Notes under the pieces: model-generated
What the model was told of the DNA's origin: nothing
The model's input: only the letters and a program-made list of their open reading frames with translations
Database searches by the model: none
Shown here: piece by piece, positions 1 to 64,000 of the stretch
Numbering within the stretch: position 1 is the stretch's first letter
How the letters are laid out: each line of letters starts with the position of its first letter
Assembly (NCBI GenBank): GCA_000091205.1
Contig: AP006498.2
Reading direction: 5' to 3' (one strand)
From: Cyanidioschyzon merolae
Taxonomy: Eukaryota
DNA length: 64,000 nucleotides
Program-made: the position numbers and the translations under genes

Positions 1-733
1 CACTTAAGAAGCAAGATGCGTCGAGGCTTGGACGAATGAACGGGATGAGGTTATCGTTTATTTTACGAACGCTCGCTCGAAGGCAAAGGGAATCCTCTCT
101 ACTCTTGTCAAATAACGAACTTCCGCGGCAAACTGTCGAAAAGGGCCACTCCGGAAACACCACCGTGAATCCTAAAACGACGCATGAGTCCACGAGCACC
201 TATTGCCGCAATTAGAAAGCAGTGGCTGTATATCTCAAAATGTTAGAAAACATATCAAAAGGCAGGGACGGAGCGAACGGTTCAGTGTTCCGTTTTAAGC
301 TGACACGGCGATATGTCGCTGGGTCAAACCTCAGCTCGCGACCAGAAGACTGCACGGGAGCCCCTGAGACGGACAGGCGTCTGCTGGAGCACGACGGTCT
401 CGTTACGTGCCTTCGACAGCGCCAAGGCATCGCTGCCATCTGGTCAGCTTCGTCGATCTAATACCAAAAAGAGACAGCGACACTGATTCCATACATGTTT
501 GCCTTCTCATGCACCCGTGCGGATACAATAACGCTGTAGTGCATCTGCCTTGCGTATACGTGGCAGGCACAAAAGTCTCAGCGCCGCTTCCAGCGCGCTG
601 TAATGTGTGGTGGCTGTTGCGTCGCCCGTCGTCGGTGGCGGTCGATCCCGCAGCCGCTATCTCGCGGTCAAGCGAATGCTAAGCCTGGACCTTGTAGGAG
701 CGTGGCGTCGTTTTTTCAAGTGAGGGAACGCGT

Positions 734-3070
734 TTGATGAGCTGGAATAGTGAGCGACGCGAGATCACATACGATTCCAGGTCGCTGCGCATTAACGGTA
801 AGCCGTTCTTCTGCCTCTCGGGGGCAGTGCACTATGTGCGTTCGCATCCGTCCGCTTGGCCGCAGATCTTCCGCTGCATGCGACGGGATGGGCTAAACAC
901 CGTAGAGACATATGTTTTCTGGGGTGATCATGAGTTTGAGCCTCCAGAGATGCCTGACGCGGAGCCGCGAGCAGACTTTAGTGGACCGCGCGACCTCGTG
1001 CGCTTCCTCCGCTGCGCAAAGTTGCACGGTTTAAACGCGATCCTCCGGCTGGGCCCCTATGTATGTGCGGAAGTGAATTATGGAGGCTTTCCATGGTGGT
1101 TACGCCAAGTATGTGAAAAGGGTAGCTCCAAGCCGGTGCGCTTTCGAACCTGGGATCCAGCGTACTGCGCGCAGGTGGAACGCTGGCTCAAGTATCTCGT
1201 GGATCATGTGCTGAAACCTGCACGAGTTTTCGCTCCGCAAGGCGGGCCCGTGATCTTGGCACAGATCGAAAATGAATACGCCATGATCGCCGAGAGCTAC
1301 GGCCCTGATGGTCAGCAATACCTCGACTGGATCGCCTCGTTGGCGAACCAACTGGCGCTCGGTGTCCCGCTGGTTATGTGCTACGGCGCCAGCCAGCGAG
1401 AGTCTGGACGCGTCATCGAGACCATCAATGCTTTTTATGCACATGAGCATGTGGAGTCGTTAAGGCGTGCTCAGGGGGCGAATCCGCAACCACTACTGTG
1501 GACAGAATGTTGGACCGGCTGGTACGACGTCTGGGGAGCGCCGCATCATCGACGCGACGCGGCAGACCTCGCGTACGCCGTGCTGCGCTTTTTGGCCGCA
1601 GGCGGTGCAGGCATTAACTACTACATGTACTTTGGAGGTACCAATTGGCGCCGGGAGAACACCATGTACTTGCAGGCTACCTCCTATGACTATGATGCGC
1701 CACTGAATGAGTATGTCATGGAGACGACCAAGAGCCGCCATCTGCGACGATTGCACGAAAGCATTCAACCTTTCCTAAGCGACCGCGATGGTGTTCTAGA
1801 TATGAGCCGCTTGGAGCTAAAGGTGTTCGAGGGCGAACGCCGCGCCATCCTCTATGAACGATCAACGGTTTCAGGTGATGCGGATCACAGGTCGGAAGAA
1901 AGTGTTCGGTGTGTATTTGACTCGGCCGACATTCGCGTGCACCTCGCTCTGGAGCTGCGGGAGATTATCGTGAACGCTGCGAGTAGGGATACCGGCCAAG
2001 ACCTCCGGTGGCGGATGCTCCCCGAGCCACCACCGCTGCGAGCAGCCCTATCCGATACATCGGCTACGCTGGCTACGATACCGGATCTTGTGGACGCTAC
2101 AGCGGGCACAAGCGACTATGCCTGGTACATACTGCGATGCCCTACAGCGCAAGGCAGCGGTCTACTACAATTAGAGGTCGCCGATTTCGGGCGAGTATGG
2201 AGGCGGAAAGCGGTCGATCAAGGCGACGACGCGGAGCGGCAGCCACTCGAGTGGGCCGCCGCCGGCCCAGAGCCGCCAGTAGAGGATCGCTTTCCGAACG
2301 CATGGAATTCCACGGAGTACGGGTACGGTATTGTAGAGGTCGGTGCGATCGACTGTCACGAGGAATATGTCGTGCTGGTGAGCTCTCTCGGCATGGTAAA
2401 GGGCGACTGGCAACTGCCACCGGGATACGGCATGGCTCGTGAACGCAAAGGCCTTCTCCGGGCATCGTACCGCTCCGATGTCACCTTCGCAGATGACGAG
2501 TGGCGGGATGCGCTCGTTGTTGGCTTCGCTGCCGGTCTCCGCGGAGAGCGCATTCGGAGTGTCATAGAGGGCGACGCAGACGCGTATCCGTATCTGTGGA
2601 CACCTCAGAAAGCCGCGCTCAGCGGCAGGCGATTCTCTTGGCCGCGCTGGTATCGCGCATCGCTAGCGATACCCCCGCCAAACGCTGATGAAACCGAGGG
2701 CATCATTTTAGACCTCTATGAAAGCGGCGTTGAAAAAGGATGGATCTATATGAACGGAGAACCGTGCGGGCGCCACTGGCGAGTTCACGGAACTATGCCG
2801 AAAAACGGTTTTCTTCGACAGGGCGACCAGGAGGCACCGATTGAGCAAGTGGGCCATGGCCAGCCGACGCAGCGGTATTTTTATATACCGCCGTGGCATT
2901 TGCATGCCAAGGGACGCCCTTCCACACTCGTCATATTCGATGAACACGCAAATGGCGAGTACCGGGAGTTCGAACCGCATCGCCTGCGCGTATACCGCGC
3001 TGTGCTCCGCGTTGTCGAGTCGACGCCCACATCCGATAACGAGAGCAAGTCTGAAGCGTTTATCGTCTGA
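734..3070 (+). CDS. Glycoside hydrolase family 35 beta-galactosidase
   Basis: 778-aa uninterrupted ORF. The N-terminus matches the GH35 consensus ('ITYDSRSLRINGKPFFCLSGAVHYVRS', 'NTVETYVFWGDHE', 'ILRLGPYVCAEVNYGGFPWWL'). 'QIENEY' is the catalytic acid/base motif and 'PLLWTECWTGWYD' the nucleophile region. No signal peptide is visible. Confidence 0.85.
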   Translation: MMSWNSERREITYDSRSLRINGKPFFCLSGAVHYVRSHPSAWPQIFRCMRRDGLNTVETYVFWGDHEFEPPEMPDAEPRADFSGPRDLVRFLRCAKLHGLNAILRLGPYVCAEVNYGGFPWWLRQVCEKGSSKPVRFRTWDPAYCAQVERWLKYLVDHVLKPARVFAPQGGPVILAQIENEYAMIAESYGPDGQQYLDWIASLANQLALGVPLVMCYGASQRESGRVIETINAFYAHEHVESLRRAQGANPQPLLWTECWTGWYDVWGAPHHRRDAADLAYAVLRFLAAGGAGINYYMYFGGTNWRRENTMYLQATSYDYDAPLNEYVMETTKSRHLRRLHESIQPFLSDRDGVLDMSRLELKVFEGERRAILYERSTVSGDADHRSEESVRCVFDSADIRVHLALELREIIVNAASRDTGQDLRWRMLPEPPPLRAALSDTSATLATIPDLVDATAGTSDYAWYILRCPTAQGSGLLQLEVADFGRVWRRKAVDQGDDAERQPLEWAAAGPEPPVEDRFPNAWNSTEYGYGIVEVGAIDCHEEYVVLVSSLGMVKGDWQLPPGYGMARERKGLLRASYRSDVTFADDEWRDALVVGFAAGLRGERIRSVIEGDADAYPYLWTPQKAALSGRRFSWPRWYRASLAIPPPNADETEGIILDLYESGVEKGWIYMNGEPCGRHWRVHGTMPKNGFLRQGDQEAPIEQVGHGQPTQRYFYIPPWHLHAKGRPSTLVIFDEHANGEYREFEPHRLRVYRAVLRVVESTPTSDNESKSEAFIV

Positions 3071-3980
3071 TAGGTACGCACGGGCGTAGGGCTTGTCCGT
3101 GTGTTGGATTGATCATGCTTTGCCATGACATCCACGGAGATATCGCACGATCGTCCATACGGAACCCTGGGATAGAAGCAGAGTTGTTGAGGACTGGATG
3201 TTCGTTGCGGGCAGCGCATGCAAGATTGCAAAGAAAGGTTCACGTCCAGTGCCCAGAGCCGCTCCGGTCTCGCACGGAAATGCGTCGCATGGGAGTCGAC
3301 CAATTGGATAAACAGTCGTCCGATCGTTACGAGTACTTTGCGCGTCCGAACGCGTTCAACGGAAGAAGCACAGAAGGCCCCGAAGTATGCTACGCAAGTC
3401 GCGGCTGGGACTTGACGGAAACAGGCTAAACCTTTACCAGGTCCCGCCAGGGAAGCGCACTCTAGTGCACCGAGATGAACCAATGAAAATAGGTGTTCGG
3501 GCTCTGCCTGTAACACGTTTTTTACACGAGTCCAAGAGCAACACGTTGACCTGTACGAGCGGCAAACGCAGGTACGGGACTTTGATGACTCTCGCCGCAG
3601 CCCGCATCGCACTGATACGAACACAGACGCACGCTGTTCCCGACTTGCATCGCCCAGACGGATTCACTGCCTGTATGGAAGCGGCCAGGGCGATAACGTC
3701 GACCGCCTCACATTGAAGCGCAAGGCTGCTAGTGCATTCACGCATTCGCGCCATCCCAAGTCATGTTGAGCGCTTGTCGAAGCGTGTCGATACGCACGTT
3801 CCCTGCCAACCAATGCGGTAGCTGCGGGAGCACCGGCGTGGCGGCACATGGCACGCTCGGTGCGCTGCATCGATACCAAGGCCGCACCGCGGCGCTGTCC
3901 ATATCGAGAACGACTTGCAGCCGAGCTGACCAACACTGCAAGCAACGAGAGGCTAGCGTGTCCTCCGGAGGATGCTTTTC

Positions 3981-4190
3981 CAAAACAATGCACCGAAAAC
4001 GATCGCGTGATGGAAAAGCAACCTGGGAGAGGAGGCGCACATGCCGAAAACAATGCACCGAAAACAATCGCATGATGATAAACCTCCCCAAGAAAGGAGG
4101 CACACGTGCCGAAAACAATTTACCCAAAGCGATCGCGTGATCATAGACCTCCCCAAGAAGGAAGGCACACGTGCGCAATGCTGCCGAAAA
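3981..4190. repeat. Tandem repeat, ~65-bp unit x3 ('...caccgaaaac(g/a)atcgc(g/a)tgatg...ggaggc(g/a)cac(a/g)tgccgaaaacaat...')
   Basis: Three consecutive, diverged copies are visible by direct reading. They explain the many overlapping short ORFs on both strands at 3738-4178. Confidence 0.6.
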
Positions 4191-4537
4191 TGGTATGCTC
4201 TATGACGTCGTTGCTGCCATCGTCACGCGCGCCGTATCAGGCGCGATGCCGTTGCGCCCGCGGCAGTGTGCCGATGCGCGCAGAAGCACGCACGCGCCAC
4301 TGCAGGATCGCACGTGTAGCGGACACGTGTCCATGTTGAGCGCGTGGCAATGCACGCCAGCAAGCGCTCCAAAGTATTTGAGTGGCGGTTCTTTGTACTC
4401 TACCCGTGACACATCCTTGACGCCTACTGCTATAGTGACGAGTTGACCTGGAAAGACACTTTGATAAAAGGGCTTGCAAGAGCGTGTTGTATAGTTGAAC
4501 GCTGTGTAGATCGGACACGCGCATCGAACTGCTGAAG

Positions 4538-5668
4538 ATGAGTAGCGACTCGGGCAGCAACACGATCCGTTGTGGACACGCTGTCACGTGCGATCCCGCA
4601 GTGAAGCGTGTTCCGTTCGAGGTCGCTTTTGCAGTGACGCCGCTTGGGTGGACTCGATCTGCGAAATTGGGATCTGCGGTAACCGAGGAACGCGCTTTAA
4701 GTAGTCGATTGGTCTCGAGGTACTGGCAGGTGGCGCGGTCGTCGCTGACGGCCCCGAACAGCGATACGAAGGTGCGCGCCAGCAGTCTACGTGTCCGCTG
4801 GTTTATGAGTTCGACGCAGCAAGATTGTTCCGAAAGCGTCAATCGGGTCGCGAACTTGAGGACGGAGTCTCATGTACTCTCTGATCGCGGCGAAAAGGAC
4901 AACCTCCAGCTGCCGTTGGATACGAGTTTTTCAGCATCTTCCAGCGATCCAGGTTCAGCGTTACATGGTGAGTTGCCACGTTCCCCACGTCTGGCACGAC
5001 TGGTGCCGCTGGAAGTTCAGTTATTTTTGTTGGCGCTGCTCCCGTCAGGTGTGCGATCGAGGTCCCAGTACGCTCGTCGAGTCTCTCAACGCGTGGCGCG
5101 TCTTCGCTACATCCTCCGACAGCGAAAATGGAACCGGACTGGTACGAGAAGCTCCGAATCGGATCATCCCTTTGAATCGAATCAGATGCAGATCTCGGTA
5201 TCACTGCATCCGCGGAGCCCTCGAAGCGGCTCCACAACACCCGATGATCTTGCAGTGATGCCCTCTTCTCGAGAACAGCTGGAGCGGATCTGGGAACGAG
5301 CGTCTCCGATGCAACAGAGCGTCGAGCGACCTAATCCAGAGCACCATGAGGTGAACGATTCGGCTACGGTTTGGGAAATGGGAGAGCGTGCACTCAGCTT
5401 TTTGCTGCAGACGCGCCGCCGGCGACTCCTCATGTACGCCTTATTGTTGACGATGATTCTGGCTCCGGCGCGAGCCGAAGGTCTTGCGCGATGGGCCGGC
5501 GAGCTGGGTATTCGGCCACTTGCTATTCGGCACCCCATTTTTGCAGTGCTCTCCGTGTTATTGGACATGTACCAGGAGCTGGTCGGAAGCAACCTCATTC
5601 CCGATGATTCGCACTGGAGTCTGATCGCGCACGTTGTCGAAGTGGTGTTGCTGATGGTCGCCATGTGA
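4538..5668 (+). CDS. Hypothetical protein with a C-terminal hydrophobic (tail-anchor-like) segment
   Basis: 376-aa ORF with no recognisable domain. The C-terminus is hydrophobic ('LLMYALLLTMILAPA...VVEVVLLMVAM'). Coding status is uncertain. Confidence 0.25.
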   Translation: MSSDSGSNTIRCGHAVTCDPAVKRVPFEVAFAVTPLGWTRSAKLGSAVTEERALSSRLVSRYWQVARSSLTAPNSDTKVRASSLRVRWFMSSTQQDCSESVNRVANLRTESHVLSDRGEKDNLQLPLDTSFSASSSDPGSALHGELPRSPRLARLVPLEVQLFLLALLPSGVRSRSQYARRVSQRVARLRYILRQRKWNRTGTRSSESDHPFESNQMQISVSLHPRSPRSGSTTPDDLAVMPSSREQLERIWERASPMQQSVERPNPEHHEVNDSATVWEMGERALSFLLQTRRRRLLMYALLLTMILAPARAEGLARWAGELGIRPLAIRHPIFAVLSVLLDMYQELVGSNLIPDDSHWSLIAHVVEVVLLMVAM

Positions 5669-6428
5669 GGCGGTCACAGACCGCGGCATTCGATTGTATA
5701 TTATTCTCATGTGTACAGTACAGCGTTCAGGCTTCATAATTGCATTGTTCGCGAAAAATCCAATGAAAAGAACACAGTGTCCTTCAGCAACCAGAGACGA
5801 AGGTGCGCTTGGATCACATAGCCTTGGAACGGCGGTTTGTACACTTTATTCGTACTTGTCTATATCGTTCCCACATGTATGTAGCATTTGTATAGTAGAG
5901 CGCTCGATTTTGAGTGGAGCGCGAACGTCGCGGTGGCTTGTACGCGTCACGAACGGGTTGCGACGCACACGAGCAGCAAGCCGGCCGCCGGCTTGCTCTG
6001 CTGACTGCTGAGCTTAGCGCGCACCGCAACCTGCCAACCTCCCAACCGAGTTGACGAGAGCAGCCCGCCTTGTCTCGATTAAGTGTCTTGCATGCAATCA
6101 GGTGCTTGCGGAAAGCACCAGCATTTGTGAGCAGTTTCCAACGCACATTCGTTGGGGGCTCTCGCGCACCTACGTTTCAATCACGACACTCGCCCCGGAA
6201 CTGCACGGAACCAGTACGTCGAGCTTGTCCAAAACCTGTCTAGGACATATCCTCAAACAGTATCAGCGACACCATTGGCCTCGCGTACCGTTCCGGGAGC
6301 CTTCTCGAGACAGACGCTCGCCGTGCAAGACGTTGCCGACGCGTGCTGCGACTGCTTCGAACCCACGTCGTGTGCAGCCGCCTGGCGTTTGCGCTCAATC
6401 CATGTAAAGTATCATTCCACTTGAGTGT

Positions 6429-7220
6429 TTACGACGGCTTCCACTTGATACTACATCCGATGCTCGGCAGTTGATTTTCCGGAGGTGACTGTCCATTCAC
6501 GCATAACTGGATGGCGTTCCGGAGGTCCTCACCTGTCACAGGAATATCGTTTCCGGGTCTACTGCCGTCCAAACGCCCCCTATAGAACAGCTTGCGCTCG
6601 TGATCCAGAAGGTAAAAGTCGGGCGTGCACGCGGCTTTCCAGCCACGAGCAACATCCTGTGTTTCATCGTAGAGAATCGGAAACTGATAGCGACGCGTTT
6701 TGATTTCCTCCGCCATACGCTCCGGTGCGTCGTCCGGGTGTGTTCCGACAAAGTTACTGCTGATGCCAACCATTTTCACCGGGCCAAACTTTCCAGAACT
6801 AATATCTGCACTCAACCGAGAGAGCTCGCCAGCAATGTGCTTCACAAAAGGACAGTGCGCAGCCAAGAACACCACAACGAGGGCTTTCGGCGGCGGACTG
6901 TCCGCGTAGAGCGAATCGAGAGACACGATTTCTCCTGTAGTTACGTCGGGTAAAGCAAACGCCGGCATAACCGTGCCGAGTTCAACCATAGCAGACTCCG
7001 TACGAACCATTTGAAGCTGTTGAAACGTGCTTCTAGCAGACGGCAAGCGCGTACCCCGGCTGACTCGTCGCGCAGTGCGAGCTTCGCTCCGCACAGACGC
7101 TGTTCGTCGTCCCCGAACAAGGCCTTGGCTCACTGGCCTTGTCGTCGTAAGCCTAGGTGCTAGCAAGAACCCCAAGTATCCCTTGACGCATGCAGTGGCT
7201 CGCATGCGCTCCAGTTGCAA
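6429..7220 (-). CDS. Thioredoxin-fold redoxin (AhpC/TSA-redoxin family) with presequence-like N-terminus
   Basis: Thioredoxin-fold motifs 'KALVVVFLAAHCPFVKH' and 'TPDFYLLDHERKLFYRGRLD'. The first ~70 codons are Arg/Ser/Thr-rich and the ORF's first 60 bp overlap the end of the TnpB-like ORF. The true start may be the internal Met at about 7010 ('MVRTESAMVELG'). Confidence 0.6.
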   Translation of the reverse strand: MQLERMRATACVKGYLGFLLAPRLTTTRPVSQGLVRGRRTASVRSEARTARRVSRGTRLPSARSTFQQLQMVRTESAMVELGTVMPAFALPDVTTGEIVSLDSLYADSPPPKALVVVFLAAHCPFVKHIAGELSRLSADISSGKFGPVKMVGISSNFVGTHPDDAPERMAEEIKTRRYQFPILYDETQDVARGWKAACTPDFYLLDHERKLFYRGRLDGSRPGNDIPVTGEDLRNAIQLCVNGQSPPENQLPSIGCSIKWKPS

Positions 7221-7690
7221 ATGCTTCTGGCGGCACAGTCGAGACGCTGCGGTCGGCAGTACAGTAGTGGCGAGAAACCCGCCGTAAACACGACGTCTGC
7301 CACTGACGTGCAGACGCCTCCCAGCCTTTCTCGACCGGCACCCACTACTGCTTCCAACTTCTTCTCATATAATTCCACTTTTAGAGGTTGTCCAATAAAG
7401 TTCACTCTTGTGGACCTTCGGGGTCTTTTCTCGAGCACTGCAGATCTTACATTGATCGCAGCATTGAAGTCACGATTCACAAACTCAATCCGTTTCTTTC
7501 CGTTGGTTGTACGTACTAATGCAAGTAGTCCACGAACTTTCGCCATCTTTTTCATTTGCTCTTCCGTCAGCGGTCCGTATTTTTTTATATCCTCAGGGTT
7601 CCGCTGACACTTTTCCATCTCCACTCTCTGAAGTGTACAACCCAGTTCATGGTGTGTATAAGACGTTCGAAACTCATCTATCGGTATCAT
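7160..7690 (-). CDS. TnpB/Fanzor C-terminal segment (TS-x-x-C zinc-finger region + RuvC-III 'RDxNAAxN')
   Basis: 'IDEFRTSYTHHELGCTLQRVEMEKC...KRIEFVNRDFNAAINVRSAVL'. The tail 'LKVELYEKKLEAVVGAG' aligns with the relic at 60957-61280 ('LRLEVCAEKLKPIAGG'). Confidence 0.7.
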   Translation of the reverse strand: MIPIDEFRTSYTHHELGCTLQRVEMEKCQRNPEDIKKYGPLTEEQMKKMAKVRGLLALVRTTNGKKRIEFVNRDFNAAINVRSAVLEKRPRRSTRVNFIGQPLKVELYEKKLEAVVGAGRERLGGVCTSVADVVFTAGFSPLLYCRPQRLDCAARSICNWSACEPLHASRDTWGSC

Positions 7691-7818
7691 AACGAAACGC
7701 CGTGTACACTCCTTGTACGTTCTTGTCGTTGGAGCTGGCGTAGTTCCTTTTTGGGTCTTCCAACGCCCTGCTCAGTATGCCACAACGAGCCTCTGACTTT
7801 GATCCTCTTTGAAGGCAC

Positions 7819-8370
7819 TCAACTGATTGAAAAATTCGCGAATGCACGCTGCTTACCACAGTATAGCTTCATTCGCAAACGAGCCCACCGGGGCTTTGTA
7901 TACTCCTCCCACAGCGGCTTCCAGTGAGCAACAGGAACTTCCATGATTTTCCGAAAAGCATCAAAGTCCGCTCCTCGGCTCGTCACCTCGCTCAAAGTTT
8001 CCAGGTGCTCTTTCATTCCTGAATTGCAAGTCTCGATGTTCTTCGTCGTATTCAATATACGGGATTCTCGGTAATATCTCGCTCTCGAGAACCTCAACAG
8101 ACGCATGTCTTTCTGAAGTAAGTTGCCGTCAGTACGAGCTTCCGCACTCCTGGGTACTGCGATGGTAATGATGTTAGTGCTCCCGGGGTCCGCGCCAACG
8201 ACAAAGTCGTTATCCTGCACTTTCTGTGTGGCAGGATCCGAATCCTTCTTTTCATCATGCTTCGCCGCGTCAACGACATGGTCGTTATCCTGCACCTCCT
8301 GTGTCGCAGGATCCGCCTCCTTCTCATATTCATGGTTCGCCGAGGGCGGAACTGGACGACCTTTCTTCAA
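7819..8370 (-). CDS. TnpB/Fanzor middle segment containing RuvC-I (GxDxG) and the helical linker
   Basis: '[30 protein letters not shown]', then '[16 protein letters not shown]'. A partial upstream duplicate '[19 protein letters not shown]' is present. Confidence 0.6.
8190..8330. repeat. ~72-bp tandem duplication (2 copies) inside the TnpB-like coding region
   Basis: 'acgacaaagtcgttatcctgcactttctgtgtggcaggatccga' recurs ~72 bp later as 'acgacatggtcgttatcctgcacctcctgtgtcgcaggatccgc'. On the minus strand it encodes 'DPATQ(E/K)VQDND(H/F)VV' twice. Confidence 0.55.
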
Positions 8371-10512
8371 CAGCCGATAGTTTACACACTAGGCTACTCC
8401 ATCGGTTTCGATGATCCCAGTGAATACCTTTTGCTTGCTCACTTTGAGACGTTTGAAATCGAAGATATTCTTCCAGTGCGTCTCCCGGTTTTCACCGGAG
8501 AATTCCTCCCTGTTGACACTGAACTCCGGACTGATCTCCTTCATGATGCCGTGAAGGATTCTGGAGTCGATAGTCATAAAAAGTGACTTGATGTTGCACA
8601 TTGGAACCATGTTGAACCGCTTCCCCATTAGGACAGCCTTCCGTCTCTCCCACTCTTCATTGCTTTCCTCACTCAGCTTCATCTCTGCCTTGGGATCGAG
8701 CTCTCGGTCCAAAAACAGGAAATAGCGCAGGACGAGGCGATAGTATCTTTCCTTATCTTTTTTCAACTCTGATACGTTCTCTGCTGGATTCGCAAACCCT
8801 AGTACCGCACGATGCTCTTGTATAACCGCACGCATTACAGAAGCTTCATTCGTGAACTAGTTTGACGCTTTCTTGTCAACGAATTCGACCTCATCTTCAC
8901 GCTTACGATCTTTCGTGACGCCATTGATAATCGCACATTTCCCATTGCGAGATAGGCCCAGGTAGAGTGCAACCACGGCGCGTATCATGAAACGTTCGAG
9001 GTTCGTTGTCAAATGGTTCTTCAGGTTCGTGATGCACTTCATCGCCCCATAGTCGTAAATATCCCGGTCACCCCTGTATCAAATACCGTTGGAGATGTAA
9101 AAGGAGTATTTTTGGCAGAGGGCGTGCACTCGCTCATTTTCCGTCCGCGTTCCCCCTGTGCCAAGCATCAGGTGACGAATAAAGGTCGTGTCGAACAACT
9201 CGTCTGGAACCTCGACTGTTTCCATGTGCGTCACGTCTTCATACATCTCCCTCGCCAAATGCATCAGTCCTGACGACGCCTTGACAAAACTCTTGGAGTA
9301 CGAATCGACACGGTTTCTGATAGCGTCTCGCAACTTTTCCTTGTACGGATTTTTGATATGTTTAAGAAGACCGGCTTTCACCCCCGTCTCGTCGCACAGT
9401 TGTCTTTCGCGCAGCTTTTGACGTCGGGCCTACCCCTTTTGCTTCTACTTCTTTTCCTGCTCTTCTGGACTCGGATTTTTTTTTGTTTTTTTCTGGCAGC
9501 CGGCGACACTGGGCCTCCAGGATCGTCGACTAGCTTTTTCATAACTCTCCTTTTTTAGTTTTTTTAAAAAGAACGCTCTTTGAACCCTTCTGTTATGTAC
9601 TGCGAAAAAGCACTTGACTAGACTTGTTTGAGGGTTGAAACATAATTGATCTGAAAACTATACTTTGCTACGACTTAAAAGCAAATGCAACTTGTACGTT
9701 AGAACAACAAGTCGACGAATGATCATGATCGCGTTTCCATGCAAAGGCGAGTTGCACGCCGTATCTCTTGCGGCCCTGATCTCCAAGAAGCGCTATCCAC
9801 CGCACTATTTAGAAAAAAGAACATAAACCAACCCCTAACTAGCAACGAAATAATAATTTCTTTCCGTCTCTACTGTAAACGATAAAAGGGCGAAAAGATT
9901 TCCATATTGTGGAAAGTTTAGCTTGTCTGCGGAAGGTCCCTCGAGCCAGACGAGTCTGCAAGCCTGGTGCCCGGTGTGCCTCTAACGTGGCTGATGCCGC
10001 TGCAATGCCTGCGTATCTCGTCTCCAAAGCGGCTTATTCTGGGACTAGAGGCAGTTATGCTGCGTCTGGACGTCATCCTGTTCGCGGTGGACTCCTAGTA
10101 TGTTGATTCGCGCTGCCGCAGGCAGTACGTATGTCTGCGCAGCTTGCTGGCTCCCAGAGTCATTATGCACTCGGAGTCCAAGTCAGCTGAACGACGCTTC
10201 GAGCCAATGCCCTCACTGGTATGGCAAAGCTATTTTGTCTCTATGATGCATCCGCTCCAGTAGTTTAGGCACTACGGCGGGTGCTCACGGTAGGTACTCG
10301 GCGCAAGTTAGAACGCACGAAACGACCAGTATATCCGAGAGGACGTATGGGTAATGGAACGTTAAGGCGGGGTACAGCACGATGGACACTTTTTCGATAA
10401 CCAATATTCATCCTGCAATCTGGGATCCATGGCCAATGTACGCGAATTATGTCATCGAAAAAAATTGGACATGCGCCCGCCATCGGCCTTGTGGCTCTCC
10501 TGATGGCAATGT

Positions 10513-10680
10513 CGCCTCTATGGGATACTACAATCGATGCTCGCCTCTATAGGATACTACAATCGATACTCGCCTATATGGGATACTACAATCGATACTC
10601 GCCTCTATGGGATACTACAATCGATACTCGCATCTGATGATGCTACAGTCGATGTGCGCCTCTGATGATGCCGTGCACGC
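10513..10680. repeat. 29-bp tandem repeat ('cgcctctatgggatactacaatcgatact'), ~4 good + 2 degenerate copies
   Basis: Direct reading of consecutive near-identical 29-mers located ~200 bp upstream of the UROD ORF. Confidence 0.8.
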
Positions 10681-10852
10681 GCACCGGAAGCATCGGGTGC
10701 CACCGCGTTGATCTCGGCGCATCGTACTCGAGTCGTCGCGTTTACAGCTTTTGGGTGCAAGCCTAGGTCGTCGTCTTTTCTTGGATAGCATCTGGGCCAA
10801 CTTGACGATAACGAAGTAAAATCGGAACACTGATTGAGCGCTATTAGGAGAC

Positions 10853-12241
10853 TTGTTCGAAGTTTTTGGGAGAATGTTTCAGTTCGCGGTGCTGAAGCTG
10901 ACGCGTACGCCCAGGTGCGCTGGGCACACGGCACCGCGTTCGTTGCAGGCTGCTTCTGGGGCAAAGTTTAGGCTGCGCTCGGAGCGACTCAGGTATCATG
11001 TCGCTTCTCTTGCGCTCCGTGCGGCGCTGGATACAGACTATGAGGGCTGCTTGTCCGAAAGCAGCGTCGTCGAAACCTGCAACGAAGCCCCGTTGCTCCT
11101 GCGGGTCTTGCGCTGCGACCCCAGCGTGCCGCGGCCACCGGTATGGTTCATGCGTCAGGCCGGCCGCTACATGAGCGCGTTTCGGATGTACTCTGGGCGT
11201 TATGCGTTCCGCGAGCGTGCCGAAACACCTGAAATCGCTGTCGAGCTTTCGCTGCAGCCGTGGAGAGCGTTCGGAGTGGACGCCGTCATCATGTTCGCAG
11301 ATATTTTGACCCCCTTGCCGCCCATGGGCCTTGACTACCAAATCGTATCCGGACAGGGTCCATCGATTAAAACTCCTGTTCGATGCATGGAGGATGTTGA
11401 GCTTGTGCGTCCGCTCACCCCCGAGGATACAGAGACAGCACTTAGCTTCGTGGGAACGACACTCTCGACGCTTGCGCATACGCTTGCAGACGCTCGTCCG
11501 AGACCGGCGCTGCTTGGATTTCTGGGTGCACCCTTCACGCTCGCTGCATACGGGATCGAGGGCGAAGGCGGACGGGCCTCATCAGGCAAGCAGGTGAAGC
11601 GCATGATGTACACAGCAGAAGGCCGAGAACTCATGCATCGATTACTGCAGAAAATCACACAGAGCATGATCGTTTTTGCAGCTTACCAGGCTCGAAAAGG
11701 AGCTGAGGCGATTCAGATTTTCGACTCTTGGGCCCACTTGCTTAGCCCCGAGGATTACCAGGAGTTTTCGCTCTTCTACGTGGAAGAATTGGTACGCGGA
11801 ATCCGTGCGCATGGCGTCGAAACTCCATTGATCTTCTTTGCAAATGGGTCGTGTGGTAAGTTGGGGGTCATCTCTGCGATGTATCCAGCGGATACGAGGG
11901 AAGCCAACGGATACCGGGGTCTCGATGCGCTCGCCCTGGACTGGCGAACGAGCATCGCAGAGGCGCGTCAGCTGTTTGGCAAGCGAGCGGTGCTCCAGGG
12001 CAACATCGATCCAACGGTATTGGCGTGCGGCGACACTGCCAGCGTGAAGGCAGCCATTGATCGTTGTGTTTGCGCTGCGTCGGGTGGTGCGCATATCCTC
12101 AATGTGGGCCGTGGTATTCAGCCGGATACCCCCGAGGAAATGGTCGCGCTCTTCTGTGAGCACGTTCGAGCTCTTCCAGAGACAGACTGGTATCAGCAGT
12201 TGCGACATCGGCACCTGGTTGAAAATGGAGTGCCAGGATAG
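10853..12241 (+). CDS. UROD: Uroporphyrinogen decarboxylase (heme/chlorophyll biosynthesis) with N-terminal presequence
   Basis: UROD signature 'RPPVWFMRQAGRYM' preceded by 'EAPLLLRVLRCD'. C-terminal blocks are conserved ('FDSWAHLLSPEDYQEF', 'GNIDPTVL'). About 65 Ala/Ser/Arg-rich residues precede the mature domain. Confidence 0.85.
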   Translation: MFEVFGRMFQFAVLKLTRTPRCAGHTAPRSLQAASGAKFRLRSERLRYHVASLALRAALDTDYEGCLSESSVVETCNEAPLLLRVLRCDPSVPRPPVWFMRQAGRYMSAFRMYSGRYAFRERAETPEIAVELSLQPWRAFGVDAVIMFADILTPLPPMGLDYQIVSGQGPSIKTPVRCMEDVELVRPLTPEDTETALSFVGTTLSTLAHTLADARPRPALLGFLGAPFTLAAYGIEGEGGRASSGKQVKRMMYTAEGRELMHRLLQKITQSMIVFAAYQARKGAEAIQIFDSWAHLLSPEDYQEFSLFYVEELVRGIRAHGVETPLIFFANGSCGKLGVISAMYPADTREANGYRGLDALALDWRTSIAEARQLFGKRAVLQGNIDPTVLACGDTASVKAAIDRCVCAASGGAHILNVGRGIQPDTPEEMVALFCEHVRALPETDWYQQLRHRHLVENGVPG

Positions 12242-13769
12242 ATACAACACCAAGTATGCCAATCATCACGTATTTCACGGGTGAAGCTGAAGATGATGCG
12301 AACGTACAAGGCCGCGCGGATAAGCTGTCGACCTTGTGCAACGATATTCAATGATCAGCACAATAACTGAACCGGTCTCAAGGACTGTTTTAAGACTGCC
12401 TTTGCGCGCTGGCATCGTTTCAGATGCGAGCATCGCAATCACGTCGACTATCGTTTTCGGTTCGTTGCTCAGGTCAACGCGCAGACCGGGAACCCTAGTT
12501 GCTACCTAGATCCTAGTGATCTAAAGCACTCTTTTTCAACTGCATCGAATAGGTTGATGCATTCGAAAGAGCAATAGAAAGCTCGATGCGAGAACGGCAC
12601 TGGAAGCTTGATCGGCCACTGGGGATCGGGTCCAGTGTTGCTGGCGCTGCGCGACCGCGTGATGCCCGTCGGTAGCGCTGGGCCTTTTCCGCGAGGATAT
12701 GGACGCTCGCCGGTATTGTCTCCTTTCATCTGTACCTGCTTACGTATTCCAATTACATGGGAATGCTAACCATAATCGCTTCGCCCGTAGGCGAACGCTT
12801 TCTCGCGGATAAAAGATGCTTGAAAACGCCGAGTCCTCACCATTGGACAATGCGCAGTTCGGGCATCGTTTCAGCCGGAGAATGGACTCGCGCGTATGCG
12901 AAAATGCTCACGCGCTCTTCGTTTCACTTGCTTGAAACGCCGAGTTCTGAGAAACAGCCTCTGTTTCGTCCTCGATAAGCTCGTTGTACACGGGGCAACG
13001 ATGATGGTCGGATTATCCGGATCCTGTCCGCGTAAAGTCTCGTTTGCGAGCACACCTGCGTCTGGGCATCCGGCGACGTCGCCTGAGGCGCGTGCGGGCC
13101 CTTGGATCCTGGCACGAACACGCTGATCTGAATCCTCGTTCTCATTTGATCCCGTATTCCGAGTCGAGGAGCACCTCGCTGCAGTTCATCGGCAGCGGAT
13201 CGCGCCGTTGCCCTTGATTCTACGACATATCCAAAAGCTGCATGCGTCTGCAACGCTGAGCCGAGCAGGCTCTGGTCCGGGACAAGCACGCTCTGCATGT
13301 CGGTACGCACCTGGACCGCTGGATGCCCTCATCAGGGTCGTGAACTGAAGCCGAGCGACCTAGAATCGACCAGAGCCGCAGCGTTAAGCGAATCTTCATC
13401 ACTGTCTAAAACTTGTTCACGTACACTTAGCCTTCTTCATGCATCGTACTCTGATTCCTTTTGAAGTTAACTACAAGCATGCATTTGAACGTATCGTGCA
13501 CGTATCCTTCTGAACGTCAAGTACATGAATCTGCACCTATGCCGAGCTGGGCATTGGCGGCAAAACAGGAGCGCGCCTTGTGGCGCAATGACGTGTCCGT
13601 TTCGATGTCGACGACAAAAACAGGAACAAAACGCGTTCCTCGCTACGCATCCGCTGTTTCCTGAGTGCTTACGTCGACGTTGCGAGTTTTACCTGCGTAG
13701 CGTTCGGGTAAACACATGACCGAGAGGGTATCAGCGACCTCTCCGTCACCGTACTGAAGGTTAACGTAC

Positions 13770-15143
13770 ATGTCCATAGGCTCGGCTTCTTCTTTTCTGG
13801 TGCAGAGGATTTCGCTTACGATGCGCCAACAGCTCGCTTCTTTCCTCGGACTACTGCTGTTGTGGCGCGGGCGCAGTTTTCTGGTCCGGCGCGCTGTGAA
13901 ACGATCGCCACACCTGCACCAACCAGCCGTGGTGCTCTTTGTGCTCTGTAACGTTATTCTAGGATGGAGTCTACTGGCCTCCCTGGGCGTCGACTGGGCA
14001 CGTTTCCTCAAACTGTTCGCTGCTGGCGGCAGTTGTGCGGTTCTGATGCACGTACTCACGACGCCTGTCGACGTTGTACGTACTAAAATGCAGCTCGAAC
14101 CTGAACGCTATCCTTCAGTTTTGGCCTGCGTTTCTCGGATTATCAACGAAGATGGCCCGTTTATGTTTCTTCAGGGGTTTGGCGCCACTGCCTTAGGGTA
14201 TCTGATACATGGTGGCCTCAAGTACGCCGTATATGAGCAGTTACGAACGCTGACGATGGTGCTGACGCGCACACCAGCTGGCCAGCCGCTATCGTCGCTT
14301 CACTTTGTCACTTCTGCGACAGTGGCTGAACTAGTAGCATCGACAGCGCTGTGCCCGCTGGAGTCGGTACGGATTCGAATGGTCCAGGATCGGACGTTTG
14401 CGCGAGATGTCTGGCAGGGTCTGGCGCAAGTGTGGGCCGAGGGCTCCCGCAGCATGTACAAAGGGCTGATGCCGCTGATCGCCAAACAGTGCCCGTATAC
14501 TTTGGCTCAGTTTTGGACCTACGAGTGGTTGCTGGCTGGACTGCGGGCCACATGGATAGGTCGAAACGCACCGTTGGACGCTCAGCTGCCTGTGTCTCTG
14601 GAACGGCGCCTGTCGCTTCTTGCGGGCCTGCTCAGCGGGATCGCAGCCGCGTTCGCCAGCCAACCGGGAGACACGATCCTGAGCCGCATCAACAAACATC
14701 ATGCCGGTCTCGCGGGTTTAATGTTGACAGAAATCGGACAGGCTCTGTCGACGCCACCCGGTGCGGAAACAGACGCGAACATTCGCTCGCCGAGTGCATC
14801 CTTGTCCCCGACTGTGGCGGACAAGAATCGAAAACAGATGCAACCGAATGAAATCCCAATGAGGGCTGATCAAGGGTCTGCATCGAATATGAAACGTTTT
14901 CTTTTCGAGCGATTTCGACTGAGATCAGCCACTTGTATGTGGCTCGATTCGATCCGACAGTCCTGGATGGATATGTGGACGATTGCGAGAGAATTAGGGC
15001 CACGAGGCATGTTTCTCGGCTTTGTTCCGCGTTGTGCTCAAGTCATGATCCTCGTAAGTGGCCAGTTTCTGTTCTATGCAGAGATCAAGGCGTTCTTTGG
15101 TATACCGGAAACGCTTGGACGTGGATCCACACATCGACCATGA
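13770..15143 (+). CDS. Mitochondrial carrier family (SLC25) protein with N- and C-terminal extensions
   Basis: Three P-x-[DE]-x-x-[KR] repeats: 'TPVDVVRTKMQ', 'CPLESVRIRMV', 'QPGDTILSRIN'. Six hydrophobic helices. The extra ~150 aa at the C-terminus are low-complexity. Confidence 0.65.
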   Translation: MSIGSASSFLVQRISLTMRQQLASFLGLLLLWRGRSFLVRRAVKRSPHLHQPAVVLFVLCNVILGWSLLASLGVDWARFLKLFAAGGSCAVLMHVLTTPVDVVRTKMQLEPERYPSVLACVSRIINEDGPFMFLQGFGATALGYLIHGGLKYAVYEQLRTLTMVLTRTPAGQPLSSLHFVTSATVAELVASTALCPLESVRIRMVQDRTFARDVWQGLAQVWAEGSRSMYKGLMPLIAKQCPYTLAQFWTYEWLLAGLRATWIGRNAPLDAQLPVSLERRLSLLAGLLSGIAAAFASQPGDTILSRINKHHAGLAGLMLTEIGQALSTPPGAETDANIRSPSASLSPTVADKNRKQMQPNEIPMRADQGSASNMKRFLFERFRLRSATCMWLDSIRQSWMDMWTIARELGPRGMFLGFVPRCAQVMILVSGQFLFYAEIKAFFGIPETLGRGSTHRP

Positions 15144-15148
15144 CTGGC

Positions 15149-15173
15149 GTGTGTGTGTGTGTGTGTTTGTGTG
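15149..15173. repeat. (GT)n microsatellite
   Basis: 'gtgtgtgtgtgtgtgtgtttgtgtg'. Confidence 0.8.
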
Positions 15174-15915
15174 CCGTATTCCGGAAGCGGCGCGACGACT
15201 GTTGGGTACGCATGCCCCAATGCATCCCTCGCGGGATCTTTGTACAGCATCCAGTCTGCAGGGCATACGACGCAATCGCCAGCCCTGCATCATGGTCGAT
15301 TTCCTCGTGGTTGTAAACGACCGCAAGCCATACAGCATGCGCTTTGCTTGTTGCCTGGAAAGCGATCATCGCTACGATATCCACCGGCATGCAGGGTAAG
15401 CGCTGTGCGAGCTCGCCGTAAAGTGCTCCACCCCAGCGCCAATCGTCTCATATGTTTCATTCTGGAGCACAAGGCGCCGTCCTCAACGGATATGAGCGTC
15501 GTGCACCTCTGGACAACGCCGGGCATGGTAGAGGATCGAAACGTTCCGCGACATGCGGCGGCATGAGCGGAACGCGATTGTGGATCCCGCGTACTCGACG
15601 ACCTCTGGAAAGCGTTGTGAACCCAGGCACTTGGTGGAAACGATGCATAAGGTCGCTGGATTCCGTGGTGTTCAGCAAGATTAGCTCTGTCACATGTCAA
15701 TCATCTTTGAATGCGACGAGCTGCGTGCTGGAGCGCCCACAGGCACCCGGCGCAACGTATCCGGTACACGATGTTGCCATGGGTGACGTCCCCTGGTGTA
15801 AACAATGCACGAGCCGCATCACTGCTGCATAAAGACTAGCCGGTGGAGAAGGTGAAGCTCCGGTTGCTCGATGAATCAAAGCCCAAGGCGAGATGCAGCC
15901 AACGCAATCAATAAA

Positions 15916-16198
15916 GTGATGCTCACCGCACGAAAGAAACCCATTCGGTATCAGACGCATAATTGAGTAGACTTGTATGGATTGTCCGTACAGTGACGCT
16001 CACCGCATGGAACAAACCCATGCGGTATCAGACGCATGATTGAGTAGACTTGTATGGATTGTCCGTACAGTGATGCACACCGCACGAAAGAAACCCATGC
16101 GGTATCAGACGCATAATTGAGTAGACTTGTATGAATTGTCCGTACAGTGATGCTCACCGCACGAAACGAACCCATGCATTATCAGACGCATGATTGAC
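15916..16198. repeat. 77-bp minisatellite, ~3.7 copies, each unit containing a short inverted repeat (ccgcatgg...ccatgcgg)
   Basis: Consecutive units start at 15916, 15993, 16070 and 16147: 'gtgatgctcaccgca(c/t)g(a/g)aa...cccatgcggtatcagacgcat(a/g)attgagtagacttgtatggattgtccgtaca'. Confidence 0.85.
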
Positions 16199-16228
16199 TT
16201 GAATGCCCGCACCGCTTCGTGTGTAAAG

Positions 16229-16248
16229 CGTCGTCGTCGTCGTCGTCG
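16229..16248. repeat. (CGT)n trinucleotide microsatellite
   Basis: 'gcgtcgtcgtcgtcgtcgtc'. Confidence 0.7.
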
Positions 16249-16644
16249 ACTCGGGCAGCTTCATGCGGATTCACGCTTGGCGGGCTGGTTCGAGTCTCGA
16301 CCGCAAGATCGTCTAGAGCAAACGCGCTTGCTGGCAGCCATTGGTCTTTCAACGATGCCGTTGTACCCAAGCGCCTCTATCAGAAACCTTCACAAGAGAT
16401 ATTGTAAACACCCCGTAGTGCCCTGCTCGGTCACGCACGAACCCGAATCGCAGGCACATCATCTCCGTCTCAAGCGAGCAGCATACCTCAGCAAACGCGA
16501 TGAAGATCGCCTGCTTGCAGCGCTTCACAGTAAGCTTTCCACGACTTTGTCGAATAAGCCAACACCTGGTCACGAAAAGCGGCATCATCGGCAATGGTGA
16601 CGCAAAGCGCGCTCGGTCGTAAACAAGTGCAAACGTGACTCTAT

Positions 16645-18249
16645 TCATGAAAATGACCGTAGATCGCGCTCGTGGATACCCAACAGGAACAAGATGGAGG
16701 TGAGACTCTTGCTCTGAATCTTGCCGCCAATATTGGTGCCATCCCGAGCCCCTGGTTGTTCAAAGGCGATGGATAGACCCGCCGAGTCAAGCATTTTGGC
16801 GGACACTGGCCCGTCACCTACCGCAATAATCTGCTCCGGGCTGAGCTGCTCGCGCATCGCCAGCATGGTCAGCAGCTCTGCTTTCCGCTCTCCGTTGACG
16901 AGAGGCTCCAAGATCGCTCCGGTGAAACGCTCATTGCTGTCCGTTTCAAGACGATTGGCCGCAACGAAATCAATACCGAGGTCTGCTTTCACAAGCTCTG
17001 CCAAGAGCAAGGGCCCCGACGACAGCACCGCCGTTCGGTAGCCGAGTTTCTTGAGTACGCGACAGACCGAAGCGGCTCCATCGGTATATTCGATAAGCGC
17101 GTGTAGTCTTTCTGCTAAGCCAGTGCTCGATCGACCGCGAAGGAGCGCAGCACACGCTCGCAAGTAGTCTTCGGATCCGAGCGAGTGACAACGGCGCACT
17201 TCCGCGACTGCATCCGCATCCACTGCAGCCGCCTGGCAGAGGAGCTCGAAGCTATCCGCCTGGACCAGTGTCCACGACAGATCGAAAACGACCATTCGCT
17301 TCGTCCGCAATGCTCCTGCTCGCTCGAAAGCGATATCGACGAGAAACTCCTTGCCCAAATGCAGCAGTTCGCTGCGAACGCGGTCTGCCAAAGGGCCCCG
17401 CAGTGCTGCCATCACCTGAAAACAGGTACTGCGGCCCCCTGGCTCGTTCAATGACTGAATGGCATTCAAATTGATGCCGTTTTCAGCGAGGACATGCGTT
17501 GCTGTTGCCAAGAAATCAGCGGGAATGCGCGGTGTGCCTATAAAGGTGAACGTGTACGGCTCACCGGAGTCACCTTCAAGAGCTGCATTCGATTCTGCTT
17601 CGAGGGAGTCGAGCACCTCAAACTCGGTCTCGATCCCGCCCAGCTCATAGGCTGTCAAGAGAAACTCCCGTAGAAGGTACCCCTCGATGCCGAATTCGTG
17701 CTCGATGTGTGCCTCAGTTGAGCTCAGCGTCCCGCCAGGTTCAGCAGGGCTTCCAACTCCAAACGACTGCGGTGCCGAACCGCTCGTCGACTCTGTGCTC
17801 ATAGCTTCTGTTCCTGTTTCAGTAGATCGACGTTTTCGGAGCTGCGTGGGCGTCACTTCAACAGCCAGTGTGGCTGTGAATCGGTTTCCGACCGTAAACG
17901 ACGAGAGATCTCGCAGCTGCACGACGTCTCCGGCTTGAGCGAGCAGCGACAGAAACCGTGAGAGCCAGCTCGGCTGCACAGCGCCGTGGAGCGTAATCAC
18001 AAGCAGTCGTTTGCTGTGCGTTGAACCACGCTCTTTAGGTCGCTTACGTGGACTCGAGCGCGATGGACTCATCACTGACCCAGATATCGACGAACGAAAA
18101 CGCGAACACCCTTGCCGGTCACGCAGAAGCGAAAGCGCCATCTGTAGCAGCTTTGGGTCGTCGTTGTGATGGATTCCGTGAACGGAGCGGTTGTTCATGC
18201 CATACTGGCGGGAGCGAGGACGACAAGAGCGACTTTCGAGGCGCATCAT
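16645..18249 (-). CDS. SerB-like protein (ACT-like N-terminal region + HAD phosphoserine-phosphatase-like domain) with degenerate catalytic motifs
   Basis: 'RMVVFDLSWTLVQ' corresponds to SerB motif I 'vvFDmDSTli', with the second Asp replaced by Ser. 'IIAVGDGPVSAKMLDSAGLSIAF' corresponds to 'GDGANDlpMl.aAGlGiAf', with the 'ND' lost. Confidence 0.65.
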   Translation of the reverse strand: MMRLESRSCRPRSRQYGMNNRSVHGIHHNDDPKLLQMALSLLRDRQGCSRFRSSISGSVMSPSRSSPRKRPKERGSTHSKRLLVITLHGAVQPSWLSRFLSLLAQAGDVVQLRDLSSFTVGNRFTATLAVEVTPTQLRKRRSTETGTEAMSTESTSGSAPQSFGVGSPAEPGGTLSSTEAHIEHEFGIEGYLLREFLLTAYELGGIETEFEVLDSLEAESNAALEGDSGEPYTFTFIGTPRIPADFLATATHVLAENGINLNAIQSLNEPGGRSTCFQVMAALRGPLADRVRSELLHLGKEFLVDIAFERAGALRTKRMVVFDLSWTLVQADSFELLCQAAAVDADAVAEVRRCHSLGSEDYLRACAALLRGRSSTGLAERLHALIEYTDGAASVCRVLKKLGYRTAVLSSGPLLLAELVKADLGIDFVAANRLETDSNERFTGAILEPLVNGERKAELLTMLAMREQLSPEQIIAVGDGPVSAKMLDSAGLSIAFEQPGARDGTNIGGKIQSKSLTSILFLLGIHERDLRSFS

Positions 18250-18893
18250 CGGAAGCGTTGCCGGAAAGTGTCGGAAGCCATTGCCTCAGCGTTTTTGCAT
18301 GAGTCCAGACAATGCTTGATAACGCTCGCTGCCTGTTCTATGGTTTTCGCTCCGGTTCGGAGTCGACGTATCGATGCTAGCAGGCACGCGTGCATGCGTA
18401 TTAGACCAAAACACACTGGATGAAAGGCTGTTCACGAGACATCCCGGACCAGCCGCTCCAGACAGCGTGGCATGCAAACCCGCCCTAAAACGCGACGTCG
18501 ACGAGCCGGGGGTATGCTGCAGTATCTTCACGCGGAATGGTGTGTGCTGACGGTTCGCTTTCGACGGTACCCTTTACGAACCGGAGCGCATGCCTGCAAC
18601 TGCAACGGTCTCGCTCTACGGACTAACAACGTCGTCAAGGGAGCTGCATACGCAGCCGTTGCGGGAATCGTCACTGGTGGCGAGCCTATATGACTGCTGG
18701 CTCGAGCACGTGTGTCGTTGTCTGCGTTCTGATCATCAACGCGTGCCTCTCCTTTGTACAAGTCATCAACTTGTCAGTATCGTTTACACGTTCAGTCTAC
18801 GTTGCCTGCCACTGTGCCTCACTATCTCGCAGGACGGTGCCTTCAAAAAACCGGCGAGCGGTCGACGCACCCCGCCGTCCAGCACACGCTCGC

Positions 18894-19367
18894 CTACGCC
18901 GAGCGATTGTACGTTCCTTTGGCGTAGCCCGCATATCCGATTTGCCCAAAGATAAGCAAAGCAAACAACCCCACGTGATATACGATCAGGTAGAACCAGA
19001 ACGGGTCATCCAGCTTTGGTCCAGTTGGGTACTGCGCCAGCAGACGCTGAATCGACGCCAGAAACGCCTGCGTCAGGCCAGTGCCACCCAGAACGGGTAT
19101 GTTCGATGGGATAGCGGCTACTGCGCTCCAACCGATAAGCGCAATAAAAATAACAGCAGGGTTCAGTGGGTACGGCTCACCGTCGGATACCTCAAACATG
19201 CGAAGAGAAGACGCACCCACGAGACGCTGGGGACGCGACAGCGCGATGCGCACTGGAGCCACCCGCGCTGCTCGTGTGGTGAAGCTGCAGCGAGCTGCAC
19301 ACGTGCACTGCTGCCGCTGCAAGGCCGACGCCACTGGTAATACACTAACAAAGCCGTACATGTTCAA
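18894..19367 (-). CDS. Photosystem I subunit O (PsaO)-like small membrane protein with transit-peptide-like N-terminus
   Basis: 'IALIGWSAVAAIPSNIPVLGGTGLTQAFLASI...DDPFWFYLIVYHVGLFALLIFGQIGYAG' resembles the PsaO pattern (IGW..PS.IP...G...F..SI....P..FW..L..H.GLF..L.FGQIG) as I remember it. The memory-based match is not verified. Confidence 0.45.
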   Translation of the reverse strand: MNMYGFVSVLPVASALQRQQCTCAARCSFTTRAARVAPVRIALSRPQRLVGASSLRMFEVSDGEPYPLNPAVIFIALIGWSAVAAIPSNIPVLGGTGLTQAFLASIQRLLAQYPTGPKLDDPFWFYLIVYHVGLFALLIFGQIGYAGYAKGTYNRSA

Positions 19368-20088
19368 GTTTCGTTCTCGAGGTTCCGCTGGGCGTGGTTA
19401 TGGTGCTCGAGCGCTTCCAAACGCTTCAGCACGATGTGTCAATCACAGATTCCGATGCATCGCGTGGGAAGTGCGCGGGGGAGCTCGCGCATTGCAAACC
19501 CTTCCTCAAGATCAATCCCTCATTGTCCAATTATATACATAAAGTTCACTTAATATTCCACTTAGAACAGTTTCCTCGGGAGCGTTTCGCTCATGCAGCA
19601 TCGCAGGCTGTGCATCGCAGATCGCCGCCGGGTGCATCGCCCAGCGCGCCGATTCCGCAGCACAGCGGCGTTGACGAGATCGCGTCGCTCGGACTCGAGG
19701 ATGGATCGTGCGCGCTGCAACGCTGCTATGGCTGGATAGAGCGCACGTTTTCCCGACGTCAGCGACATTGTGTAGATAGGTTGGGCGCTTGAAAAGGTGA
19801 CGTCACAAGCCTGTTGGGCTCACGGTAACCAGCAGGGAGCAATCACTCGTCGATCACCGCTGGTTTCTAAAACTGGAGGGTTTCTTTGCGCGTTACGCTA
19901 CGTGTGAACGCGCTGATACCGCTGCTAGAGCGCGAAGAGCAACCCTCAGACCTCAAGCGGTTCGCTCGGAGGCCACATCAATTGGACAGCTCGCTCCAGG
20001 TGTGCGCGTCTTGTCCGTTGGAGACCGCCGGACCCAGTTGAACTGTTGCAGTGACCTGGAAGCTTTGGCGACCTGAGCGTCTGCGGTC

Positions 20089-22017
20089 ATGCGAAGCAGG
20101 TACTGCTTTTTGTTGTCAAGCACGCCCTGTAAGTACGCTGGGCAGCGTAGTCCGTTCCCTGCCAGCGCATTAGCGGGCGTATGTGCCGGAGGGCGGCTCC
20201 GCAACGTTACGCGCAACCTTCGGCCGGGGCTCCGTACTTTGCGTGCCTCAGCTGAAACAGAGCATTCGCAAGGCACCCGCCAAGCACAGTATGACTTTAT
20301 CATCGTTGGCGCTGGTGCGGCCGGCTGCGTGCTCGCTAACCGCCTATCAACGGCCCAGTTCAGCAATGGAGACCGCCGGTATCCCCGTGTACTCCTGCTG
20401 GAAGCAGGTGACGCACTCGCGGAGGCGCCGTACTTCGAGCACATTCCCCTTGGATTTCCTCAGCTGATCGGAAGCCGCCTCGACTATGGCTTTTTTTCAC
20501 GCGAGAATCCTACCCATTTGGGTGGTCGTGGAGCAGTCTACCTTCCGCGAGGTCGCGGCGAGGGAGGCTCCCATGCGATCTCGGTGATGTTGGTGCATCG
20601 TGGCTCGCGTCACGACTATGAAACGTGGGTGAAAGATTACGAGGCTCTCGGATGGGGGCCGGATGACGTCCTCCCGTACTTCAAACGGCTGGAATCGAAT
20701 GAAAGAACAGCGCAGCGGGGCGCCGACGGGGAGGCAGCGACGGCGCTGCACGGCTCGGACGGACCGCTCCGAGTGTCGGACCAGCGCTCTCCGAACCCGC
20801 TGTCGTTAGCGTTCATTGAAGCATGTCTCGAACGCGGTATCCGGCGCAACAAAGACTTTAATGATTGGGACCATGGTCAAGAGGGCGCCGGTCTCTTCCA
20901 GGTCACCCAGCGAGACGGCCGGCGCGAAAGCCCAGCGACTGCCTATCTGCAACCGGTGCGGTCGCGCCGAAACTTGCACATTGAGACGAATGCACTCGCT
21001 GAACACCTCGTCTGGTCCAAGGACGGTCGTCGCGTCGAGGGTATTCGTTTCATTGATCGACATGGGCGCCGACGTGCAGCGCTCGCGCACTGCGAGGTGA
21101 TTCTTGCGGCGGGTGCTATTAACACGCCCCAGTTGCTGATGCTCTCCGGATTAGGTCCGGGTGCACATTTACAAGACTTTGGCATACCCGTGGTGCGAGA
21201 CCTTCCCGGGGTAGGCCAGAACCTCCAGGATCATGCGGCAGTGATGCTTTCGTACTACGCCCCGGATCCTTATGGTAAGGATCGGGACAAGAAGCGCATA
21301 TTCTACACCGAGCGCCTAGGAAAAGATCCACTGGTACTTGCCGAGTACTTTTTGCTAGGAAGAGGGCCCTTGACCTCGCCTGTGTGCGAGGCCGGTGCTT
21401 TTGTTCACACGCAGGCGGTGATCGGCGAGCCCAGCTGTGATCTGCAGCTTCGCTTTGTGCCGTTTTTCTCCGATGCAGATCCGTACAAGAGCCTCGGCGA
21501 ATATCGCAGTGGAGGTCATGTGCTAACGAATACCAGCATTCGTCCAGCAGGTTTTGGTTTGCAGGCTGTTGCGATCCGCCCGCGGAGTCGTGGTCGGATC
21601 GAGCTTGCGACGATCGACCCACGAGCACGCCCCATTATCCACACTGGATGGCTAGAGGACAAGCGAGACCTGCAGACCCTGCTCTCGGGACTGAAGCTGG
21701 GCCGAGAGATTCTCTCCGGCGACTCGATGCGCCCCTATCGTGGGCGAGAAGCATTCCCAGAAACGTTAGAGGACGATCTCGTGACCTACATCCGCCGCAC
21801 GTGCCATACAGCGAATGCGATCGTTGGCACGGCACGTATGGGAACAGGGCGCGATGCGGTTGTCGACCCTGAGCTTCGTGTCCACGGTGTTGAGCGACTG
21901 CGGGTAATCGATGCCTCTGTCATGCCGAAAATTATTGGCGGCCAGACGGGGGTTCCGACGATGATGATCGCCGAGCGTGGTGCTGATTTGGTGAAAAAGA
22001 CTTGGAAACTGGTGTAA
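20089..22017 (+). CDS. GMC-family FAD oxidoreductase (choline dehydrogenase-like)
   Basis: Rossmann 'YDFIIVGAGAAGCVLANRLS'. GMC signature 1 region 'GRGEGGSHAISVMLVHRG'. C-terminal signature 'ASVMPKIIGGQTGVPTMMIAERGADLV'. Presequence-like N-terminus. Confidence 0.85.
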   Translation: MRSRYCFLLSSTPCKYAGQRSPFPASALAGVCAGGRLRNVTRNLRPGLRTLRASAETEHSQGTRQAQYDFIIVGAGAAGCVLANRLSTAQFSNGDRRYPRVLLLEAGDALAEAPYFEHIPLGFPQLIGSRLDYGFFSRENPTHLGGRGAVYLPRGRGEGGSHAISVMLVHRGSRHDYETWVKDYEALGWGPDDVLPYFKRLESNERTAQRGADGEAATALHGSDGPLRVSDQRSPNPLSLAFIEACLERGIRRNKDFNDWDHGQEGAGLFQVTQRDGRRESPATAYLQPVRSRRNLHIETNALAEHLVWSKDGRRVEGIRFIDRHGRRRAALAHCEVILAAGAINTPQLLMLSGLGPGAHLQDFGIPVVRDLPGVGQNLQDHAAVMLSYYAPDPYGKDRDKKRIFYTERLGKDPLVLAEYFLLGRGPLTSPVCEAGAFVHTQAVIGEPSCDLQLRFVPFFSDADPYKSLGEYRSGGHVLTNTSIRPAGFGLQAVAIRPRSRGRIELATIDPRARPIIHTGWLEDKRDLQTLLSGLKLGREILSGDSMRPYRGREAFPETLEDDLVTYIRRTCHTANAIVGTARMGTGRDAVVDPELRVHGVERLRVIDASVMPKIIGGQTGVPTMMIAERGADLVKKTWKLV

Positions 22018-22635
22018 ACGCGCTCCGTGGGTGTATGCCGTTCGCGTTGCATGCAACATCGTGAACACGCAGCGGGTGCTCTGTTCGAAACTTCATAGCC
22101 ATAGTGCGCAACGCCGAGTCCCCGAGAACCCTGCAACGTGCGATGATCGAGGTATCGGGATCCTGGATAGCTACGGAGATCCAGTGCGCTATTCTAGTTA
22201 CAAAATCGTCGCATTCGGTAGGTGGCGCGCTGGGAACGGCGCAGACGTAGCACTCGGAACCGATGGATGGCGGGGCTCGTTTAACTCGGGCCTACGATCA
22301 TGAGTAAACGAACAGCTCTGCAAGCTGCTGGCATGATCGCTACGGCAGGGGGACTTGCCGTTGTTGCTGTCGCGTGCAACTAGCCGCTTGATGACAGCAG
22401 ATTCTTCGACATTTGCTTGCGACCAGTTCACTTGGACTAGACTGAAACGAGTTCCATTCTTTTTGGGCAGCGAGTATGTGCAGGCACGCTGATCCGCATG
22501 TGAAGTTGCTGCAGTACCTGAAACGTGCTGGCATCCATTTATTATTCAGCGGTGATGCGTCAGGCCGGCTTCGGTCGCAGGCAGCAGTCGATCGCCACCT
22601 CCAGGCTAGTATCCTTCTCTCAGAGACAAGCGTGA

Positions 22636-22986
22636 TCAATCCAGCGGCTGTTTGGATATCGTACGCGGCGAGCGCAATCGCTGTGGTGTCGATACCATCA
22701 CCGCCATTTTCGCGAATATATTTTTTGGGACTGAACGTCGTCTGATATTGAGGGCTACGTTGAAGTCTCGGCTGATGAACTCCCTGGGTTTATTGTCTCT
22801 GATGGAACTCACCAGTACATGGAGTTCCCCAATTGGTGCGCGCTGAGCGAATTGGCACCCTGTTAGCGCTTCGTGCTTTTCCATGGCCCAGGCGCTCCGC
22901 TGGCTTTTCTCCATCTCGACCTTCTGAAGTGTACACCCGAGTTCATCCCATAGCTTTTTTATTTCTTCAAATGAACACGCTTGCAC
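22636..22986 (-). pseudogene. Relic C-terminal fragment of a Fanzor/TnpB-like gene (TS/zinc-finger region + RuvC-III)
   Basis: 'ELGCTLQKVEMEKSQ...REFISRDFNVALNIRR' parallels 'ELGCTLQRVEMEKCQ...RIEFVNRDFNAAINVRS' of the 7160-7690 copy. No upstream RuvC-I/II ORFs are present, and a lower-GC ORF-free patch lies at 22990-23800. Confidence 0.55.
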
Positions 22987-24036
22987 ATGACCTCAGGTGA
23001 GGACATTCGCTGAGCCGGCAAGACTTGTGGGATGAAGACGAAATGTGCCCCGGTGTGTCACCGTGTGCTGAACGCTTCAGCGATTCCTCCAGTGGAGCGT
23101 TCATACCGTTTTAAGATGGAAAACGCTCCTTTGATGCGGTTGAACCGCAGAACATACAAAGGAATGAAAAGCAGCTCTATCCCGATAGATCAGGCAAAAG
23201 CTCCAACGCGTAGGGAATGGTGCAGTACCACGTCGTCTAATAGACGGACATCACCAGACGTCAGCGGACAGTCTTCAATGTTTCGACAAAGTCATTGGTG
23301 CTGTTGTCTGTGAACTCTCTACGAGCGAAACTGAGGTAGCCAAATGAATCCACTGCAGTTAGAACATTTAATGACGTCTTAGCTCTCCTCGAGTTCAATC
23401 GCGCACACAACGGGCTCCCTCTCCGCGAATACCAATATACGCTCCGGCCGTTTTATTCGAAGGACGTCTGATCGGCTGAAAAGAACAAACCGACATCCCT
23501 GTACTCTATACAGATCGCAACCTTCCAGGAACATAGTCGTTCTGATTTCCATGGAAGATGGCTGTGCTTGAACTAGGACCCTTTTTTAAGACTCTCTCCC
23601 ACAGGTTTCAGCACCACGAGAATGAGCTATTCAGAAACAGAGAGGCCCGTGGTTGCTAATATCGTCGCTTTGGCTTTCCGCAAGTTGATCAACGGGTCGT
23701 TTTCTACCGTTGACTTCAAGCAGTTACCGAGAATACCGGTGTTTGACGCAGAGCGCATCTACTTGTTTCTTTCAGTATTCCTCAACCATCTGAGTACTGC
23801 GACGTGACTGACCTAAACCAGAAACGCAGTCCTCCCTCAACTGTTCAGTGAAGAATAGATCCTACAGGCATTCTTCTACGATCTATTTTCGGTATATTGC
23901 ATCGTGGTGTCGATCTCCGGCGCACCAGCGTAGCCCCTGTGGAACAGAACTGAGTTGAAGGCCACCAGCGGCACGTGCTGCGATCGCACTGCCCGCCTGC
24001 ACGCGCTGGAGCTCGGCGATCCACATCTGGAAGAAC

Positions 24037-24900
24037 ATGTTTCCGCTCGTGATGCAGCGGCAACTCCTTGAGGCGAATATGGCACACGGTTTATCTTTTT
24101 GCTTTGTAGCAGCGTTTGGTTCGGGTAAAACACGCACCTGGAGGCAACAGCAGCTCGACCAGCGGTGCCGACCTCAGCACCGGAGACCGCAGTTGGCAGT
24201 GACGGCGACGCTGCTTGAACGTGAGCTGATTGCAGGGTCTGCTCGCGGAGCTGCCCTGGAAACCTTCAAACTCTTTTTCCGGTGCCAGCCGGGGCGTTGG
24301 CGCTCAGAACGTTGCTACTTTTATCGAGAGACCGCGGATGTTGCCGACAGGGGCGGAGAAAGCGTGGAACGCTCGGAAACGCTGTTCCAAGTCGAGCCAC
24401 TGACGGCGGAAACGACCACCAAGGTGCTGCGGGACAACGGAACGGACGAGTCGAAACTTATCAGCGAAGGTTTCCATTCGTTGGAATACGCTGCTGGGTT
24501 TAAAGTCTCGTTTAATACGAGAATGGAGCACAGCGGTGATGTAAGCGCGAGCACGAATTTACTTTTCGTTCCGCAGGTGCTGGACGTGCAGCTCGCTCGA
24601 CAACTAGGTCTCGTGCGTGGCCTCTATTTCCGCGACAAGGGTTACGAAGAAGACCGGCCGATTGTTGGTCAGTTCGAGTTTCATGTCACGACGCGTGAAC
24701 TTGTAATGGTGACGGCTTACGCGCGTACAGTTAGTGTTGATCGCATTCTACTTTGCAGTGAGCGCCAGAGACTGCGACAAATCGCCAACTATCGCCGGCC
24801 AGAGGCGTGGCAGAGGGACGCTCCCTTGGATCGGAACCGGTCGTTGTTGACGGAAGTGCGTCTCCTTGGTGCCGGTATCGAAGACCGACTGCCAGACTAA
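24037..24900 (+). CDS. Hypothetical protein
   Basis: 287-aa ORF with no recognisable motif. Confidence 0.3.
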   Translation: MFPLVMQRQLLEANMAHGLSFCFVAAFGSGKTRTWRQQQLDQRCRPQHRRPQLAVTATLLERELIAGSARGAALETFKLFFRCQPGRWRSERCYFYRETADVADRGGESVERSETLFQVEPLTAETTTKVLRDNGTDESKLISEGFHSLEYAAGFKVSFNTRMEHSGDVSASTNLLFVPQVLDVQLARQLGLVRGLYFRDKGYEEDRPIVGQFEFHVTTRELVMVTAYARTVSVDRILLCSERQRLRQIANYRRPEAWQRDAPLDRNRSLLTEVRLLGAGIEDRLPD

Positions 24901-25603
24901 ACGCGTGCTAAAGCTGTGACGAACAGCACTGTTTAGTGCGCTCCCTCTCTGCCTCAACTGTGGAGGTCCAACGCTGGAGCACTTCCCACACCTGACTAAA
25001 CTCCGGTTCAAGCCGGCGAACTGGTTCCAAGGTTTCTTCAAGAGTCTCAAGTTCCTGATTCAGTCTTCCCACTGTTTGAGCTATTCGTTGTAGAATGATG
25101 CGCTGCTGCAGTTCGTGAGGATTCGGCATGGCGCAAGGTTGACGCAAAGCGCGGCAGCGCAACTGCTCAACATCGCCAGCGTAGACTGAAAGCGATTCAA
25201 ATGCCGACGATTTTGAACGTTCACGCGACAGCGGCTGCCAATGGCCCCTGCGGCGGCTCATCCGAACGCGCAGAAACGACACGCCGGAGCGCGAGACGCC
25301 AATGCGAGCGGGATCAAAAGGACACGATCGAAAATCTGGAAATGTCTACATGATGTGCTATCAAATAGGATATTCCAGACTCTGCGTCCGCTGTGTAGCT
25401 GGAGCGCATGCTGGTTTCGTTCAGGGCGTGATGCGCAAACTGCATCGTCGGAACAGGTGCGCCTCTCGAAACACGACAACCTGCTTTCTCCAAGCTTAAG
25501 CTTTTGGCGAGCCTGGTAAAAAAAGCGGACGGTTTTTTTTCTGGGGTAAAAACGGTTCGAGATCAAGGGCGGTGGAGCTGCAACTAGGGCTTCTGGTGAG
25601 AAC

Positions 25604-27295
25604 ATGGTTCGCGAGCCAACCTTCGTGCCCTGTCACCTGAAAAGTGCTCGAACGCGTTTCGTCCACGCGTGTGCTCTTGGAGTTTGTGAGCGAGCGACAA
25701 CGCGACATGGCGCACAGCTATCGATTCGCAAAGCACGAGTGAGCGGGCACAGCGCGCCCGCAACGCACCTGCGGCACCGAGGCGGCACCCGGGACCTCGT
25801 TGCTCGCAGTTTTGGAGAGCCACCCTTCGAAGGCGACCTCGACTCGGAACGAGACTGGAAAGCGGCAGCCAACTACGATGCACCGGCGCCGAGCGCAGTC
25901 TCTCCGTGTTTTCCACTACTAGACTGGCAGGTGCCGTCTCTGCGTGCAGCTGAGGAGCGCTGGCTCGCCGAGGAAGTCCGTCTTTGGTTAGACCGAGAAT
26001 GGGAGCCGCTTGCAGCACACCGGGAGATAGGTGAAAAAGCTGCGAAAGCGGCACTTGACGCACGCATGGCGTTAGAGGGTAGCGGCAGGACCGCCAAGTT
26101 CGGTGAAGTTCTCATCACTGTTGCCTCTGAACTGGAGCGCGGCCCGAATCACCAGGTGGGTCGCGACTCCTGGAGAGAAGCCTATGTGAATCCCTTTGAT
26201 GTCGCCAACAAAGTAAGTGACCTGTACATGGTCCGGTATTTTGTAGAAACGGAACTTACTGCACCTGCGGAGGACGAGTCCGACGCGACGGACATCGATT
26301 CGAGCTGGACCGCGCTACCCCTCTCGGACACCTGTCGTTGCACTTGTCTGGATTATGAAGATATTTTGGCGATTCAAAAGCGGGCACGAGATCTGGGCCT
26401 CTCCGTTGGCCGGATCGCTTACGATAAATCGCGCCTCGGCGGTCAGGCGCAAGTGCGAAAGAACCGCACGGATACTGGGGCATCACCAACTGGAAGCAGC
26501 GTCTACGAGCGCAGCTATGCTGCAGACCATGTGGACAAAACGATACAAAGCTTTGACGATGTAATGTACCGGGAGCGAGTCCTCTATGAAGCTCTGAGAA
26601 CTAAGCGTCTCGTTCAGGAGCGAGGTCTGTATGGCGATTTTGCGCTGGGATGCAACGAAGAATACGTGAAGGCGGCGTTTCCATCAGACAAGGTCTGGGG
26701 CTGGGACCCCGACCCACACCAGCAATCGGATGCGAGACCACCATCAATGCCGATCGAGTCGACACCGTTTGATGGCATCGTGGGCTCCATTCGCGATGTT
26801 CACCCCTTCGATAGGCATGTTTTCTTTATGGGAACGCTCTACGGCGATATCCCGAGCGTAGTCGTGAATCGCGTGGTCTCCGAGACCGCACGCTTAGCAA
26901 ATCATACCATGCTGCTCCATCATGATTTTGACGTAGAAGCATTATTACGCGGGGTAGATGGCACCGATGCGATCGTTGACCAGCTGAATGGGTTATCGGT
27001 TGAGGTCGCATTTCGGGCGCTGCGCCCAGCACCGGCTGCAGCGACGTCTCAAGGCGATTCCGCCGCAGCGGAAGCGCACATGGCGGGAACGCAGTCTGAT
27101 GCAGGCACGCATGCAGCAGACGCGGATGCAGATGCAGAGCTGCGGATGCAAATTCAACGCGATCTTGATCTGCTCATCGAGACGCTGTATGGTGAGGTGG
27201 CTGCTCAGGTAGCGCTCCAAGAGAAGGATCGGAGTTTCCGAGTACGTTCCGCAATCGTACGGTACTTGGCTGCTTTCACTTGGGGTACACCCTGA
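25604..27295 (+). CDS. Hypothetical protein (acidic, C-terminal Ala/Asp-rich low-complexity tract)
   Basis: 563-aa ORF with no recognisable catalytic motif. Its length argues for a real gene. Confidence 0.35.
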   Translation: MVREPTFVPCHLKSARTRFVHACALGVCERATTRHGAQLSIRKARVSGHSAPATHLRHRGGTRDLVARSFGEPPFEGDLDSERDWKAAANYDAPAPSAVSPCFPLLDWQVPSLRAAEERWLAEEVRLWLDREWEPLAAHREIGEKAAKAALDARMALEGSGRTAKFGEVLITVASELERGPNHQVGRDSWREAYVNPFDVANKVSDLYMVRYFVETELTAPAEDESDATDIDSSWTALPLSDTCRCTCLDYEDILAIQKRARDLGLSVGRIAYDKSRLGGQAQVRKNRTDTGASPTGSSVYERSYAADHVDKTIQSFDDVMYRERVLYEALRTKRLVQERGLYGDFALGCNEEYVKAAFPSDKVWGWDPDPHQQSDARPPSMPIESTPFDGIVGSIRDVHPFDRHVFFMGTLYGDIPSVVVNRVVSETARLANHTMLLHHDFDVEALLRGVDGTDAIVDQLNGLSVEVAFRALRPAPAAATSQGDSAAAEAHMAGTQSDAGTHAADADADAELRMQIQRDLDLLIETLYGEVAAQVALQEKDRSFRVRSAIVRYLAAFTWGTP

Positions 27296-28018
27296 AAAGC
27301 CTTTCTGACACCGGTCGGAGTGTTCAGTGTCGGTACAAAAGGGTGTCGTACACCCTTATTTCGGGTACGTCTTCATCCAAACGCACCACTGCTGTTCCAT
27401 ACCGTGAACAGGCAGCGCAGTCGTGTCGATGAAGGGGTCATTGGCATTTCGGTGACGTCAACGCCGTATATCCTGATCCGACCGCGTCATGGCATGATCG
27501 GCGATTCGCGAAGCGGCGTCGTGTGATCTCTCTGTCTCCTGAGGCAAAACGGGGTCACAGGCATGCTGAGCGCACGCCCATTGGACAAGTTCCGGTCGGT
27601 ATGTGAGCGGCACGCTTTCTCTGCTGAAGAAAAGTGCTCGCGCTTGTTTGGAAAGCAGCTTGGGAACGAGTGCGTGACGATAGCGCTAATGCGTGTGTTT
27701 GTCTAATGCTTTCAAAGTCACTGTTCCGAATTCACGTGGCATTGTCAACCACCTTGATCTGTTGGGAGAGCAACTACTGGAATGAGAAGGTGCTCCATGG
27801 GACAAACTTTACATTTGTTGGCATCAGATCGCATCGAGTCGCGTCAACCGGCATCGCAGTGCCGGACGCAGCGATTCCTGGGACAGTGGCCCGCGGCCTG
27901 CCGCCATTGCCGATGCCACTGCGACGCGTTGTGACAGGCGTCAAGGATGCACGTTGGCGGCATCCGGGGACTCGTTTCATGCAACACACGATAAGGCTTT
28001 GCTCCGAGTCTTCGCTGA

Positions 28019-29686
28019 TCAGTGCCAGTCGATGAGGTCTCGTTCTGACGTACCATTGGACTGATTGGAATGCTTTGTTGTTGTGGTGCTGGCGATGGTG
28101 GCGGTCTGCGGCGGTTCCTTTCCCGCGATCCCGTAAACGTGCTGTCTTGTAGCGATCCCAGAGACAGGTTCTGAAGTTATGTCCGAGCGTTCCGACGGAT
28201 TCAAAGCGGCGTGGCTCGTGCCTTTGCGAGCCATGGATTCCGCTACGGCCAGCTGTGTGTAATCCGCATTCACTCTCTGGGATCCGGGATATTCGCTGGC
28301 TATTGAATTCAGGGAATGCGGCGCACCTGCAAATGAACGCTTGACGGAAGCTGATCCGCCGTGGACCTCACGTTGCCTGCCGGAGCACGTCTTGCCACTG
28401 AATTCAAAATGCCGGCTGGTGTCTACCTCGGGGAAGGTCGCCCAGCACAGTTCATCATCCATCGGTGCTGAACAGGCGCTTCCATGAGCTTGCAGCGCAT
28501 CGCTATTGAGCGAAGCATCGTGGACATTCAGCTGTGCGTCTCGTGAGCTGAATGGGTGTTCGTCTTGCTCGCTCTCTTGGAGAAGAAAAGCAATCGCTTC
28601 GTTTGCAGACCAACGTCGCTGCACGTCCAGTTTCAAAAGACCTCGTAGAAGCTGCTCGACACGATCAGAGTACTGAGCCCGCCGTTTGCTATCAATTAGA
28701 TGCCAGGGAGCACCAGAGATGATCTGCAGTTCGCCATCATTGGCGAAAGGATGAAAGCCATACGCCAAGCTGAAAAGCACACACCCGCAAGCCCAAATAT
28801 CCTGCTTCTCTGGCATGCTATGCACGAGGCTCGCTGATGCAAAAGCGTCGATCATCTCCGGGGCCCTGTACCATCTAGTCGTCATGGCTATGGTCGACGA
28901 ATTCGGGTCATGCGGGACATTCGCCGTCGCAACGGGATGCGATGCCAGCGCGCTCTCTCCTGGACTTGTTCGATGATCGCCTTCCGGAACAAAAAGCTGA
29001 GCGCTCGCGAGGTCGCAGAGCAACCAGCGCTGCGCCTGCGGGTCGTACAGAATGTTCTCGAGCTTCACATCGCGATGGATGATCGCTGCGGGTTGTAAAG
29101 CATGCAGGTAGCGGAGTGCACCCAGGAGGTCTAGCGCAATCCGAAGCAACCGGGATTCTGGTAGCGGCTGGCGAGCTAGGGCCTCTCTCTCGAATAGCTC
29201 CGCGAGCGAGCCGCCTCGAACTCGTTCCAGCAGAAGAAACACCGAGCTTTCGGTGCCTTCCAGCACACAACTACCGTAAAACCTTACCACGCCATTTGGA
29301 AGCTGCGGTCGATCGTGGCATCGGCACGACTCTAGGTACTCGTAGATGGCGCGTTCGTTCTCCGCAAGGCGCCGAATGTCTGCCGAGGTCCCAAAGTGGG
29401 TCGCTTTGACGACATACGGAGCCGTATAGCGGCTGTTCTTGTCGTCACAACGCTCCGAGGCCGCATGGATCGTCGCATACCCGCCAGTTGCAATCGGTGG
29501 TGACCAGAGGATAATTTCTCGGTCCCGAATGACTAGCGTCCGAAGAAGGCCGCCATCCTCTCCATCAAAGTGTTCCGGGAAACCTCCAGGATGCAGCGCA
29601 GCGCCTCGCTCTGCGTTGCGGTCTGTGGTAGGCGACGTTGCCCAGGACTGGAACCAGTCCAAGGCCCCCTTGGTCCAAGTGAACAT
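28019..29686 (-). CDS. Ser/Thr protein kinase
   Basis: Catalytic loop 'IIHRDVKLENILY', lysine 'YVVKATHFG' and APE motif 'TTRWYRAPEMI'. The DFG position reads 'CDLASAQ' and the activation segment is long. Ser/Pro-rich C-terminal tail. Confidence 0.8.
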   Translation of the reverse strand: MFTWTKGALDWFQSWATSPTTDRNAERGAALHPGGFPEHFDGEDGGLLRTLVIRDREIILWSPPIATGGYATIHAASERCDDKNSRYTAPYVVKATHFGTSADIRRLAENERAIYEYLESCRCHDRPQLPNGVVRFYGSCVLEGTESSVFLLLERVRGGSLAELFEREALARQPLPESRLLRIALDLLGALRYLHALQPAAIIHRDVKLENILYDPQAQRWLLCDLASAQLFVPEGDHRTSPGESALASHPVATANVPHDPNSSTIAMTTRWYRAPEMIDAFASASLVHSMPEKQDIWACGCVLFSLAYGFHPFANDGELQIISGAPWHLIDSKRRAQYSDRVEQLLRGLLKLDVQRRWSANEAIAFLLQESEQDEHPFSSRDAQLNVHDASLNSDALQAHGSACSAPMDDELCWATFPEVDTSRHFEFSGKTCSGRQREVHGGSASVKRSFAGAPHSLNSIASEYPGSQRVNADYTQLAVAESMARKGTSHAALNPSERSDITSEPVSGIATRQHVYGIAGKEPPQTATIASTTTTKHSNQSNGTSERDLIDWH

Positions 29687-29898
29687 CTCGAAACGATTAA
29701 AGATCCTTCCCCTGGTATTCCCACTAAACAGGTAAATTTTTTGTAACCAGGATCAACAGAGCGTCCATGTCTCGCGATCGTTCGCCAGTTCCCTGCCACT
29801 CAGCCCAGGGCCGTTACGTGCCGCAGGTGAAGACTCGCAAGCCAGCGATACACAGGCGGAGCGCCTCGACCCGCTCTCCGTTGCATGCGGTTCTGTAG

Positions 29899-31020
29899 AT
29901 GGACCAGGCACTCGTTGCCGAGCACTATAACCGTAGAAAAGATGAGGGAAAAGAAGGACGAAAGTCTTCTCGAATCATACGCCTGCGAAATCTGAACAAC
30001 TGGATCAAGGCGGTTCTGATTGGACTGCACTCGAGACCCGGTTGCGTCGTGCTTGACCTCGCTTGTGGAAAAGGCGGCGACCTGCTCAAGTTCGCTCGAG
30101 CTCAGGTTTCACACTGGGTTGGTGTAGATCATGCTCGCGTGTCTCTAGAGCACGCTGTACAGCGCTACAACGACTTGGGTCCGAAGCAGCGCTCGTTTCC
30201 TGCACACTTCTTGTGCGGCGATGTGTTCGGCGTTGATCTCGAAGCAAATCTGGACCTCGAGTGGCCTGCGTTCGACCTCGTTAGCTGTCAGTTTGCGGTG
30301 CACTACGCTTTCGAAAGTGAACAGCGAGTTCGGCAGATGCTGCACAACGTTACCTGTCGACTGAAACCGGGTGGGTTTTTCATTGGAACGACGCCGGACG
30401 CTAATGTGTTGGTGAGCAAGCTGCGCGCAGCAAGTGGCTTGTCTTTCGGAAACAGTATTTACCGGATCTCGTTTGAAAATTCGAGTCAGAGTATCGACGC
30501 AGATGGAACGTCGGCGGATCTAGGGAACTTGGAGCACGATCCAGCGCCGACTCTGGAAACTGCAACCAGTGCGGCGAAGCGTTTCCCGCCGAGCCGGCCG
30601 TTCGGTATCCGGTATCATTTCACTTTGGACGAAAATGTCGAAGACTGTCCAGAATACCTGGTGCATTTTCCAACCTTTGAGCGAATCGCCGCGGAATATG
30701 ACCTGGAGCTGTTGCTCCGAATGAACTTTCATGCGTTTGTGAACGCCTTTGCACTTCAGGCGGACGCACCAGCTCGATTCCGCGACCTTTTTCAACGAAT
30801 GCAGGTTCTTGATCCCGAGTCGGGCACGATTTCGCCTGAAGAGTGGGATGCAGCGTACCTGTATCTCGTGTTCGCGTTTCGGAAACGCGGCCAGGGACCG
30901 TCCGCTGCAACCGAGAGGCATGCACCCGTCCAGACGGAGCAGGCTGCGCCTCTGGATCCGCAGCTATCGATTCGAGACCTCAGCGCCCCGTCAAAGCCTG
31001 GGAATAGCGGGGACACGTAG
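29899..31020 (+). CDS. RNMT: mRNA cap guanine-N7 methyltransferase
   Basis: SAM motif I 'VLDLACGKGGDLLKF'. Cap-MTase block 'FDLVSCQFAVHYAFESE'. 'RLKPGGFFIGTTPD'. 'YLVFAFRK' near the C-terminus. Confidence 0.8.
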   Translation: MDQALVAEHYNRRKDEGKEGRKSSRIIRLRNLNNWIKAVLIGLHSRPGCVVLDLACGKGGDLLKFARAQVSHWVGVDHARVSLEHAVQRYNDLGPKQRSFPAHFLCGDVFGVDLEANLDLEWPAFDLVSCQFAVHYAFESEQRVRQMLHNVTCRLKPGGFFIGTTPDANVLVSKLRAASGLSFGNSIYRISFENSSQSIDADGTSADLGNLEHDPAPTLETATSAAKRFPPSRPFGIRYHFTLDENVEDCPEYLVHFPTFERIAAEYDLELLLRMNFHAFVNAFALQADAPARFRDLFQRMQVLDPESGTISPEEWDAAYLYLVFAFRKRGQGPSAATERHAPVQTEQAAPLDPQLSIRDLSAPSKPGNSGDT

Positions 31021-33220
31021 TGCATCGACAATGGATGCCTCTGCTGGAGTTTTTTGTGGTGTTTTGGATGCTCCATGCCCTCTGCAGCTTTTGTTTCGCC
31101 TGCACGAGACGGATGCATCGGACTAGAATATCCGGCGGATCCGCGATTCCGGACACCATGTCCTCCGCAGTACTGGATGTTGTTGGGTGGGTAACGCACG
31201 CTCCGCCGGATGACCCCCAATAACGGTGCATATCTGCGTACTCGGGGGCGAAACGATGGCGACCGCACTTTCGTCCGGACAACGACGTTGATCAACAACG
31301 GCATGGGGAGCGCTTTGTACCCGAAGACGGACATCACGATAAATGCTTCTCACTGGTTTGAGCATCGGCTTCGCTATGCTGATGCTGGATAGCGGATAGG
31401 ATTTGCAGCGGGCATCATGGGCTACGACGGAGCTGTTTTATCGAACGGGATGCGTCTCTCCATCGTGCGAAAGCGATGGACTCGTTTCCACAGACAAACG
31501 ATTGCAACAGCACCGAAGTCGCTCTCGGGAGTGCACTGCTCATGAACCGGGCTCGTGTGCAATCTTCGGTGCTGAGATTACACCGGCAATGCCGTGGCAG
31601 CCCCGGCGGGCACCAACACGGAAACAAAAGCGTGCAGTCTGGGGGGATCCTTCGTCTCAACTCCGTTGTGTCGAGGCTTACGGTACAACACGCGAGCTAT
31701 GCGAGCTGAGCAAAAGCGTCGAGGGCGCTTCTGCTGTGCTACCTACTACGCATTCGTCATCAAGGAACGTCGGTGCCTGTCTTGGCATCCGAGTGGCGCG
31801 ATGACCTGGAATTCGGGCTATACTGCGGCAATGACGCTTGGTATCCGTTCTAGACCAAACATGGCACGTTTCGCCGGGGTCAAAGCGTGCGCGATACCTC
31901 TTCCCCTGGCTCATGGCCTCTGCGAGGACGCTGGCTAGCTTCGGTGCCTGCCGCTTCCCAGCGCTGAACGGCGCACATGTAGGTTTTGTCCTATCAGGGA
32001 TAGATCGGGTTCAGGAATAGCGAAGAGCTTCGCGCTTAAGATCGATATTTGCACTTTTTGAGATTCAGCTCAGCCCCGACGGTTCCAGCCACCGCGACAT
32101 ACACCAACGACACGGTTTGGAGCACAAATGGAGCGTTATATGAACGTCTGGAAAAGACTACAAAGCGCGTATGGGATCCTCGCTCACGCATGCTGCAACC
32201 TGGCGACTCCGCCGGCACCCGTGCGACCAGCGGCAGTGAGTCCTTTATCTGGCTCTGCGGGCGACCAAGGCGATCCGATGAAGACGCCTACAGGGCAGCG
32301 TTCAACAAGCGAGCAGGTAGAAACCAACTGGGAAAACGCTGGTGAGTGATCCTTGTGGTCGCAGCACACAGCCTAGACGCTAGTTCAAACAGGTGATCAG
32401 CGGGAATGTTTATTGCTACAGCGCTAGCGCTGTGTAGCGCGACGATGGTTGCCAGCTTATGAGCGGCATGCGGTGAGCTAGTGTCCTTCATGGCTGGTGC
32501 AACGCTTGGTCTCGAGCGACGTTGCGGCCGAGCTGGCCTCTGCGACATACAGCGACCGACTTGGCATTAGTGGCATGCTCATCGCAGGGGTTTTCCAGTT
32601 GTGGAGTTCGGCTCGAAAGAAGACCGTAAACTCGCGGTCCTTCAGGAAAGTACAATGAAAGGCGACGCGTTGCCGTGATCGAAGATATGGATCCCTATGG
32701 TGCACATTTATGTCGTTTTGTTTGTGAAGAAGCTGCCCGACATCATTGTAAAAACTGGACTATATAGGTAGTACGGAAAATTGGACCACGATGGCGCCTA
32801 TGAGCACCAGATACGTCGCAACGAAACTTCGCACGTACAAGGTAAAAACGAGATTCGAAGAGACATGCTCGGTAGAGCAGGACATGTGGCGGCAACCGGT
32901 TATCAAAATGACCTTACAGAAGTGCCCGCCATTGCGTGGCTATTCAGGGGTAGTGACCACGGTCACCGAGCGCACTGCCTATAGAGACCGAAACGCGCCT
33001 TGCATGTCGATCAGAAGGCATGTTCCATGCGGAACTTTCGCTTCTTCTGAGAACAAGAAACACCCATCAGCCATCTGGCTTTTGCCCTATCTCGCTTATG
33101 GGATCATCCGGGACTGTGTAAGCGTTTTGCGTGTTCCCTGGAAGGCACAGCCGTCACTGCAGCCCCAAGAAGGCCGTAGCTGGACACAGTGCAGCAGTGA
33201 TCGGGTAAGTGCCGATGTAT

Positions 33221-33802
33221 TCAAGACCTCATCAGCCGCTCGATTCGATTTTCAGCTTCACCGAGCGCCCAGAACACAAATCCGAACACGAGCGCCGCTA
33301 CTACGAAAATAACAGTCGCAACCACAGTGAACGTACTGTACGCAGCTGCGGCTATGATGGATAGTGGCCACCAGACCAAACCCAGAAGCAGGGCCAGCGC
33401 TGAGCTGACAATGCGCCGGGCACGGTAAATCTTTCGCGAAGCGTTCCACTGCGAAAACCTGTCAGGTGGCTGGCCCAGCTCATACAGCGTACTCGGGTCT
33501 TCAGCGATGATGAAAACTGTCTCTGGACCAAAACCAAATACTGGGTCGAGGTAGCGTACGACGATCAGGGCTGGATCGAAGCGGTTACCCTGCGGCTGTT
33601 GCGGCACCTGCGCGTAGACGCCAGCGGCGCTGGCTGGTCGCACACGCGCGCCCCAAGCGGTCTTCCTAGAGCGCCAGCTGGCGCTCCTGCAGACACCGTG
33701 CGTACCTCGCACGGTACTGTTGCCAATGCCGCTGATGCTAGTCCTTGAAACGAAACCTCGCGATAGTCCGACGAACATGAACGCGTTCCCAGTGCCTTGC
33801 AC
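33221..33802 (-). CDS. Hypothetical small membrane protein
   Basis: 193-aa ORF with a ~45-residue hydrophobic C-terminal region ('LLLGLVWWPLSIIAAAAYSTFTVVATVIFVVAALVFGFVFW'). No family recognised. Confidence 0.25.
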   Translation of the reverse strand: MQGTGNAFMFVGLSRGFVSRTSISGIGNSTVRGTHGVCRSASWRSRKTAWGARVRPASAAGVYAQVPQQPQGNRFDPALIVVRYLDPVFGFGPETVFIIAEDPSTLYELGQPPDRFSQWNASRKIYRARRIVSSALALLLGLVWWPLSIIAAAAYSTFTVVATVIFVVAALVFGFVFWALGEAENRIERLMRS

Positions 33803-34302
33803 AACATGAGGGCAAAACGCTCAGATGCGCATGGAATTCTCGCCGGGACGTCCAGGCGAGCTCTGATCGCTGCGGCCTTCCAGATCAATCTGGTGGCGAT
33901 GCGAAGTCGCTGCAGCGCACGCGCACACTGCACCTTCTAGGCGGAAGGGTTGCGTCGGAGACGCGATGCGCCAGCGGGGAATCGCGCCGACGCTCTCCGC
34001 GGGATACCAAGGGCGCTCTGCCTCTGTGGTGGATCCGCATTGGCGATTTAGGCACCGTTGCGGATGCCTGTGGCAGGCTCTCGACGCACGATGGAATGTG
34101 ACGAATAACCAGTGCCTCCGAGCTGCAAAGGATGGGTACTGGAACTTGGACATAGGAGCGTGGAACGATGGCTGCTTCACCGTTCGCTGATATCAAGCGC
34201 GCAATCAGAAAGGCCCGGCCGCTGTGCGTGTGTGTCAACGTTCTTTCAAACAAGAATGACCGCGCCCTGTATTCGCGCAAAACGATCGCAGTTTGGTTAT
34301 AG

Positions 34303-37300
34303 TTGGTACATCTAACCAGAAGAGCATGGATACGTGAGTACTGCAGTTTACTAGCGTATGGCCGTTGGTGGACAATCTCGGATTACAGTGCTGTCGGTGC
34401 ACTGCTCCTGCGATCAGGACCGCCAATGGAGAAACTTGTATTCGCCGATGAAGATGGCAGGTGTCGTTGCTGCAGAAGCGACGCTTGCTATTCGCAAGGC
34501 GATCGCATGCATACGTCGGTGCATGCATGCGAGCGCTGCATGACACGCATTGATCGTTGCACGCACATACGTGTCCTGTTCATGGCGGGAATTCGGAGTG
34601 TCAATTCTAGGTCGTATTCTTCGTTCGTGTTGTGCACTTGTGTTGCTAGAGTACCGACTGCAATCCGTACAATGAGTGACAGGGAAGCGCGCGCTCAGCA
34701 GAATGTCGATGAGACGCCAACGCCTGCGGTATTGCAGTCGACTGCGCAGTTGGCGCTGCAAACGCCTTGCCCCTCCTCGCGTACCGCTTGTGCTCAAGTT
34801 CTCGATTCTCCAAGCAAAAGTGCGGGGTGGACATCGCGAATGCAGAAGCGGATGCGGCGCTTGATCCAATCGGTGGCGGCAGGGCGCAAGCGCCTCTTCG
34901 CGTTCGACACGGATGCAGGAGTCGATGGCGACAGCGCGTCCCATCAAGTAAGAGAGCGCGTTTCACTGTCGCTGAACGTTGTGGAGTCGTCCGCGAACCG
35001 ATCGGATCTGCTGGATACAACTGCTGTTTCAACGATACGAACGAATACGGATGTATCCCCGGTTGGAGACAGGTCGGCTGGCTTGGATATTCCGGACCAG
35101 AACCGAGATCAGTCACTGATGTGTGTGTCTCCGTGGTGCTCTATCGAGGATGCTCGTCAAAATGCAAGCCTCCGACAATGCCAATTCCAGGCTCGAGGTG
35201 CACTCGTACAGACAAGCATGCAGCCGGGCTCCCGCGGTACCGAGACGACTCGCGTGAGCTGCTCTCCGGCACGCGTACCAAGGAGCATGCCGGTCGCCGA
35301 CAACGATCCAAATGCGCCTGCCATGGAAAGAGCCCTCACATCGTCGCCGGTAGGTCAGTGCCAAGTCTCGACACCAGTGACGATACCGCGGATACCCCGC
35401 GACTCCGAAGAGACCGATGCGGCACCGGGATCCGCACATCCGCTACGTCCACGGAACGCTTCAATCGCTGACATTCATTCGTCACCAGAGCCGTTGCAGC
35501 ATTCAGTCACGATCCGAGCTCGATCCCCAGCCATTTTCGGAGACATAGGCATTCGCGATCCTCGCACCGGGCACGACGGAGGAATCATCCAGTACGGTGA
35601 TGAACATGTGGAGCGCGTTCCAGCCGCTGCAGCGAGCCCTGCGCAGGATCTCGTTCGCCTCACGCCAGCATCAGGCGCGCTGGGAGCCGTCGAAAGCGTT
35701 CCATACGCGTTCCATGAAAACAGCTTGCAGCCTGCTCGCAAGCCCTCGCCCGACCAGCACTGCCGGGATGTTGCAACAGCTGCGGATCGGTTTCCACTCG
35801 GTATCGCGAATGAAACACCGGAGACGGAACAAACGTTATCGTTACCAAAACCTGGGGCGCTTTCCGGCCCAAGCGGCGAAATTCCATTGAACCCTGCGCC
35901 CGTGCCTACTCCGTTGCTTCTGGGAGCGTTCATGCGTGCGCAAGTTCGAAATGATCCCTTCGCGAAAGACGCGACACAGCAGGGCGGTCCCTCACAAGCA
36001 CCGAAAGATGTCCAGCGTTCCGTGCATTCGACGAGCTTCCGTCAACGCTCAATCAGTCCCGAAATGCAATATGGCGCAGCGAGTACGCTCCGCTCGAAAG
36101 TAGCGGGTGCGCTGGCGCAATCGCTCTGGCAAGCGACCCTTCGAAAGCCGTCACTGGTCGCTGTGTTCTTGCATCCAAACGTAACACCGCATGCGCTCAT
36201 CGCTCACCTCTGTTTCCGCCATGTCGCAGAGCATCGGTCGCGAGTGCTCATCCTGCTGGACGACAATCCCGCAACCAATCTGAATATCAGTTTCGTGACC
36301 AGGTATGCTGTAGAGCTTCTCGCATACTTGCGTGCTGCGCTCGGCGACCGGATGGCGGCAGCATCGGCGCTTGGATTCAGTCCGAACGCTATTGTGAACG
36401 TTGCGCTGGTGACCTCTCAGCCAATGCTTTCGCCGTCATACCGCAGAGTGCATTTTGGTCTGATCATCGTCTTGGTCGGGGGTAGCGTCGAGCAACCGTA
36501 TGCAGGTAACCCTATGGATGATCGCATCGAGCCTGCCCTTCAGGCAACCTGGCTCAAGCAGTGGCTGGCACCGGTGCCGCTCACATCGACAGTGCTCTTG
36601 CTGCCGCTCTTGCCAGACTCTGGACAAGCGATACAAATACCTGAAACAAGCAGTGGCCATCCACGTCGTCAGCGGAGTGCCTACCGTCAGTTACTCAGCG
36701 TCGTGGACGCTCCATCGATAGGACAGTCCGTCAACGGTGCCGATGTAGCTGTCACGTCCACATCCAATCCTAATGCAGGAGTGGCGCGTGTCGAAGCCCA
36801 GCTTCTCGTCACCAATCCCGAAAACGCTCTCGTACAGGAAGAATCTCTTCGCCAACGGCAATGTGCACTGGCTGCCGCCTATCGGATCACGCCAGCGGAC
36901 GCCATTTTCACGCTCGTCTGTTGCGGTGAGCGTCTGCTACGTCTGCTGCTAAACGAGACGGCAGTGGAAGTTCAGCGAGATGTACCCGCGACGGATGCGG
37001 TAACTGCCCTTCCGTGTGGCTGCCAATTTCTACAGCACACCGCCGCAGACTACAGCCACATGATACGCGAGGTAGAGGATATAATTCGTCGATCGCTACG
37101 GCACCAGACAAGTAGTCGCCGTGCTCGAAAACGTTCAGGGCGAGCACTGCGGAGCGAGGCTCATCGGCTGATCGCGTTACACACGCTCCGCCAAGCCGTA
37201 TCGATGGCTTGCTTCGAAGGCGCGGATGTTGCTCTAGCATTTTTGAACCAAGCTCACCGTGAGTATAGTCGTTTCTACGGCGACAGCGCAGCGTCTGTGC

Positions 37301-38001
37301 AAATCATCGAAAATGCGACGCTGCAGTTCTTCGATCGCGTCAGAGATACACCTGCTCCGCAGCCGCATCCACTGGTGACCATCATTCGCACAGCGCTGTC
37401 GGACATTGTGCGATCCGATACCGGAACCGAATCCGCAGCAAAGCGCAAGATTCTCATCGTCACTGAAACAAAAGCAAGTGCGGCGTTACTCAAAGCTTGG
37501 ATAGCGTCTTCAGCCCGCCCAGTTACTGGGCAAGAACGCGATACGTGTCACAGATTAGACGCTCGGCTGGCTGGAGATCGGCAATTGGTGATTCGCCACG
37601 TCGAGGAGTTCCAGCAGAATGACCAACTGCCCTCTGAAACAGTGGGTTCGCTTTGCACCTTCGAGCCCTTCGACAAAATACTGTTGATCGCACCCAGCGT
37701 TCGTATGGCTGACCTATGCGGCCGCGCCCGGCTCTGGAGCGACCTGGGATGTGGAAGCTGCTTTCAAGTTACGCTCTATACGGTACTACAAGAGGAGTTG
37801 ACTCCTCTATCCCGCTGTAGTCTGACTGTGGATTACGATTCCGAATATGCGGAAATCTGGAGCATGATGAAGCAGCGTCAGCTTCATGCGTATCACGATG
37901 AACAACAACAGCCGGACTTTGAAGCCAGCGTCAGTACATGGATAGCACCACTGAGCTGTATCGAACGTTCCAAAGTGCGTCCATCCGAGGAGACCAGATG
38001 A
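34303..38001 (+). CDS. Large hypothetical protein (1232 aa), Ser/Ala/Pro-rich N-terminal half, no recognisable domain
   Basis: A 3.7-kb uninterrupted ORF is very unlikely by chance even at this GC. The C-terminal half is more ordered (hydrophobic/helical periodicity). Confidence 0.45.
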   Translation: MVHLTRRAWIREYCSLLAYGRWWTISDYSAVGALLLRSGPPMEKLVFADEDGRCRCCRSDACYSQGDRMHTSVHACERCMTRIDRCTHIRVLFMAGIRSVNSRSYSSFVLCTCVARVPTAIRTMSDREARAQQNVDETPTPAVLQSTAQLALQTPCPSSRTACAQVLDSPSKSAGWTSRMQKRMRRLIQSVAAGRKRLFAFDTDAGVDGDSASHQVRERVSLSLNVVESSANRSDLLDTTAVSTIRTNTDVSPVGDRSAGLDIPDQNRDQSLMCVSPWCSIEDARQNASLRQCQFQARGALVQTSMQPGSRGTETTRVSCSPARVPRSMPVADNDPNAPAMERALTSSPVGQCQVSTPVTIPRIPRDSEETDAAPGSAHPLRPRNASIADIHSSPEPLQHSVTIRARSPAIFGDIGIRDPRTGHDGGIIQYGDEHVERVPAAAASPAQDLVRLTPASGALGAVESVPYAFHENSLQPARKPSPDQHCRDVATAADRFPLGIANETPETEQTLSLPKPGALSGPSGEIPLNPAPVPTPLLLGAFMRAQVRNDPFAKDATQQGGPSQAPKDVQRSVHSTSFRQRSISPEMQYGAASTLRSKVAGALAQSLWQATLRKPSLVAVFLHPNVTPHALIAHLCFRHVAEHRSRVLILLDDNPATNLNISFVTRYAVELLAYLRAALGDRMAAASALGFSPNAIVNVALVTSQPMLSPSYRRVHFGLIIVLVGGSVEQPYAGNPMDDRIEPALQATWLKQWLAPVPLTSTVLLLPLLPDSGQAIQIPETSSGHPRRQRSAYRQLLSVVDAPSIGQSVNGADVAVTSTSNPNAGVARVEAQLLVTNPENALVQEESLRQRQCALAAAYRITPADAIFTLVCCGERLLRLLLNETAVEVQRDVPATDAVTALPCGCQFLQHTAADYSHMIREVEDIIRRSLRHQTSSRRARKRSGRALRSEAHRLIALHTLRQAVSMACFEGADVALAFLNQAHREYSRFYGDSAASVQIIENATLQFFDRVRDTPAPQPHPLVTIIRTALSDIVRSDTGTESAAKRKILIVTETKASAALLKAWIASSARPVTGQERDTCHRLDARLAGDRQLVIRHVEEFQQNDQLPSETVGSLCTFEPFDKILLIAPSVRMADLCGRARLWSDLGCGSCFQVTLYTVLQEELTPLSRCSLTVDYDSEYAEIWSMMKQRQLHAYHDEQQQPDFEASVSTWIAPLSCIERSKVRPSEETR

Positions 38002-38956
38002 CAGGCACCGGCAGTGAAACAGTTCACAGCATATGTTCTGTCAAACAGAAACCGATTATTGATGTGCGGGCTTCATATCAATTTTCATCAGTTTCCGTTG
38101 TAGTGACGGAGTGGAGGTTGCGGAACTGGTTCAGGGACGTAGGCAGGTACCCAAGCGCTGTGTTGCGACGCTAGCGCGCGCATCGCTGGATAGACTGGAA
38201 GAGAACGCTCGTCGACTTCATCCCCTGCATATAATTTGCAGTGAGCGTGCTCATGACGTGCGTTTCGATGTCGCTTGTGATACGGTACACCTATAGGGAA
38301 GAGCGCGCTGTAGAATTGAAGCTTTTCGCAAGTGCACTCGGGCGATGCGTAGACCTTGTCTTCTTCTAGTCATTCACGTATCCAAGATAGTCGTCGCAGG
38401 ACAAATGTGCAACGTTCAATGCCTGCAGTTTTCAATCTAGGCGCTCGAATTCGAGCACTTCATCTCAGACGGAAGCGCAGCTCGCAAACGCAACGGGAAA
38501 CAGTTCATGCACTTCCACATGCTGAACGCCTAGGTGTCTCCACCGTATCATATCTGTAACCTAGGAATTTAACGGTCTGCAGATCCGTTTGATCAATAGT
38601 CACATTCCAGCAGGCGATAAAGTACAGCTTCCAGGCGAACTTCTTGATGAGGAGTGACCCGAACTCTGCACTTGTGAGGGCGAAGCGTTTAGCGCCTTAT
38701 ATCCGGGATCGCCGGAGCTCGAACAATTCGGGCCTGAGGCTGCAAAACTTGGCCAACCTTGGGAAGTCACCGGGAGGCTGTACGCTGAGGGCAGAACCAT
38801 TCTCTGTTATTTATCCGTCATCATGGATGACCAAAGCTATTCTGGGCGTTTTCAGAAAAGCGCTGCAGGTTCGTATGCAAACCTAGACCCAGGTCATACT
38901 CGCGTAAGACTGAACCGGAGCAGATTCACTTTGGTAACTCGGACGCACACGCTGGA

Positions 38957-40290
38957 GCTTTGGTCACTTCCCACTGTGACCAACGCCAGGTTTTTCGAAC
39001 CTTCTCTGAGACTGCTTCGTTTTCCCCCCGCCTGAGTCCGGATAGAAAAACGCGGGCGTCTCCTTTCCCTGTACAACCGTTGTTAGCAGTCGAAAGATAT
39101 TCACGGCAGCTTCCGGGTCCCGGCTTCGATGCTTCCAGCTGCTATCCATGCAATGGTTGCACCGACGGTAGTTGCGTTGAACGCCTCGCTTGCCGTCTCC
39201 ACCTTGTTTCTATGCAACTTCGGTGTACCCTCGGCAACGGTGCCACTTGACTGTGAGCAGGTGTTCTCGAGTGTCCGCCACCACACCCATTCAGAGCGCC
39301 TCGCCATGCCACGTGAGCAACGCTCGCTTCACCGCTCGCTGTACGCTCTGGACGAGTACAGAAGGCTCCCGTGGGTGCCTCTTCCGTGTCTGCAGCCCAG
39401 TGCAGTGGCCCGTGACCATGGGCTCGTTCGAGGTAGTGCCCTCGCCGAGTACTCGCTCTGGTGCACATGCCGGCGCACGCCGTTCTGCTGGACACTAGAA
39501 CTTTGGATCGCGGAGTTCCCGATGACGGAGCAAGGACCGCATGGAAAAGCCAGGCTGGTGAGGAGGCCGTCCAGTCTCGATGCGTCTACGCTCCCTTCGC
39601 GCTACGCGGTGACGCATCGTGTAATGGAAGCGACCGCTGCGGTGATTCGAGGTCTAGTCCATGACCCTTTTGAATGCAGAGAGAAGAGCGGGGAGCCTCT
39701 CGGTGCATGTGCTGTGAACGTTATCAGACTGTTGCCAGGGTCCATATTGTCGACGACCACAAAGGCGGGCGGCTTTGTCATTCGAAAGGCATCGATTATT
39801 TGTCGTGACAAGTGCAGTGAAGCGTAGGCATGAGCTTGTGAACAGGTCGCCAAGCGACGATATCGAGTGTATTTCCCCGTCAGCCCAGCGGTGCGAATTG
39901 TTGCACCCACGAGTTGCCTCGGAACAGAGCGATCGCCATCTCGAAGAATGGATGATTAGAGCATGTCAGGCGTACACCGGGCGGAGCCGCTGGAAGCTTG
40001 TTGGCGTGATTGGATGCAGCAATTGGTTATTGTATGAATCCTCTTTCGAGGGCGTGGCATGTTGTCTTGGTTCCAATGAAGTACGGAATTCCGGCTTCGG
40101 TGCGTCGGAGCATAGGAGCATCGAAGGAAAGAGTCGTTCTGGAAACACGACTGAGCATCCCAGCACTACGTATGCATCCATAAACCCGTATTGCTGCATT
40201 TCGTATCCCAATGCTGTGCTTCTCAAAAAAAAAAGTCCAGAAAGATCGCTTACGAGAAACGGAGCGGGCCGTTCAGCGTGCCATTTTAAT
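38957..40290. repeat. Left arm (~1.33 kb) of a near-identical inverted repeat flanking the O-methyltransferase gene
   Basis: ORFs 39129-39827 (+) and 39775-40341 (+) reappear reverse-complemented at 42452-42904 (-) and 41992-42504 (-) with ~98-99% amino-acid identity. Junctions map to 'ggtcacttcccactgtgacc' (outer) and 'gccattttaat' (inner). Confidence 0.85.
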
Positions 40291-40575
40291 TGGACTTGCC
40301 TACATAGCACTGCACGGGCTAGGCATCGTTTCGCTCGTTGACCACCGTGGCCGCATATTCGTCACCATACATTCCACTCATACGTTCGCAAAGTGTGAAA
40401 CACACTCTATCAAGGGTCTGCTAACCCAAACAAGAAGCGTGTCGCAACGCAGCAGAGCAAATGCCGCCCATCGTTCCAGCCTCCTCCCATTCTGAGCAGT
40501 GGCGCGTGCCAGGAGATAACGTAGGCTCTGGAATCAAACGGGAACCTGCGCTGCCGTGGAATCTCGGGATACTGG

Positions 40576-41607
40576 GTGCTTGCTCAAGGCCAAAGGTCTT
40601 CAAGAGAGCCCCAGATGGTTTTTCTCGAAAAGCTCGACGACTTGCTCAAAGGATATGCGCCTGCTCGTGTTGTTATGACTGGATTCGAGCTCGGTGTCTT
40701 TACGATGATCGCTGAAGGAAAGACTACTGCGGAGGAGGTAGCCCGTGCTGCAGCGTCTTCGACCCGCGGGATGCGCATGCTTCTGGACGCTTTGACTAGT
40801 CTGGAGCTCCTGCAAAAACACAATGATCGCTACCAGCTGGTGCCGGGATCCGAGGCAGCGCTTGTGAAAAGCAGTCCTCAGTACATCGGTTCTATGTGGG
40901 AGACGAACCACCTGTGGAGCGCGTGGAGCGCGCTCACCCAAGTTGTGCGTACAGGCAAGCCCTACACTCGCCTCGAAACCGAGAGCGACGCAGCGCGCTT
41001 TTTCCCTATGCTGATCCGCAGTCTACACGTTTACAACTTGGAGCCAGCCCGTAAACTCGCCGGGCTTCTGTTACCATCACAGATACCACCAGACAGTCGT
41101 GTTCTCGATGTTGCCTGTGGAAGTGCCGTCTGGAGTATCCCTTTCGCGGAAGCGTCTTCAGAGGTACGACTTGATCTCCTTGATTTCGGGGATGCGCTTG
41201 CTGTGGCACGGAGCTATGTTGAACGGCATAAGGTGGATGCCCAGGTTTCGTACATCCAAGGGGACTTGAAACATACAGACTTGGAGAATGATCGATATCA
41301 TCTTATTATTCTCGGGAATATCGTTCATTCGGAAGGGGCAGCCTCATCTCGGGATCTCATTCAACGTTGTGCACGGGCGCTACGCTCAGGCGGCAAGCTC
41401 GCCATTATTGACCTGTTTCCGAATGAGGAGCGCACTGGACCGCCACGGGCAGTTCTCTTCGCCCTTAATATGCTTATTAACACTAGCGAAGGTGACGTTT
41501 TCAGTGTATCCGAGTATAACCAATGGTTCGAGGATGCAGGTTTGAGTGAAGGCACTCTAGTGCAACTGGGATCCACAACTACAGCGCTGCTGGCGGCTAA
41601 ACCCTGA
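40576..41607 (+). CDS. Class I SAM-dependent O-methyltransferase (Methyltransf_2 type with N-terminal dimerisation/winged-helix domain), bacterial secondary-metabolism-like
   Basis: N-terminal dimerisation-like region ('VVMTGFELGVFTMIAEGKTTAEEVA...MRMLLDALTSLELL'). SAM motif I 'RVLDVACGSAVWS'. Motif II 'HLIILGNIVHSEG'. Post-II 'LRSGGKLAIIDLF'. Confidence 0.75.
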   Translation: MLAQGQRSSREPQMVFLEKLDDLLKGYAPARVVMTGFELGVFTMIAEGKTTAEEVARAAASSTRGMRMLLDALTSLELLQKHNDRYQLVPGSEAALVKSSPQYIGSMWETNHLWSAWSALTQVVRTGKPYTRLETESDAARFFPMLIRSLHVYNLEPARKLAGLLLPSQIPPDSRVLDVACGSAVWSIPFAEASSEVRLDLLDFGDALAVARSYVERHKVDAQVSYIQGDLKHTDLENDRYHLIILGNIVHSEGAASSRDLIQRCARALRSGGKLAIIDLFPNEERTGPPRAVLFALNMLINTSEGDVFSVSEYNQWFEDAGLSEGTLVQLGSTTTALLAAKP

Positions 41608-41990
41608 GCAAGCGCAGCACCCGACGAGCACTGCTGGTTACTGCTGGGCAAGCAGTTACCAGATTCTCGGTGACATGATGTCGATCCAGCTGCAATACCG
41701 TCCTGAATAGGAACGCCGCAAAGTCATACGCAGATTAGAATAGTTTTAAAGAGGGATATCATTTCGGAGCCACTGACACATGGTTCGCAGACCAATCGGT
41801 TGGTGCACAGCGTTCGGGCAGCAGGTCGCCAGTGGTATGCAACAGAACTTGAGTGAACATAGAAGGCGGCAATAAACGGAAACGAGTATTCGTGTCATCG
41901 CTCGCTTTGGTAGCAAGATCATCCCCTGTACAATGCATCCGGGAGAAGTCAGTCTCTCGAGTGCAGATATAGGCACTGCTCGCATACCAG

Positions 41991-43316
41991 ATTAAAATGG
42001 CACGCTGAACGGCCCGCTCCGTTTCTCGTAAGCGATCTTTCTGGACTTTTTTTTGAGAAGCACAGCATTGGGATACGAAATGCAGCAATACGGGTTTATG
42101 GATGCATACGTAGTGCTGGGATGCTCAGTCGTGTTTCCAGAACGACTCTTTCCTTCGATGCTCCTATGCTCCGACGCACCGAAGCCGGAATTCCGTACAT
42201 CATCGGAACCAAGACAACATGCCACGCCCTCGAAAGAGGATTCATACAATAACCAATCGCTGCATCCAATCACGCCAACAAGCTTCCAGCGGCTCCGCCC
42301 GGTGTACGCCTGACATGCTCTAATCATGCATTCTTCGAGATGGCGATCGCTCTGTTCCGAGGCAACTCGTGGGTGCAACAATTCGCACCGCTGGGCTGAC
42401 GGGGAAATACACTCGATATCGTCGCTTGGCGACCTGTTCACAAGCTCATGCCTACGCTTCACTGCACTTGTCACGACAAATAATCGATGCCTTTCGAATG
42501 ACAAAGCCGCCCGCCTTTGTGGTCGTCGACAATATGGAACCTGGCAACAGTCTGATAACGTTCACAGCACATGCACCGAGAGGCTCCCCGCTCTTCTCCC
42601 TGCATTCAAAAGGGTCATGGACTAGACCTCGAATCACCGCAGCGGTCGCTTCCATTACACGATGCGTCACCGCGTAGCGCGAAGGGAGCGTAGACGCATC
42701 GAGACTGGACGGCCTCCTCACCAGCCTGGCTTTTCCATGCGGTCCTTGCTCCGTCATCGGGAACTCCGCGATCCAAAGTTCTAGTGTCCAGCAGAACGGC
42801 GTGCGCCGGCATGTGCACCAGAGCGAGTACTCGGCGAGGGCACTACCTCGAACGAGCCCGTGGTCACGGGCCACTGCACTGGGCTGCAGACCCGGAAGAG
42901 GCACCCACGGGAGCCTTCTCTACTCGTCCAGAGCGTACAGCGAGCGGTGAAGCGAGCGTTGCTCACGTGGCATAGCGAGGCGCTCTGAATAGGTGTGGTG
43001 GCGGACACTCGAGAACACCTGCTCACAGTCAAGTGGCACCGTTGCCGAGGGTACACCGAAGTTGCATAGAAACAAGGTGGAGACGGCAAGCGAGGCGTTC
43101 AACGCAACTACCGTCGGTGCAGCCATTGCATGGATAGCAGCTGGAAGCATCGAAGCCGGGACCCGGAAGCTGCCGTGAATATCTTTCGACTGCTGACAAC
43201 GGTTGTACAGGGAAAGGAGACGCCCGCGTTTTTCTATCCGGACTCAGGCGGGGGAAAACGAAGCAGTCTCAGAGAAGGTTCGAAAAACCTGACGTTGGTC
43301 ACAGTGGGAAGTGACC
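41991..43316. repeat. Right arm (~1.33 kb) of the inverted repeat flanking the O-methyltransferase gene
   Basis: Reverse complement of 38957-40290. Identical ORF pairs (e.g. 39461-39664 equals 42615-42818 at 67/67 aa). Confidence 0.85.
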
Positions 43317-43709
43317 CAGATTTACTGCGTACGCGATAGTAAGTAGACATGTTCCAGTTTAGGTCGATAAGGGTGTAAGGCACAGATACAGCGAATCTCG
43401 TGGAATACTACATGCGAAGGGCACCGCCTAGCGTACGCATGAGCTGCGCGTTGTACCCAAAACTGCAAAAGATTGCTCGCATGACTCAGATGCAGGTGCC
43501 TTGTCGGTAGGAAGTGCACATACGCGGCGTGCATGCGTCTCTTCTTGTCGTTGGCACGCTGCCAATGGCGGCTCTTGCATCACTGAGCACCTTCGACAGT
43601 TCGCTCGTACACGTCGTGCCCGAATAGAAATCTCGAAGCGCGAGGAGGACACGGTTCGGTGGTCGCTTTGAGGCGTGCACTGAGCGCCGCACCACAGCTG
43701 AACGCTGGC

Positions 43710-45191
43710 TTATGAGTGCGTCGCAGTGGACGCATCGCCGAAACGCTTTCGCGTCAACGGAATACCAGCTGCTCGGAGTACTCGCCGCATCTGGGTCGAA
43801 AGACCAAGCTCCTCCAGAGCTATCGCCCGTACCCAGCGACCTTGATCTCCATCATCCAGAAAGCATGGATTACCTGTAACTTCCACCCGAAACACCTGAA
43901 TATCCTGCCGAATATGCGTGAAGAGGTGCCGCACCATCTTTGGTATCGGGGTGATGGATACAACACTCAGCTTAAACGATTTCTGGGAATTGAGCGCTGC
44001 AGCAAGTTGTCTGAACACTTCCGATCCGGCCGCGCTCTCCCCGCCATCTTTCTCTTCCGGTTCGATGAATCCTTGCTGCGCTAGCGGATGCGGGTCAGCA
44101 TGGGGCAGGCGCTCCACCACGATGTTCGGTACCTCCCAGAGGCCACCAAGCAGGCCGTGCGAGGCGCGGCGTCTGACGTAATACAATGTCTCTGTGCTGT
44201 CTGACGCGGCATGAGGAGCAACAGAAGCGACCAACACGAAAGCTAAAAGCAGTTCTTGGCGAGCTCTGACGCGCGGCATATGACGTTGCAATTTCAGTTT
44301 TCCCTCGGAGATTTCCGCAACACCATAGGGCGTACTCTGCCGAACCGAAATGGGAAGCGCGGCCGCCCTGCAAAACTTCTGAACTGGGCACACCGCACAT
44401 GCCTCTTCTGTTACCTGTGCCGTGCACAGAGATCTCCCGAGGTCGAAAACAGCCTGGTTCCAGTCCCCTGGCCGGTTTGCATCCACGAGCTCCGAAGCTA
44501 CCGCTGCTAGGAGGCGCTTTCCATCTCCTTTCCACACGTTCGTGCAGCACATGCCAGCAAGGCGCGATACGACTCTCGTTGCGTTGCCATCGATTGCGGG
44601 AACCACTGCCCCGAACGCTATCGAGGCGATGGCGCTGGCAGTGTACACCCCAATACCTGGAACTTGTTCCAGATCCCGGACGGATGCGGGTATTTTGCCA
44701 CGGTTTTGTGCTACGATCCACTTGGCACCGGCGTGCAGCATCCGAGCACGGCGGTAGTATCCGAGGCCGGCCCACTGCTGCAACACCTCTTCCTCGGTAG
44801 CCGCAGCGAGCGCCTCAACGGTCGGAAAGCGTCGCATCCACTCCATGAAATACATCTCTACTGTCTTGACTCGAGTCTGCTGAAGCATCACTTCACTGAC
44901 GTAGACTTGGTAGGGATCGGGACGACCGCCCCGTTGGCGCCACGGTAACTGTAGCGCCTGGCTGTCGTACCAGCGCAAAAGTGCGCCCCGTAGCTGAGCA
45001 AGCTCTTCGAGGTCCCAAAGTCTCAGCTTTTCCGTAGCGAGGTGCTGGTGTCGAGCACTGCCACGCTTCGTGTGCGAGTTGAGCTGAACGTTGCGCTCTT
45101 TCATGTGAGCTGGAGCGGCTACCTTCTTGTGGCACAAGTTTGGTTTCAGAATGGACCCGCTTCGTCTAAGCGCACACACACTATAGGCCAT
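43710..45191 (-). CDS. MUTYH: A/G-specific adenine DNA glycosylase MutY/MUTYH (HhH-GPD + [4Fe-4S] + NUDIX-like C-terminal domain)
   Basis: 'LLRWYDSQALQLPWRQ', 'PYQVYVSEVMLQQTRVKTV', 'LQQWAGLGYYRRARMLHAGAKWIV', 'VPGIGVYTASAIASIAFG', 'VPAIDGNATRVVSRL' and the Cys cluster 'CTAQVTEEACAVCPVQKFC'. Confidence 0.85.
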   Translation of the reverse strand: MAYSVCALRRSGSILKPNLCHKKVAAPAHMKERNVQLNSHTKRGSARHQHLATEKLRLWDLEELAQLRGALLRWYDSQALQLPWRQRGGRPDPYQVYVSEVMLQQTRVKTVEMYFMEWMRRFPTVEALAAATEEEVLQQWAGLGYYRRARMLHAGAKWIVAQNRGKIPASVRDLEQVPGIGVYTASAIASIAFGAVVPAIDGNATRVVSRLAGMCCTNVWKGDGKRLLAAVASELVDANRPGDWNQAVFDLGRSLCTAQVTEEACAVCPVQKFCRAAALPISVRQSTPYGVAEISEGKLKLQRHMPRVRARQELLLAFVLVASVAPHAASDSTETLYYVRRRASHGLLGGLWEVPNIVVERLPHADPHPLAQQGFIEPEEKDGGESAAGSEVFRQLAAALNSQKSFKLSVVSITPIPKMVRHLFTHIRQDIQVFRVEVTGNPCFLDDGDQGRWVRAIALEELGLSTQMRRVLRAAGIPLTRKRFGDASTATHS

Positions 45192-45647
45192 CAGACACGT
45201 AAGAATCTATACCAGTCTCATTGCGAGTGATTCTAGTTGCTGGTCGTGGGGCACTAGCTGCAGACCCCGTGAAGCGCGTGCTCAAAGCTGCTGCGTTTGC
45301 CGTAGAGCGTTGGCCGTAAACGTTCCAGTGAGGAAACATTTCTGGTCTGCGCAACGTGGCAAACGACGTGTGCTTTGTAGCGTGGGAAAGGGAGCCCTTT
45401 TTTCTTTGGTTCGTCAGGTGCTTGATCACCACAATCGTTCGTCTTTCGCGTCGCGGTGGTGGATTCATTTGGTCCGAGCGTTCGTACTGCACACACCGGC
45501 CATACCTGTTGTCGTCGCCACGAGCGAGAGGACACGGCCATCCGGGACTTTTGTTGGGGAAAGGGCACAAGTAAAGGCCTCCTTCTACCCTTATAGGAAG
45601 CAGGTTGCGGTGCTTCGGACCAATCGACTTGTGGTGTACAACCTGGG

Positions 45648-46589
45648 TTGCAGAGAGGGTGCTTTCTCGCTGCACAGCGAAGCAGTGCGGCGCTCAAACG
45701 AGGCGGGCAGCGTTCGCCGCAGCGGCAACGGCAGCGTCGCAGGGTGGCAGGCTCCGGACACGGCTCAGAGCGCGTAATGGAGCCAGGCTCACCAGCGGGC
45801 GCGGGTGCTGAAGCCCCGGCTTTTTACAGTGAGCGCAAGCTCTCTAGAAAGCAGCTCAAGAAACTTGCAAAAGCTGAGCGAGAGTATGAGGAAGAGCGTC
45901 GCAAAGAACTAGAGGCTGCTCAGGCTGTGGATACCGCTCAAAAACGCGAGCTCGCTCGTATTGAGTCGATTCTCCGGACCCATGCTTTACGAATGGAGTA
46001 CGTGGAACCCGATGGTCACTGCCTCTTCCGAGCACTCGTTCGGCAACTTCGCCCTCTCATTCAGTCGGGACTTTTCGACACATACTTCCCTGCGGCGGAT
46101 ACAGAGACGCGCAGCGCTCTCTTGACCTGGAGCACGATTCCTGATGAAATGGAGGCGGTTTGGTTGTTGCGGAAGACGCTGGCCTCGTTCATTCGTCGTC
46201 GGGGAACCGAGTTTTTCCCCTTCATCGTCGGTGAGTTGGATCCCCAAGGAACGCTTCTCGACGCTAGTGACGATCCAGCAGAGCGTGTCGCGCAGTACTG
46301 CGCTCGACTCGAGGATGGAACGCTCTGGGGAGGCCAGCCCGAACTCCAAGCGGTCGCGCTCGCCCTGCGGTGTCGCGTTTTCGTCTTTGCCGACCCAGAG
46401 ATTCTACCCAATGGGATGCTCGTCATGGGGGCCGATGACGCATCCACAGACACTGGGGCAGAATCCGTGACAGCGCTTCGGGTATCCTTCCACAAGCAAT
46501 TCTTCTCTCTAGGCGAGCATTACCATGCGGTGGTTCCAGCGGATGACTCCCGCGGCGACGCCCGGGATCCCAGGATATCAGCATCGTGA
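45648..46589 (+). CDS. OTU-domain cysteine protease (deubiquitinase-like)
   Basis: OTU catalytic Cys box 'VEPDGHCLFRALVRQL' and His box 'HKQFFSLGEHYHAVV'. The start is probably the internal Met at about 45777 ('MEPGSP'). Confidence 0.7.
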   Translation: MQRGCFLAAQRSSAALKRGGQRSPQRQRQRRRVAGSGHGSERVMEPGSPAGAGAEAPAFYSERKLSRKQLKKLAKAEREYEEERRKELEAAQAVDTAQKRELARIESILRTHALRMEYVEPDGHCLFRALVRQLRPLIQSGLFDTYFPAADTETRSALLTWSTIPDEMEAVWLLRKTLASFIRRRGTEFFPFIVGELDPQGTLLDASDDPAERVAQYCARLEDGTLWGGQPELQAVALALRCRVFVFADPEILPNGMLVMGADDASTDTGAESVTALRVSFHKQFFSLGEHYHAVVPADDSRGDARDPRISAS

Positions 46590-46950
46590 ACCGAGCATTG
46601 CAAACTCTGAATGCCTCGGGAAGGATGCGGATATCACGGGTTTCTGGCGGACGGTCTTCCCATCAGCAGAGCATTCTGCAGCGAATTTCGCTCATGAGCC
46701 TCTGGATAGAACGATGCGCGTCACCCTTGCTCGATCAAGATGCTGAGCGAGAGCGCCTTTTCAGCGTACTACCGAGAGATCGCCACGTCAGCGAGTAAGT
46801 TTGTAGCCCGGATAGCACTGGAAAGCAGCCTCCATGCTACTCGCGTACGTCGTGCGCTAGCCGTTAGGGTGGGTATCCTGGACCGTTCCGCACGCTATGT
46901 GCAAGCGGTACGACGCAGGTCACAAGTGTGTCCTCGTCGCGAAAAAACAT

Positions 46951-48075
46951 TCAACTGCGCTGCTCCTCTGATGTTGTTTGAAGAACGCGCCCTCGCAGTT
47001 GCAGAGAACGCCAGGTTTGTTCGATCATGCAGAGAGCTGCCTCGAACTCGACCGTCGAACGAAATTCCCCAAAAATATAGCTTTGATCCTCACTGGTTAC
47101 GAGTCGCAGGTTCATCCCCTTTCCCCGTTGTACTTTTGTCACGTCTTGCAGCGCAAGCAGGAGACGGATCGGCTCGTGTCGAATGAAGCTCGGACGAATA
47201 TCGGTCTCGTAGGACGTTTCGTCAAACATGCGAGCAGCATCCATACTACTGAGGAAAGCCACATGCGTTTTTGTGATAAACAGACGTCCTGGTAGAAGGT
47301 AACGACGCTCCGGTGTGAGATCGTTGTGACTACAACGATAACGCTGAACAAGCGCTACGCGAAAAGCATCGACAACTCGTTGGGCTCGGGTTGTGTCATG
47401 TTCGGCATCAGGCGCGCCCTCTGGACCGCCTGTGTCTCGTTGCTCCGAAGCTCCTAATTCCCGGCTTTCTTTCTGGGCAAAATATCGCTCAAAGAGCTTC
47501 TGGAAACATGCTGGATCGTTGCTCTCGAGGAGTGCAGCGAACGCAGCGTCCGCGTCGACAACATCAGAAGAGACCACTGAGTTTTTTGACTCTCTTGCGG
47601 GTTCCAAGAAGCGATATCCTGATTCGTCTAAGTTCATATGCGCGGAAACGAAGTTTGAGAAGGAGCGCCACGAGTCCAGCAGGCTGCCAGAAGCGGCCTC
47701 ACCGGGGTCGGGCGGTTTATGCTCACCGCGTTGCTCGCTCGAGACACTCTCACTCGTTGTATGCTGCTCCTCATAAAGCGTGCCAACAAGCGTACTGAGC
47801 TTGCTCAAACGTTTCCGCAACTCCAAGGAGGCGTGTTCTAACGTCTCTTGCGCTTTACGGGCGGCGTCCTCGAGTCGCTGGTTCAGCTCCGCTTTCGACG
47901 TGGCCGAGTTTGTACTGGAGTCGACTGCTGGCACGACACTTGTCAGATGCTGAATCGCTTCCTGTTCTTCAGTATCTTCAGCGGACTTGAGTGCCTCTGC
48001 GTCCGACGGTGCTGACGACGTCATGTTCGGGTAAGAAAACCCGTTCGCGTAACCTGTTCCTCGAGCCGCCAGCAA
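46951..48075 (-). CDS. GRAM-domain-containing protein (C-terminal GRAM-like fold), acidic N-terminal region
   Basis: C-terminal 'LLPGRLFITKTHVAFLSSM...IRLLLALQDVTKVQRGKG...YIFGEFRSTVEFEAAL' follows the GRAM domain pattern. Confidence 0.45.
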   Translation of the reverse strand: MLAARGTGYANGFSYPNMTSSAPSDAEALKSAEDTEEQEAIQHLTSVVPAVDSSTNSATSKAELNQRLEDAARKAQETLEHASLELRKRLSKLSTLVGTLYEEQHTTSESVSSEQRGEHKPPDPGEAASGSLLDSWRSFSNFVSAHMNLDESGYRFLEPARESKNSVVSSDVVDADAAFAALLESNDPACFQKLFERYFAQKESRELGASEQRDTGGPEGAPDAEHDTTRAQRVVDAFRVALVQRYRCSHNDLTPERRYLLPGRLFITKTHVAFLSSMDAARMFDETSYETDIRPSFIRHEPIRLLLALQDVTKVQRGKGMNLRLVTSEDQSYIFGEFRSTVEFEAALCMIEQTWRSLQLRGRVLQTTSEEQRS

Positions 48076-51000
48076 CGCTCGTAAGCCGGTACACCCGGGA
48101 GCACTGAATATCGGAATGCCTGCACCGCCACACCCGTTTTTATTTTGTTTGTTTGTTTTTCTTGCAGGTATTCAACATAAGCGGTTTATTGTGTGGATTG
48201 AGGCAAAGTTGCTGGGAGAATTTATGCTAGCGTTCATAGCTTGGGAACAACCGCCTTACTTGGACGAAGTCAGTCGAGATTCGGTCAGCAGCTGAATGAA
48301 CCAATCCACCACCAGTACGTATTCTGAACATCGTGCATCCAAAACAGCACAAGTCAAACGCTATCAAGATGCATATATCCTGGTGAATCCATCATGCTAC
48401 GTACATTGTTTGCGCAATATTATCAAAGACGCTACAGAAAGTAACTTATCCGTGCCTTTGATACAAACGTGGATGAAGAGATACGGATGGACAGCGGAAA
48501 GCCCGCGCTGCGATTCGAGACGCTCGCGCACCCAATCACGGACAATCACGTTCGGTACCGAAACGCGAACGCTTCCTACATGAGCGACCGGATTTCGTGT
48601 CAGTCGCCAAGACTTCATTCAGCAGCTGTGGTAGACCTGTATATGAGCACGCTATGGCGGGCAAACCGCTTCCTGGAAGAAGAGACATGCGAGCATGACG
48701 ACAATATCAGCCCTGGCGGCGATGCTCTTGCCTGGTCGCCTACGAATCGTAACACGGACATGATCGTCCAGTGGGCCATGCTTCGTCGGACCACGTTCCG
48801 TGGCTTCTTCTTCTCACATTTTTCTGCCCGTCTCGTAGATAACGTCACTATCCATCACGCCAGTGCGGTTCCGGAGCATGTATCAGGCAGTAGCACTGAG
48901 CTGCTCTTCGTGTGAGTCTGTTCGTCCTGGTGCAATGCAGCCGAGTGCGTCTTCTCTGTTCTAGAACTGTCTTTTTTCCACTCGCCAATCAATAGACTAG
49001 TCGTTCGCATCCATGGCGCGGAAAGATGCAGGACGTCACAGAGGTTCACATAACAACGGATTCGAACAATGCTCGCCTGGTTTCATTCGCCTTGAAGCAT
49101 CCCATCAAGTATCTGTTCGTACGAGTCCCGGACGCAGGGCAACCGGGCGTCCATATTTCTCTGGAGTTTTTCCATCAGGAATTCGTGTGACAACGCAAGG
49201 GATGCTCAGTGCAGGGGATTCCATGCGGACTGATCCTAAGGATAGAGACATGCACACACGCTTCCTAAAATACTCGGACGCGTCTCCGTGCCATCTCGGG
49301 AATGGAAACGTCTCTAGAGCAGGTGCCAAAGAGTATGAAACGATCCTCAGAATCCAAAACAATTTGCGGGCCAACGTCGAGCGCTCCATGGTGCACATCC
49401 TGTGGACGTTGTACTGTTTTGTTGCCTCACTTTACTGGCCCAGAGAAACAGAAACGGATGGGATAGGTTCCTGAAGTCTGGACCGGAGCAAGTGACAAGC
49501 TGCTGGTGACGGAGCAGCTGGAGCTGCAAGCAAGTTCGGAGCACATGTCGTACCGAGAGCGAGAATCGCCTCTGTTCTGACAAGCTCATCGTGTTGAGCC
49601 CGGACTCGGTTCGACAGACGTCGTATGCAAAGCACGGCTGAAACCTAGTTTCTGCCTTTCTTCATGTTGCGCTACTACGTTTTCGTGAACAGATCCCTAC
49701 ACAGCAAAGCAGATATGCCCTCCGAATCGGAACGAGCTGACCGTTTGATGCGCCCCTGCCACGCAGTCCACATACACCTCATGAAAGCGCATGAAATTGC
49801 CCTAGACATTTGCGTAGTGTGCTTCATGGCCTTCTCGGTGCGCTACGCATACTCTCGGCGAACGCGTATTAAGCATTCGCACTACCTTGCGAGGAGCATT
49901 GGCGGGGCTCGTTCATGATTAACCGTTTGCAGGGAGGATATGGACAGAGGTTCATAGGATCCATAAAAACCTACGGACCATCAGTCTCACTGCACGCTGT
50001 GAAACCCAGGCATGAGTCGAGCAGCGAAACGTACTTTCATTTGTTCAATGTAGACGAAGAGAAAGATAAGGCAGCGGGCATGGGTCCCGGTTTCAAGAGT
50101 ATCGTGGCCATTGCGGCAGCTCTGTGCCAAGACGACAGCGCCAAAGATCCGAAAGCACATGAAGGTGGTTGGCTTTGTCAGGCTGAAGCACGATCGGCAT
50201 TCATGCATGATAGACGCCAGGAGGCACACCAGCAAGCGGAATGACTTCATCAGCGCTTGCCTCAACGCTCTGAGCAATGAATCGGGCGGCGAGGGAGTTC
50301 TCTCTACACCTCTTTCTGAGAGAATAAGCGCGTCGAAACTGCTCTCGCGAAAGATCTTTTGTGCGATTACGTGAGATACCCGCGAGATTTGCCAACGGTT
50401 TCGGCTGCACGGAGCCTAGAGACAGGCATTCGCCGAGTTTTCCAGTCAGCTGCAAAAGGAAATGACCGATCAATCGCGTCGTTTGGTGCTAGCCTATGCC
50501 GCTGGACATGCTGCAGCGTACAATAGCTGCACTGGTGCTCCTTCGACAAGCGCGCGCACCAAGTACAGGAATCGACTCTGAACGAGTACCGTCAATGATT
50601 TCACGACGATTTAGGCGCATCACGACCACGGGTGTACACCAAAAACCTGCATAGAAGAAGAGAGTGAAACAGAGCCGCATCCGCCGGGTTGTGTAGGCAA
50701 GTTGAACTAACGTCGGTTAGGGAAGCAATCAAAGGTGCAAGTCGTGCTTTGGTACGCCTCCGCAAGCAACCATGCCCGCGAGCATGCTCTGCACGGAGAC
50801 TTGAAAGCCTGGATCAACATCCGGAAATATTTCGTGGATCTGAAGCATTCAGCGGCATTGTTTGGAGCAAACTTGTCACGAGAATATTGAGTACTCTTTG
50901 TTCGCATCATGCTGAAATACGGAAGACTTTCGCTGAGATGAAAACAGCACCCAGTCTACGAAGCATTGGATTCCAGCCCAGAAGAAGGCACAGGACCGGA

Positions 51001-51459
51001 ACGGTACGGTAAAGGCAAGCACTCTAGAACGGTTGCAGCGCTGCACAAATGTACACCGAGAACAAGTTCACTGCGCGATTGTTGAACGATGACGATATCC
51101 CATGATTCGGTATAAGTGAGCAGGTACTGGCGTGGAGCTCCCTGGCCCTCGAGGCTGTTCTTTCGCGTCTACGGCTTCCATTGTGACGACGCTGGAACCA
51201 TGCAGAACATTGTACTCGTGTTCCCAACAACACTTGTCAATCTACAATGGGCGGCTCATGCGTGTGGAACTGTTGCTGGGGTCGGAACGCGACCTGCGCC
51301 AGTCCAATGGTCTGCGTCGAGGCGACGCTGCCGGCACCCGGGACGAGTACGATCCGCCTCCGGCAAAATGGTTCTTCGCTTTGAGGCTGCTGAGAGACAC
51401 CACCAGCGGTCGTGAAGATCGTAAGGCTCCGTGCTGCGTTCAATATACGGCACTGAGAG

Positions 51460-52962
51460 GTGTTTTCGGGGGGTCAGGTGAACAAGTGCAGTTTTTGGAA
51501 GCGCGCTGACGACTGGAAACTGCTGTCCGACCCGTTTGTCGGAGCGAAGAACGCTGGTTGTGGCAGCCTTTCTGAGACTCGCTGGGCACCGCTACCGGCA
51601 ATGAAGCCACTTCTCGTTGCGTGGTGCTCTCAGCGGCCAGCATGGGTGTCTAGCGTCACAAGTTTGAGGCCTGTGTACTCTTCCGTAGATACGCGATGCG
51701 GTGCGTGCTGCCGAACTCGACACCGGCCACAGCGCGTACGACGATTGCGGAACAGTTGCAGGTCACGTGTGGTCGCCTCGGGCACCGAGGCTTCGGATCA
51801 CTCGCCAACTGGAGAACTGAAGCTCTCGAAACGATCGGGCGTTCGTGGACGGGTCTTTCTGTTGGCGGTGCCTTTCATCTGGTCCACATATTCTCCGAGC
51901 ATGCGGTTCCTATTCCAGTTATCGGACGTGCCGCCTTCAGCGGCTCTCCTCAACCTGGGCCCAGCACTCTGCGGTGCACTAGGTTTTTTGGTTCCGATTC
52001 TCATGAAACTCGGCGGGCGATCTGCTTCGGCTTGGGGTCGCTCGGGAACGAGTGCAGCGGGTGGAGGACGAAGCGCACTTCCCTTCTCCATACCGCACTT
52101 TCCTGCTGGATTCGCGGTCGGCATCGAGCTCGGAGTCTACATGTTTCTTGGGACTGTTCTGCAGTTACTTGCACTGCGCTTTAGTCCGGCATCCCAGGTG
52201 GGTTTCCTGCTCCAGACAAGCGTCGTATTCACAGCACTTCTGCAACGATTCTGGGCGTCTCGGGCAGCTTCGGCCAAAAGTTCGCAAGACTTGCGCCAAG
52301 GCGCGGCGATCGCATGTAGCCTGTGTGGGACCACTCTGCTCATTCTCGACGATGATCCGGATATGTTTCGGAGAATGCTCAGCGGCCTGGGGCTTGCGAG
52401 TAAACCCGCTCTGCATCCGGGAATTGCGTTCATCGAGGGATGTACGCCGCTGTCTGCGAAATTGGCAGGTCAGATAAGTGCTCTGGCGGCCGCTGTGCTC
52501 TATGCACTGTTCACTATACGACTCTCAAGTGAACGGGTGCGCAAAAGCGATGCCATTACAGTTGCTTCCGTGAAAACCGCAACACTGGCCGTGCTCTCGC
52601 TGATCTGGTACTCTATGCGCGCTGACTGGCAAATGGATGCAGCGTTTTTCCACCGCGCAGGTCAATCTGGTTTAATTGCGTACATTCTGAGTACGATTTG
52701 GAACGGTATTTTCGGGACAGCACTAACGACCTGGTTGCAGGTAAAGGGCCAAGGGGCCGGTCGCGTCTCTCCTACAGAGGCGGGTATTGTGTACGCAACA
52801 AGTCCGCTCTGGGGTGCGTTTATCTCGGTAACGCTGCTCCAGGAGCGAATGGGATGGCTTGGTTGGTTCGGCTCAGCGCTCATCCTCAGCAGTGTGGTGT
52901 TAATGAATTTGCGCCAATCTGACGCAACGTCGAATGCGAACGAATCCAAGTCTGCATCATGA
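51460..52962 (+). CDS. EamA/DMT-superfamily-like polytopic membrane transporter
   Basis: At least 8 hydrophobic helices. The C-terminal region 'GIVYATSPLWGAFISVTLLQERMGWLGWFGSALILSSVVLMN' resembles EamA domain ends. The first ~150 codons are Arg/Cys-rich. Confidence 0.45.
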   Translation: MFSGGQVNKCSFWKRADDWKLLSDPFVGAKNAGCGSLSETRWAPLPAMKPLLVAWCSQRPAWVSSVTSLRPVYSSVDTRCGACCRTRHRPQRVRRLRNSCRSRVVASGTEASDHSPTGELKLSKRSGVRGRVFLLAVPFIWSTYSPSMRFLFQLSDVPPSAALLNLGPALCGALGFLVPILMKLGGRSASAWGRSGTSAAGGGRSALPFSIPHFPAGFAVGIELGVYMFLGTVLQLLALRFSPASQVGFLLQTSVVFTALLQRFWASRAASAKSSQDLRQGAAIACSLCGTTLLILDDDPDMFRRMLSGLGLASKPALHPGIAFIEGCTPLSAKLAGQISALAAAVLYALFTIRLSSERVRKSDAITVASVKTATLAVLSLIWYSMRADWQMDAAFFHRAGQSGLIAYILSTIWNGIFGTALTTWLQVKGQGAGRVSPTEAGIVYATSPLWGAFISVTLLQERMGWLGWFGSALILSSVVLMNLRQSDATSNANESKSAS

Positions 52963-54182
52963 ATGAGTGCTACTGGTTCCCGATGGCATCCGCTCGCGTT
53001 GAATTCATCCCTGCACGTGGCAAAACGTGCGTATTCTTGTCGTTGATGCATGGACGGTGCGATGCAGCACCATTGCAAATACCCGCTGTTCCATATTGCT
53101 CCATGTTGTTGCGGGACAAGTTTGCTATCGAACGATCGCGAGCAGGGCGACGTTGCAAGTGGCCCAGCGCTTCCAAGAAGACGGACGATTAACTTTTAGC
53201 GTACGCCTACGCGCCACTCCATGTTTACCAAGCAGACAGATGTGTACTCAGTTCTACTCGAGGCCGCCGCCGCCGCCGTACACCCACTGCCCACATCAGA
53301 CATCGGTTGCGGTGTGCAAAACTGGACAAACCCTTGGCATGCGCCTGTGCCAGCTTGTGTTTGTCAGACGAAAGCACCTGGTCCCACTTTTGACCGCCAT
53401 GTCGCCGTATCGGACGCTGGCGTTGCCGCTCAGGTGCAGATATCACCCTTACTTTGCTCGACAGACGATCGCCGTTGCGACTACCACGTCACGGATACGA
53501 CTTGGCGGGAAAATGCGCGACACGCATGCAGGCAAGACCGATCGGAGACGGCGCACGTGCTGCTATGCGTGCACTGGACACGTATCTCCTTCGGTTACAA
53601 CGACGGATTCGTAGTTGAGTCCTCCTATTTACAGAGCTTCGTATTCGTCAAACCTGTCGTGAAGCATGTCCCGCAACCTCGAAACATTCGTCACTGAGAC
53701 TCACGAAAAGGCGCAGGCCACAGGAACTTCAGTTTCGGGGAATATTTCATCCAAAAAACGGCAGGAGTCAACCGGGGCGGATCGATCGGATTCCGAGCAT
53801 CGGCGAAGCCGTGGTCTACTACCCCCAATCTTGCATTTGGATGGCCTTTGCGGCGCTGACAACTTCGACGATGCATTCATGCACGGTTATATGAGCACAT
53901 GCAGTGCTGAGCGTCCATCCTGGCTCGACAACGTGGACTTTCTCGATTGTCTTTTGCCGTGCTTCGATGTTCTGCTCGACGAACAACCGCAATCACCTGC
54001 CGAGAACGATGAGCCGGCAGAACCAACTGATACTTTTTAGAGAATCTGTACAGGTTGCCTACGGGAATGTTTGGGTGCTTGGATTGGTCGCACGCAACCG
54101 AAACCGGCAACCGCAGCGCGTTCCGCGACAAACGCGGGATCCGCTCCGTACTCCAAACGAGTGACCGGGTTCTCTGGGATGC

Positions 54183-54202
54183 CACACACACACACACACA
54201 CC
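54183..54202. repeat. (CA)n microsatellite
   Basis: 'cacacacacacacacacac'. Confidence 0.8.
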
Positions 54203-56390
54203 CGTTCGAGGGCGCTGTGACTGTCATGCATTGCTTGATCGCTGCAATTTGTGTGTCCTGATCATACGTTCCAATAATCCCGCTCAGGCCGGGTGTGGAA
54301 TGTGACGCTGCCTGGCCTCGAAGAGTTCCTCGCATGTTGCTGGCGGCCAAGAAACATGCAGGGTGATGTGTTCGCCCAGGCTCGCGCTCGGCAGGCGTTT
54401 CAAGTGCATCGCGTGCAACCGCGTTGCTAGCGCCCAAAGTTAGCAACTGAGGGTCCTCAAAGCGCTTACGTATAGAGCTTGTAAAGACTTGTTTCATCCA
54501 GCTTTGCAGGTGCTAGCGTTGTCACCAATCGAAACGAAGCACTCAGCTCCGTGGCTTCGCCTTTGTTGTGGAGTCGGCAAGAGCGGAAGAGCGTTGCCCG
54601 GCAGCGCCTTGTCGACTATTCTCGTAGCAGTCACGAAGCAACTTCAGAGGTTCCTGGCAAGCGGACCAGTCTCGGTCGTGCTCGCCAAGGCAGGCCTCTA
54701 GTCGCTCGTACGCCTCCCTGCACCCGTGCAACTCGAGAACCTGCTCTATATCGCAAGACGTCGACTCAGAGTTTGTACGCATTTTGTTCTATAGCATTCG
54801 AGATAGATACCGCCTGAGCCTAGACTTGTACGCTATCAAGCTCTTGACGCAGCGCGCTTGCCGAAATAGGTTTTAACGGCGAGTACGCAGTCGAACGGAT
54901 GAACGACGCGCGGTTGCAGGGGTCGGCGCGTCGCGGATGCTGCGCGCAGCTTCCAGCTCAAGATCGCTTCTCCGCAGTGCGGCATCGCCGCTACCACAGT
55001 TATGAAGACGATCTTGTCTCGCGATCCCGATAGAGCACAGTGTAGTGCCGGGACGGTGGACTTGCGGACCGACGATATCGATCCAAACCGTCGGTAGAAG
55101 AACGTCCGCTGCACCGATTGGTTGCTGTGATGCATATCAACTCGAAGTTCGGGCCTAAGAAGCACCTGGACTGGTGTCAGCGCTATGGAGTTCGAGAAAC
55201 TAGCACCACTTGGAGTTGGTAACGCGTGCCGCGCTGGGTTGACGGTCTCTGGGCTGTTTGTAAGTTCGGCAAGTTTTGATATGTCTGTCGAGGTACCAGC
55301 GTGCGCCTTGCTCTGGAGATTTTGTAGAGCGTCATGGATAGCTCGAAGCCACCATGAACGCTTGATTTTTTGAAGTAAACGTTCTGCTTCTCGGATTTTC
55401 GGTGGTGCACCCGACGAAAAGACCCGTAAGACCTGAGTACGCGAAAGGAAAACGTGACCAAGGAACATTATCCAAGTGTAGCATGAGCGTTCTCAGCGAT
55501 TGCCCACTTCTCCATCATCGTTCAAACCGTCGCTTGTTTTTCTAATGCCACGAGCTCGTGGCTGGCTCACATCGAACTAGGCAGCACCCCAGGTGCAATG
55601 ATCCCAAAATATCAACAGGATGATGCGCCCAGCGCTGCGGATGAAATCATTACGGTTCGATTGCATCGTCCAAAACGCCTGTTGGACAATGTTTACATCT
55701 GAAACGCTCCCAGAAGACTGAAATCAGAGAGCATGAGCTCTTTTAAGCGGCGCCTTCCGTCATGTGCCTGGATGAATCGCAGGCTCGCGGTGACGATCTC
55801 AAACCAAGAGACTGTCACGAGCGATCGTTGATCGAGGACGCCTGCAGGCTTTGGCACCACAGCGTTCCAGCCGGAATGCGCATCAGGCGTCCAGGTCGGG
55901 CTCGCTGAACGATGTCGTGCTGTTTCGACGAGACTGCTATATGGGAATCGACTTGCACGTTATCGCGAGTGGAGCAGTCTCTACATGCAGTCGCGATTGC
56001 TCATGCATGCGCGCGTTATCCTGAAACAAGCTTGGAAACGCAGGATCTGTTGCAGCGCTTCAGTGGGCCCGAAACGGCTTATTACAGGGTCGTTCACCCT
56101 GCAACTTTAGCTGAGACGCGCTACCACGAGTGTGATCCATCTATCGTCATTAGTATGATGAAAAAAAATTGCGCCTATTGCATTAACCAGTGATGCTTCC
56201 TACGGTCCATGATTCGAACGATTCACTTTTCCCATCCTTTTCCGTCAAGCACGAAATCCGGGTGGAAAATACGCTTGCAGCATCCTTATATCACAACTTG
56301 AGCCTAGAGGTTGCACGCGCGAGTCCATCCATCATTGTCCGTGGAGAGTAGCCGCTGGAAAGGGCATTCCATTTCCGACGCCGCAGTCAG

Positions 56391-57252
56391 CACGAATGTC
56401 AGACATAAATGGGAGGGATCCACGAATAGAACGCGGGCGGTGGCTCTGAAATTAGTGTGCCTCGCAATGCCACTGGCACCAGCGTTGGCGGGCCTATGCT
56501 GCGACTGCGTCCTAGTCCCCGCTCCGCCATCTCCGACTTGGAATACGCAAGTCGCTCGCATGCCCCCGATTCCTTCAGTAGGAATCTGGTGATTTCGGTG
56601 GCAGCCTCCGGGCGCCGATGTCGCAGTTCCCGACTGTTGTCGACGCGTTTCGTGTGCAGACGATGGTTGCATCTATGCGTTGCGTGTCATTCACATGCGC
56701 CTTACATTCAGCCTCACTGCGACCTTCGCAACCGGGTGACACCTGACTTTGGACGCGTTTCCCCGTATGCCTACATCATGCTGTCCTGACCCAAAGGCCA
56801 CGAAGACGTTGCGCGTGAACACTTGCTGCATCTCTCGGTACACGCTTTGTACGTGTACAGAAGGCTCGCCTCGATGCCCGCCTGAACGTTTGCGCCCGGT
56901 GCTGCGCGCTACGATCACGGGTTTCTTCTGGGCGATCCTGTAGGGCGCGTATACTGTCCGCTACACGCGCTCGCTCTTCTACTCGCAAAGCGATTTCTGG
57001 GAAGCGAAGTTGACCGTGATGTACCGAGCACCGGAGGGGAATCCTTGCTGAAGATCAAGCAGCGTAATAAGGATGCGTCTAGGCTCCCTGCATTCGTGCA
57101 GAGCTTCGATGCATGCTGCCATGCAAGCGATCGCTGCGATGACTCAAGTCCACGCCCGAGACCCATTTTCACGCGAACAGAAGAGACCAGAGCGCCTGGA
57201 AGCATATTCCGTGGTAGGTATCATGCCATTGGCGAATGTCGTTTCGCCGATG
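56391..57252. repeat. Left arm (~0.86 kb) of second near-identical inverted repeat pair
   Basis: ORFs 56915-57205 (-), 57045-57359 (+), 56457-56789 (+) and 56304-56672 (-) recur reverse-complemented at 61319-61609, 61132-61479, 61735-62067 and 61852-62313. Junctions map to 'cacgaatgtcagac' (outer) and 'gtcgtttc(g/a)ccga' (inner). Confidence 0.85.
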
Positions 57253-57870
57253 GCGACTCGGAAATTCGGATTTGTCTTTCGAACGGAAGCGATTACTTGA
57301 CTTGCCAAAGCTCAGCCAACCCTCTGCATGAATCTGTTCAACAAGTCGTCTCGAGATGAGGTATAGCTCTTTCTCGTCGTCATTCCGGCGGCGCGAAACT
57401 CTTCAACGAAGAGTGCCTATGGAAGCGAACGATCGAAAACTTCAATAACCCGTGATTTGAGCACGCTACTAGCCATGAAAGCAGTAGAGTGCGGACTTGT
57501 ACACCTGAATAGGATCATGGTATTCAATGTTTTACAAACCCTTGTTCGAAGTCGTCGCGTATCATCTTGATTCCTATGACGTGAGGAATTCCAGACGCAA
57601 AGCGTTGAAGCAGCCACCCACTGAAAAACAGCCGCGAATCCTTAGAAGTCGTACGAATCCATACGCCGTGATTCCTAGACTTTGAATACCGACGCTTTGC
57701 ATCTATACATGGACCGGGAGCAAATCGAATTGCAGGAACCGAGCGAGCAGCCCAATATTCCTCATAAATCCGACACGGGCATAGCGTGCGGTCGAACACG
57801 GGTCAGTGGTGGAGCATCCGCTGGATGCACCTGTCCTGGCGATCGCCAAGTCGATACTGTTTGCCTATCT

Positions 57871-60078
57871 TTAGAGTATAAAGAAACGCACAATGCGTTC
57901 AGCATAGGGACGGACCAGTTCCAGCTGCTGAACGATGTCATTCTTGATAACCAGGTTCACGAAGATGTAGGCCGCGATGACAGCAAGTGCCAAGCGACCG
58001 AGAACTTTCTCCGCCAGACCGGAACGGACAACATCCCGTACGTTCGTACGGATCCAGGTCACGAGCTCCTCGTCGCTCATGACACTAAGCTGCTCCCGAA
58101 TGAGTTTCAGTTCATCGGCCAGTGGCTTTGGAGCAATCGTGCCTGTTGTCTTGTCGTTTTCAAGCACCGGAGGTTTTGTGTCGGATATGGACCGAGCGCT
58201 TGCCGACCAGTCTCTGGTGTTAGCGTCGATGGGCACTTGCGTTGTGCTTGCTGCGCGCATGTCTTGAATGCTTTGTTGTAAACGAAACACGACATCCTCG
58301 CGTTTCTTGAGTCGCTCAACAGCCGCCTTCCAGAGCTTCGCACCCTCGGTTTCGGCGGTGTAGAGCTCACCGTCCCAATCGTAGCCACCAGTGAAAAGCT
58401 GGGAGAGTTCGCGGCGCAAGTTTTCGTCGAGAGGGCGCCCACGTAGACTTGTTATCCCACGCTTTTCTGCTTCTCGAATTGAGAATTCCGCATCTGGGTT
58501 CGACGGATCCAAGATTCCTTCTAGGAAGGGCGCCAGCGCCTTTCTCGCTGAAGCAAGGTCCTCGACTGCTGCTTCCATAAAGGCGCGACGTTGTTCAGGA
58601 GTGGCCAGTCGCATGGCGCGCTCTGCCTCTTCCGTGGGTTGCTCCGTCAGTTTCGATAGGGACGCATATTTGCACAGAATGGCTTCAATGTCGAGCCTCT
58701 CGCTTTTCAGCTTCTGTTCGAACTCACTAAAGTTACGCTTGCATATCTCCTCCAGCTTCCGCTCAAACTCTTCTTGATATGTTTCCCAGGACAGTTGGGG
58801 GTCTTCAGTGATCACCTCGTCATCGGGACGCCCGAGCGCCGCCAAACGTCGCTGGAACTGAGCCCAAGCCGTCGCTACACCACTTGCCACGGCAGCTGTC
58901 TCCGAGGCGTGCTCGGTGTGGATACGCCGCAGTGCTGTTTCGAGCTGTGCGCTTGTCATCTTCAGAGTCTTGTTTGCCTGCTCGCGGCTGTAGCCCATGA
59001 ACGCGTTTGCGCGCGCAGCTAGATACAAGAGCTGCAAGCGCAAAAGCAACAACAAGTTGCCGAAAACGCGAATCACGAGCGCTGCTGTATGCTGCGGCTC
59101 AGCCTCGCTGGACGGATCTCTAGTCCAGAAAGCGCTCTGCGTTCGTGAAGATAACTCTGGTTGCGTGCCCCTGACGTGACGCACGCGATCGCCGGCAAAG
59201 GTTCCAGATTTGACAAGGTTTCGAGATAGCGTTCCGACCTGTGCCCTGAATTCACGAGCGACTCGAGTTCCAGCGTTCGCGAAATAGCGTAACGCCTGTG
59301 ATGCGATGCTCAAAAACTTCTGACTCGCCTCGTGGAACAGGCTTACATTCGCACTGGCCACGACGAGGAGCGCTGCTGAGATAATCAAGAAGAAGAGTAG
59401 CGGAATGATGTTGGCGAGGGCTTTCCTGTTCGACGGCGATACTGAAGCACCAGAGGGATTCGTCACGATCATGGCTATTGTTGCCCGTTGAGCTTCGACT
59501 CGTGCATTGGTGTAGAGCATGCTCGCCGTCGACGCTCGAGTCTCTCCCGGGAACGGGTCACCACTAGGGATAGATACCGCTCGGCAGCATGCAGCAGTCC
59601 TTGCCTTCTTTGCGCAACCATGACGCTGTATGGTCACCATCGCGCGCCTTTTGCGAGCATAGCTATCTGTTTCAGAAAATTTTTCCCCAGAGAGCAACTT
59701 AGTTTGAAGCTTGATCCTTTTGTGCACAGTGCGTTTCGGCGCCTGCTCGTTCAATTTTCGTACGAAATAAGGCTCACGGAATGCAAATACACTCAGCAGG
59801 TCTTTGCGTCGATGCTCGGACTTGAGCGTCAATCGCCATCGACAAGGCAGCGCGTTTTCGCAAAAGCGCCACGTGCGTATACCTCCTAAAAACGAACAGA
59901 GAAAGCCGTTTCGTGTGGCGGCATTCTTGCTTATCGTAAACTCGGCCCCTAAACTTTGTTTTGCCGGTTGGAAAACGCGCAACCGTTCGCTTGTGGTTGC
60001 TAGCGACCCTGGGTTCGCTGCCCGCTCGCCAGCACCGAGCAGCCCCAGTGACTGGTGCAGCCAAGCTAACTCGCCCAT
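57871..60078 (-). CDS. Hypothetical coiled-coil protein with two transmembrane segments
   Basis: Hydrophobic 'ALANIIPLLFFLIISAALLVVASA' and C-terminal 'LALAVIAAYIFVNLVI'. Long heptad-like acidic/basic stretches lie between. The first ~185 codons look non-coding, so the likely start is the Met at about 59520 ('MLYTNARVEAQRA'). Confidence 0.4.
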   Translation of the reverse strand: MGELAWLHQSLGLLGAGERAANPGSLATTSERLRVFQPAKQSLGAEFTISKNAATRNGFLCSFLGGIRTWRFCENALPCRWRLTLKSEHRRKDLLSVFAFREPYFVRKLNEQAPKRTVHKRIKLQTKLLSGEKFSETDSYARKRRAMVTIQRHGCAKKARTAACCRAVSIPSGDPFPGETRASTASMLYTNARVEAQRATIAMIVTNPSGASVSPSNRKALANIIPLLFFLIISAALLVVASANVSLFHEASQKFLSIASQALRYFANAGTRVAREFRAQVGTLSRNLVKSGTFAGDRVRHVRGTQPELSSRTQSAFWTRDPSSEAEPQHTAALVIRVFGNLLLLLRLQLLYLAARANAFMGYSREQANKTLKMTSAQLETALRRIHTEHASETAAVASGVATAWAQFQRRLAALGRPDDEVITEDPQLSWETYQEEFERKLEEICKRNFSEFEQKLKSERLDIEAILCKYASLSKLTEQPTEEAERAMRLATPEQRRAFMEAAVEDLASARKALAPFLEGILDPSNPDAEFSIREAEKRGITSLRGRPLDENLRRELSQLFTGGYDWDGELYTAETEGAKLWKAAVERLKKREDVVFRLQQSIQDMRAASTTQVPIDANTRDWSASARSISDTKPPVLENDKTTGTIAPKPLADELKLIREQLSVMSDEELVTWIRTNVRDVVRSGLAEKVLGRLALAVIAAYIFVNLVIKNDIVQQLELVRPYAERIVRFFIL

Positions 60079-60268
60079 GGTATGTGCACGTTCACCTCAG
60101 CTTCTAGTTTCTTTCGCACACGATGTCTCTGCATGAGGCTGAACCGTCGCCCCTCGTATCCTATGAAACGTACTTTTGAGCGTTTCCGCGCACCCAGCAC
60201 TGCCTTCGCCGCCCTAGCACTATTCAAAAGCGCGCTCTTTGAGCGGCCTTCAAATCGGCAATCCGTAA

Positions 60269-60898
60269 GAGCATCCGCGCGATCGACGATGACTGCTGAG
60301 CACTCAGCGATGCCTAGGTCAGACTTGTCTCAAATGCAAGTCTTTCACCTCAATTGTGTTCCACAGCTAGGCGCTTGTCATGAACTGCTTTTTCGCGGTT
60401 TATAGGCGACGCCTTCCAAATGCGTCCATTTGATGACATGAAAAGGCTAAGGGGAAGGTATGGACATGCAGGAGGGGGTTTCGAGGGACCGATGTTGCCG
60501 TGTGCTGGGAGAAGTACGAAAAATATCCCCTTTTCACGGACTATCAAGCAAAGAAGAGCAAGTGACGTAGAAGAGTACGAAAAGAGCATCCGCGCGATCG
60601 ACGATGACTGATGAGCACTCAGCGATGCCTAGGTCAGACTTGTCTCAAATGCAAGTCTTTCACCTCAATTGTGTTCCACAGCTAGGCGCTTGTCATGAAC
60701 TGCTTTTTCGCGGTTTATAGGCGACGCCTTCCAAATGCGTCCATTTGATGACATGAAAAGGCTAAGGGGAAGGTATGGACATGCAGGAGGGGGTTTCGAG
60801 GGACCGATGTTGCCGTGTGCTGGGTGAAGTACGAAAAATATCCCCTTTTCACGGACTATCAAGCAAAGAAGAGCAAGTGACGTAGAAGAGTACGAAGA
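60269..60898. repeat. Tandem duplication, 315-bp unit x2 (near-identical)
   Basis: 'gagcatccgcgcgatcgacgatgactg(c/a)tgagcactcagcgatgcctaggtcagacttgtctcaaatgcaag...' starts at 60269 and again at 60584. It generates twin ORFs 60350-60589 (-) and 60665-61096 (-) sharing a 60-aa C-terminus. Confidence 0.85.
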
Positions 60899-60956
60899 AA
60901 GAGAGTGGAGATAGACGAGGAAGGTTTTCGTCCCACGAGCCAATGACGGGGCTGTA

Positions 60957-61280
60957 ATGGCACAAAGGACAAGCGTTCGAGGAATCCTTACAGAGGTGAA
61001 TCGAATCAGCTGCACTGCATACATGAAATTCGTAAAACGAGACTTCAAAGCCGCCATCAATGTCAGACGATGTCTGGTACTGAAGACGAGACCCACTGAG
61101 CTGAACCGAGAGAACTTCTTGAGGCGTCAGCTCAGACTCGAAGTTTGCGCGGAGAAACTGAAACCAATAGCAGGCGGCCGGTCCAAAAAGCAGGCAGACC
61201 TCTGCGAAAGGATGCGCGTATACAACCTACGTGATCGCGAGCTGCTCTTCTTTTTGCCGACCATAGATAAGATTCGGTGA
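60957..61280 (+). pseudogene. Relic C-terminal fragment of a Fanzor/TnpB-like gene (RuvC-III 'RDFKAAINVRR' + tail)
   Basis: 'KFVKRDFKAAINVRRC...LRLEVCAEKLKPIAGGRSKK' aligns with the 7160-7690 copy ('EFVNRDFNAAINVRS...LKVELYEKKLEAVVGAGRER'). Its stop codon (61278-61280) coincides with the inner boundary of the right inverted-repeat arm. Confidence 0.55.
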
Positions 61281-62133
61281 AACGACATTTGCCAATGGCA
61301 TGATACCTACCACGGAATATGCTTCCAGGCGCTATGGTCTCTTCTGTTCGCGTGAAAATGGGTCTCGGGCGTGGACTTGAGTCATCGCAGCGATCGCTTG
61401 CATGGCAGCATGCATCGAAGCTCTGCACGAATGCAGGGAGCCTAGACGCATCCTTATTACGCTGCTTGATCTTCAGCAAGGATTCCCCTCCGGTGCTCGG
61501 TACATCACGGTCAACTTCGCTTCCCAGAAATCGCTTTGCGAGTAGAAGAGCGAGCGCGTGTAGCGGACAGTATACGCGCCCTACAGGATCGCCCAGAAGA
61601 AACCCGTGATCGTAGCGCGCAGCACCGGGCGCAAACGTTCAGGCGGGCATCGAGGCGAGCCTTCTGTACACGTACAAAGCGTGTACCGAGAGATGCAGCA
61701 AGTGTTCACGCGCAACGTCTTCGTGGCCTTTGGGTCAGGACAGCATGCTGTAGGCATACGGGGAAACGCGTCCAAAGTCAGGTGTCACCCGGTTGCGAAG
61801 GTCGCAGTGAGGCTGAATGTAAGGCGCATGTGAATGACACGCAACGCATAGATGCAACCATCGTCTGCACACGAAACGCGTCGACAACAGTCGGGAACTG
61901 CGACATCGGCGCCCGGAGGCTGCCACCGAAATCACCAGATTCCTACTGAAGGAATCGGGGGCATGCGAGCGACTTGCGTATTCCAAGTCGGAGATGGCGG
62001 AGCGGGGACTAGGACGCAGTCGCAGCATAGGCCCGCCAACGCTGGTGCCAGTGGCATTGCGAGGCACACTAATTTCAGAGCCACCGCCCGCGTTCTATTC
62101 GTGGATCCCTCCCATTTATGTCTGACATTCGTG
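61278..62133. repeat. Right arm (~0.86 kb) of second inverted repeat pair
   Basis: Reverse complement of 56391-57252. For example, 96/96 aa with one substitution between 56915-57205 and 61319-61609. Confidence 0.85.
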
Positions 62134-62775
62134 AAGAGCGCGCCGCGTCGACTACTTTGCCGCGATGCGCGCCGCTTTCGTGGCGACGGTGTCGCGGATA
62201 CTCGCAGGCACACGACCTTCGGTGGATCGTTGCCATCCCAGGCACGTCCGCTGGCAATCGTTCGGCCATGTATGCGACGCATCACGAGTTCCGCCTGGAA
62301 TGTGAAGCGATGAACGCCATCCGATCGCGATCATAGGATCGACATCGATGCCCTGAAATCCACACACAGCATCTCATACGCTTGCCTGACCGTGCTCCCT
62401 TTACCCCAGCGATCTGGTATCCAGAACAGATGCCGTCTCTTCGCCGAGGCACCTTCCATGACGCAGAACCTCTAACCCGCGCCTACGCTCTCTCCCTAGT
62501 TCCATCGGTCCTATTCAAAGCTCGCCGATACCGAATTGATAAATGTCATAGTTTGTGCGCTGCACCAAGAGTGCAGGTCGGGCGAGATGGATTCGCGCTT
62601 CCACCGCGTCGGCTGCTTGCCGTCGTCAGCGCTGGAACGACGCGGCACCTTCGCGCAGCAGGGCGATCTTGTGGCGCTCGTCGCCCGCGCAGGCTGCTGG
62701 GCAGCGTGAGCAGCCAGCGGATACGATCCCGTCGTACACAGCTGCAGCGGTACGAGGTATTCTGGTTGTAATTCG

Positions 62776-63558
62776 GTGATCAGGGTGTTCAAGATGTTCG
62801 GGTTTGTTATCCCAGCGAATAGGGCGAGGTTGCACCTTCACTACCCACAACCGAAGAACAATAACGGTTGTGTCTCAAGGCGTCGGTTAGGAGCGCTGCA
62901 AAAACCGCAGCTGCGCAAGCCCTGCCCGGTGGTCGCGTGCGCTCCGGGCAACAATACGCCGCCGTCGGTACCCGAAAAGACTACGGCTCGTCTGTCGCTC
63001 GCGCAGCGCTTGTCGATACCGCTGCTTACGATGACGACAACGATACCTGGCGTTGTTCTGGCTGCAGAGGAAACGGCGGCCCCGGAGTCACCTCTGAAAG
63101 CGCTCTTCAAAAGCTTGCCGCTGTCGCTTGTGCATCCACTGGTCATGGACGGTGTCCTGCTCGGAACGCTGTACGCATTCTATCTGGGGTACCAGGCGCG
63201 TACGATGCGTACGACCAAAGACAAGGAACTGAAGATGAAGCTGGCGCAGGCCAAACCCGGCGATCGGCACTATCAAATCGCGAGCATCCTTCTCGCCGTG
63301 ATGACGGTGACCACATTCGAGGGCATGGCCAATACGTACACTCGTACTGGGAAACTCTTTCCGGGACCGCATCTGTACGTTGGTCTGGCCTCGGTGGCGC
63401 TCATGAGCATGATGGCTAGCCTGGCACCGGCGATGCGGCGGGGGAATACCGCAGCGCGCAACGCACATTTTGCCATGGCGTTCGCAGTTACTGGCGGGCT
63501 TGTCTGGCAGCTTCAGAGCGGTTTCGAAATCGTGCTTAAGCTTTTAGGATGGAAGTAG
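62776..63558 (+). CDS. DUF4079-like (cyanobacterial/plastid-type) four-helix membrane protein with long N-terminal extension
   Basis: 'HPLVMDGVLLGTLYAFYLGYQARTMR' followed by three further hydrophobic helices. The pattern resembles DUF4079 as I remember it. The N-terminal 100 aa are presequence-like. Confidence 0.4.
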   Translation: MIRVFKMFGFVIPANRARLHLHYPQPKNNNGCVSRRRLGALQKPQLRKPCPVVACAPGNNTPPSVPEKTTARLSLAQRLSIPLLTMTTTIPGVVLAAEETAAPESPLKALFKSLPLSLVHPLVMDGVLLGTLYAFYLGYQARTMRTTKDKELKMKLAQAKPGDRHYQIASILLAVMTVTTFEGMANTYTRTGKLFPGPHLYVGLASVALMSMMASLAPAMRRGNTAARNAHFAMAFAVTGGLVWQLQSGFEIVLKLLGWK

Positions 63559-64000
63559 ATTGAGGTCCATCGTAAAGTGCTGTCGCAGGATCATGACAAC
63601 ATGATCGCAGCCGAGAAAAAGCGATCGACATAGAAGCACCAGAGCAGCATCACTCGGGCGGAGCGGTGATTTTCCCGCGCGACACGCATCGCATCATGCG
63701 TGTCTGCGCACGGATGCCGGCACCGATGCGTGCACACGTGCACGCATGTCATTCGAGTCGACAGCACACCGGCCGCACCTCGCCGGATGATGATACTTTG
63801 GAGCGCTTTACTTTTGATGATGCCTAGTTAAAGTTGCGAGCCAGTGCCTAGTTGTCATCGCTAAAATGCTGCGACGGCATGACGGGTAACGCACCGTTGC
63901 ATTGCAGCAACTGAGACGAGATGTTTCGGACCCGGCGCCTCGCTGAACACCGGTACAGCGCAGTCGCGAGTCGATCCGAACCAAACCATGCAACCAGTGA

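Follow-up and report, generated by a model that had tools for sequence, protein, structure and literature searches.

An old, inactivated copy of the Fanzor1-carrying transposon CMe-1A in the nuclear genome of Cyanidioschyzon merolae 10D

Results

A near full-length CMe-1A copy lies among host genes

In the 64,000-nucleotide stretch of DNA analyzed here (the window), the minus strand from 10457 to about 7222 almost certainly represents one old, inactivated insertion of the transposon CMe-1A in Cyanidioschyzon merolae 10D. CMe-1A was described by Bao and Jurka (2013, Mobile DNA 4:12; PMC3627910) as an element carrying a Fanzor1 gene; in C. merolae it is found in ~150 copies of ~3 kb with ~80% identity and without terminal inverted repeats, and it was left unclassified (PMC3627910). 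When the 3169-bp CMe-1A consensus was used as a blastn query, consensus positions 1–2196 matched 10457 to 8265 (84.1%) and positions 2117–3152 matched 8269 to 7244 (86.5%). Global alignment of the window element with the consensus gave 86.1% identity over 3140 columns and, together with the blastn matches, delimits a near full-length, decayed copy at 7222–10457 whose divergence lies within the range published for the ~150 genomic copies. The preliminary description of this locus had proposed a previously undescribed system; the end-to-end alignment with the published consensus (86% identity; PMC3627910) contradicts this, and the element is one already known, catalogued since 2013.

The 5′ end of the copy is at 10457, immediately after a T-run. 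The 3′ end falls somewhere in 7240–7222, an uncertainty of about 20 nt: the terminal ~40 nt are degraded relative to CMe-1A, and alignment with the consensus is poor over its final ~17 nt. The flanks read ...AATTTTTTT/CGATGAC and ...GAAGCA/TTTGCAAC (slash, element boundary, placed only to within ~20 nt at the 3′ side). Identical element ends were seen against 71 related loci from metagenomes, and the 3′ end is common to all of them. Comparison of both ends of the window copy revealed no long inverted repeat linking them, and neither the ORF list nor the consensus alignment contained a transposase or TnpA-like ORF within the element.

The 5′ head (consensus 1 to about 635; ~640 bp) occupies 9817–10457 on the minus strand, with an approximate inner boundary. 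It is carried by only a subset of the metagenome copies, the remainder having other heads, and that of CMe-1A is 95% identical to a separate short element, TE-N2_CMe (PMC3627910). The consensus gene is a single exon coding for a Fanzor1 protein of 734 aa, and the element consists of three parts: the ~640-bp 5′ head, a single intron-less Fanzor1 gene, and a short conserved 3′ tail. The window copy shares with the consensus the organism, the 5′ head, the single-exon Fanzor1 ORF, and the 3′ end, and differs from it by one extra 75-nt repeat unit and by inactivating lesions.

Because eight of the ten ORF products of the window match proteins of C. merolae 10D exactly, the DNA is nuclear and derives from chromosome 16 of this strain. 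The insertion, which has a GC content of 0.48 compared with about 0.55 around it, is embedded between a thioredoxin-fold (AhpC/TSA-like) gene and a uroporphyrinogen decarboxylase gene, and the eukaryotic nuclear setting proposed earlier is borne out. At the syntenic locus of another member of the Cyanidiales, the flanking genes are shared and no Fanzor is present between them.

The Fanzor1 gene is a pseudogene

The Fanzor1 pseudogene (7284–9542, minus strand) runs from an ATG at 9542 to a former stop codon (TAG, now TAC, 7286–7284). Co-linear minus-strand ORFs had been noted here earlier, and their domain order is real and far beyond chance; the span given to the gene at that time, 7160–9381, was correctly located but too short, since the true gene extends from 9542 to 7284. 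As a reference we used P0001 (locus L001), a metagenome homologue with an uninterrupted 752-aa ORF in which all catalytic residues are kept; the conceptual translation of the window copy is 68.5% identical to it over 750 columns. Six nonsense codons (9447, 9432, 9081, 8859, 8391, and 7774; four TAG and two TGA) and three 1-nt deletions relative to the CMe-1A consensus (9474, 7834, and 7339) break the Fanzor1 frame, and the gene is therefore a pseudogene and not an intron-bearing gene. An intact ORF able to yield an active nuclease is absent from the window copy.

The preliminary description had counted at least four frame changes and had left the choice between a decaying copy and very short introns. 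Most of the breaks are in fact in-frame stop codons: ORFs 9381–9079, 9042–8857, 8835–8389, and 8370–7819 share one frame and are separated by TGA 9081, TAG 8859, and TAG 8391, respectively. Only two real frameshifts (7834 and 7339) are located inside 7160–9381, and the third (9474) is upstream. The lesions agree with a decaying copy. Introns do not account for them, as P0001 and the consensus both have sense codons at the positions of all the stops.

A functional gene, in which the stops and frame changes would reflect very short introns, readthrough, frameshifting, or a variant code, would be compatible with the three catalytic motifs, which are intact in the DNA, and with the intact proteins that some CMe-1A copies still encode (PMC3627910). 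We nevertheless consider it very improbable: the six stops lie opposite ordinary sense residues (K, D, R, V, L, and G in P0001) in conserved parts of P0001 and the consensus and are not flanked by inserted sequence, each of the three frame changes is the loss of one base, the consensus gene has one exon, and the genes adjoining the element translate exactly to annotated proteins with the standard code. The C. merolae genome, moreover, has just a few dozen introns.

Just upstream of the RuvC-I motif of the pseudogene, a 75-nt tandem repeat in two copies (8190–8342, minus strand) codes for a 25-aa acidic repeat. The number of repeat units is not constant (about 1 in the CMe-1A consensus, 2 in the window copy, and 4 in P0001), and the corresponding region is predicted to be disordered (pLDDT below 50, P0001 residues 384–469).

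The encoded protein belongs to the Fanzor1 family

Profile searches and structure prediction both show that the protein is a Fanzor1, i.e., a member of the eukaryotic branch of TnpB/Cas12 RuvC nucleases, which narrows the earlier assignment to the Fanzor/TnpB family. A family profile built from 86 homologues matched the six-frame translation of the window with E = 2.6e-129 (9462 to 7828) and 1.3e-37 (7846 to 7382). Against the PDB, the same profile retrieved 9cf0 (PpFz1, 2.9e-23), 8gkh (SpuFz1, 1.9e-16), and 9cer (GtFz1, 1.1e-12), with nothing significant beyond Fanzor1 chains and no Fanzor2 match. The fold was tested on intact P0001, not on the pseudogene. With the AF2 model of P0001 (pLDDT 83.4, pTM 0.81), the top seven Foldseek matches were all Fanzor1 (E 4e-16 to 1e-13, TM 0.50–0.72), while the Fanzor2 structure 9b0l reached only E 0.018 and TM 0.16–0.25. 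The representative library contains 3812 family members, and the closest relatives outside Cyanidiales-type sequences are green-algal (Haematococcus) proteins. No evidence contradicting the CMe-1A/Fanzor1 identification was encountered.

Could the motif matches be fortuitous, with no true TnpB/Fanzor homology behind them? Searches of the fragments against Pfam, NCBIfam, and (as single sequences) the PDB were empty, P0001 likewise matched no Pfam or NCBIfam model, and a first AF2 model, made from a shallow alignment, was poor. Chance similarity was rejected on the window profile matches (E 1e-129 and 1e-37), the three Fanzor1 PDB structures matched, the Foldseek result (E 4e-16), the 3812 family members, and the 86% identity of the DNA to the published CMe-1A consensus; its probability is negligible.

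We also weighed a prokaryotic TnpB (IS200/IS605 or IS607) or a Fanzor2 gained by recent acquisition or contamination. A remote Haematococcus homologue matches Pfam Cas12f1-like_TNB weakly (E 5.8e-4, not reaching the cut-off), and Foldseek also gives weak matches to structures of Fanzor2 and Cas12 (E 1.6e-3 to 2e-2). Such an origin is nonetheless most unlikely, given that the copy sits between exact C. merolae genes and has no TnpA-like ORF, that the profile matches Fanzor1 only and the Fanzor1-specific TDG motif is present, that Foldseek favors Fanzor1 by at least 12 orders of magnitude over Fanzor2/Cas12, and that the closest outside relatives are green-algal. CMe-1 does belong to the same RuvC superfamily as prokaryotic TnpB (IS200/IS605, IS607; for example, ISDra2 TnpB) and would share with it RNA-guided DNA cleavage and a guide coded at the 3′ end. 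It differs in having no TnpA partner, in the much larger protein with Fanzor1-type REC and WED insertions, and in being a eukaryotic nuclear transposon; the profile and structure searches suggested earlier led to Fanzor1 (PDB profile, Foldseek), and Pfam OrfB_IS605 and OrfB_Zn_ribbon gave no match.

The Fanzor1 motifs are recognizable along the minus strand of the pseudogene. The TDG motif of the WED domain, ETDGVA (in IIETDGVA, 8392–8406), is characteristic of Fanzor1 (PMC10711439), and its residues T358, D359, and G360 vary little or not at all across the 86 aligned sequences. RuvC-I, DPGSTN (in GADPGSTN, 8173–8190), contains a catalytic Asp and the DPG signature. The catalytic Glu is found in DEFRTS (in IPIDEFRTS, 7661–7678) and corresponds to the “alternative” RuvC-II Glu of Fanzors; both this “Ealt” concept and the DPG signature come from PMC10711439. 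RuvC-III, RDFNAAINV (in NRDFNAAINV, 7448–7474), supplies the second catalytic Asp. All three catalytic columns (D484, E656, and D725) are invariant among the 86 sequences and align with D383, E541, and the NRD of SpuFz1, respectively (SpuFz1 residue numbers D383 and E541 from PMC10432273). A RuvC-II in a third frame, as formerly proposed, is unnecessary; the strand QRLVVAY*AGRW (asterisk, stop codon) is in the frame of the C-terminal ORF, with TGA 7774 in place of Gly. The catalytic Glu of Fanzors is itself the E of DEFRTS.

The C4 zinc finger, listed by Bao and Jurka as a hallmark of the family (PMC3627910), was not found between the T-S motif and RD. The window copy reads PIDEFRTSYTHHELGC, and the whole interval (TSYTHHELGCTLQRVEMEKCQR...VNRD) lacks CxxC pairs, its Cys and His numbering just two each. 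In the consensus of the 86 sequences, one Cys alone is conserved in this region. The P-x-x-TS-x-x-C spacing reported previously does not exist in its literal form, and the finger is unconserved in the clade. Its lack is a clade-level loss or variant that does not overturn homology.

The 3′ tail is the candidate site of a guide RNA

The element has a conserved 3′ tail (7222–7405, minus strand) that takes in the final codons of the ORF; an nhmmer profile made from 34 such tails matches the window from 7349 to 7244 (E 8e-24). By analogy with other Fanzor1 systems, it is plausible that the 3′ end encodes a guide (omega) RNA, and the tail is the only candidate site for an omega-RNA scaffold. On the same grounds, looking for such an RNA at 6900–7300, as the preliminary description did, is reasonable. 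RNAalifold produced almost no consensus structure for the tail (4 pairs, -0.03 kcal/mol), covariation was no better than in shuffles (80–253 of 500), the fold z-score was only -1.7, and Rfam contained no match. Many copies share a terminal hairpin, which the window copy has lost (z = +0.7).

By analogy with SpuFz1, GtFz1, and other Fanzor1 proteins, the 3′ end of the element would be transcribed into an RNA bound by an intact family member. The guide would be ~15–30 nt running into flanking DNA, and the D/E/D RuvC site would cut double-stranded DNA that matches the guide and adjoins a short motif. The window copy is incapable of RNA-guided cleavage and could at most give rise to a non-coding transcript.

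Other relics of the family in the window

The family had been called multi-copy in the window, with two C-terminal relics named, and tblastn and consensus matches show that both are real. The first (ELGCTLQKVEMEKSQRS ... SRDFNVALNIRR; 22729–22986, minus strand) is 47% identical by tblastn (E 2.5e-12) and matches consensus positions 2737–2944 (72%, E 3e-23). The second is part of degenerate remains of another copy (60339–61298, plus strand), with a C-terminal coding relic at 60957–61124 and a 3′-tail trace up to about 61205; its segments 60339–60431 and 60654–60746, which correspond to consensus sequence preceding the ORF, had been missed. Also missing from that list were a larger, much older decayed Fanzor1 copy at 49196–50839 (plus strand; profile positions 101–588, E 6.4e-18 and 2.6e-10), which no longer has the catalytic Asp and Glu (GMGPG, VNDFTT), and an isolated fragment resembling the CMe-1A 5′ head at 33982–34206 (minus strand; consensus 36–254, 70%, E 2.5e-18).

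Discussion

One point of comparison is SpuFz1 of Spizellomyces punctatus (PDB 8GKH, 9CEU–9CEZ), experimentally shown to be an omega-RNA-guided DNA endonuclease. CMe-1 shares with it the fold (P0001 Foldseek E 4e-16, TM 0.71), the D/E/D RuvC site, the DPG signature, and the Glu in D-E-x-x-T-S, at a sequence identity of only about 15%. SpuFz1 keeps a CxxC...CxxC zinc finger that is absent from the CMe-1 clade, and the disordered acidic repeat insert before RuvC-I sets that clade apart from SpuFz1.

Among transposons, a close parallel is provided by the Fanzor1 elements CRe-1/2/3 of Chlamydomonas reinhardtii, which ride non-autonomous Helitron2 transposons (Bao and Jurka, 2013; PMC3627910). Like CMe-1A, they are algal, high-copy, and non-autonomous, have Fanzor1 as their sole coding content, and lack terminal inverted repeats; they also have a 3′ hairpin, variable 5′ parts, and a 5′ end after a T-run, such as precedes the 5′ end in the window copy and most loci. 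In addition, a 10-nt inverted match read by eye (GACAAAACGT / ACGTTTTGTC) links the 5′ end of the consensus with the region around the stop codon, at a site ~65 nt from the 3′ end compared with 20–30 in Helitron2. CRe genes have 5–10 exons, whereas the CMe-1A gene has one, and CRe ends match verified Helitrons, while CMe-1A has no known Helitron relative or RepHel gene. The Helitron-like features of CMe-1A are no more than suggestive.

The window copy itself carries little weight and will be of use mainly for repeat annotation. In 2023, work on Fanzor1 proteins established them as RNA-guided DNA nucleases that can be programmed; among the literature searched, the C. merolae Fanzor1 lineage is discussed in the 2013 description only. 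A broader scenario, which we put forward as speculative and rather unlikely, is that CMe-1 is alive in hot-spring Cyanidiales and encodes a zinc-finger-less thermoacidophile nuclease, with the ~180-nt hairpin-ended tail serving as omega RNA and the hairpin and 5′ T-run as the site of a Helitron-like transposase. If true, Helitron-like would mean single-strand, rolling-circle transposition, and an element unclassified since 2013 would be classified. Given the hot, very-low-pH habitat of the host and the absence of the canonical zinc finger from the clade, an intact member might merit testing for genome editing. CMe-1 may also be a case of Fanzor guide RNAs adapting to a transposon without inverted repeats.

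Fanzor1 Affinity of the Broken Reading Frame

The broken minus-strand reading frame at 9542–7284, whose pieces are the ORFs noticed in the preliminary description, carries ETDGVA (8406–8392), GADPGSTN (8190–8173), IPIDEFRTS (7678–7661), and NRDFNAAINV (7474–7448) in the expected order. Searching a database with the joined translation turned up 50 close relatives (51%–81% identity) in hot-spring-type metagenomes, along with 13 Haematococcus proteins and two full-length relatives that share 37% identity; when 1.84 billion representatives were searched with a profile, 3812 family members were found. PDB searches with single sequences and with a 15-sequence profile gave no match. Fanzor1 structures were reached only by an 86-sequence profile, which matched three solved proteins, all Fanzor1: those of Parasitella parasitica (9cf0, E = 2.9e-23), Spizellomyces punctatus (8gkh, E = 1.9e-16), and Guillardia theta (9cer, E = 1.1e-12).

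In the 86-sequence alignment, the columns of D484, E656, and D725 are invariant (numbering of P0001, an intact 752-aa metagenome homologue). These D, E, and D residues align with SpuFz1 chain residues 777 and 935 and with its NRD motif; once the 394-residue fusion tag is subtracted, 777 and 935 become D383 and E541, the active-site residues described by Saito et al. (PMC10432273). Both signatures, "DPG" and "TDG", also occur in the window gene, as does the Glu of the D-E-x-x-T-S motif; Yoon et al. (PMC10711439) report these features as typical of Fanzors and Fanzor1. Unlike typical Fanzor1 proteins, those of the CMe-1 clade do not conserve the C4 zinc finger, as seen in both the alignment and the window translation.

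A first AF2 model built on the 15-sequence alignment was unusable (pLDDT 36), whereas the AlphaFold model of P0001 with 86 sequences was confident (pLDDT 83.4, pTM 0.81). In a Foldseek comparison of this model with the PDB, Fanzor1 structures took the first seven places (E = 4e-16 to 1e-13, maximum TM 0.72), ahead of Cas12 variants and Fanzor2, which appeared only at E > 1e-3. Homologue and profile searches, the PDB profile match, and the predicted structure together settle that the window gene belongs to Fanzor/TnpB, as had been recognized from the raw sequence. Curated family models, like the OrfB-type ones put forward as a check, do not see this protein: neither Pfam nor NCBIfam returned anything relevant, whether the query was a separate ORF or an intact homologue, and it was the 86-sequence profile and Foldseek that matched Fanzor1.

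The Window Locus Is a Dead Copy of CMe-1A

In C. merolae, Bao and Jurka (2013; PMC3627910) recognized a single Fanzor1 family, CMe-1A, with ∼150 copies, each ∼80% identical to a ∼3-kb consensus, and with neither terminal inverted repeats nor a target-site duplication that could be determined. Over its first 635 bp, CMe-1A shares 95% identity with another element, TE-N2_CMe. The supplementary files of the same paper contain a 3169-bp CMe-1A consensus and a 734-aa protein (PMC3627910). Consensus positions 1–2196 align with window 10457→8265 (84.1%) and positions 2117–3152 with 8269→7244 (86.5%); in a global alignment, the identity is 86.1% across 3140 columns. We therefore conclude that the locus is one copy of a known element, and the earlier proposal of a previously undescribed system is not borne out.

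The consensus ORF (positions 906–3110) maps to window 9542 (ATG) to 7284, and its stop codon TAG reads TAC in the window copy. Relative to the consensus, three frameshifts are present, each a 1-nt deletion (9474, 7834, and 7339), along with 63 additional in-frame bases within an internal 75-nt repeat and two 3-nt deletions, both in frame. Three-frame translation and a codon-by-codon check placed ORFs 9381–9079, 9042–8857, 8835–8389, and 8370–7819 in a single frame, with in-frame stops between them (TGA 9081, TAG 8859, and TAG 8391); the frame switches near 7834, after which the pseudogene reads on across an in-frame TGA at 7774. Thus, the frame changes initially proposed are real in part, but the ORFs from 9381 to 7819 are split by stops and not by changes of frame.

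Either decay or very short introns had been offered to explain the interruptions. The conceptual translation of the window copy is 68.5% identical to P0001 over 750 columns, and six nonsense codons (9447, 9432, 9081, 8859, 8391, and 7774) lie opposite K, D, R, V, L, and G, respectively. Since all six align with ordinary residues, introns are excluded and decay, by these nonsense codons and the three 1-nt deletions, is left as the explanation. The window locus is a dead copy of CMe-1A.

A variant genetic code or readthrough was also considered and ruled out, because the standard code gives exact translations of the neighboring genes: eight of the ten long window ORFs are exact protein matches to C. 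merolae strain 10D (BAM81735 to BAM81750, including CMP089C and CMP105C). The window's 55% GC and dense intron-less genes are in keeping with C. merolae, and from the CMP locus-tag convention we take it to be part of chromosome 16.

Element Ends and the 3′ Tail

Ends were compared using 71 related loci from metagenomes. At the 3′ side, 38 loci lose their BLAST similarity to the window at 7259; in a multiple alignment, the CMe-1 family runs ∼40 nt past this point, ending ...CCACTACTGTAC-ACCGCTGG-hairpin-GGCG. The last ∼40 nt of the window copy are degraded relative to the consensus, so its 3′ end is only placed between 7240 and 7222. The core common to all copies begins near window 9800, and upstream of ∼9800 at least four different 5′ heads occur. 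The head of the window copy is TE-N2-like and starts directly after a T-run, here and in most loci. When the 5′ end was searched for the conserved 3′ block in reverse complement, only a chance-level match came up. A 10-nt inverted match was seen by eye in the published consensus, between GACAAAACGT at the 5′ end (5–14) and ACGTTTTGTC across the ORF stop codon (∼3097–3106); its window counterparts (∼10453–10444 and 7297–7288) are both degraded. In several loci (L020 3607–3689, L033 1768–1850, L032, and L005), a TE-N2-like head adjoins a Fanzor copy, starting less than ∼80 nt downstream of the Fanzor 3′ end or adjoining it in reverse orientation, which hints at tandem or clustered insertions.

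The terminal hairpin region (consensus ∼3130–3169; window 7222–7260) was followed through the 3′ ends of L001–L073. Many copies form a hairpin (median z −1.9; 16 of 35 below −2), and in L029, L018, L007, and L062 unrelated sequence makes up the hairpin, with a 15-bp perfect stem in L029. In the window copy the hairpin has been lost (z +0.7). Judged by such sequence features, the ends of CMe-1A, left unclassified by the 2013 authors (PMC3627910), resemble those of Helitron2-type elements (e.g., the Fanzor1-carrying ones of Chlamydomonas) in the 3′ hairpin, the absence of inverted repeats, the 5′ heads that differ among copies, and the T-run before the 5′ end.

Fanzor1 systems that have been tested take their guide RNA from the end of the transposon, with an extension of at least ∼15 nt into flanking DNA (PMC10711439, PMC10432273); by analogy, the 3′ tail would be the only sensible site for a putative CMe-1A guide RNA. 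RNAalifold on 35 3′ tails yielded almost no consensus structure (4 pairs, −0.03 kcal/mol), and a hand-proposed long-range helix plus the terminal hairpin showed covariation no higher than shuffles. The consensus tail folds with an energy that is only modestly low (z −1.7). Rfam gave no match within 6400–10700, nor did a bacterial promoter/terminator scan of the tail, unsuited to a eukaryote, find anything. There is no support for a structured RNA within the 3′ ∼200 nt.

Other Copies and Flanks in the Window

The family profile and consensus confirmed that the family is multi-copy in the window. They located a C-terminal relic (22986–22729, minus strand) and remains of a copy (60339–61298, plus strand), in agreement with the C-terminal relics first listed; that list had missed an older, larger Fanzor1 relic (49196–50839, plus strand; profile positions 101–588). 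In the latter, the catalytic Asp and Glu are gone, with GMGPG in place of DPG and VNDFTT in place of DEFRTS. An isolated TE-N2_CMe-like 5′ head fragment lies at 34206–33982 (minus strand; similarity to consensus). Two 93-nt pieces, 315 nt apart (60339–60431 and 60654–60746, plus strand), match the consensus just upstream of the ORF; their sequence suggests a duplicated, degenerate copy near 60–61 kb.

The insertion is flanked by an AhpC/TSA-like gene and a uroporphyrinogen decarboxylase gene. In L075 (3344–7071), a syntenic contig from elsewhere in the Cyanidiales, the same neighbors occur together with a mitochondrial carrier, and a ∼2-kb spacer without detectable Fanzor sequence stands in place of the 3.2-kb element, compatible with a lineage-specific insertion. 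An empty site that would define the element ends was sought there, where the between-gene stretch is too diverged to align, and in the near-identical L074, which starts inside the neighboring minisatellite.

This 29-bp minisatellite (10512–10671, ∼4–5 copies, 78%–93% matches) separates the element 5′ end from the uroporphyrinogen decarboxylase gene and is absent from all fetched loci; L074, a 98.9%-identical metagenome contig, breaks off within it.

Relatives in Metagenomes

The 75-nt tandem repeat (window 8190–8342; P0001 ∼384–469) encodes a 25-aa acidic unit just before the RuvC-I strand, predicted by AlphaFold to be disordered; ∼1 copy is present in the consensus, 2 in the window, and 4 in P0001. 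At L001, the locus encoding P0001, the ORF was called from GTG (5800–6060); the consensus-protein ATG is out of frame there, and GTGAGT lies directly at the junction. The P0001 gene may start elsewhere, or may contain a short intron at this point.

CMe-1 family copies in metagenomes are mostly decayed too. An intact ORF with all three motifs was found at one locus only, in a screen whose strict motif strings may undercount intact copies. The residual interest is modest and lies in intact relatives elsewhere, not in the window locus.

Follow-up and report, generated by a model that had tools for sequence, protein, structure and literature searches.

The closest described system is CMe-1A, a repeat of the red alga Cyanidioschyzon merolae with some 150 copies that each stand at around 80% identity to a consensus of 3169 bp (Bao & Jurka 2013, Mob DNA 4:12, PMC3627910). 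CMe-1A encodes a 734-aa Fanzor1 protein, has no TIRs and no determinable TSDs, and was entered as 'classification unknown'; its 5' end is made of sequence derived from TE-N2_CMe, and no transposase is listed for it (PMC3627910). In PUl-1 of Pythium ultimum (Bao & Jurka 2013), as in the composite elements considered below, a mariner-type transposase of about 300 aa is followed by a Fanzor1, within a total of about 3.2-3.6 kb. For the protein itself, solved nuclease structures are available, including SpuFz1 (8GKH), PpFz1 (9CF0), and GtFz1 (9CER). The CMe-1 family matches these in sequence, in fold, and in the RuvC D/E/D triad, whereas the identity is only 11-16%, the C4 zinc ribbon of the CMe-1 clade is degenerate, and the relic described here retains only about 70 residues of the fold.

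The window, by which the whole stretch of 64,000 nucleotides analyzed is meant, is nuclear DNA from chromosome 16 of C. merolae 10D, an intron-poor red alga, and has a GC content of 55% (mean 0.552). Seven of its long ORFs are identical to annotated 10D proteins, such as CMP080C, MIR1, a 'probable dehydrogenase' (20089-22017), and CMP089C. The relic sits in an unannotated spacer, with the dehydrogenase gene on one side and a CpeS-like gene (24037-24900) on the other, and is most probably a copy of a composite DNA transposon that is dead, has an internal deletion, and is truncated at its 3' end; it extends from 22742 to about 23980 on the minus strand. It shares with CMe-1A the genome and the Fanzor1 protein family, and the published description of CMe-1A fits the copies in the window. 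It differs in being 72% identical to the consensus, in having a DDE_3 transposase gene as its 5' part, and in having lost almost the whole Fanzor ORF together with the 3' end.

Fanzor1 assignment of the CMe-1 family

The sequence-only reading of this DNA had recognized two copies of the family, whereas the window holds four. Besides the relic, these are a full 3.2-kb CMe-1A copy (10457-7244, minus strand; copy 1) and a deletion derivative (60339-61205, plus strand), both delimited with the CMe-1A consensus, and a decayed composite of transposase and Fanzor1 (48296-50887, plus strand), delimited with profile HMMs. The same reading had held that the family was active and then decayed, and this agrees with the roughly 150 CMe-1A copies standing at about 80% identity to their consensus (Bao & Jurka 2013, PMC3627910). 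Copy 1 is a near-complete pseudogene that covers CMe-1A positions 1-3152 at 84-86% identity and has a GC of 0.486; its reconstructed translation has about 50 close homologs in hot-spring metagenomes and distant ones in Haematococcus. The copy at 60339-61205 is of the CMe-1A type and contains consensus 789-882, which immediately precedes the ORF, twice (60339-60431 and 60654-60746), as a tandem duplication of about 315 bp, and 3' of this duplication lies a segment with the C-terminus of Fanzor and some of the 3' end (61023-61205; consensus 2901-3084).

An exhaustive HMMER search yielded 3481 relatives, from which a 73-sequence alignment was taken (profile A5), and the D/E/D triad is invariant across this alignment (D398, E569, and D636). 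Against the PDB, profile A5 matched PpFz1 (E = 4.7e-22), SpuFz1 (E = 3.2e-15), and GtFz1 (E = 1.2e-12), which establishes homology to Fanzor1. Zero PDB matches were obtained with the window ORFs (phmmer) or with a 15-sequence profile (A1), and only the 73-sequence profile reached Fanzor1. Single sequences and shallow family profiles likewise found nothing in Pfam, and PF07282 (Cas12f1-like TNB domain) was reached by 17 of the 73 members. An AF2 model of the family member P0047, built on the 73-sequence alignment, has a pLDDT of 90.0 and a pTM of 0.87, an earlier run on 25 sequences (pLDDT 43.9) having been discarded. When this model was compared with the PDB by Foldseek, the top seven matches were all Fanzor1 (E = 1.8e-17 to 6e-15) and Cas12 proteins came next; the match to SpuFz (E = 1.8e-17, TM 0.63-0.72) places P0047, the one member modeled, within the Fanzor/TnpB/Cas12 fold. 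Profile searches and predicted structure together indicate that the family is Fanzor1, an assignment that holds for the family as a whole. It should be noted that the CMe-1 protein reads THHELGC...EKC with no CxxC pair, and the C4 motif, as defined by Bao & Jurka (2013), is absent from it.

In addition, some 130 nt of non-coding sequence at the 3' end are strongly conserved in the family (window 7244-7400, minus strand, and the 3' ends of L001-L082, where L denotes a locus). This stretch is more conserved than would be expected of neutral sequence in copies that are about 80% identical. Its features are a hairpin of the form GGCG-(variable loop)-CGCC and the terminal sequence CGCCACTACTGTAC, beyond which there is often a further palindrome of ~40 nt; RNAalifold gave the stretch a weak fold (-6.5 kcal/mol) with zero covariation. 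In characterized systems, Fanzor guide RNAs derive from the 3' region. The conserved stretch is a candidate guide-RNA scaffold or transposon end.

Two observations concern the surroundings of these copies. The 3' end of copy 1 and its read-through ORF (7160-7690) overlap, over 7160-7220 and on the same strand, the start of an AhpC/TSA-family ORF (6429-7220, TTG start), and the gene itself probably begins further downstream. A fragment standing alone at 33982-34206 (minus strand) has 70% identity to CMe-1A 36-254, positions held by a part of CMe-1A that has been equated with the separate repeat TE-N2_CMe (Bao & Jurka 2013, PMC3627910).

The Fanzor1 fragment and the patch upstream of it

The ORF at 22636-22986 (minus strand, 116 aa), taken from the letters alone for a relic of the TnpB/Fanzor-like family, is present and does carry a Fanzor1 C-terminal fragment, which blastn, profile HMM, and blastp delimit at 22742-22946 (minus strand). 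This fragment corresponds to positions 604-676 of the 703 in the family profile HMM (E = 9e-12), and window 22946-22742 is 71.8% identical to CMe-1A consensus 2737-2944 over 209 bp (blastn, E = 3e-23). The start of the ORF had also been likened to the copy at 7160-7690, rightly so: ELGCTLQKVEMEKSQRS in the relic and ELGCTLQRVEMEKCQRN in the 7160-7690 ORF (minus strand) are identical at 14 of 17 residues, and residues 15-82 of the relic ORF are 47% identical to that ORF over 68 aa (blastp, E = 8e-18). Extended nucleotide homology to copy 1, the result against which the earlier reading was to be judged, was not found, the similarity being confined to 86 bp at 75.6% (22862-22946 vs 7566-7650), or about 40 codons.

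The content of the fragment is the segment between RuvC-II and RuvC-III together with the RuvC-III motif RDFNVALNI, which in the relic reads SRDFNVALNIRR; RuvC-I, RuvC-II, and all N-terminal domains are missing. Since RuvC-III (RDFN) alone is kept from the RuvC triad, the locus is a gene fragment and not a Fanzor1 gene. The 'C-terminal zinc-finger and RuvC-III' part that had been ascribed to the ORF is accordingly to be halved: RuvC-III stands, and the zinc finger does not, direct reading having found two family-derived cysteines (ELGC and LTGC) and zero CxxC pairs. The limits of the ORF, 22636-22986 on the minus strand, are those of an accidental frame, as judged from the junction alignments described below and from the family homology, which stops near 22742-22727. 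Its first ~13 codons, read from a GTG, belong to the tail of the transposase gene and to the spacer between transposase and Fanzor, codons ~14-83 are the Fanzor fragment, and the last ~33 codons are unrelated DNA past the 3' truncation. A protein database search with the 116-aa ORF returned a sole match, P0064, which is the same locus in another strain. The ORF thus appears, from its composition, to be a chance frame crossing the junction.

Upstream of the ORF in gene orientation, the DNA is indeed low in GC and poor in open frames, as had been remarked: its GC is 0.489 vs a window mean of 0.552, within the lowest 3% of 1035-bp windows, and its longest stop-free stretch is 99 aa vs a median of 171 aa in windows of the same size. 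Comparison with 80 metagenome loci carrying family members revealed that 22946 to ~23960 belongs to a repeat of about 1 kb that is dispersed among loci, with 70-72% identity in L020, L033/L034, L050, L063, and L066; because the flanking genes of these copies differ, the loci are not orthologous. A consensus of the patch (positions 7-1044) matches window 23980-22946 at 84.7%.

Most of this patch is occupied by a decayed transposase gene of about 290 codons (22985-23858, minus strand), delimited with Pfam DDE_3 and with an HMM of homologs. A Pfam scan of individual window ORFs gave nothing useful. The window copy of the gene alone scores 23.4 bits (E = 6e-5) against DDE_3 (PF13358), below the gathering cut-off of 28.6; a consensus stitched from six copies clears the same cut-off by a wide margin, with 69.6 bits (E = 3.4e-19), and belongs to DDE_3. 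The catalytic residues of the consensus are D (SVDETSF), D (LLLDNV), and E (FNRIEGAF), with about 35 residues from the second D to the E, and its N-terminus gives weak HTH matches. It is 35-39% identical, over 99% of its length, to intact transposases of 295-301 aa (37% over the full length), and its alignment with the mariner transposase of PUl-1 (E = 1e-8) takes in all three catalytic motifs, D, D, and E. An HMM of the intact homologs (positions 29-275) matches five colinear fragments of the window, from 23812 to 23061.

In the window copy, the motifs FFSADQTSF, LLDDVVLHH, and ELLFIPLY..FNRIKGAFSILK can be followed on the minus strand in almost one frame. The first two catalytic residues are kept (D1 in SADQTSF and D2 in LLDDVV), and the third has changed from E to K (FNRIKGAF); the ATG is lost, and there are several in-frame stops and at least two frameshifts. 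With D, D, and K in place of intact D, D, and E/D residues, together with the stops and frameshifts, the copy is a pseudogene. All these comparisons identify the patch as a decayed DDE transposase gene of the IS630/Tc1-mariner type, which shares its strand with the Fanzor1 fragment. The 5' non-coding end of the repeat unit follows at 23859-23980 (minus strand), an approximate boundary, with homology starting between 23960 and 23980.

The earlier interpretation of the patch as eroded element sequence therefore holds as far as its transposon origin is concerned and fails for RuvC-I/II of the same gene, what stands there being the decayed gene of a DDE_3 transposase. That 22990-23800 would be the N-terminal part of the same Fanzor gene (RuvC-I/II and so forth), eroded in place, is left with next to no probability. 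The GC of the patch (0.489) is close to that of copy 1 (0.486), and the patch immediately precedes the fragment in the same orientation, as this explanation would have it; a profile HMM search with --max and E up to 10, however, finds zero Fanzor segments in the patch, the patch is colinear with the DDE_3 transposase (HMM positions 29-275), and the junction maps to the Fanzor start codon. Remnants of RuvC-I/II upstream, for which a tblastn search had been suggested, were likewise not found, either by tblastn with copy-1 peptides or by the --max profile scan of 22990-24000. Eroded RuvC-I/II coding sequence as the nature of the patch is accordingly refuted by the profile scan, the DDE_3 consensus, the junction, and the colinear transposase HMM.

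Elsewhere in the window, weak DDE_3-like remnants (E = 0.004), including 'FVVVDNM', are found in each arm of a pair of 1.29 kb inverted repeats (39001-40290 and 41991-43277, 98.8% identical) that stand around an O-methyltransferase ORF (40576-41607). The arms may stem from a recent inverted duplication, or the whole may be organized in the manner of a composite transposon.

Deletion junction, 3' truncation, and present state

The deletion junction, at 22946-22953 (minus strand), was located by alignment with full-length L050, L001, and copy 1, and with the L020 relic. The homology of the patch includes the spacer and reaches as far as the region of the Fanzor start codon (…AAAAAAGCTATGG), from where it jumps to GATGAACTCGGGTGT…, such that the start-codon region AAGCTATGG abuts the H-E-L-G-C codons GATGAACTCGGGTGT. 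The two parental sequences have microhomology at this point (ATGGA vs ATGAA). What is missing are CMe-1A positions ~910-2736, which amount to about 1.8 kb of the Fanzor ORF (codons ~2-610), and the junction falls just past the RuvC-II motif DEFRTS, which is itself lost. As this alignment shows, the Fanzor body was lost by a clean internal deletion and not by erosion.

The L020 relic, from a metagenome, has the same junction with the same microhomology, is only about 70% identical overall, and lies among unrelated flanking genes, a synteny comparison of the window with L020 having given zero flanking protein matches. Because the same junction recurs at an unrelated locus, the deletion derivative, which is effectively transposase-only, would have been copied after the deletion; the common junction could instead reflect segmental duplication rather than transposition. 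L034 and L066 have independent junctions of the same general kind, and the CMe-1A-type fragment at window 60339-61205 also carries a different junction of this kind.

Towards the 3' end, no family copy is homologous to the relic beyond ~22742-22727, and an nhmmer scan of the window located the conserved 3' end only at copy 1 and at 61108-61205. As the conserved 3' non-coding end of the family is absent from the relic, this copy is 3'-truncated by about 225 bp. The 116-aa ORF is without RuvC-I, RuvC-II, the REC and WED domains, and the 3' region that is the source of guide RNA, and nothing at the locus is predicted to be able to act today.

On its 5' side, the relic ends about 57 bp short of the start codon of the CpeS-like gene (24037-24900; interval 23980-24037), which is divergently oriented, so that the immediate upstream DNA of that gene is transposon-derived. 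The sequence might have been co-opted, with the 116-aa ORF serving as a small RuvC-III-derived protein or the locus serving as upstream regulatory DNA of the CpeS-like gene. In keeping with such a role, the locus is 98.9% identical with zero indels in a second strain (metagenome locus L002), a JGI gene call (P0064) covers part of the ORF, and the CpeS-like gene adjoins the 5' end of the relic. Co-option is nonetheless very unlikely, given that the ORF begins at a GTG in the spacer and finishes in unrelated sequence, that two of its three catalytic motifs are missing, and that its single database protein match is itself the same locus; the 11 differences between the window and L002 are, moreover, scattered along the contig and too few for a selection test.

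Composite relatives and the history of the element

The patch of L050 passes without interruption into a Fanzor ORF of full length, which shares 83-88% identity with CMe-1A from consensus position 869 on, and in L063 and L034 the patch likewise continues into the start of the Fanzor ORF. CMe-1A 869-950, comprising the spacer and the ATG region, is 70% identical to the patch consensus, and in the relic variant the transposase stands in place of the 5' 868 bp of CMe-1A. Most CMe-1A copies, copy 1 included, have TE-N2_CMe sequence 5' of the ORF and not a transposase. When a collapsed transposase remnant was sought just 5' of the CMe-1A ORF, alternative alignments were equally weak and 4 of 500 shuffles reached the observed score; a 255-aa ORF upstream of the Fanzor gene of L001 had zero Pfam matches. 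On these comparisons, a divergent sister variant of CMe-1A is the description that suits the relic best.

TIRs with a flanking TA are a hallmark of the Tc1/mariner-IS630 superfamily. Intact pairs of a transposase gene followed by Fanzor1 are found at L083, L084-86, and L087-89. In L083 (from NCBI) and L084-86 (from ENA and Logan), the two genes are on the same strand, with a spacer of 38-41 bp and a Fanzor1 of 639-652 aa. L083 (GCA_013573075.1, JACCEA011053193.1, 491-3681) is an apparently intact mariner-type element of 3.19 kb, in which a spacer of 38 bp separates a DDE_3 transposase (301 aa) from a Fanzor1 of the CMe-1 clade (652 aa; E = 1e-228 against the family profile), and its ends are 29-nt TIRs, 83% complementary, with TA on both sides, in which it resembles PUl-1. 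Outside the C. merolae-type copies, the nearest relative is P0048, which in three contigs is likewise preceded by a DDE_3 gene. The window itself contains a second decayed composite (48296-50887, plus strand), in which transposase remnants (48296-48912, HMM positions 39-242) lie directly 5' of a Fanzor1 that is full-length and badly eroded (48996-50887, HMM positions 62-673 in six fragments).

Unlike PUl-1, the copies of the C. merolae lineage have no recognizable TIRs or TA duplications, and every transposase copy of this lineage seen here is a pseudogene. A repeat search for TIRs and TA duplications found none in the window copy, L020, L034, or L050, the conserved 3' terminal motif was never found inverted at the 5' end in 80 loci, and shuffle-controlled local alignments of inverted ends were not significant for the C. 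merolae-lineage copies. As neither feature is seen in these copies, we infer DDE-type cut-and-paste from their architecture and from the intact relatives.

That no TIRs define the unit, and that a transposase is missing from most CMe-1A copies (PMC3627910), would also fit a nested or adjacent insertion, in which an independent mariner/IS630-like element hit an older Fanzor1 element and wrecked its 5' part, the two never having been one unit. Such an event would not account for the patch being unbroken into the spacer and the Fanzor ATG in L050, L063, and L034, for a spacing of about 40 bp that is the same as in intact transposase-Fanzor1 pairs of unrelated sources, or for the window copy retaining the spacer and the ATG region up to the junction, and we regard it as improbable.

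For the composite element, the following history is proposed. The ancestral order, reconstructed from the intact relatives, would have been a short 5' end, an IS630/Tc1-mariner DDE transposase of about 295 aa, a spacer of about 40 bp, a Fanzor1 of about 700 aa, and then the conserved 3' non-coding end. The transposase would have carried out cut-and-paste, with Fanzor1, an RNA-guided TnpB/Cas12-like nuclease, as cargo. A microhomology-mediated deletion, to which the junction alignment attests, then removed Fanzor codons ~2 to ~610 and left the transposase gene fused to the last ~70 Fanzor codons. This 'transposase-only' derivative would have been copied to at least one other locus, as the junction common with L020 suggests, and the window copy later lost its last ~225 bp and gained stops, frameshifts, and the E-to-K change at the third catalytic residue.

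A broader proposal can be made only tentatively, and we consider it rather doubtful: that the CMe-1 family arose from a Tc1-mariner/IS630-type transposon, that Fanzor-less derivatives keeping the transposase stayed mobile, and that the last ~200-430 bp of the Fanzor ORF were kept by at least four independent internal deletions (window/L020, L034, L066, and 60.3-61.2 kb). If this were true, the repeated retention would point to a 3' terminal region that is cis-acting for propagation, as a transposon end or as a guide-RNA template.

The relic itself is an ordinary dead fragment of a transposon family already published in 2013, and for annotation it should be treated as a pseudogenized transposon fragment and not be named a gene. 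As a small data point on the dispensability of Fanzor1 for its host transposon, the composites illustrate that an element can lose its Fanzor cargo and still keep the transposase module. What is modestly new is confined to a likely classification, by which the 'unclassified' CMe-1/CMe-1A is linked to mariner-type Fanzor1 carriers: the composites, decayed in the C. merolae lineage and intact and bounded by TIRs and TA elsewhere, tie CMe-1A to the mariner-type carriers known from oomycetes and algal viruses.

Follow-up and report, generated by a model that had tools for sequence, protein, structure and literature searches.

Do two near-identical inverted arms around a single gene on chromosome 16 of Cyanidioschyzon merolae 10D mark the ends of one mobile element, or are they separate insertions? 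The locus, positions 56391-62133 of a 64,000-nt window (the whole stretch of DNA analyzed here), had been described in a sequence-only reading as ~0.86-kb arms enclosing a gene, a perfect 2x315-bp duplication, and a TnpB-like fragment. As argued below, it most probably consists of two old insertions of the same family, inverted relative to each other and kept near-identical by gene conversion, and not of one element.

The inverted arms and the enclosed gene

Both the arms and the gene between them were confirmed.

56391..57250, no strand assigned: left arm, the outer 860 nt of the left copy, B_L; near-identical to the right arm
61274..62133, no strand assigned: right arm, the near-identical tract, mirror of the left arm
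57871..60078, minus strand: CMP105C, a 735-aa orphan host gene between B_L and the right copy, B_R

Local alignment of the arms spans 860 nt with 4 mismatches and no gaps (99.5% identity). The mismatches lie at 56776, 57190, 57234, and 57246 (left-arm numbering), three of them no more than 61 nt from the inner edge, and arm divergence shows no codon periodicity. The 34-nt outer arm end occurs twice in the window, versus 0 expected. The enclosed ORF encodes CYME_CMP105C of C. merolae 10D (100% identity), its sole match among 5.8 billion proteins, and the product has no Pfam domain; environmental contig L053 retains the ORF intact, its codons differing by 12 synonymous and 24 nonsynonymous changes.

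Mis-joins are able to create inverted repeats, and metagenome contigs L053 and L006 cross the arms in a flipped configuration. However, all four arm junctions were recovered in independent metagenome assemblies from several samples, ∼98 to 99% identical to the window:

left flank/arm junction: contig L017
arm/left interior junction: contig L053
right interior/arm junction: contigs L041 and L053
arm/right flank junction: contig L041

Thus, the inverted arrangement is not an assembly artefact. Misassembly of the reference genome, a caveat raised by the sequence-only reading, is vanishingly improbable; a second, independent inverted pair (pair A, below) also counts against it, as does the 2007 title of Nozaki et al., which reportedly calls the 10D genome a 100%-complete sequence.

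The arms are copies of a dispersed transposon family

The arms are copies of a dispersed element with terminal inverted repeats (TIRs) and with transposase and Fanzor relics; the suspicion that they were transposon derived and multicopy was therefore correct. The family unit is ∼1.4 kb long (1399 profile positions), with sharp homology edges at both sides and TIRs of ∼28 nt, and the copy in each arm is bounded independently. The consensus CTACACCCGTGTCAGAnTAAAATGGAACA is common to both family ends, in inverted orientation. Metagenome copies were retrieved with a 21-nt arm motif, yielding 56 loci, 42 of which carry the element. These 42 group at ≥96% identity into 23 clusters, some of them parts of one copy, and represent about 20 distinct copies, most of them solitary and full length, in near-identical environmental genomes. 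Independent copies are 51 to 60% identical to each other, in a star pattern.

56388..57791, minus strand: B_L, a full-length copy of the ∼1.4-kb non-autonomous mariner/IS630-Fanzor family, a putative deletion derivative
56919..57617, minus strand: decayed IS630/Tc1-mariner (DDE_3) transposase relic in B_L, consensus aa 29-261
56574..56882, minus strand: decayed Fanzor/TnpB C-terminal relic in B_L (tblastn E 8e-9)
61246..62137, plus strand: B_R, a truncated family copy, profile positions 6-878 only (nhmmer, 642 bits)

B_L matches positions 7-1398 of 1399 in a 14-copy family profile (nhmmer, 1079 bits). From its outer end ("O") at 56388, it runs 541 nt past the arm to its inner end ("I") at 57791, 80 nt downstream of the CMP105C stop codon; homology to pair A likewise crosses the left-arm edge, reaching about 57600-57790. 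The relics read on the minus strand in B_L and on the plus strand in B_R. The B_L transposase relic is 45% identical to the consensus translation over 235 aa (tblastn E 4e-46). Its Fanzor relic contains a zinc-ribbon region (56736-56882) and, at about 56574-56621, a degenerate RD..NAA..NI motif, whose mirror site in the right arm, 61903-61950, reads RPEAATEITRFLL. In B_R, tblastn located transposase aa 148-261 at 61267-61605 and the Fanzor C terminus at 61642-61788.

The arms had been said to lack recognizable domains. This holds for the individual ORFs of 96 to 153 aa, which have no Pfam match and are absent from the protein collection searched, but not for the family consensus. On the reverse strand, the consensus matches DDE_3 (PF13358; E 3.5e-10, 40.3 bits against a cut-off of 28.6) over profile positions 3-102 of 146, besides weak HTH matches, as well as the Cas12f1-like TNB/OrfB zinc ribbon (PF07282; E 7.3e-7, 29.7 against a cut-off of 26.3), which is followed by NRDLNAAINIL. 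The transposase relic aligns with the Mariner transposase of the Fanzor1-carrying element PUl-1 (E 2e-6); an intact DDE_3 relative exists (P0006, 317 aa; 33% identity, 99% coverage). Because no TA target-site duplication is visible at any family copy, the transposase relic and the TIRs are the grounds for assignment to Tc1/mariner. All copies and relics found here are decayed, with no intact autonomous copy in the window or the retrieved loci.

Truncation of the right copy at a CMe-1A relic

The TnpB-like fragment next to the right arm is a relic of CMe-1A, a Fanzor1 element already in the literature, and a full copy of that element lies at 7244-10457 within the window.

60267..60896, plus strand: 2x315-bp tandem duplication, units 60267-60581 and 60582-60896
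60339..61262, plus strand: internally deleted CMe-1A (Fanzor1) relic, without roughly consensus positions 1020-2818

The duplication is genuine (TRF: period 315, 2.0 copies, 99%) though not perfect, the units differing by 2 mismatches (99.4% identity). Each unit holds the 5' untranslated and start-codon region of the relic, and 60339-60523 and 60654-60838 match CMe-1A consensus positions 789-969. Besides this duplicated 5' region, the relic keeps the Fanzor C terminus at 60944-61205, including ORF 60957-61280. It matches consensus positions 2818-3084 at 67% identity (blastn against the published consensus, PMC3627910 supplement 2; E 1e-30) and aa 643-721 of CMe-1 at 52% identity (tblastn). End-to-end alignment of the 3' tail places its end at about 61255-61262, and arm identity starts 12 nt after that end (about 61262). 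The arms themselves have no match to the CMe-1A consensus. B_R lacks its inner ∼520 nt, the truncation point adjoins the CMe-1A 3' end, and a search across 60079-61273 did not recover the missing part. The CMe-1A relic thus marks the point at which the right copy is cut short.

A second inverted pair and the status of the enclosed genes

Three further family copies occur in the window.

38892..43379, no strand assigned: pair A, two full-length family copies, inward-facing like B_L and B_R (pair B), around an O-methyltransferase gene
38892-40310, plus strand, and 41975-43379, minus strand: the pair A copies, profile positions 5-1396 and 6-1392 (nhmmer)
40576-41607, plus strand: the O-methyltransferase gene enclosed by pair A (Pfam PF00891 and PF08100)
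5..320, plus strand: inner end of copy C, the fifth family copy, profile positions 1081-1397 (nhmmer E 1.5e-66)

Pair A lies 17 kb from the 56391-62133 structure. Its near-identical tract (38962-40290/41991-43316; 1329 nt, 98.7%) falls short of the element ends by 70 nt on one side and about 20 nt on the other; only 40/72 positions agree between the outermost 70-nt stretches, yet the right-hand stretch still gives a match to the family profile. Pair A and pair B arms are 57.6% identical over 1130 columns with 25 gap columns, versus about 42% for shuffles. Copy C is cut by the window start; the full copy is present in orthologous contig L012. Five family copies, with two inward-facing inverted pairs, amount to a local excess in 64 kb, for which chance insertion is not an obvious explanation.

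The arms had been interpreted as the long TIRs of a MULE-like or foldback element with a captured gene. A single mobile element of this kind (foldback, MULE-like, or Pack-type), with ∼0.86-kb TIRs and a captured CMP105C, would account for one gene bracketed by near-identical inverted arms, and pair A, whose homologous arms bracket a different gene, superficially resembles a further member of a long-TIR family with varied cargo. However, each arm belongs to an independently bounded ∼1.4-kb element with its own short TIRs that is mostly solitary elsewhere. Moreover, B_L extends beyond the identity tract, the tract of pair A stops inside the element ends, and arms are 58% identical between the two structures versus about 99% within each pair. 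No target-site duplication, a feature that the sequence-only reading had suggested looking for just outside 56391 and 62133, flanks the 5.7-kb structure, and no MULE or foldback-type protein was found. The single-element interpretation is therefore largely refuted already and is very improbable.

It is just as improbable that the arm-gene-arm block is a composite transposon that moved, or could still move, as a whole, with CMP105C here and the O-methyltransferase in pair A as cargo and the inverted copies supplying outward-facing ends. The outer ends of both structures are indeed the same element terminus, inverted; two such blocks lie close together with exactly one gene each; and CMP105C is an orphan under weak constraint. 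Conversely, the outer ends lack a target-site duplication, neither the window nor the retrieved loci yielded a further copy of either block, the transposase is long dead, and the inner end of B_R is destroyed with the arrangement unaffected. Furthermore, at ∼3 kb per gene in this genome, insertions in neighboring intergenic regions must bracket one gene.

Gene conversion best explains the near-identity of the arms

The near-identity of the arms is best explained by gene conversion, which the sequence-only reading had offered as one possibility. The left and right arms of 10D differ at 4/860 sites, whereas the same arm differs at 18/860 between 10D and environmental contigs, so that the within-genome difference is 4-fold below the between-strain difference. 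At all 17 arm sites that separate 10D from both L053 and L041, the 10D allele is present in the left and right arms of 10D alike. The bases at 56448 and 56461 are G/C in both arms of 10D, whereas L017 (anchored in the left flank) and L041 and L053 (anchored in the right flank) all have A/T; this four-way allele argument rests on few sites, because the environmental sequences are short-read metagenome assemblies that can blend the two arms, and the pair A contigs look mosaic. The arms thus evolve in concert, and conversion appears to have been continuous rather than a one-off event. The abrupt end of pair A identity within older, diverged element ends also favors gene conversion. Recent conversion is demonstrated for pair B only, because pair A arms diverge more within the genome (1.3%) than between strains (about 0.6 to 0.75%).

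Alternatively, an old copy already in decay could have given rise to the second arm in a recent event (local re-transposition, inverted segmental duplication, or one long-tract ectopic conversion), without long-term continuous conversion. The mere 4 differences between the arms fit such an event, as does the start of identity ≤3 nt from the outer terminus, which would be expected for a transposase-cut end. Proximity alone, moreover, does not guarantee homogenization, since two other close family pairs (inverted and about 3.9 kb apart in L021; direct and about 2 kb apart in L031) are only 59 to 60% identical. Nevertheless, this alternative is unlikely. Given the star-like divergence of the independent copies, pairs A and B are extreme outliers and not young insertions of an active family. 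Every copy and relic found is decayed. B_R retains a single TIR and breaks off at a very old CMe-1A relic (about 67% identical to the consensus) and so predates that relic, unless the junction is secondary. Both arms are present in environmental strains about 1 to 2% from 10D and are more alike within 10D than between strains. Finally, in the right copy of pair A, both flanks of the tract still resemble diverged element ends, which requires a pre-existing second copy.

Discussion

The family probably arose by internal deletion from a Tc1/mariner-IS630-type element bearing a gene for Fanzor1, a eukaryotic TnpB. The derivative would have retained the ∼28-nt TIRs, the HTH domain, the first two thirds of DDE_3, and the zinc-ribbon/RuvC-III end of Fanzor, all of them now decayed; the 51 to 60% identity of independent copies would reflect a single ancient amplification. 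At this locus, two very old ∼1.4-kb insertions probably entered, in opposite orientations, both intergenic regions flanking CMP105C. CMe-1A would later have inserted into the right-hand copy, after which its middle was presumably lost, the 315-bp 5' piece duplicated, and the inner ∼520 nt of the host copy removed too. The nearby inverted repeats would have copied onto each other by intrachromosomal gene conversion, keeping the shared 860 nt near-identical, within tract limits probably set by the element terminus outside and the CMe-1A junction inside. This order of events is the most plausible one, and the locus probably has no present-day mobility.

Among known systems, PUl-1, PGv-1, and relatives are Tc/mariner elements that carry Fanzor1 downstream of a mariner/IS630-type transposase gene on the same strand, between TIRs of 24 to 33 nt (Bao & Jurka 2013, PMC3627910). 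The arm family resembles PUl-1 in its transposase relic and in the Fanzor zinc ribbon and RD of its 3' part. It differs in that it would be a deletion derivative, with two thirds of DDE_3 fused to the last ∼100 aa of Fanzor; in its length, about 1.4 kb versus 3.3 to 3.8 kb (PMC3627910); and in that all copies are decayed and the TA target-site duplication that defines the published elements is not detectable. CMe-1A of C. merolae was described without TIRs and left unclassified (Bao & Jurka 2013, PMC3627910); the internal TnpB relic and 315-bp unit are CMe-1A fragments, whereas the arm family, which the CMe-1A consensus does not match, has TIRs and a transposase relic. As in bacterial composite transposons (Tn5/Tn10 type) and eukaryotic macrotransposons, inverted copies with identical outward-facing termini flank a would-be cargo, but nothing here indicates that copies and cargo moved together.

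Inverted repeats maintained by gene conversion include Y-chromosome palindromes, plastid inverted repeats, and yeast inverted Ty/delta pairs. The arms share with them an identity far above that of unlinked paralogues, sharp identity boundaries, and a greater similarity within the genome than between orthologous arms across strains. Unlike them, the arms are much smaller (0.86 to 1.3 kb) and are dead transposon copies, not genes, with no function indicated. The structure at 56391-62133, two dead copies of one family, is thus probably of an ordinary kind and not a new mobile element.

Arms of the structure

The structure at 56391-62133 is bounded by inverted arms of 860 nt (56391-57250 and 62133-61274) with 4 mismatches and no gaps, confirming the near-identical repeat of about 0.86 kb noticed in the sequence-only reading; three of the four mismatches fall within 61 nt of the inner edge. 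All four arm junctions were found again in independent metagenome contigs ∼98 to 99% identical to the window, and mis-assembly, which that reading had left as a concern, is therefore excluded. The window is compact eukaryotic sequence of ∼55% GC, without tRNA genes and without Rfam hits at gathering score, and structured RNA or tRNA was accordingly rejected as the identity of the arms. Coding sequence was likewise rejected: the ORFs of the arms match no Pfam family and no entry of the protein collection exactly, and, in comparison with pair A, the second inverted pair of the same family in the window (38892-43379), the mismatches show no third-position excess or codon periodicity and indel lengths are not divisible by three. 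The arm ORFs are chance frames across decayed relics. The features of the structure are as follows.

56388-57791: B_L, the transposon copy holding the left arm; full length, ending on its inner side 80 nt past the stop codon of CMP105C
57871-60078 (-): CMP105C, 735 amino acids (aa), 100% identical to CYME_CMP105C of C. merolae 10D
60267-60581 and 60582-60896: tandem duplication, 2 × 315 bp, two mismatches
60339-60523 and 60654-60838: matches to positions 789-969 of the CMe-1A consensus, once per duplication unit
60944-61205: match to positions 2818-3084 of the CMe-1A consensus (E = 1e-30)
61246-62137: B_R, the copy holding the right arm; positions 6-878 of the family profile only, broken inside the transposase relic and abutting the CMe-1A 3' end

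A family of TIR-bounded units

In a self-comparison of the window, pair A appears as an inverted tract of 1329 nt and 98.7% identity (38962-40290 and 43316-41991) that encloses an O-methyltransferase gene (40576-41607; PF00891, PF08100). The arms of pair A and of the studied structure (pair B) are 57.6% identical over 1130 columns, 25 of them gap columns, against ∼42% in shuffled controls, and the homology passes the inner edge of the left arm and continues to ∼57790. A 21-nt motif common to both pairs was used as a probe and retrieved 56 metagenome loci, 42 of which contain the element. Many of the locus contigs are ∼99% identical to the window and thus represent environmental C. merolae-like strains. 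Clustering at ≥96% identity gave 23 clusters; as some of these hold parts of a single copy, the loci contain about 20 distinct copies, most of which are full length and stand alone.

Alignment of 14 distinct copies with their flanks showed sharp homology edges around a unit of ∼1.4 kb (profile of 1399 positions), with nothing significant past the element ends. In a joint alignment of the 28 termini from these 14 copies, both ends share the consensus CTACACCCGTGTCAGAnTAAAATGGAACA in inverted orientation, the termini of individual copies being degenerate. Target site duplications (TSDs) were found neither at the ends of copies nor at those of the composite blocks, and neither TA nor any other direct repeat lies consistently beside the termini; the copies are ∼27% off the consensus, and the first base of the terminal inverted repeat (TIR) is uncertain. 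Unlinked copies are 51 to 60% identical pairwise (typically ∼56%) in a star-like pattern, which indicates that the family was amplified in one ancient burst. No intact copy was seen.

These properties contradict the sequence-only reading of the structure as one long-TIR, MULE-like, or foldback element: its arms are units of ∼1.4 kb with TIRs of their own that are solitary at most other loci. The proposed search for a TSD immediately outside 56391 and 62133 was also negative, the flanks being CGCCGCAGTCAG and AAGAGCGCGCCG, with an offset CGCCGC as the only shared word. A composite transposon, in which each arm-cargo-arm block moved as a unit, is structurally possible, given the identical outward-facing termini, but lacks a TSD, and no second copy of either block occurs in the window or among the 56 loci. 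Genes occur about every 3 kb in this genome, and any two insertions into neighboring intergenic regions must therefore enclose exactly one gene.

A fifth copy of the family, at 5-320 (+), is cut by the window start; the full copy is found at 6845-8234 of metagenome contig L012. Its inner end lies ∼400 nt upstream of a GH35 beta-galactosidase ORF (734-3070). With five copies of the family, four of them in two inward-facing pairs, the 64-kb window holds a local excess that chance insertion does not readily account for.

Transposase and Fanzor relics

The reverse-strand translation of the family consensus contains two relics, both of which map to both arms. The transposase frame (...FVAIDETAF...GYAPRGSR...FIMDNIAFHKSS) matches Pfam DDE_3 (PF13358; E = 3.5e-10, 40.3 bits versus a cut-off of 28.6, profile positions 3-102 of 146), and there are weak matches to HTH_33 and HTH_Tnp_Tc3_2. 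The Fanzor frame (CHRC...C..C...NRDLNAAINIL) matches PF07282 (Cas12f1-like TNB/OrfB zinc ribbon; E = 7.3e-7), followed by NRDLNAAINIL. The C4 zinc ribbon and the RD (RuvC-III) motif of Fanzor1/TnpB elements are therefore present at the consensus level; in the actual arms, the RD motif has decayed to RPEAATEITRFLL (read at 61903-61950). The earlier statement that the arms lack recognizable domains holds for their individual ORFs but not for the consensus.

An alignment was obtained between the transposase relic and the Mariner transposase of PUl-1 (E = 2e-6), a published Tc/mariner element carrying Fanzor1 (PMC3627910). Database relatives include an intact 317-aa DDE_3 protein (P0006) with a full DDE_3 domain; annotated C. 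merolae proteins are absent from the database matches. A complete RuvC (D...E...D) ORF is lacking, with only the last ∼100 to 140 aa left and the N-terminal ∼550 aa deleted in every copy, and this deletion is the same in all copies. The arm family is therefore non-autonomous and derives, by internal deletion, from a mariner/IS630-type transposon with a Fanzor1 gene. A DDE_3 transposase origin and short TIRs at both ends are features that the family shares with Tc1/mariner-IS630 elements. In contrast, CMe-1A, the published Fanzor1 element of C. merolae, is unclassified and was described without TIRs. The possibility that the arms are part of CMe-1A or of TE-N2_CMe, which is reported to be 95% identical to the first 635 bp of the CMe-1A consensus (PMC3627910), was dismissed: the arms do not match the CMe-1A consensus.

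Two further loci of the window combine such relics. At 22729-23740 (-), a DDE_3 relic (to about aa 270 of the intact 317-aa relative) is followed directly by a CMe-1-like Fanzor C terminus (aa 612-684, 57% aa identity). This is a different transposase-plus-Fanzor deletion derivative from the arm family and suggests that an element of the mariner/IS630 type was formerly the carrier of the unclassified CMe-1 Fanzor lineage. The other locus has the relic of a DDE_3 C terminus at 48832-48975 (+) and, 1.2 kb downstream on the same strand, a divergent Fanzor relic (50150-50827 [+]; 28% identity to CMe-1 aa 456-681); the two may be what is left of a full-length parent element of the mariner-Fanzor kind.

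A CMe-1A relic between the arms

CMe-1A is a Fanzor1 element of ∼3.2 kb with ∼150 copies in C. merolae that are ∼80% identical to their consensus (PMC3627910). This consensus was taken from the supplement of Bao and Jurka 2013 (PMC3627910) and compared with the window. It matches both units of the tandem duplication and the segment at 60944-61205 with 67 to 68% identity (52% for CMe-1 aa 643-721), and the CMe-1A 3' tail ends at ∼61255-61262, ∼12 nt before the identity of the arms starts at 61274. Thus, 60267-61262 is an internally deleted CMe-1A in which the 5' untranslated region/start region is tandemly duplicated. The fragment previously described as TnpB-like is accordingly real and, by nucleotide and protein similarity to the published consensus, a relic of CMe-1A; the duplication, previously described as perfect, is present but contains two mismatches. 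A contig matching the structure, L053, has a single 315-bp unit at 7601-7915, versus two in the window (60267-60896): the duplication may be confined to 10D, or the repeat may have been collapsed in the short-read assembly.

The arm tract is exactly what B_L and B_R still have in common, limited by the element terminus on the outside and by the CMe-1A junction on the inside. The inner ∼520 nt that B_R lacks were absent from the far side of the CMe-1A relic in nhmmer and blastn searches; a by-eye resemblance to this part at ∼60110-60160 was supported by neither program.

Elsewhere in the window, 7244-10457 (-) is a full-length CMe-1A that shares 83% identity with the published consensus and has its ORF broken into several frames, and a fragment at 33982-34206 (-) corresponds to consensus positions 36-254, the part common to TE-N2_CMe. 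Self-comparison also detected tandem arrays at 15912-16197, 3982-4174, and 8190-8342, with periods of ∼77, 65, and 75 bp, respectively, and 82 to 92% identity; the last of these lies inside the full CMe-1A copy.

Probable gene conversion between old insertions

Four lines of evidence point to gene conversion between two old insertions as the cause of the near-identity of the arms. First, the family is ancient and decayed: unlinked copies are ∼56% identical, and no intact member was seen. Second, B_R must be old, since the CMe-1A relic at its truncation point has itself fallen to ∼67% identity with its consensus. Third, the arms are closer to each other within 10D (4/860 sites) than the 10D arm is to environmental contigs (18/860), and 10D alleles are common to both arms: the left and right 10D arms agree at 17 of the 17 arm sites where 10D differs from both L053 and L041, although the environmental arms come from short-read assemblies in which the two arms may be blended, so that the four-way data carry this caveat. 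Contigs anchored in both flanks cover 56448 and 56461, where both 10D arms have G/C and all of these contigs (L017 from the left side, L041 and L053 from the right) have A/T. If conversion were absent, a divergence of ∼1% per lineage would predict ∼17 differences between the arms of 10D.

Fourth, the pair A tract stops inside older, diverged element ends. It ends 70 nt and ∼20 nt inside the element ends, and identity drops sharply from 1312/1329 inside the tract to 40/72 in the outermost 70 nt of the element, even though a family profile made from copies outside the window still recognizes the right-hand end. Such a pattern is characteristic of a conversion tract within older copies. The pair A arms are 1.3% apart, more than the strains differ. 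The environmental pair A contigs were uninformative as a test of concerted evolution, their alleles being mosaic, probably because the assemblies blended one arm with the other.

That the second arm arose by recent duplication or re-transposition is less likely, given that the truncation junction is old, that diverged strains also have both arms, and that the family is dead. Of the two origins initially considered for the near-identity, recent formation and ongoing gene conversion, the latter is supported, acting on transposon-derived arms rather than on a single element. Homogenization is not general for neighboring copies, and closeness alone is not sufficient for it, since other close pairs are only 59 to 60% identical: L021 880-2306 and 6208-7078 (inverted, outer ends facing) and L031 467-1859 and 3829-5224 (direct, ∼2 kb apart).

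The enclosed gene and its orientation

CMP105C is an orphan, without homologs beyond its own match among 5.8 billion proteins, and a lookup of encoding contigs gave no match. Its 735-aa ORF is intact in both 10D and an environmental strain. The strains differ at 38 sites with no bias toward any codon position, giving 12 synonymous and 24 non-synonymous codons, and the divergence of 1.7% is similar to that of the flanking dead transposon. CMP105C thus evolves almost neutrally.

Homologous recombination between arms of 0.86 to 1.3 kb would flip the enclosed gene. Contigs L053 (Ga0080006_1155930, compared with 56391-64000) and L006 (JGI24721J26819_10018827, compared with 38962-45169) run from the right flank through the arm into the left interior end. 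These two contigs, from different samples, correspond to the flipped isomers of the studied structure and of pair A, respectively, and L041 corresponds to the reference isomer. They were rejected as proof of inversion because short-read assemblers may pick an arbitrary path through a repeat, which gives the same contigs. It is rather doubtful that the two segments, one with CMP105C and the CMe-1A relic and the other with the O-methyltransferase gene, act as invertible cassettes of which both orientations coexist in natural Cyanidioschyzon populations.

Implications

The structure is a pair of dead copies of a mariner/IS630-Fanzor derivative, one disrupted by a CMe-1A relic, that evolve in concert. 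A candidate for a novel gene-capturing long-TIR transposon is thereby removed, and a previously unremarked TIR-bounded repeat family is defined in C. merolae, a species in which a plant MITE survey reported no MITEs (PMC3964958). The family connects the Fanzor relics of C. merolae with a transposase of the mariner/IS630 type. Dead copies that are ∼99% identical, versus ∼56% for their unlinked siblings, are a clean small-scale case of concerted evolution, and the arms can serve as a natural read-out of intrachromosomal gene conversion, and possibly of inversion, in this alga.

Follow-up and report, generated by a model that had tools for sequence, protein, structure and literature searches.

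A Fanzor1 relic beside an inverted pair of transposon copies on chromosome 16 of Cyanidioschyzon merolae

Why should an open reading frame (ORF) with TnpB-like sequence stop exactly where a long inverted repeat begins? In IS200/IS605, IS607 and Fanzor elements the omega-RNA is located at the right end, beside the 3′ end of the gene (2023 work on Fanzor). The initial annotation of the locus considered here, having noted a TnpB-like ORF whose stop codon sits at the inner edge of a 0.86-kb inverted repeat, suggested that the juxtaposition may mark an element terminus or else the insertion of a Fanzor element into or next to a transposon with long terminal inverted repeats (TIRs). The window, by which we mean the whole stretch of 64,000 nucleotides analyzed, belongs to chromosome 16 of Cyanidioschyzon merolae 10D (908,485 bp, CMP genes) and is nuclear; seven of its long ORFs are exact matches to annotated 10D proteins. 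As this is a finished nuclear genome, an assembly artifact is an unlikely source of the repeats. We find that the locus is ordinary transposon debris, and that the original observation is correct but over-read. Its features, in order along the window, are the following; X denotes a dispersed element described below.

56380–57824, coding sense −: left arm plus a further 574 nt, together a full-length copy of X (model positions 5 through 1424; nhmmer)
57871–60078, −: CMP105C, hypothetical protein, 735 aa (exact match to BAM81750.1 / XP_005537786.1)
60267–60896, +: two tandem 315-bp copies of a 5′ segment of the relic element (repeat family D1, 99% identical, spacing 315)
60944–61205, +: Fanzor1 (CMe-1-like) C-terminal coding relic with the RuvC-III motif KRDFKAAINV
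60957–61280, +: flagged ORF, 107 aa, of which the first ~83 aa are relic coding sequence and the remainder is read-through
61206–61273, +: 68 nt from the last detectable Fanzor homology to the arm, probably the diverged 3′ end of the relic
61278–61280, +: TGA stop codon of the flagged ORF
61274–62144, coding sense +: right arm, a 5′-truncated copy of X (model positions 859 down to 6; nhmmer with the X model, E = 1.2e-200)

CMP105C is the sole annotated gene between the arms, and a Pfam search found no domain in it.

The flagged open reading frame and its Fanzor1 relic

The ORF and its terminal TGA lie where the initial annotation put them, and the reported alignment with a second copy at 7160–7690 is borne out by BLASTP: the flagged ORF and the 7163–7690(−) copy share 36% identity over 83 aa (E = 1e-13), with KRDFKAAINVRR paired to NRDFNAAINVRS and LRLEVCAEKLKPIAGG to LKVELYEKKLEAVVGAG. 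The ORF is absent from the 10D annotation, its exact sequence is missing from the protein collection searched, and a Pfam search with it gave no match. Searching proteins with the flagged ORF returned its orthologue P0195 (97% identical) as the sole database relative, and no further copies of the c3 type (c3 being the flagged relic).

Its description as a TnpB-like relic holds with DNA and protein profiles that were built without window sequence. The DNA profile, made from 56 distinct CMe-1 tails of metagenome origin, matches 60975–61205 at tail-model positions 4 through 238 of 326 (nhmmer, E = 1.8e-28), and the Fanzor1 protein profile A1, made from 11 homologues, is matched at positions 562 through 640 of 646 (hmmsearch, E = 6.9e-16). 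The relic has 48% amino acid identity to the C terminus of the CMe-1 family and 67% nucleotide identity to positions ~2818–3084 of the published CMe-1A consensus (blastn). The Fanzor1/TnpB-like motif has been given as D-X(125,275)-[TS][TS]-X-X-C4 zinc finger-X(5,50)-RD (Bao & Jurka 2013, PMC3627910). From this motif the relic keeps the RD (RuvC-III) part, KRDFKAAINV at 61035–61064. The RuvC-I aspartate and the RuvC-II/[TS][TS] segment are absent, the profile being without a match in all frames of 60079–60940, and the sequence upstream of 60944 corresponds to the CMe-1A 5′UTR/ATG region, not to RuvC-I/II. The C4 zinc finger before RD is also missing from the relic; it is degenerate throughout the CMe-1 family (“SYTHHELGCTLQRVEMEKCQR”). 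The flagged sequence is thus a fragment, not a Fanzor gene.

The wider CMe-1 family, of which the relic is a member, was described in C. merolae in 2013. The CMe-1A consensus, which we took from supplementary file 2 of that study (Bao & Jurka 2013, PMC3627910), is 3169 bp long and represents ~150 copies that are roughly 80% identical to it; the element is reported without TIRs and with its target duplication undetermined, and its 5′ 635 bp are common to TE-N2_CMe (PMC3627910). The window contains four matches to the tail model, namely c1 (7540–7243, E = 6e-83), the relic, c2 (22831–22730) and a faint c4 (50791–50835), and a TE-N2-like fragment at 33982–34206. The first of these, c1 (10457–7244, −), is a full-length, decayed CMe-1A copy with 82 to 85% identity to the published 3169-bp consensus, and the published CMe-1 protein matches it too. 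The reconstructed c1 protein gave no match in Pfam, and c1 gave none in a sequence search of the PDB; a database search with c1 returned 48 relatives, mostly from hot-spring metagenomes, and a profile of 11 diverse relatives matched the Parasitella parasitica Fanzor1 structure 9cf0 (E = 9.6e-10) over the RuvC-I region and the “DEFRTS...RD.NAA.N” end. At only ~67% DNA and 48% protein identity to the consensus, the relic appears to derive from an older or separate sub-lineage.

The sequence upstream of the relic shows what kind of element it sits in. Within the tandem 315-bp repeat, 60339–60523 and 60654–60838 are 67% identical to CMe-1A consensus positions 789 through 969, that is, to the 5′UTR and start codon. 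A faint match of this repeat to Fanzor coding sequence (“...RAFANFFNQL...VVAYGAG”) was rejected because the published consensus is 5′UTR/ATG there. Metagenome contig L043 has consensus positions 789–1027 joined directly to ~2809–3079, L010 is arranged similarly, and the window and L043 are ~72 to 75% identical across the whole derivative unit. Since the 5′ piece is joined to the tail in all three, the relic sits in a non-autonomous, internally deleted CMe-1-like element, which in the window spans ~60267–61250 and has part of its 5′ piece tandemly duplicated. The relic therefore shares genome and protein family with CMe-1A and matches its C-terminal coding and 5′UTR/ATG regions, but differs from it by the internal deletion of consensus positions ~1030–2808 and by the unrecognizable last 88 nt. 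The non-autonomous relative TE-N2_CMe consists of the 5′ 635 bp of CMe-1A (Bao & Jurka 2013, PMC3627910). It resembles the c3-type derivative in being a short multi-copy relative of CMe-1A that does not encode a Fanzor protein; the c3-type derivative differs in joining ~775–1027 to the last ~350 nt.

The stop codon itself has a simple origin. Proteins of the CMe-1 family end at “...GGRSKKAGRRLHVSWR...”, which would place the family stop at ~61230, so that the last 20 to 25 codons of the flagged ORF are read-through. Base-by-base comparison shows that only the right arm has T at 61278, where the left arm has C; the X consensus at the TGA site is GAC-GAA, the D-E of the DDE motif “AIDET”. The same T is found in L006 and L093. 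With C in place of T, the frame would be ~25 codons longer and run into the arm. The TGA is thus not a Fanzor stop, as had been supposed, but a read-through stop made by one substitution. Nor does the arm start at 61278: the TGA does overlap the first bases of the arm, but identity begins at 61274 (TCGG) and position 61278 is mismatched. The coincidence of stop and arm edge is real, yet no more than chance, because the ORF has by then passed the family stop into non-coding DNA, where a stop is expected at about one codon in 20. The flagged ORF is open by chance across a dead Fanzor1 fragment, and its TGA is the product of a single C-to-T change; it is no gene, no guide-RNA locus and no new kind of element.

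The inverted repeat and the dispersed element X

The arms of the inverted repeat (56379–57250 and 61274–62145) are 872 nt long, 99% complementary and 4023 nt apart. The 0.86-kb repeat of the initial annotation is therefore real, with a solid core in which 856 of 860 positions are identical (99.5%) and identity runs from 61274 to 62133; in the 100 nt past either arm boundary identity falls to 47 to 55%, which is background. On the outside, the arms stop at the TIR tip of X (56391 / 62133), where the right copy also ends (~62133–62144), and the flanks beyond it are unrelated. The inner edge (57250 / 61274) is the cut of the right copy; the left copy continues past it for 574 nt as ordinary X, and its 99% identity with the right arm is confined to 56379/56391–57250. 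The right copy is interrupted within the first catalytic-D motif, which reads “FVAIDET” in the consensus, “VAIGET” in the left copy and “(F)GET” in the right; in tblastn with X consensus peptides the left copy reads “NPNFRVAIGET...”. The right arm contains a DDE_3-like relic (61279–61581) and a TnpB-like relic (61597 to at least 61788; tblastn).

X is a dispersed element of ~1.43 kb (model ~1430 positions). In model orientation, the window holds copies at 38886–40340 (+), 43385–41952 (−), 56380–57824 (+, complete) and 62144–61274 (−, positions 6 through 859), and a fifth match is a fragment at 4–328; together these account for 8.6% of the window. Outside it, the unit is found in at least 12 distinct metagenome loci among the ~55 sampled Fanzor flanks, often as a colinear match over its full length. 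The specificity controls, 16 segments and 3 shuffles, gave no such matches save at other repeats, which argues against the X matches being artifacts of relaxed scoring. That X might be the 5′ part of CMe-1A was rejected, as X matches are lacking in the 5′ regions of the full-length copies and in the published consensus. The second large repeat of the window (38962–40290 / 41991–43316), which encloses a methyltransferase gene, has related arms. Aligned under relaxed scoring, the left X copy of the first repeat and the copy at 38969–40112 agree at 59% of 1170 nt, and the arms of one repeat are colinear with those of the other and face the same way from inside to outside. Several copies have TIR-like ends, with C(A/C)CATGTCAGA..AAATGGAAC at the outer end and an inner end whose reverse complement is CACCCGTGTCGGGTCGAAATGGAAC, which look like short inverted repeats of the type ...CCCGTGTCAGA..AAATGGAAC...; the copies are too diverged for a TA target duplication to be read.

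The coding content of X points to its ancestry. Its consensus matches Pfam DDE_3 (E = 2.3e-9, 37.7 bits against a cut-off of 28.6, profile positions 3 through 117 of 146) and, directly downstream, Cas12f1-like_TNB, the TnpB zinc ribbon (E = 3.1e-7, above the curated cut-off); the part that would hold the third catalytic DDE residue is deleted. Among metagenome relatives, P0192 is an intact-looking Tc1/IS630-type transposase (VAIDETGFD...LMDNIAFHKS...PPYSPWFNPI), P0193 and P0187 are of Fanzor type (GLDPGR..., C-x2-C ribbon, NRDFNAAINI), and P0183 is one continuous ORF covering both the transposase and the Fanzor halves. In X the transposase breaks off directly behind its second catalytic D (DNIAFHKS) and is fused there to the last third of a Fanzor. 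All X copies seen are decayed, with ~60% pairwise identity. The two domains and the metagenome relatives together show X to be an internal-deletion derivative of a mariner/Tc1 element carrying a Fanzor1 gene, and each arm accordingly bears its own decayed TnpB-like tail. The initial annotation would have been refuted by copies of the arm that are never associated with TnpB-like sequence, along with TnpB-like copies that have no 3′ flank in common. The first half fails, since every copy of the arm has a decayed TnpB-like tail of its own; the second half holds, as there is no shared flank.

Fanzor1-carrying mariner/Tc1 elements are known from other organisms as PUl-1 and PGv-1, and no X-like family is given for C. 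merolae in the same survey (Bao & Jurka 2013, PMC3627910). X is like PUl-1 and PGv-1 in having a DDE_3 segment, short TIR-like ends and a Fanzor/TnpB zinc ribbon with RuvC-III on one strand, and the gene order in the published PUl-1 sequence is the same; it differs in its length (1.43 kb versus ~3.6 kb) and in its transposase, which is cut and fused to the last third of Fanzor. With X, C. merolae possesses a second, unreported Fanzor-derived lineage, hidden within a mariner-like deletion derivative that occupies a considerable part of the non-genic DNA of a compact genome. A larger proposal, which we regard as rather unlikely when taken as a whole, is that X is an undescribed and very abundant Cyanidioschyzon element whose founder encoded an in-frame transposase-Fanzor chimera, and whose inverted pairs are homogenized by conversion and able to flip the genes that they enclose. 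The chimera may have consisted of the mariner DNA-binding part and two thirds of DDE, followed by the RuvC-II/zinc-ribbon/RuvC-III end of Fanzor.

The 3′ end of the relic

Whether the relic ends at the arm depends on where elements of its family end. The family 3′ end was defined from 80 metagenome loci encoding the C terminus, 71 tails being aligned. Tail conservation stays at ~0.9 to past the stop and reaches background ~60 nt after it, at ...CGTCGTTCGACTTTCGAACGGCG; this alignment-defined end coincides with the end of the published CMe-1A consensus, whose 3′ terminus is ...CGTTTTTCTTTTGAAAGGCG. Detectable homology of the relic to the family ends at 61205, 68 nt short of the arm, so that the last 88 model positions are missing, including the terminal palindrome. 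When 61206–61300 was compared with the last 89 nt of CMe-1A, the score was reached by 76 of 300 shuffles (0 of 300 for the c1 control).

Past model position 238, the relics of the window and of L043 can be aligned for ~45 to 57 nt further, which would place the 3′ end of their subfamily within about 0 to 25 nt of 61273. Old relics at three other loci also lose homology to the model at positions 237 through 242; this shared loss fits lineage-specific 3′ ends better than a local deletion. The last 68 nt are without a significant match, and L043 is the one locus that supports an end near the junction. The suggestion that the juxtaposition marks an element terminus thus survives in part: the end of the relic lies probably ~0 to 25 nt from the arm edge, but the stop codon itself is no marker of it.

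The guide-RNA side of the suggestion, a structured RNA-like 3′ segment shared by the TnpB-like copies, found no support. On its 3′ side c1 is followed by the start of a thioredoxin-like host gene, and the relic by X; local alignment of 61206–61400 with the 3′ flanks of c1, c2 and c4 did not score above shuffles, and an Rfam search over 56000–62500 found nothing. Even 24 intact CMe-1A tails give only a weak consensus fold (−8.2 kcal/mol), and covariation in the two palindromic hairpins of CMe-1A tails is not above controls and shuffles. Intact CMe-1A is like the omega-RNA right-end architecture in that its gene ends ~60 nt before a palindrome-bearing 3′ end; the relic is unlike it, its own 3′ end being unrecognizable. 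The locus contains neither a functioning nuclease nor a functioning guide RNA.

Origin of the junction and identity of the arms

With its parts identified, their boundaries located and the concerted evolution of its arms shown, the locus is probably best read as layered transposon debris, in which a Fanzor1 derivative is nested in the right-hand X and the arms have been homogenized by gene conversion. We infer both that the junction arose by insertion and not by deletion, and the order of the events. At first an old X copy would have stood on the right-hand side of CMP105C, in inverted orientation to a second X on the left. Into this right-hand copy a short non-autonomous CMe-1 derivative, made up of the 5′UTR and start codon, the last ~90 codons and the 3′ end, would have inserted, so that its 3′ end came to meet X at 61273/61274, inside the first catalytic-D motif. 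The 5′ part of the insertion and the inner third of X would later have been lost, and the 315-bp piece tandemly duplicated. Gene conversion between the inverted X copies would then have kept their shared 860 bp ~99.5% identical, in a tract that runs from the X TIR tip, at which homology ends on the outside, to the point of truncation and insertion on the inside.

Junctions at other loci bear on this reading. In the window the relic is followed by the 68 nt and then by X position 859 (− orientation). In L043 a c3-type relic tail comes within a few nucleotides of X position 253 (+ orientation), and in L049/L028 a young CMe-1A, with its defined 3′ end at 741, meets X position 1360 (− orientation). 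As the c3-type copy of L043 also ends against a truncated X, independently and at another position and orientation, the junction most likely arose by nested insertion. Of the two readings offered by the initial annotation, the one in which a Fanzor element inserted into a transposon or beside it is the better. Three Fanzor/X junctions per ~55 distinct tails are about what random insertion would give with X at ~9% of the window, and there is no evidence for targeting. The missing inner third of the right X is absent on the other side of the relic, so no empty site can be reconstructed.

Deletion offers another way to such a junction, and one that we think unlikely though worth serious attention: a single event would have removed the 3′ tip of the relic and the inner third of a neighboring X, the arm edge being its breakpoint. 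At a single locus a deletion fusing two neighboring relics would look identical to an insertion, and several details agree with it, in that the relic lacks any recognizable counterpart of the last 88 CMe-1 positions with their terminal palindrome, the missing part of X is nowhere nearby, and the 5′ side of the relic is likewise truncated and rearranged. It is the other loci that speak against this account: old relics at three of them lose homology at the same positions, 237 through 242, and in L043 the relic again ends a few nucleotides from a truncated X, and two independent deletions at the same position are unlikely. A single long-TIR transposon spanning 56379–62145, with CMP105C inside it and a Fanzor fragment captured at the inner edge on the right, is very improbable. 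The 0.87-kb inverted arms around a 4-kb segment have the look of such an element, as does the second repeat of the window with its related arms and its methyltransferase gene. However, the arms are two separate X copies: each is an independent 1.43-kb element found singly at many loci, and the left one continues for another 574 nt beyond the arm. Between the two repeats, moreover, arms are only ~59% alike, as against 99% within each pair, and no target-site duplication or direct repeat is visible at the outer flanks of 56379–62145. Hardly credible is a functional remnant in which an ORF or RNA over 61200–61400 is expressed, yielding a Fanzor-derived protein or a guide RNA with the arm as guide. 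Its 107 open codons, the retained RuvC-III RD and ~99% conservation of the junction in two other lineages could be cited in its favor; but that conservation equals that of the surrounding non-coding DNA, the RuvC-I, RuvC-II and zinc-finger regions are missing, the ORF is unannotated and has no relatives save its orthologue, and there is no Rfam match, no shared 3′ segment and no recognizable CMe-1 3′ end.

The near identity of the arms raises the possibility of a recent inverted segmental duplication, in which the right arm would be a fresh copy of the left region and its breakpoint would lie beside the relic by chance. Arms that are 99.5% identical over 860 nt, with no diverged X beyond the arm on the right side, are what such a duplication would leave, and taken by itself the repeat 56379–57250/61274–62145 would fit recent duplication as well as conversion; the argument turns on L093. 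This contig represents a lineage 1.4 to 1.9% diverged that has the same relic-to-arm junction and a complete arm, and the junction and both arms are also present in L006. At 17 sites the two 10D arms agree with each other but not with the L093 arm; between themselves they disagree at only 4. As both arms predate the split of the lineages yet are alike within a genome, they evolve in concert by gene conversion. Recent duplication is quite unlikely on these grounds, and also because the outer boundary is the X TIR tip, as expected for a transposon copy or conversion tract and not for a random breakpoint. Concerted evolution has a parallel within the window: the two X copies that form the other repeat enclose its 99% tract (38962–40290) but differ from each other in their terminal TIR regions, which points to concerted evolution there too.

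Large inverted repeats, such as those of plastid genomes, are known to show both concerted evolution and flip-flop inversion. The present repeat resembles them in that its arms are closer within a genome than orthologous arms are between lineages, and in that one contig has the enclosed segment reversed; it differs in being a nuclear locus with 0.87-kb arms made of transposon copies. The contig in question is again L093, in which the order is DUF4079 flank, arm, rest of X, CMP105C, relic and arm, so that the segment between the arms is inverted. This may be a real flip through the arms or a mis-join at the 0.87-kb repeat in a single short-read metagenome contig; DUF4079-side contigs from other samples all break inside the arm. 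Inverted X pairs, evolving in concert, may thus invert the genes between them; if this is true, they could flip single enclosed genes, as L093 hints for CMP105C. Another contig, L004, which had been a candidate variant without the right arm, was rejected as chimeric or recombinant, with a join at ~29 shared nt; it links the locus to a paralogous relic locus on another chromosome, beside RPL3 and CRT-like genes.

Repeat family X and its inverted copies

The dispersed family X, a mariner/IS630-like repeat, is ∼1.43 kb long, has short terminal inverted repeats (TIRs), and takes up 8.6% of the window, where its copies lie as follows:

38886-40340, X copy
41952-43385, X copy
56380-57824, X copy
61274-62144, X copy
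4-328, X fragment

The X consensus codes for a DDE_3 segment of the Tc1/IS630 type, to which a TnpB/Fanzor tail with zinc ribbon and RuvC-III is fused. X is common near Fanzor copies in the metagenome contigs and is absent from the families listed for C. merolae in the 2013 Fanzor survey. Apart from the arms around CMP105C, an annotated gene for a hypothetical protein, a second inverted pair of X was found:

38962-40290 / 41991-43316, repeat I1, an inverted X pair enclosing 40576-41607

The arms of I1 are 98.7% identical across 1329 nt, with a single O-methyltransferase gene between them. Because the identical tract ends before either X terminus and the termini differ between the two copies, the identity of the arms suggests gene conversion.

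The CMP105C locus in metagenome contigs

Upstream of CMP105C, positions 60079 through 60896 consist mostly of a tandemly duplicated 5′UTR/ATG segment of the Fanzor derivative, which is divergent in orientation to the gene. The assemblies of three contigs from other strains (L004, L006, and L093) show only one 315-bp unit; its copy number may therefore vary between strains, or the unit may have been collapsed in these assemblies.

Comparison of L004 (2955 through 3584) with a second contig, L010 (5259 through 5616), reveals that in L004 the CMP105C locus is connected with a paralogous relic locus; in 10D the latter adjoins CRT-like and RPL3 genes on another chromosome. As the join passes through ∼29 nt common to both loci, L004 is probably a chimeric assembly. 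The entire contig L093 (JGI 3300005861, Ga0080006_1155930) was compared with 56376 through 64000 of the window; relative to strain 10D, the 4-kb segment between the arms, comprising CMP105C and the Fanzor relic, is inverted with respect to its flanks. A genuine inversion through the repeat could account for this arrangement, as could a mis-join in assembly.

Fanzor copies, fragments, and other repeats

Copies and fragments related to the Fanzor1 element CMe-1A are listed here:

7244-10457 (−), c1, full-length CMe-1A copy, 82 to 85% identical to the published consensus
22730-22946 (−), c2, C-terminal Fanzor remnant, within the region compared with L010 (22730-23914)
33982-34206, TE-N2_CMe-like fragment, match to nt 36-254 at the start of CMe-1A

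The reading frame of c1 is broken by one frameshift and three in-frame stops, and a 75-bp tandem duplication (8190 through 8339) repeats an 11-aa peptide. The 3′ end of c1 lies ∼20 nt from position 7220, the earliest possible start of a thioredoxin-like host ORF (6429 through 7220). In CMe-1A copies from metagenome loci (L013 through L092), the last ∼25 nt hold a terminal palindrome, CGTTCGA-CTT-TCGAACG, which varies among copies (e.g., CGTTTTTCTTTTGAAAGGCG); another palindrome extends across the stop codon. In tests of covariation the values were no higher than in controls, so a role as RNA or DNA hairpins is unproven.

The ∼970 nt before c2 (region 22730 through 23914, minus strand) are 67% identical to the stretch before a relic in L010 (4205 through 5176), which suggests another repeated composite unit. 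Beside the faint relic c4, ∼49500 through 50800 (region 49500 through 50850) is a further dispersed repeat, with ∼60% matches of 400 to 790 nt at three metagenome loci. Two tandem repeats are unrelated to the ORF and junction finding:

15912-16202, three overlapping 137-nt copies at 77-nt spacing
3982-4176, three units of 65 nt
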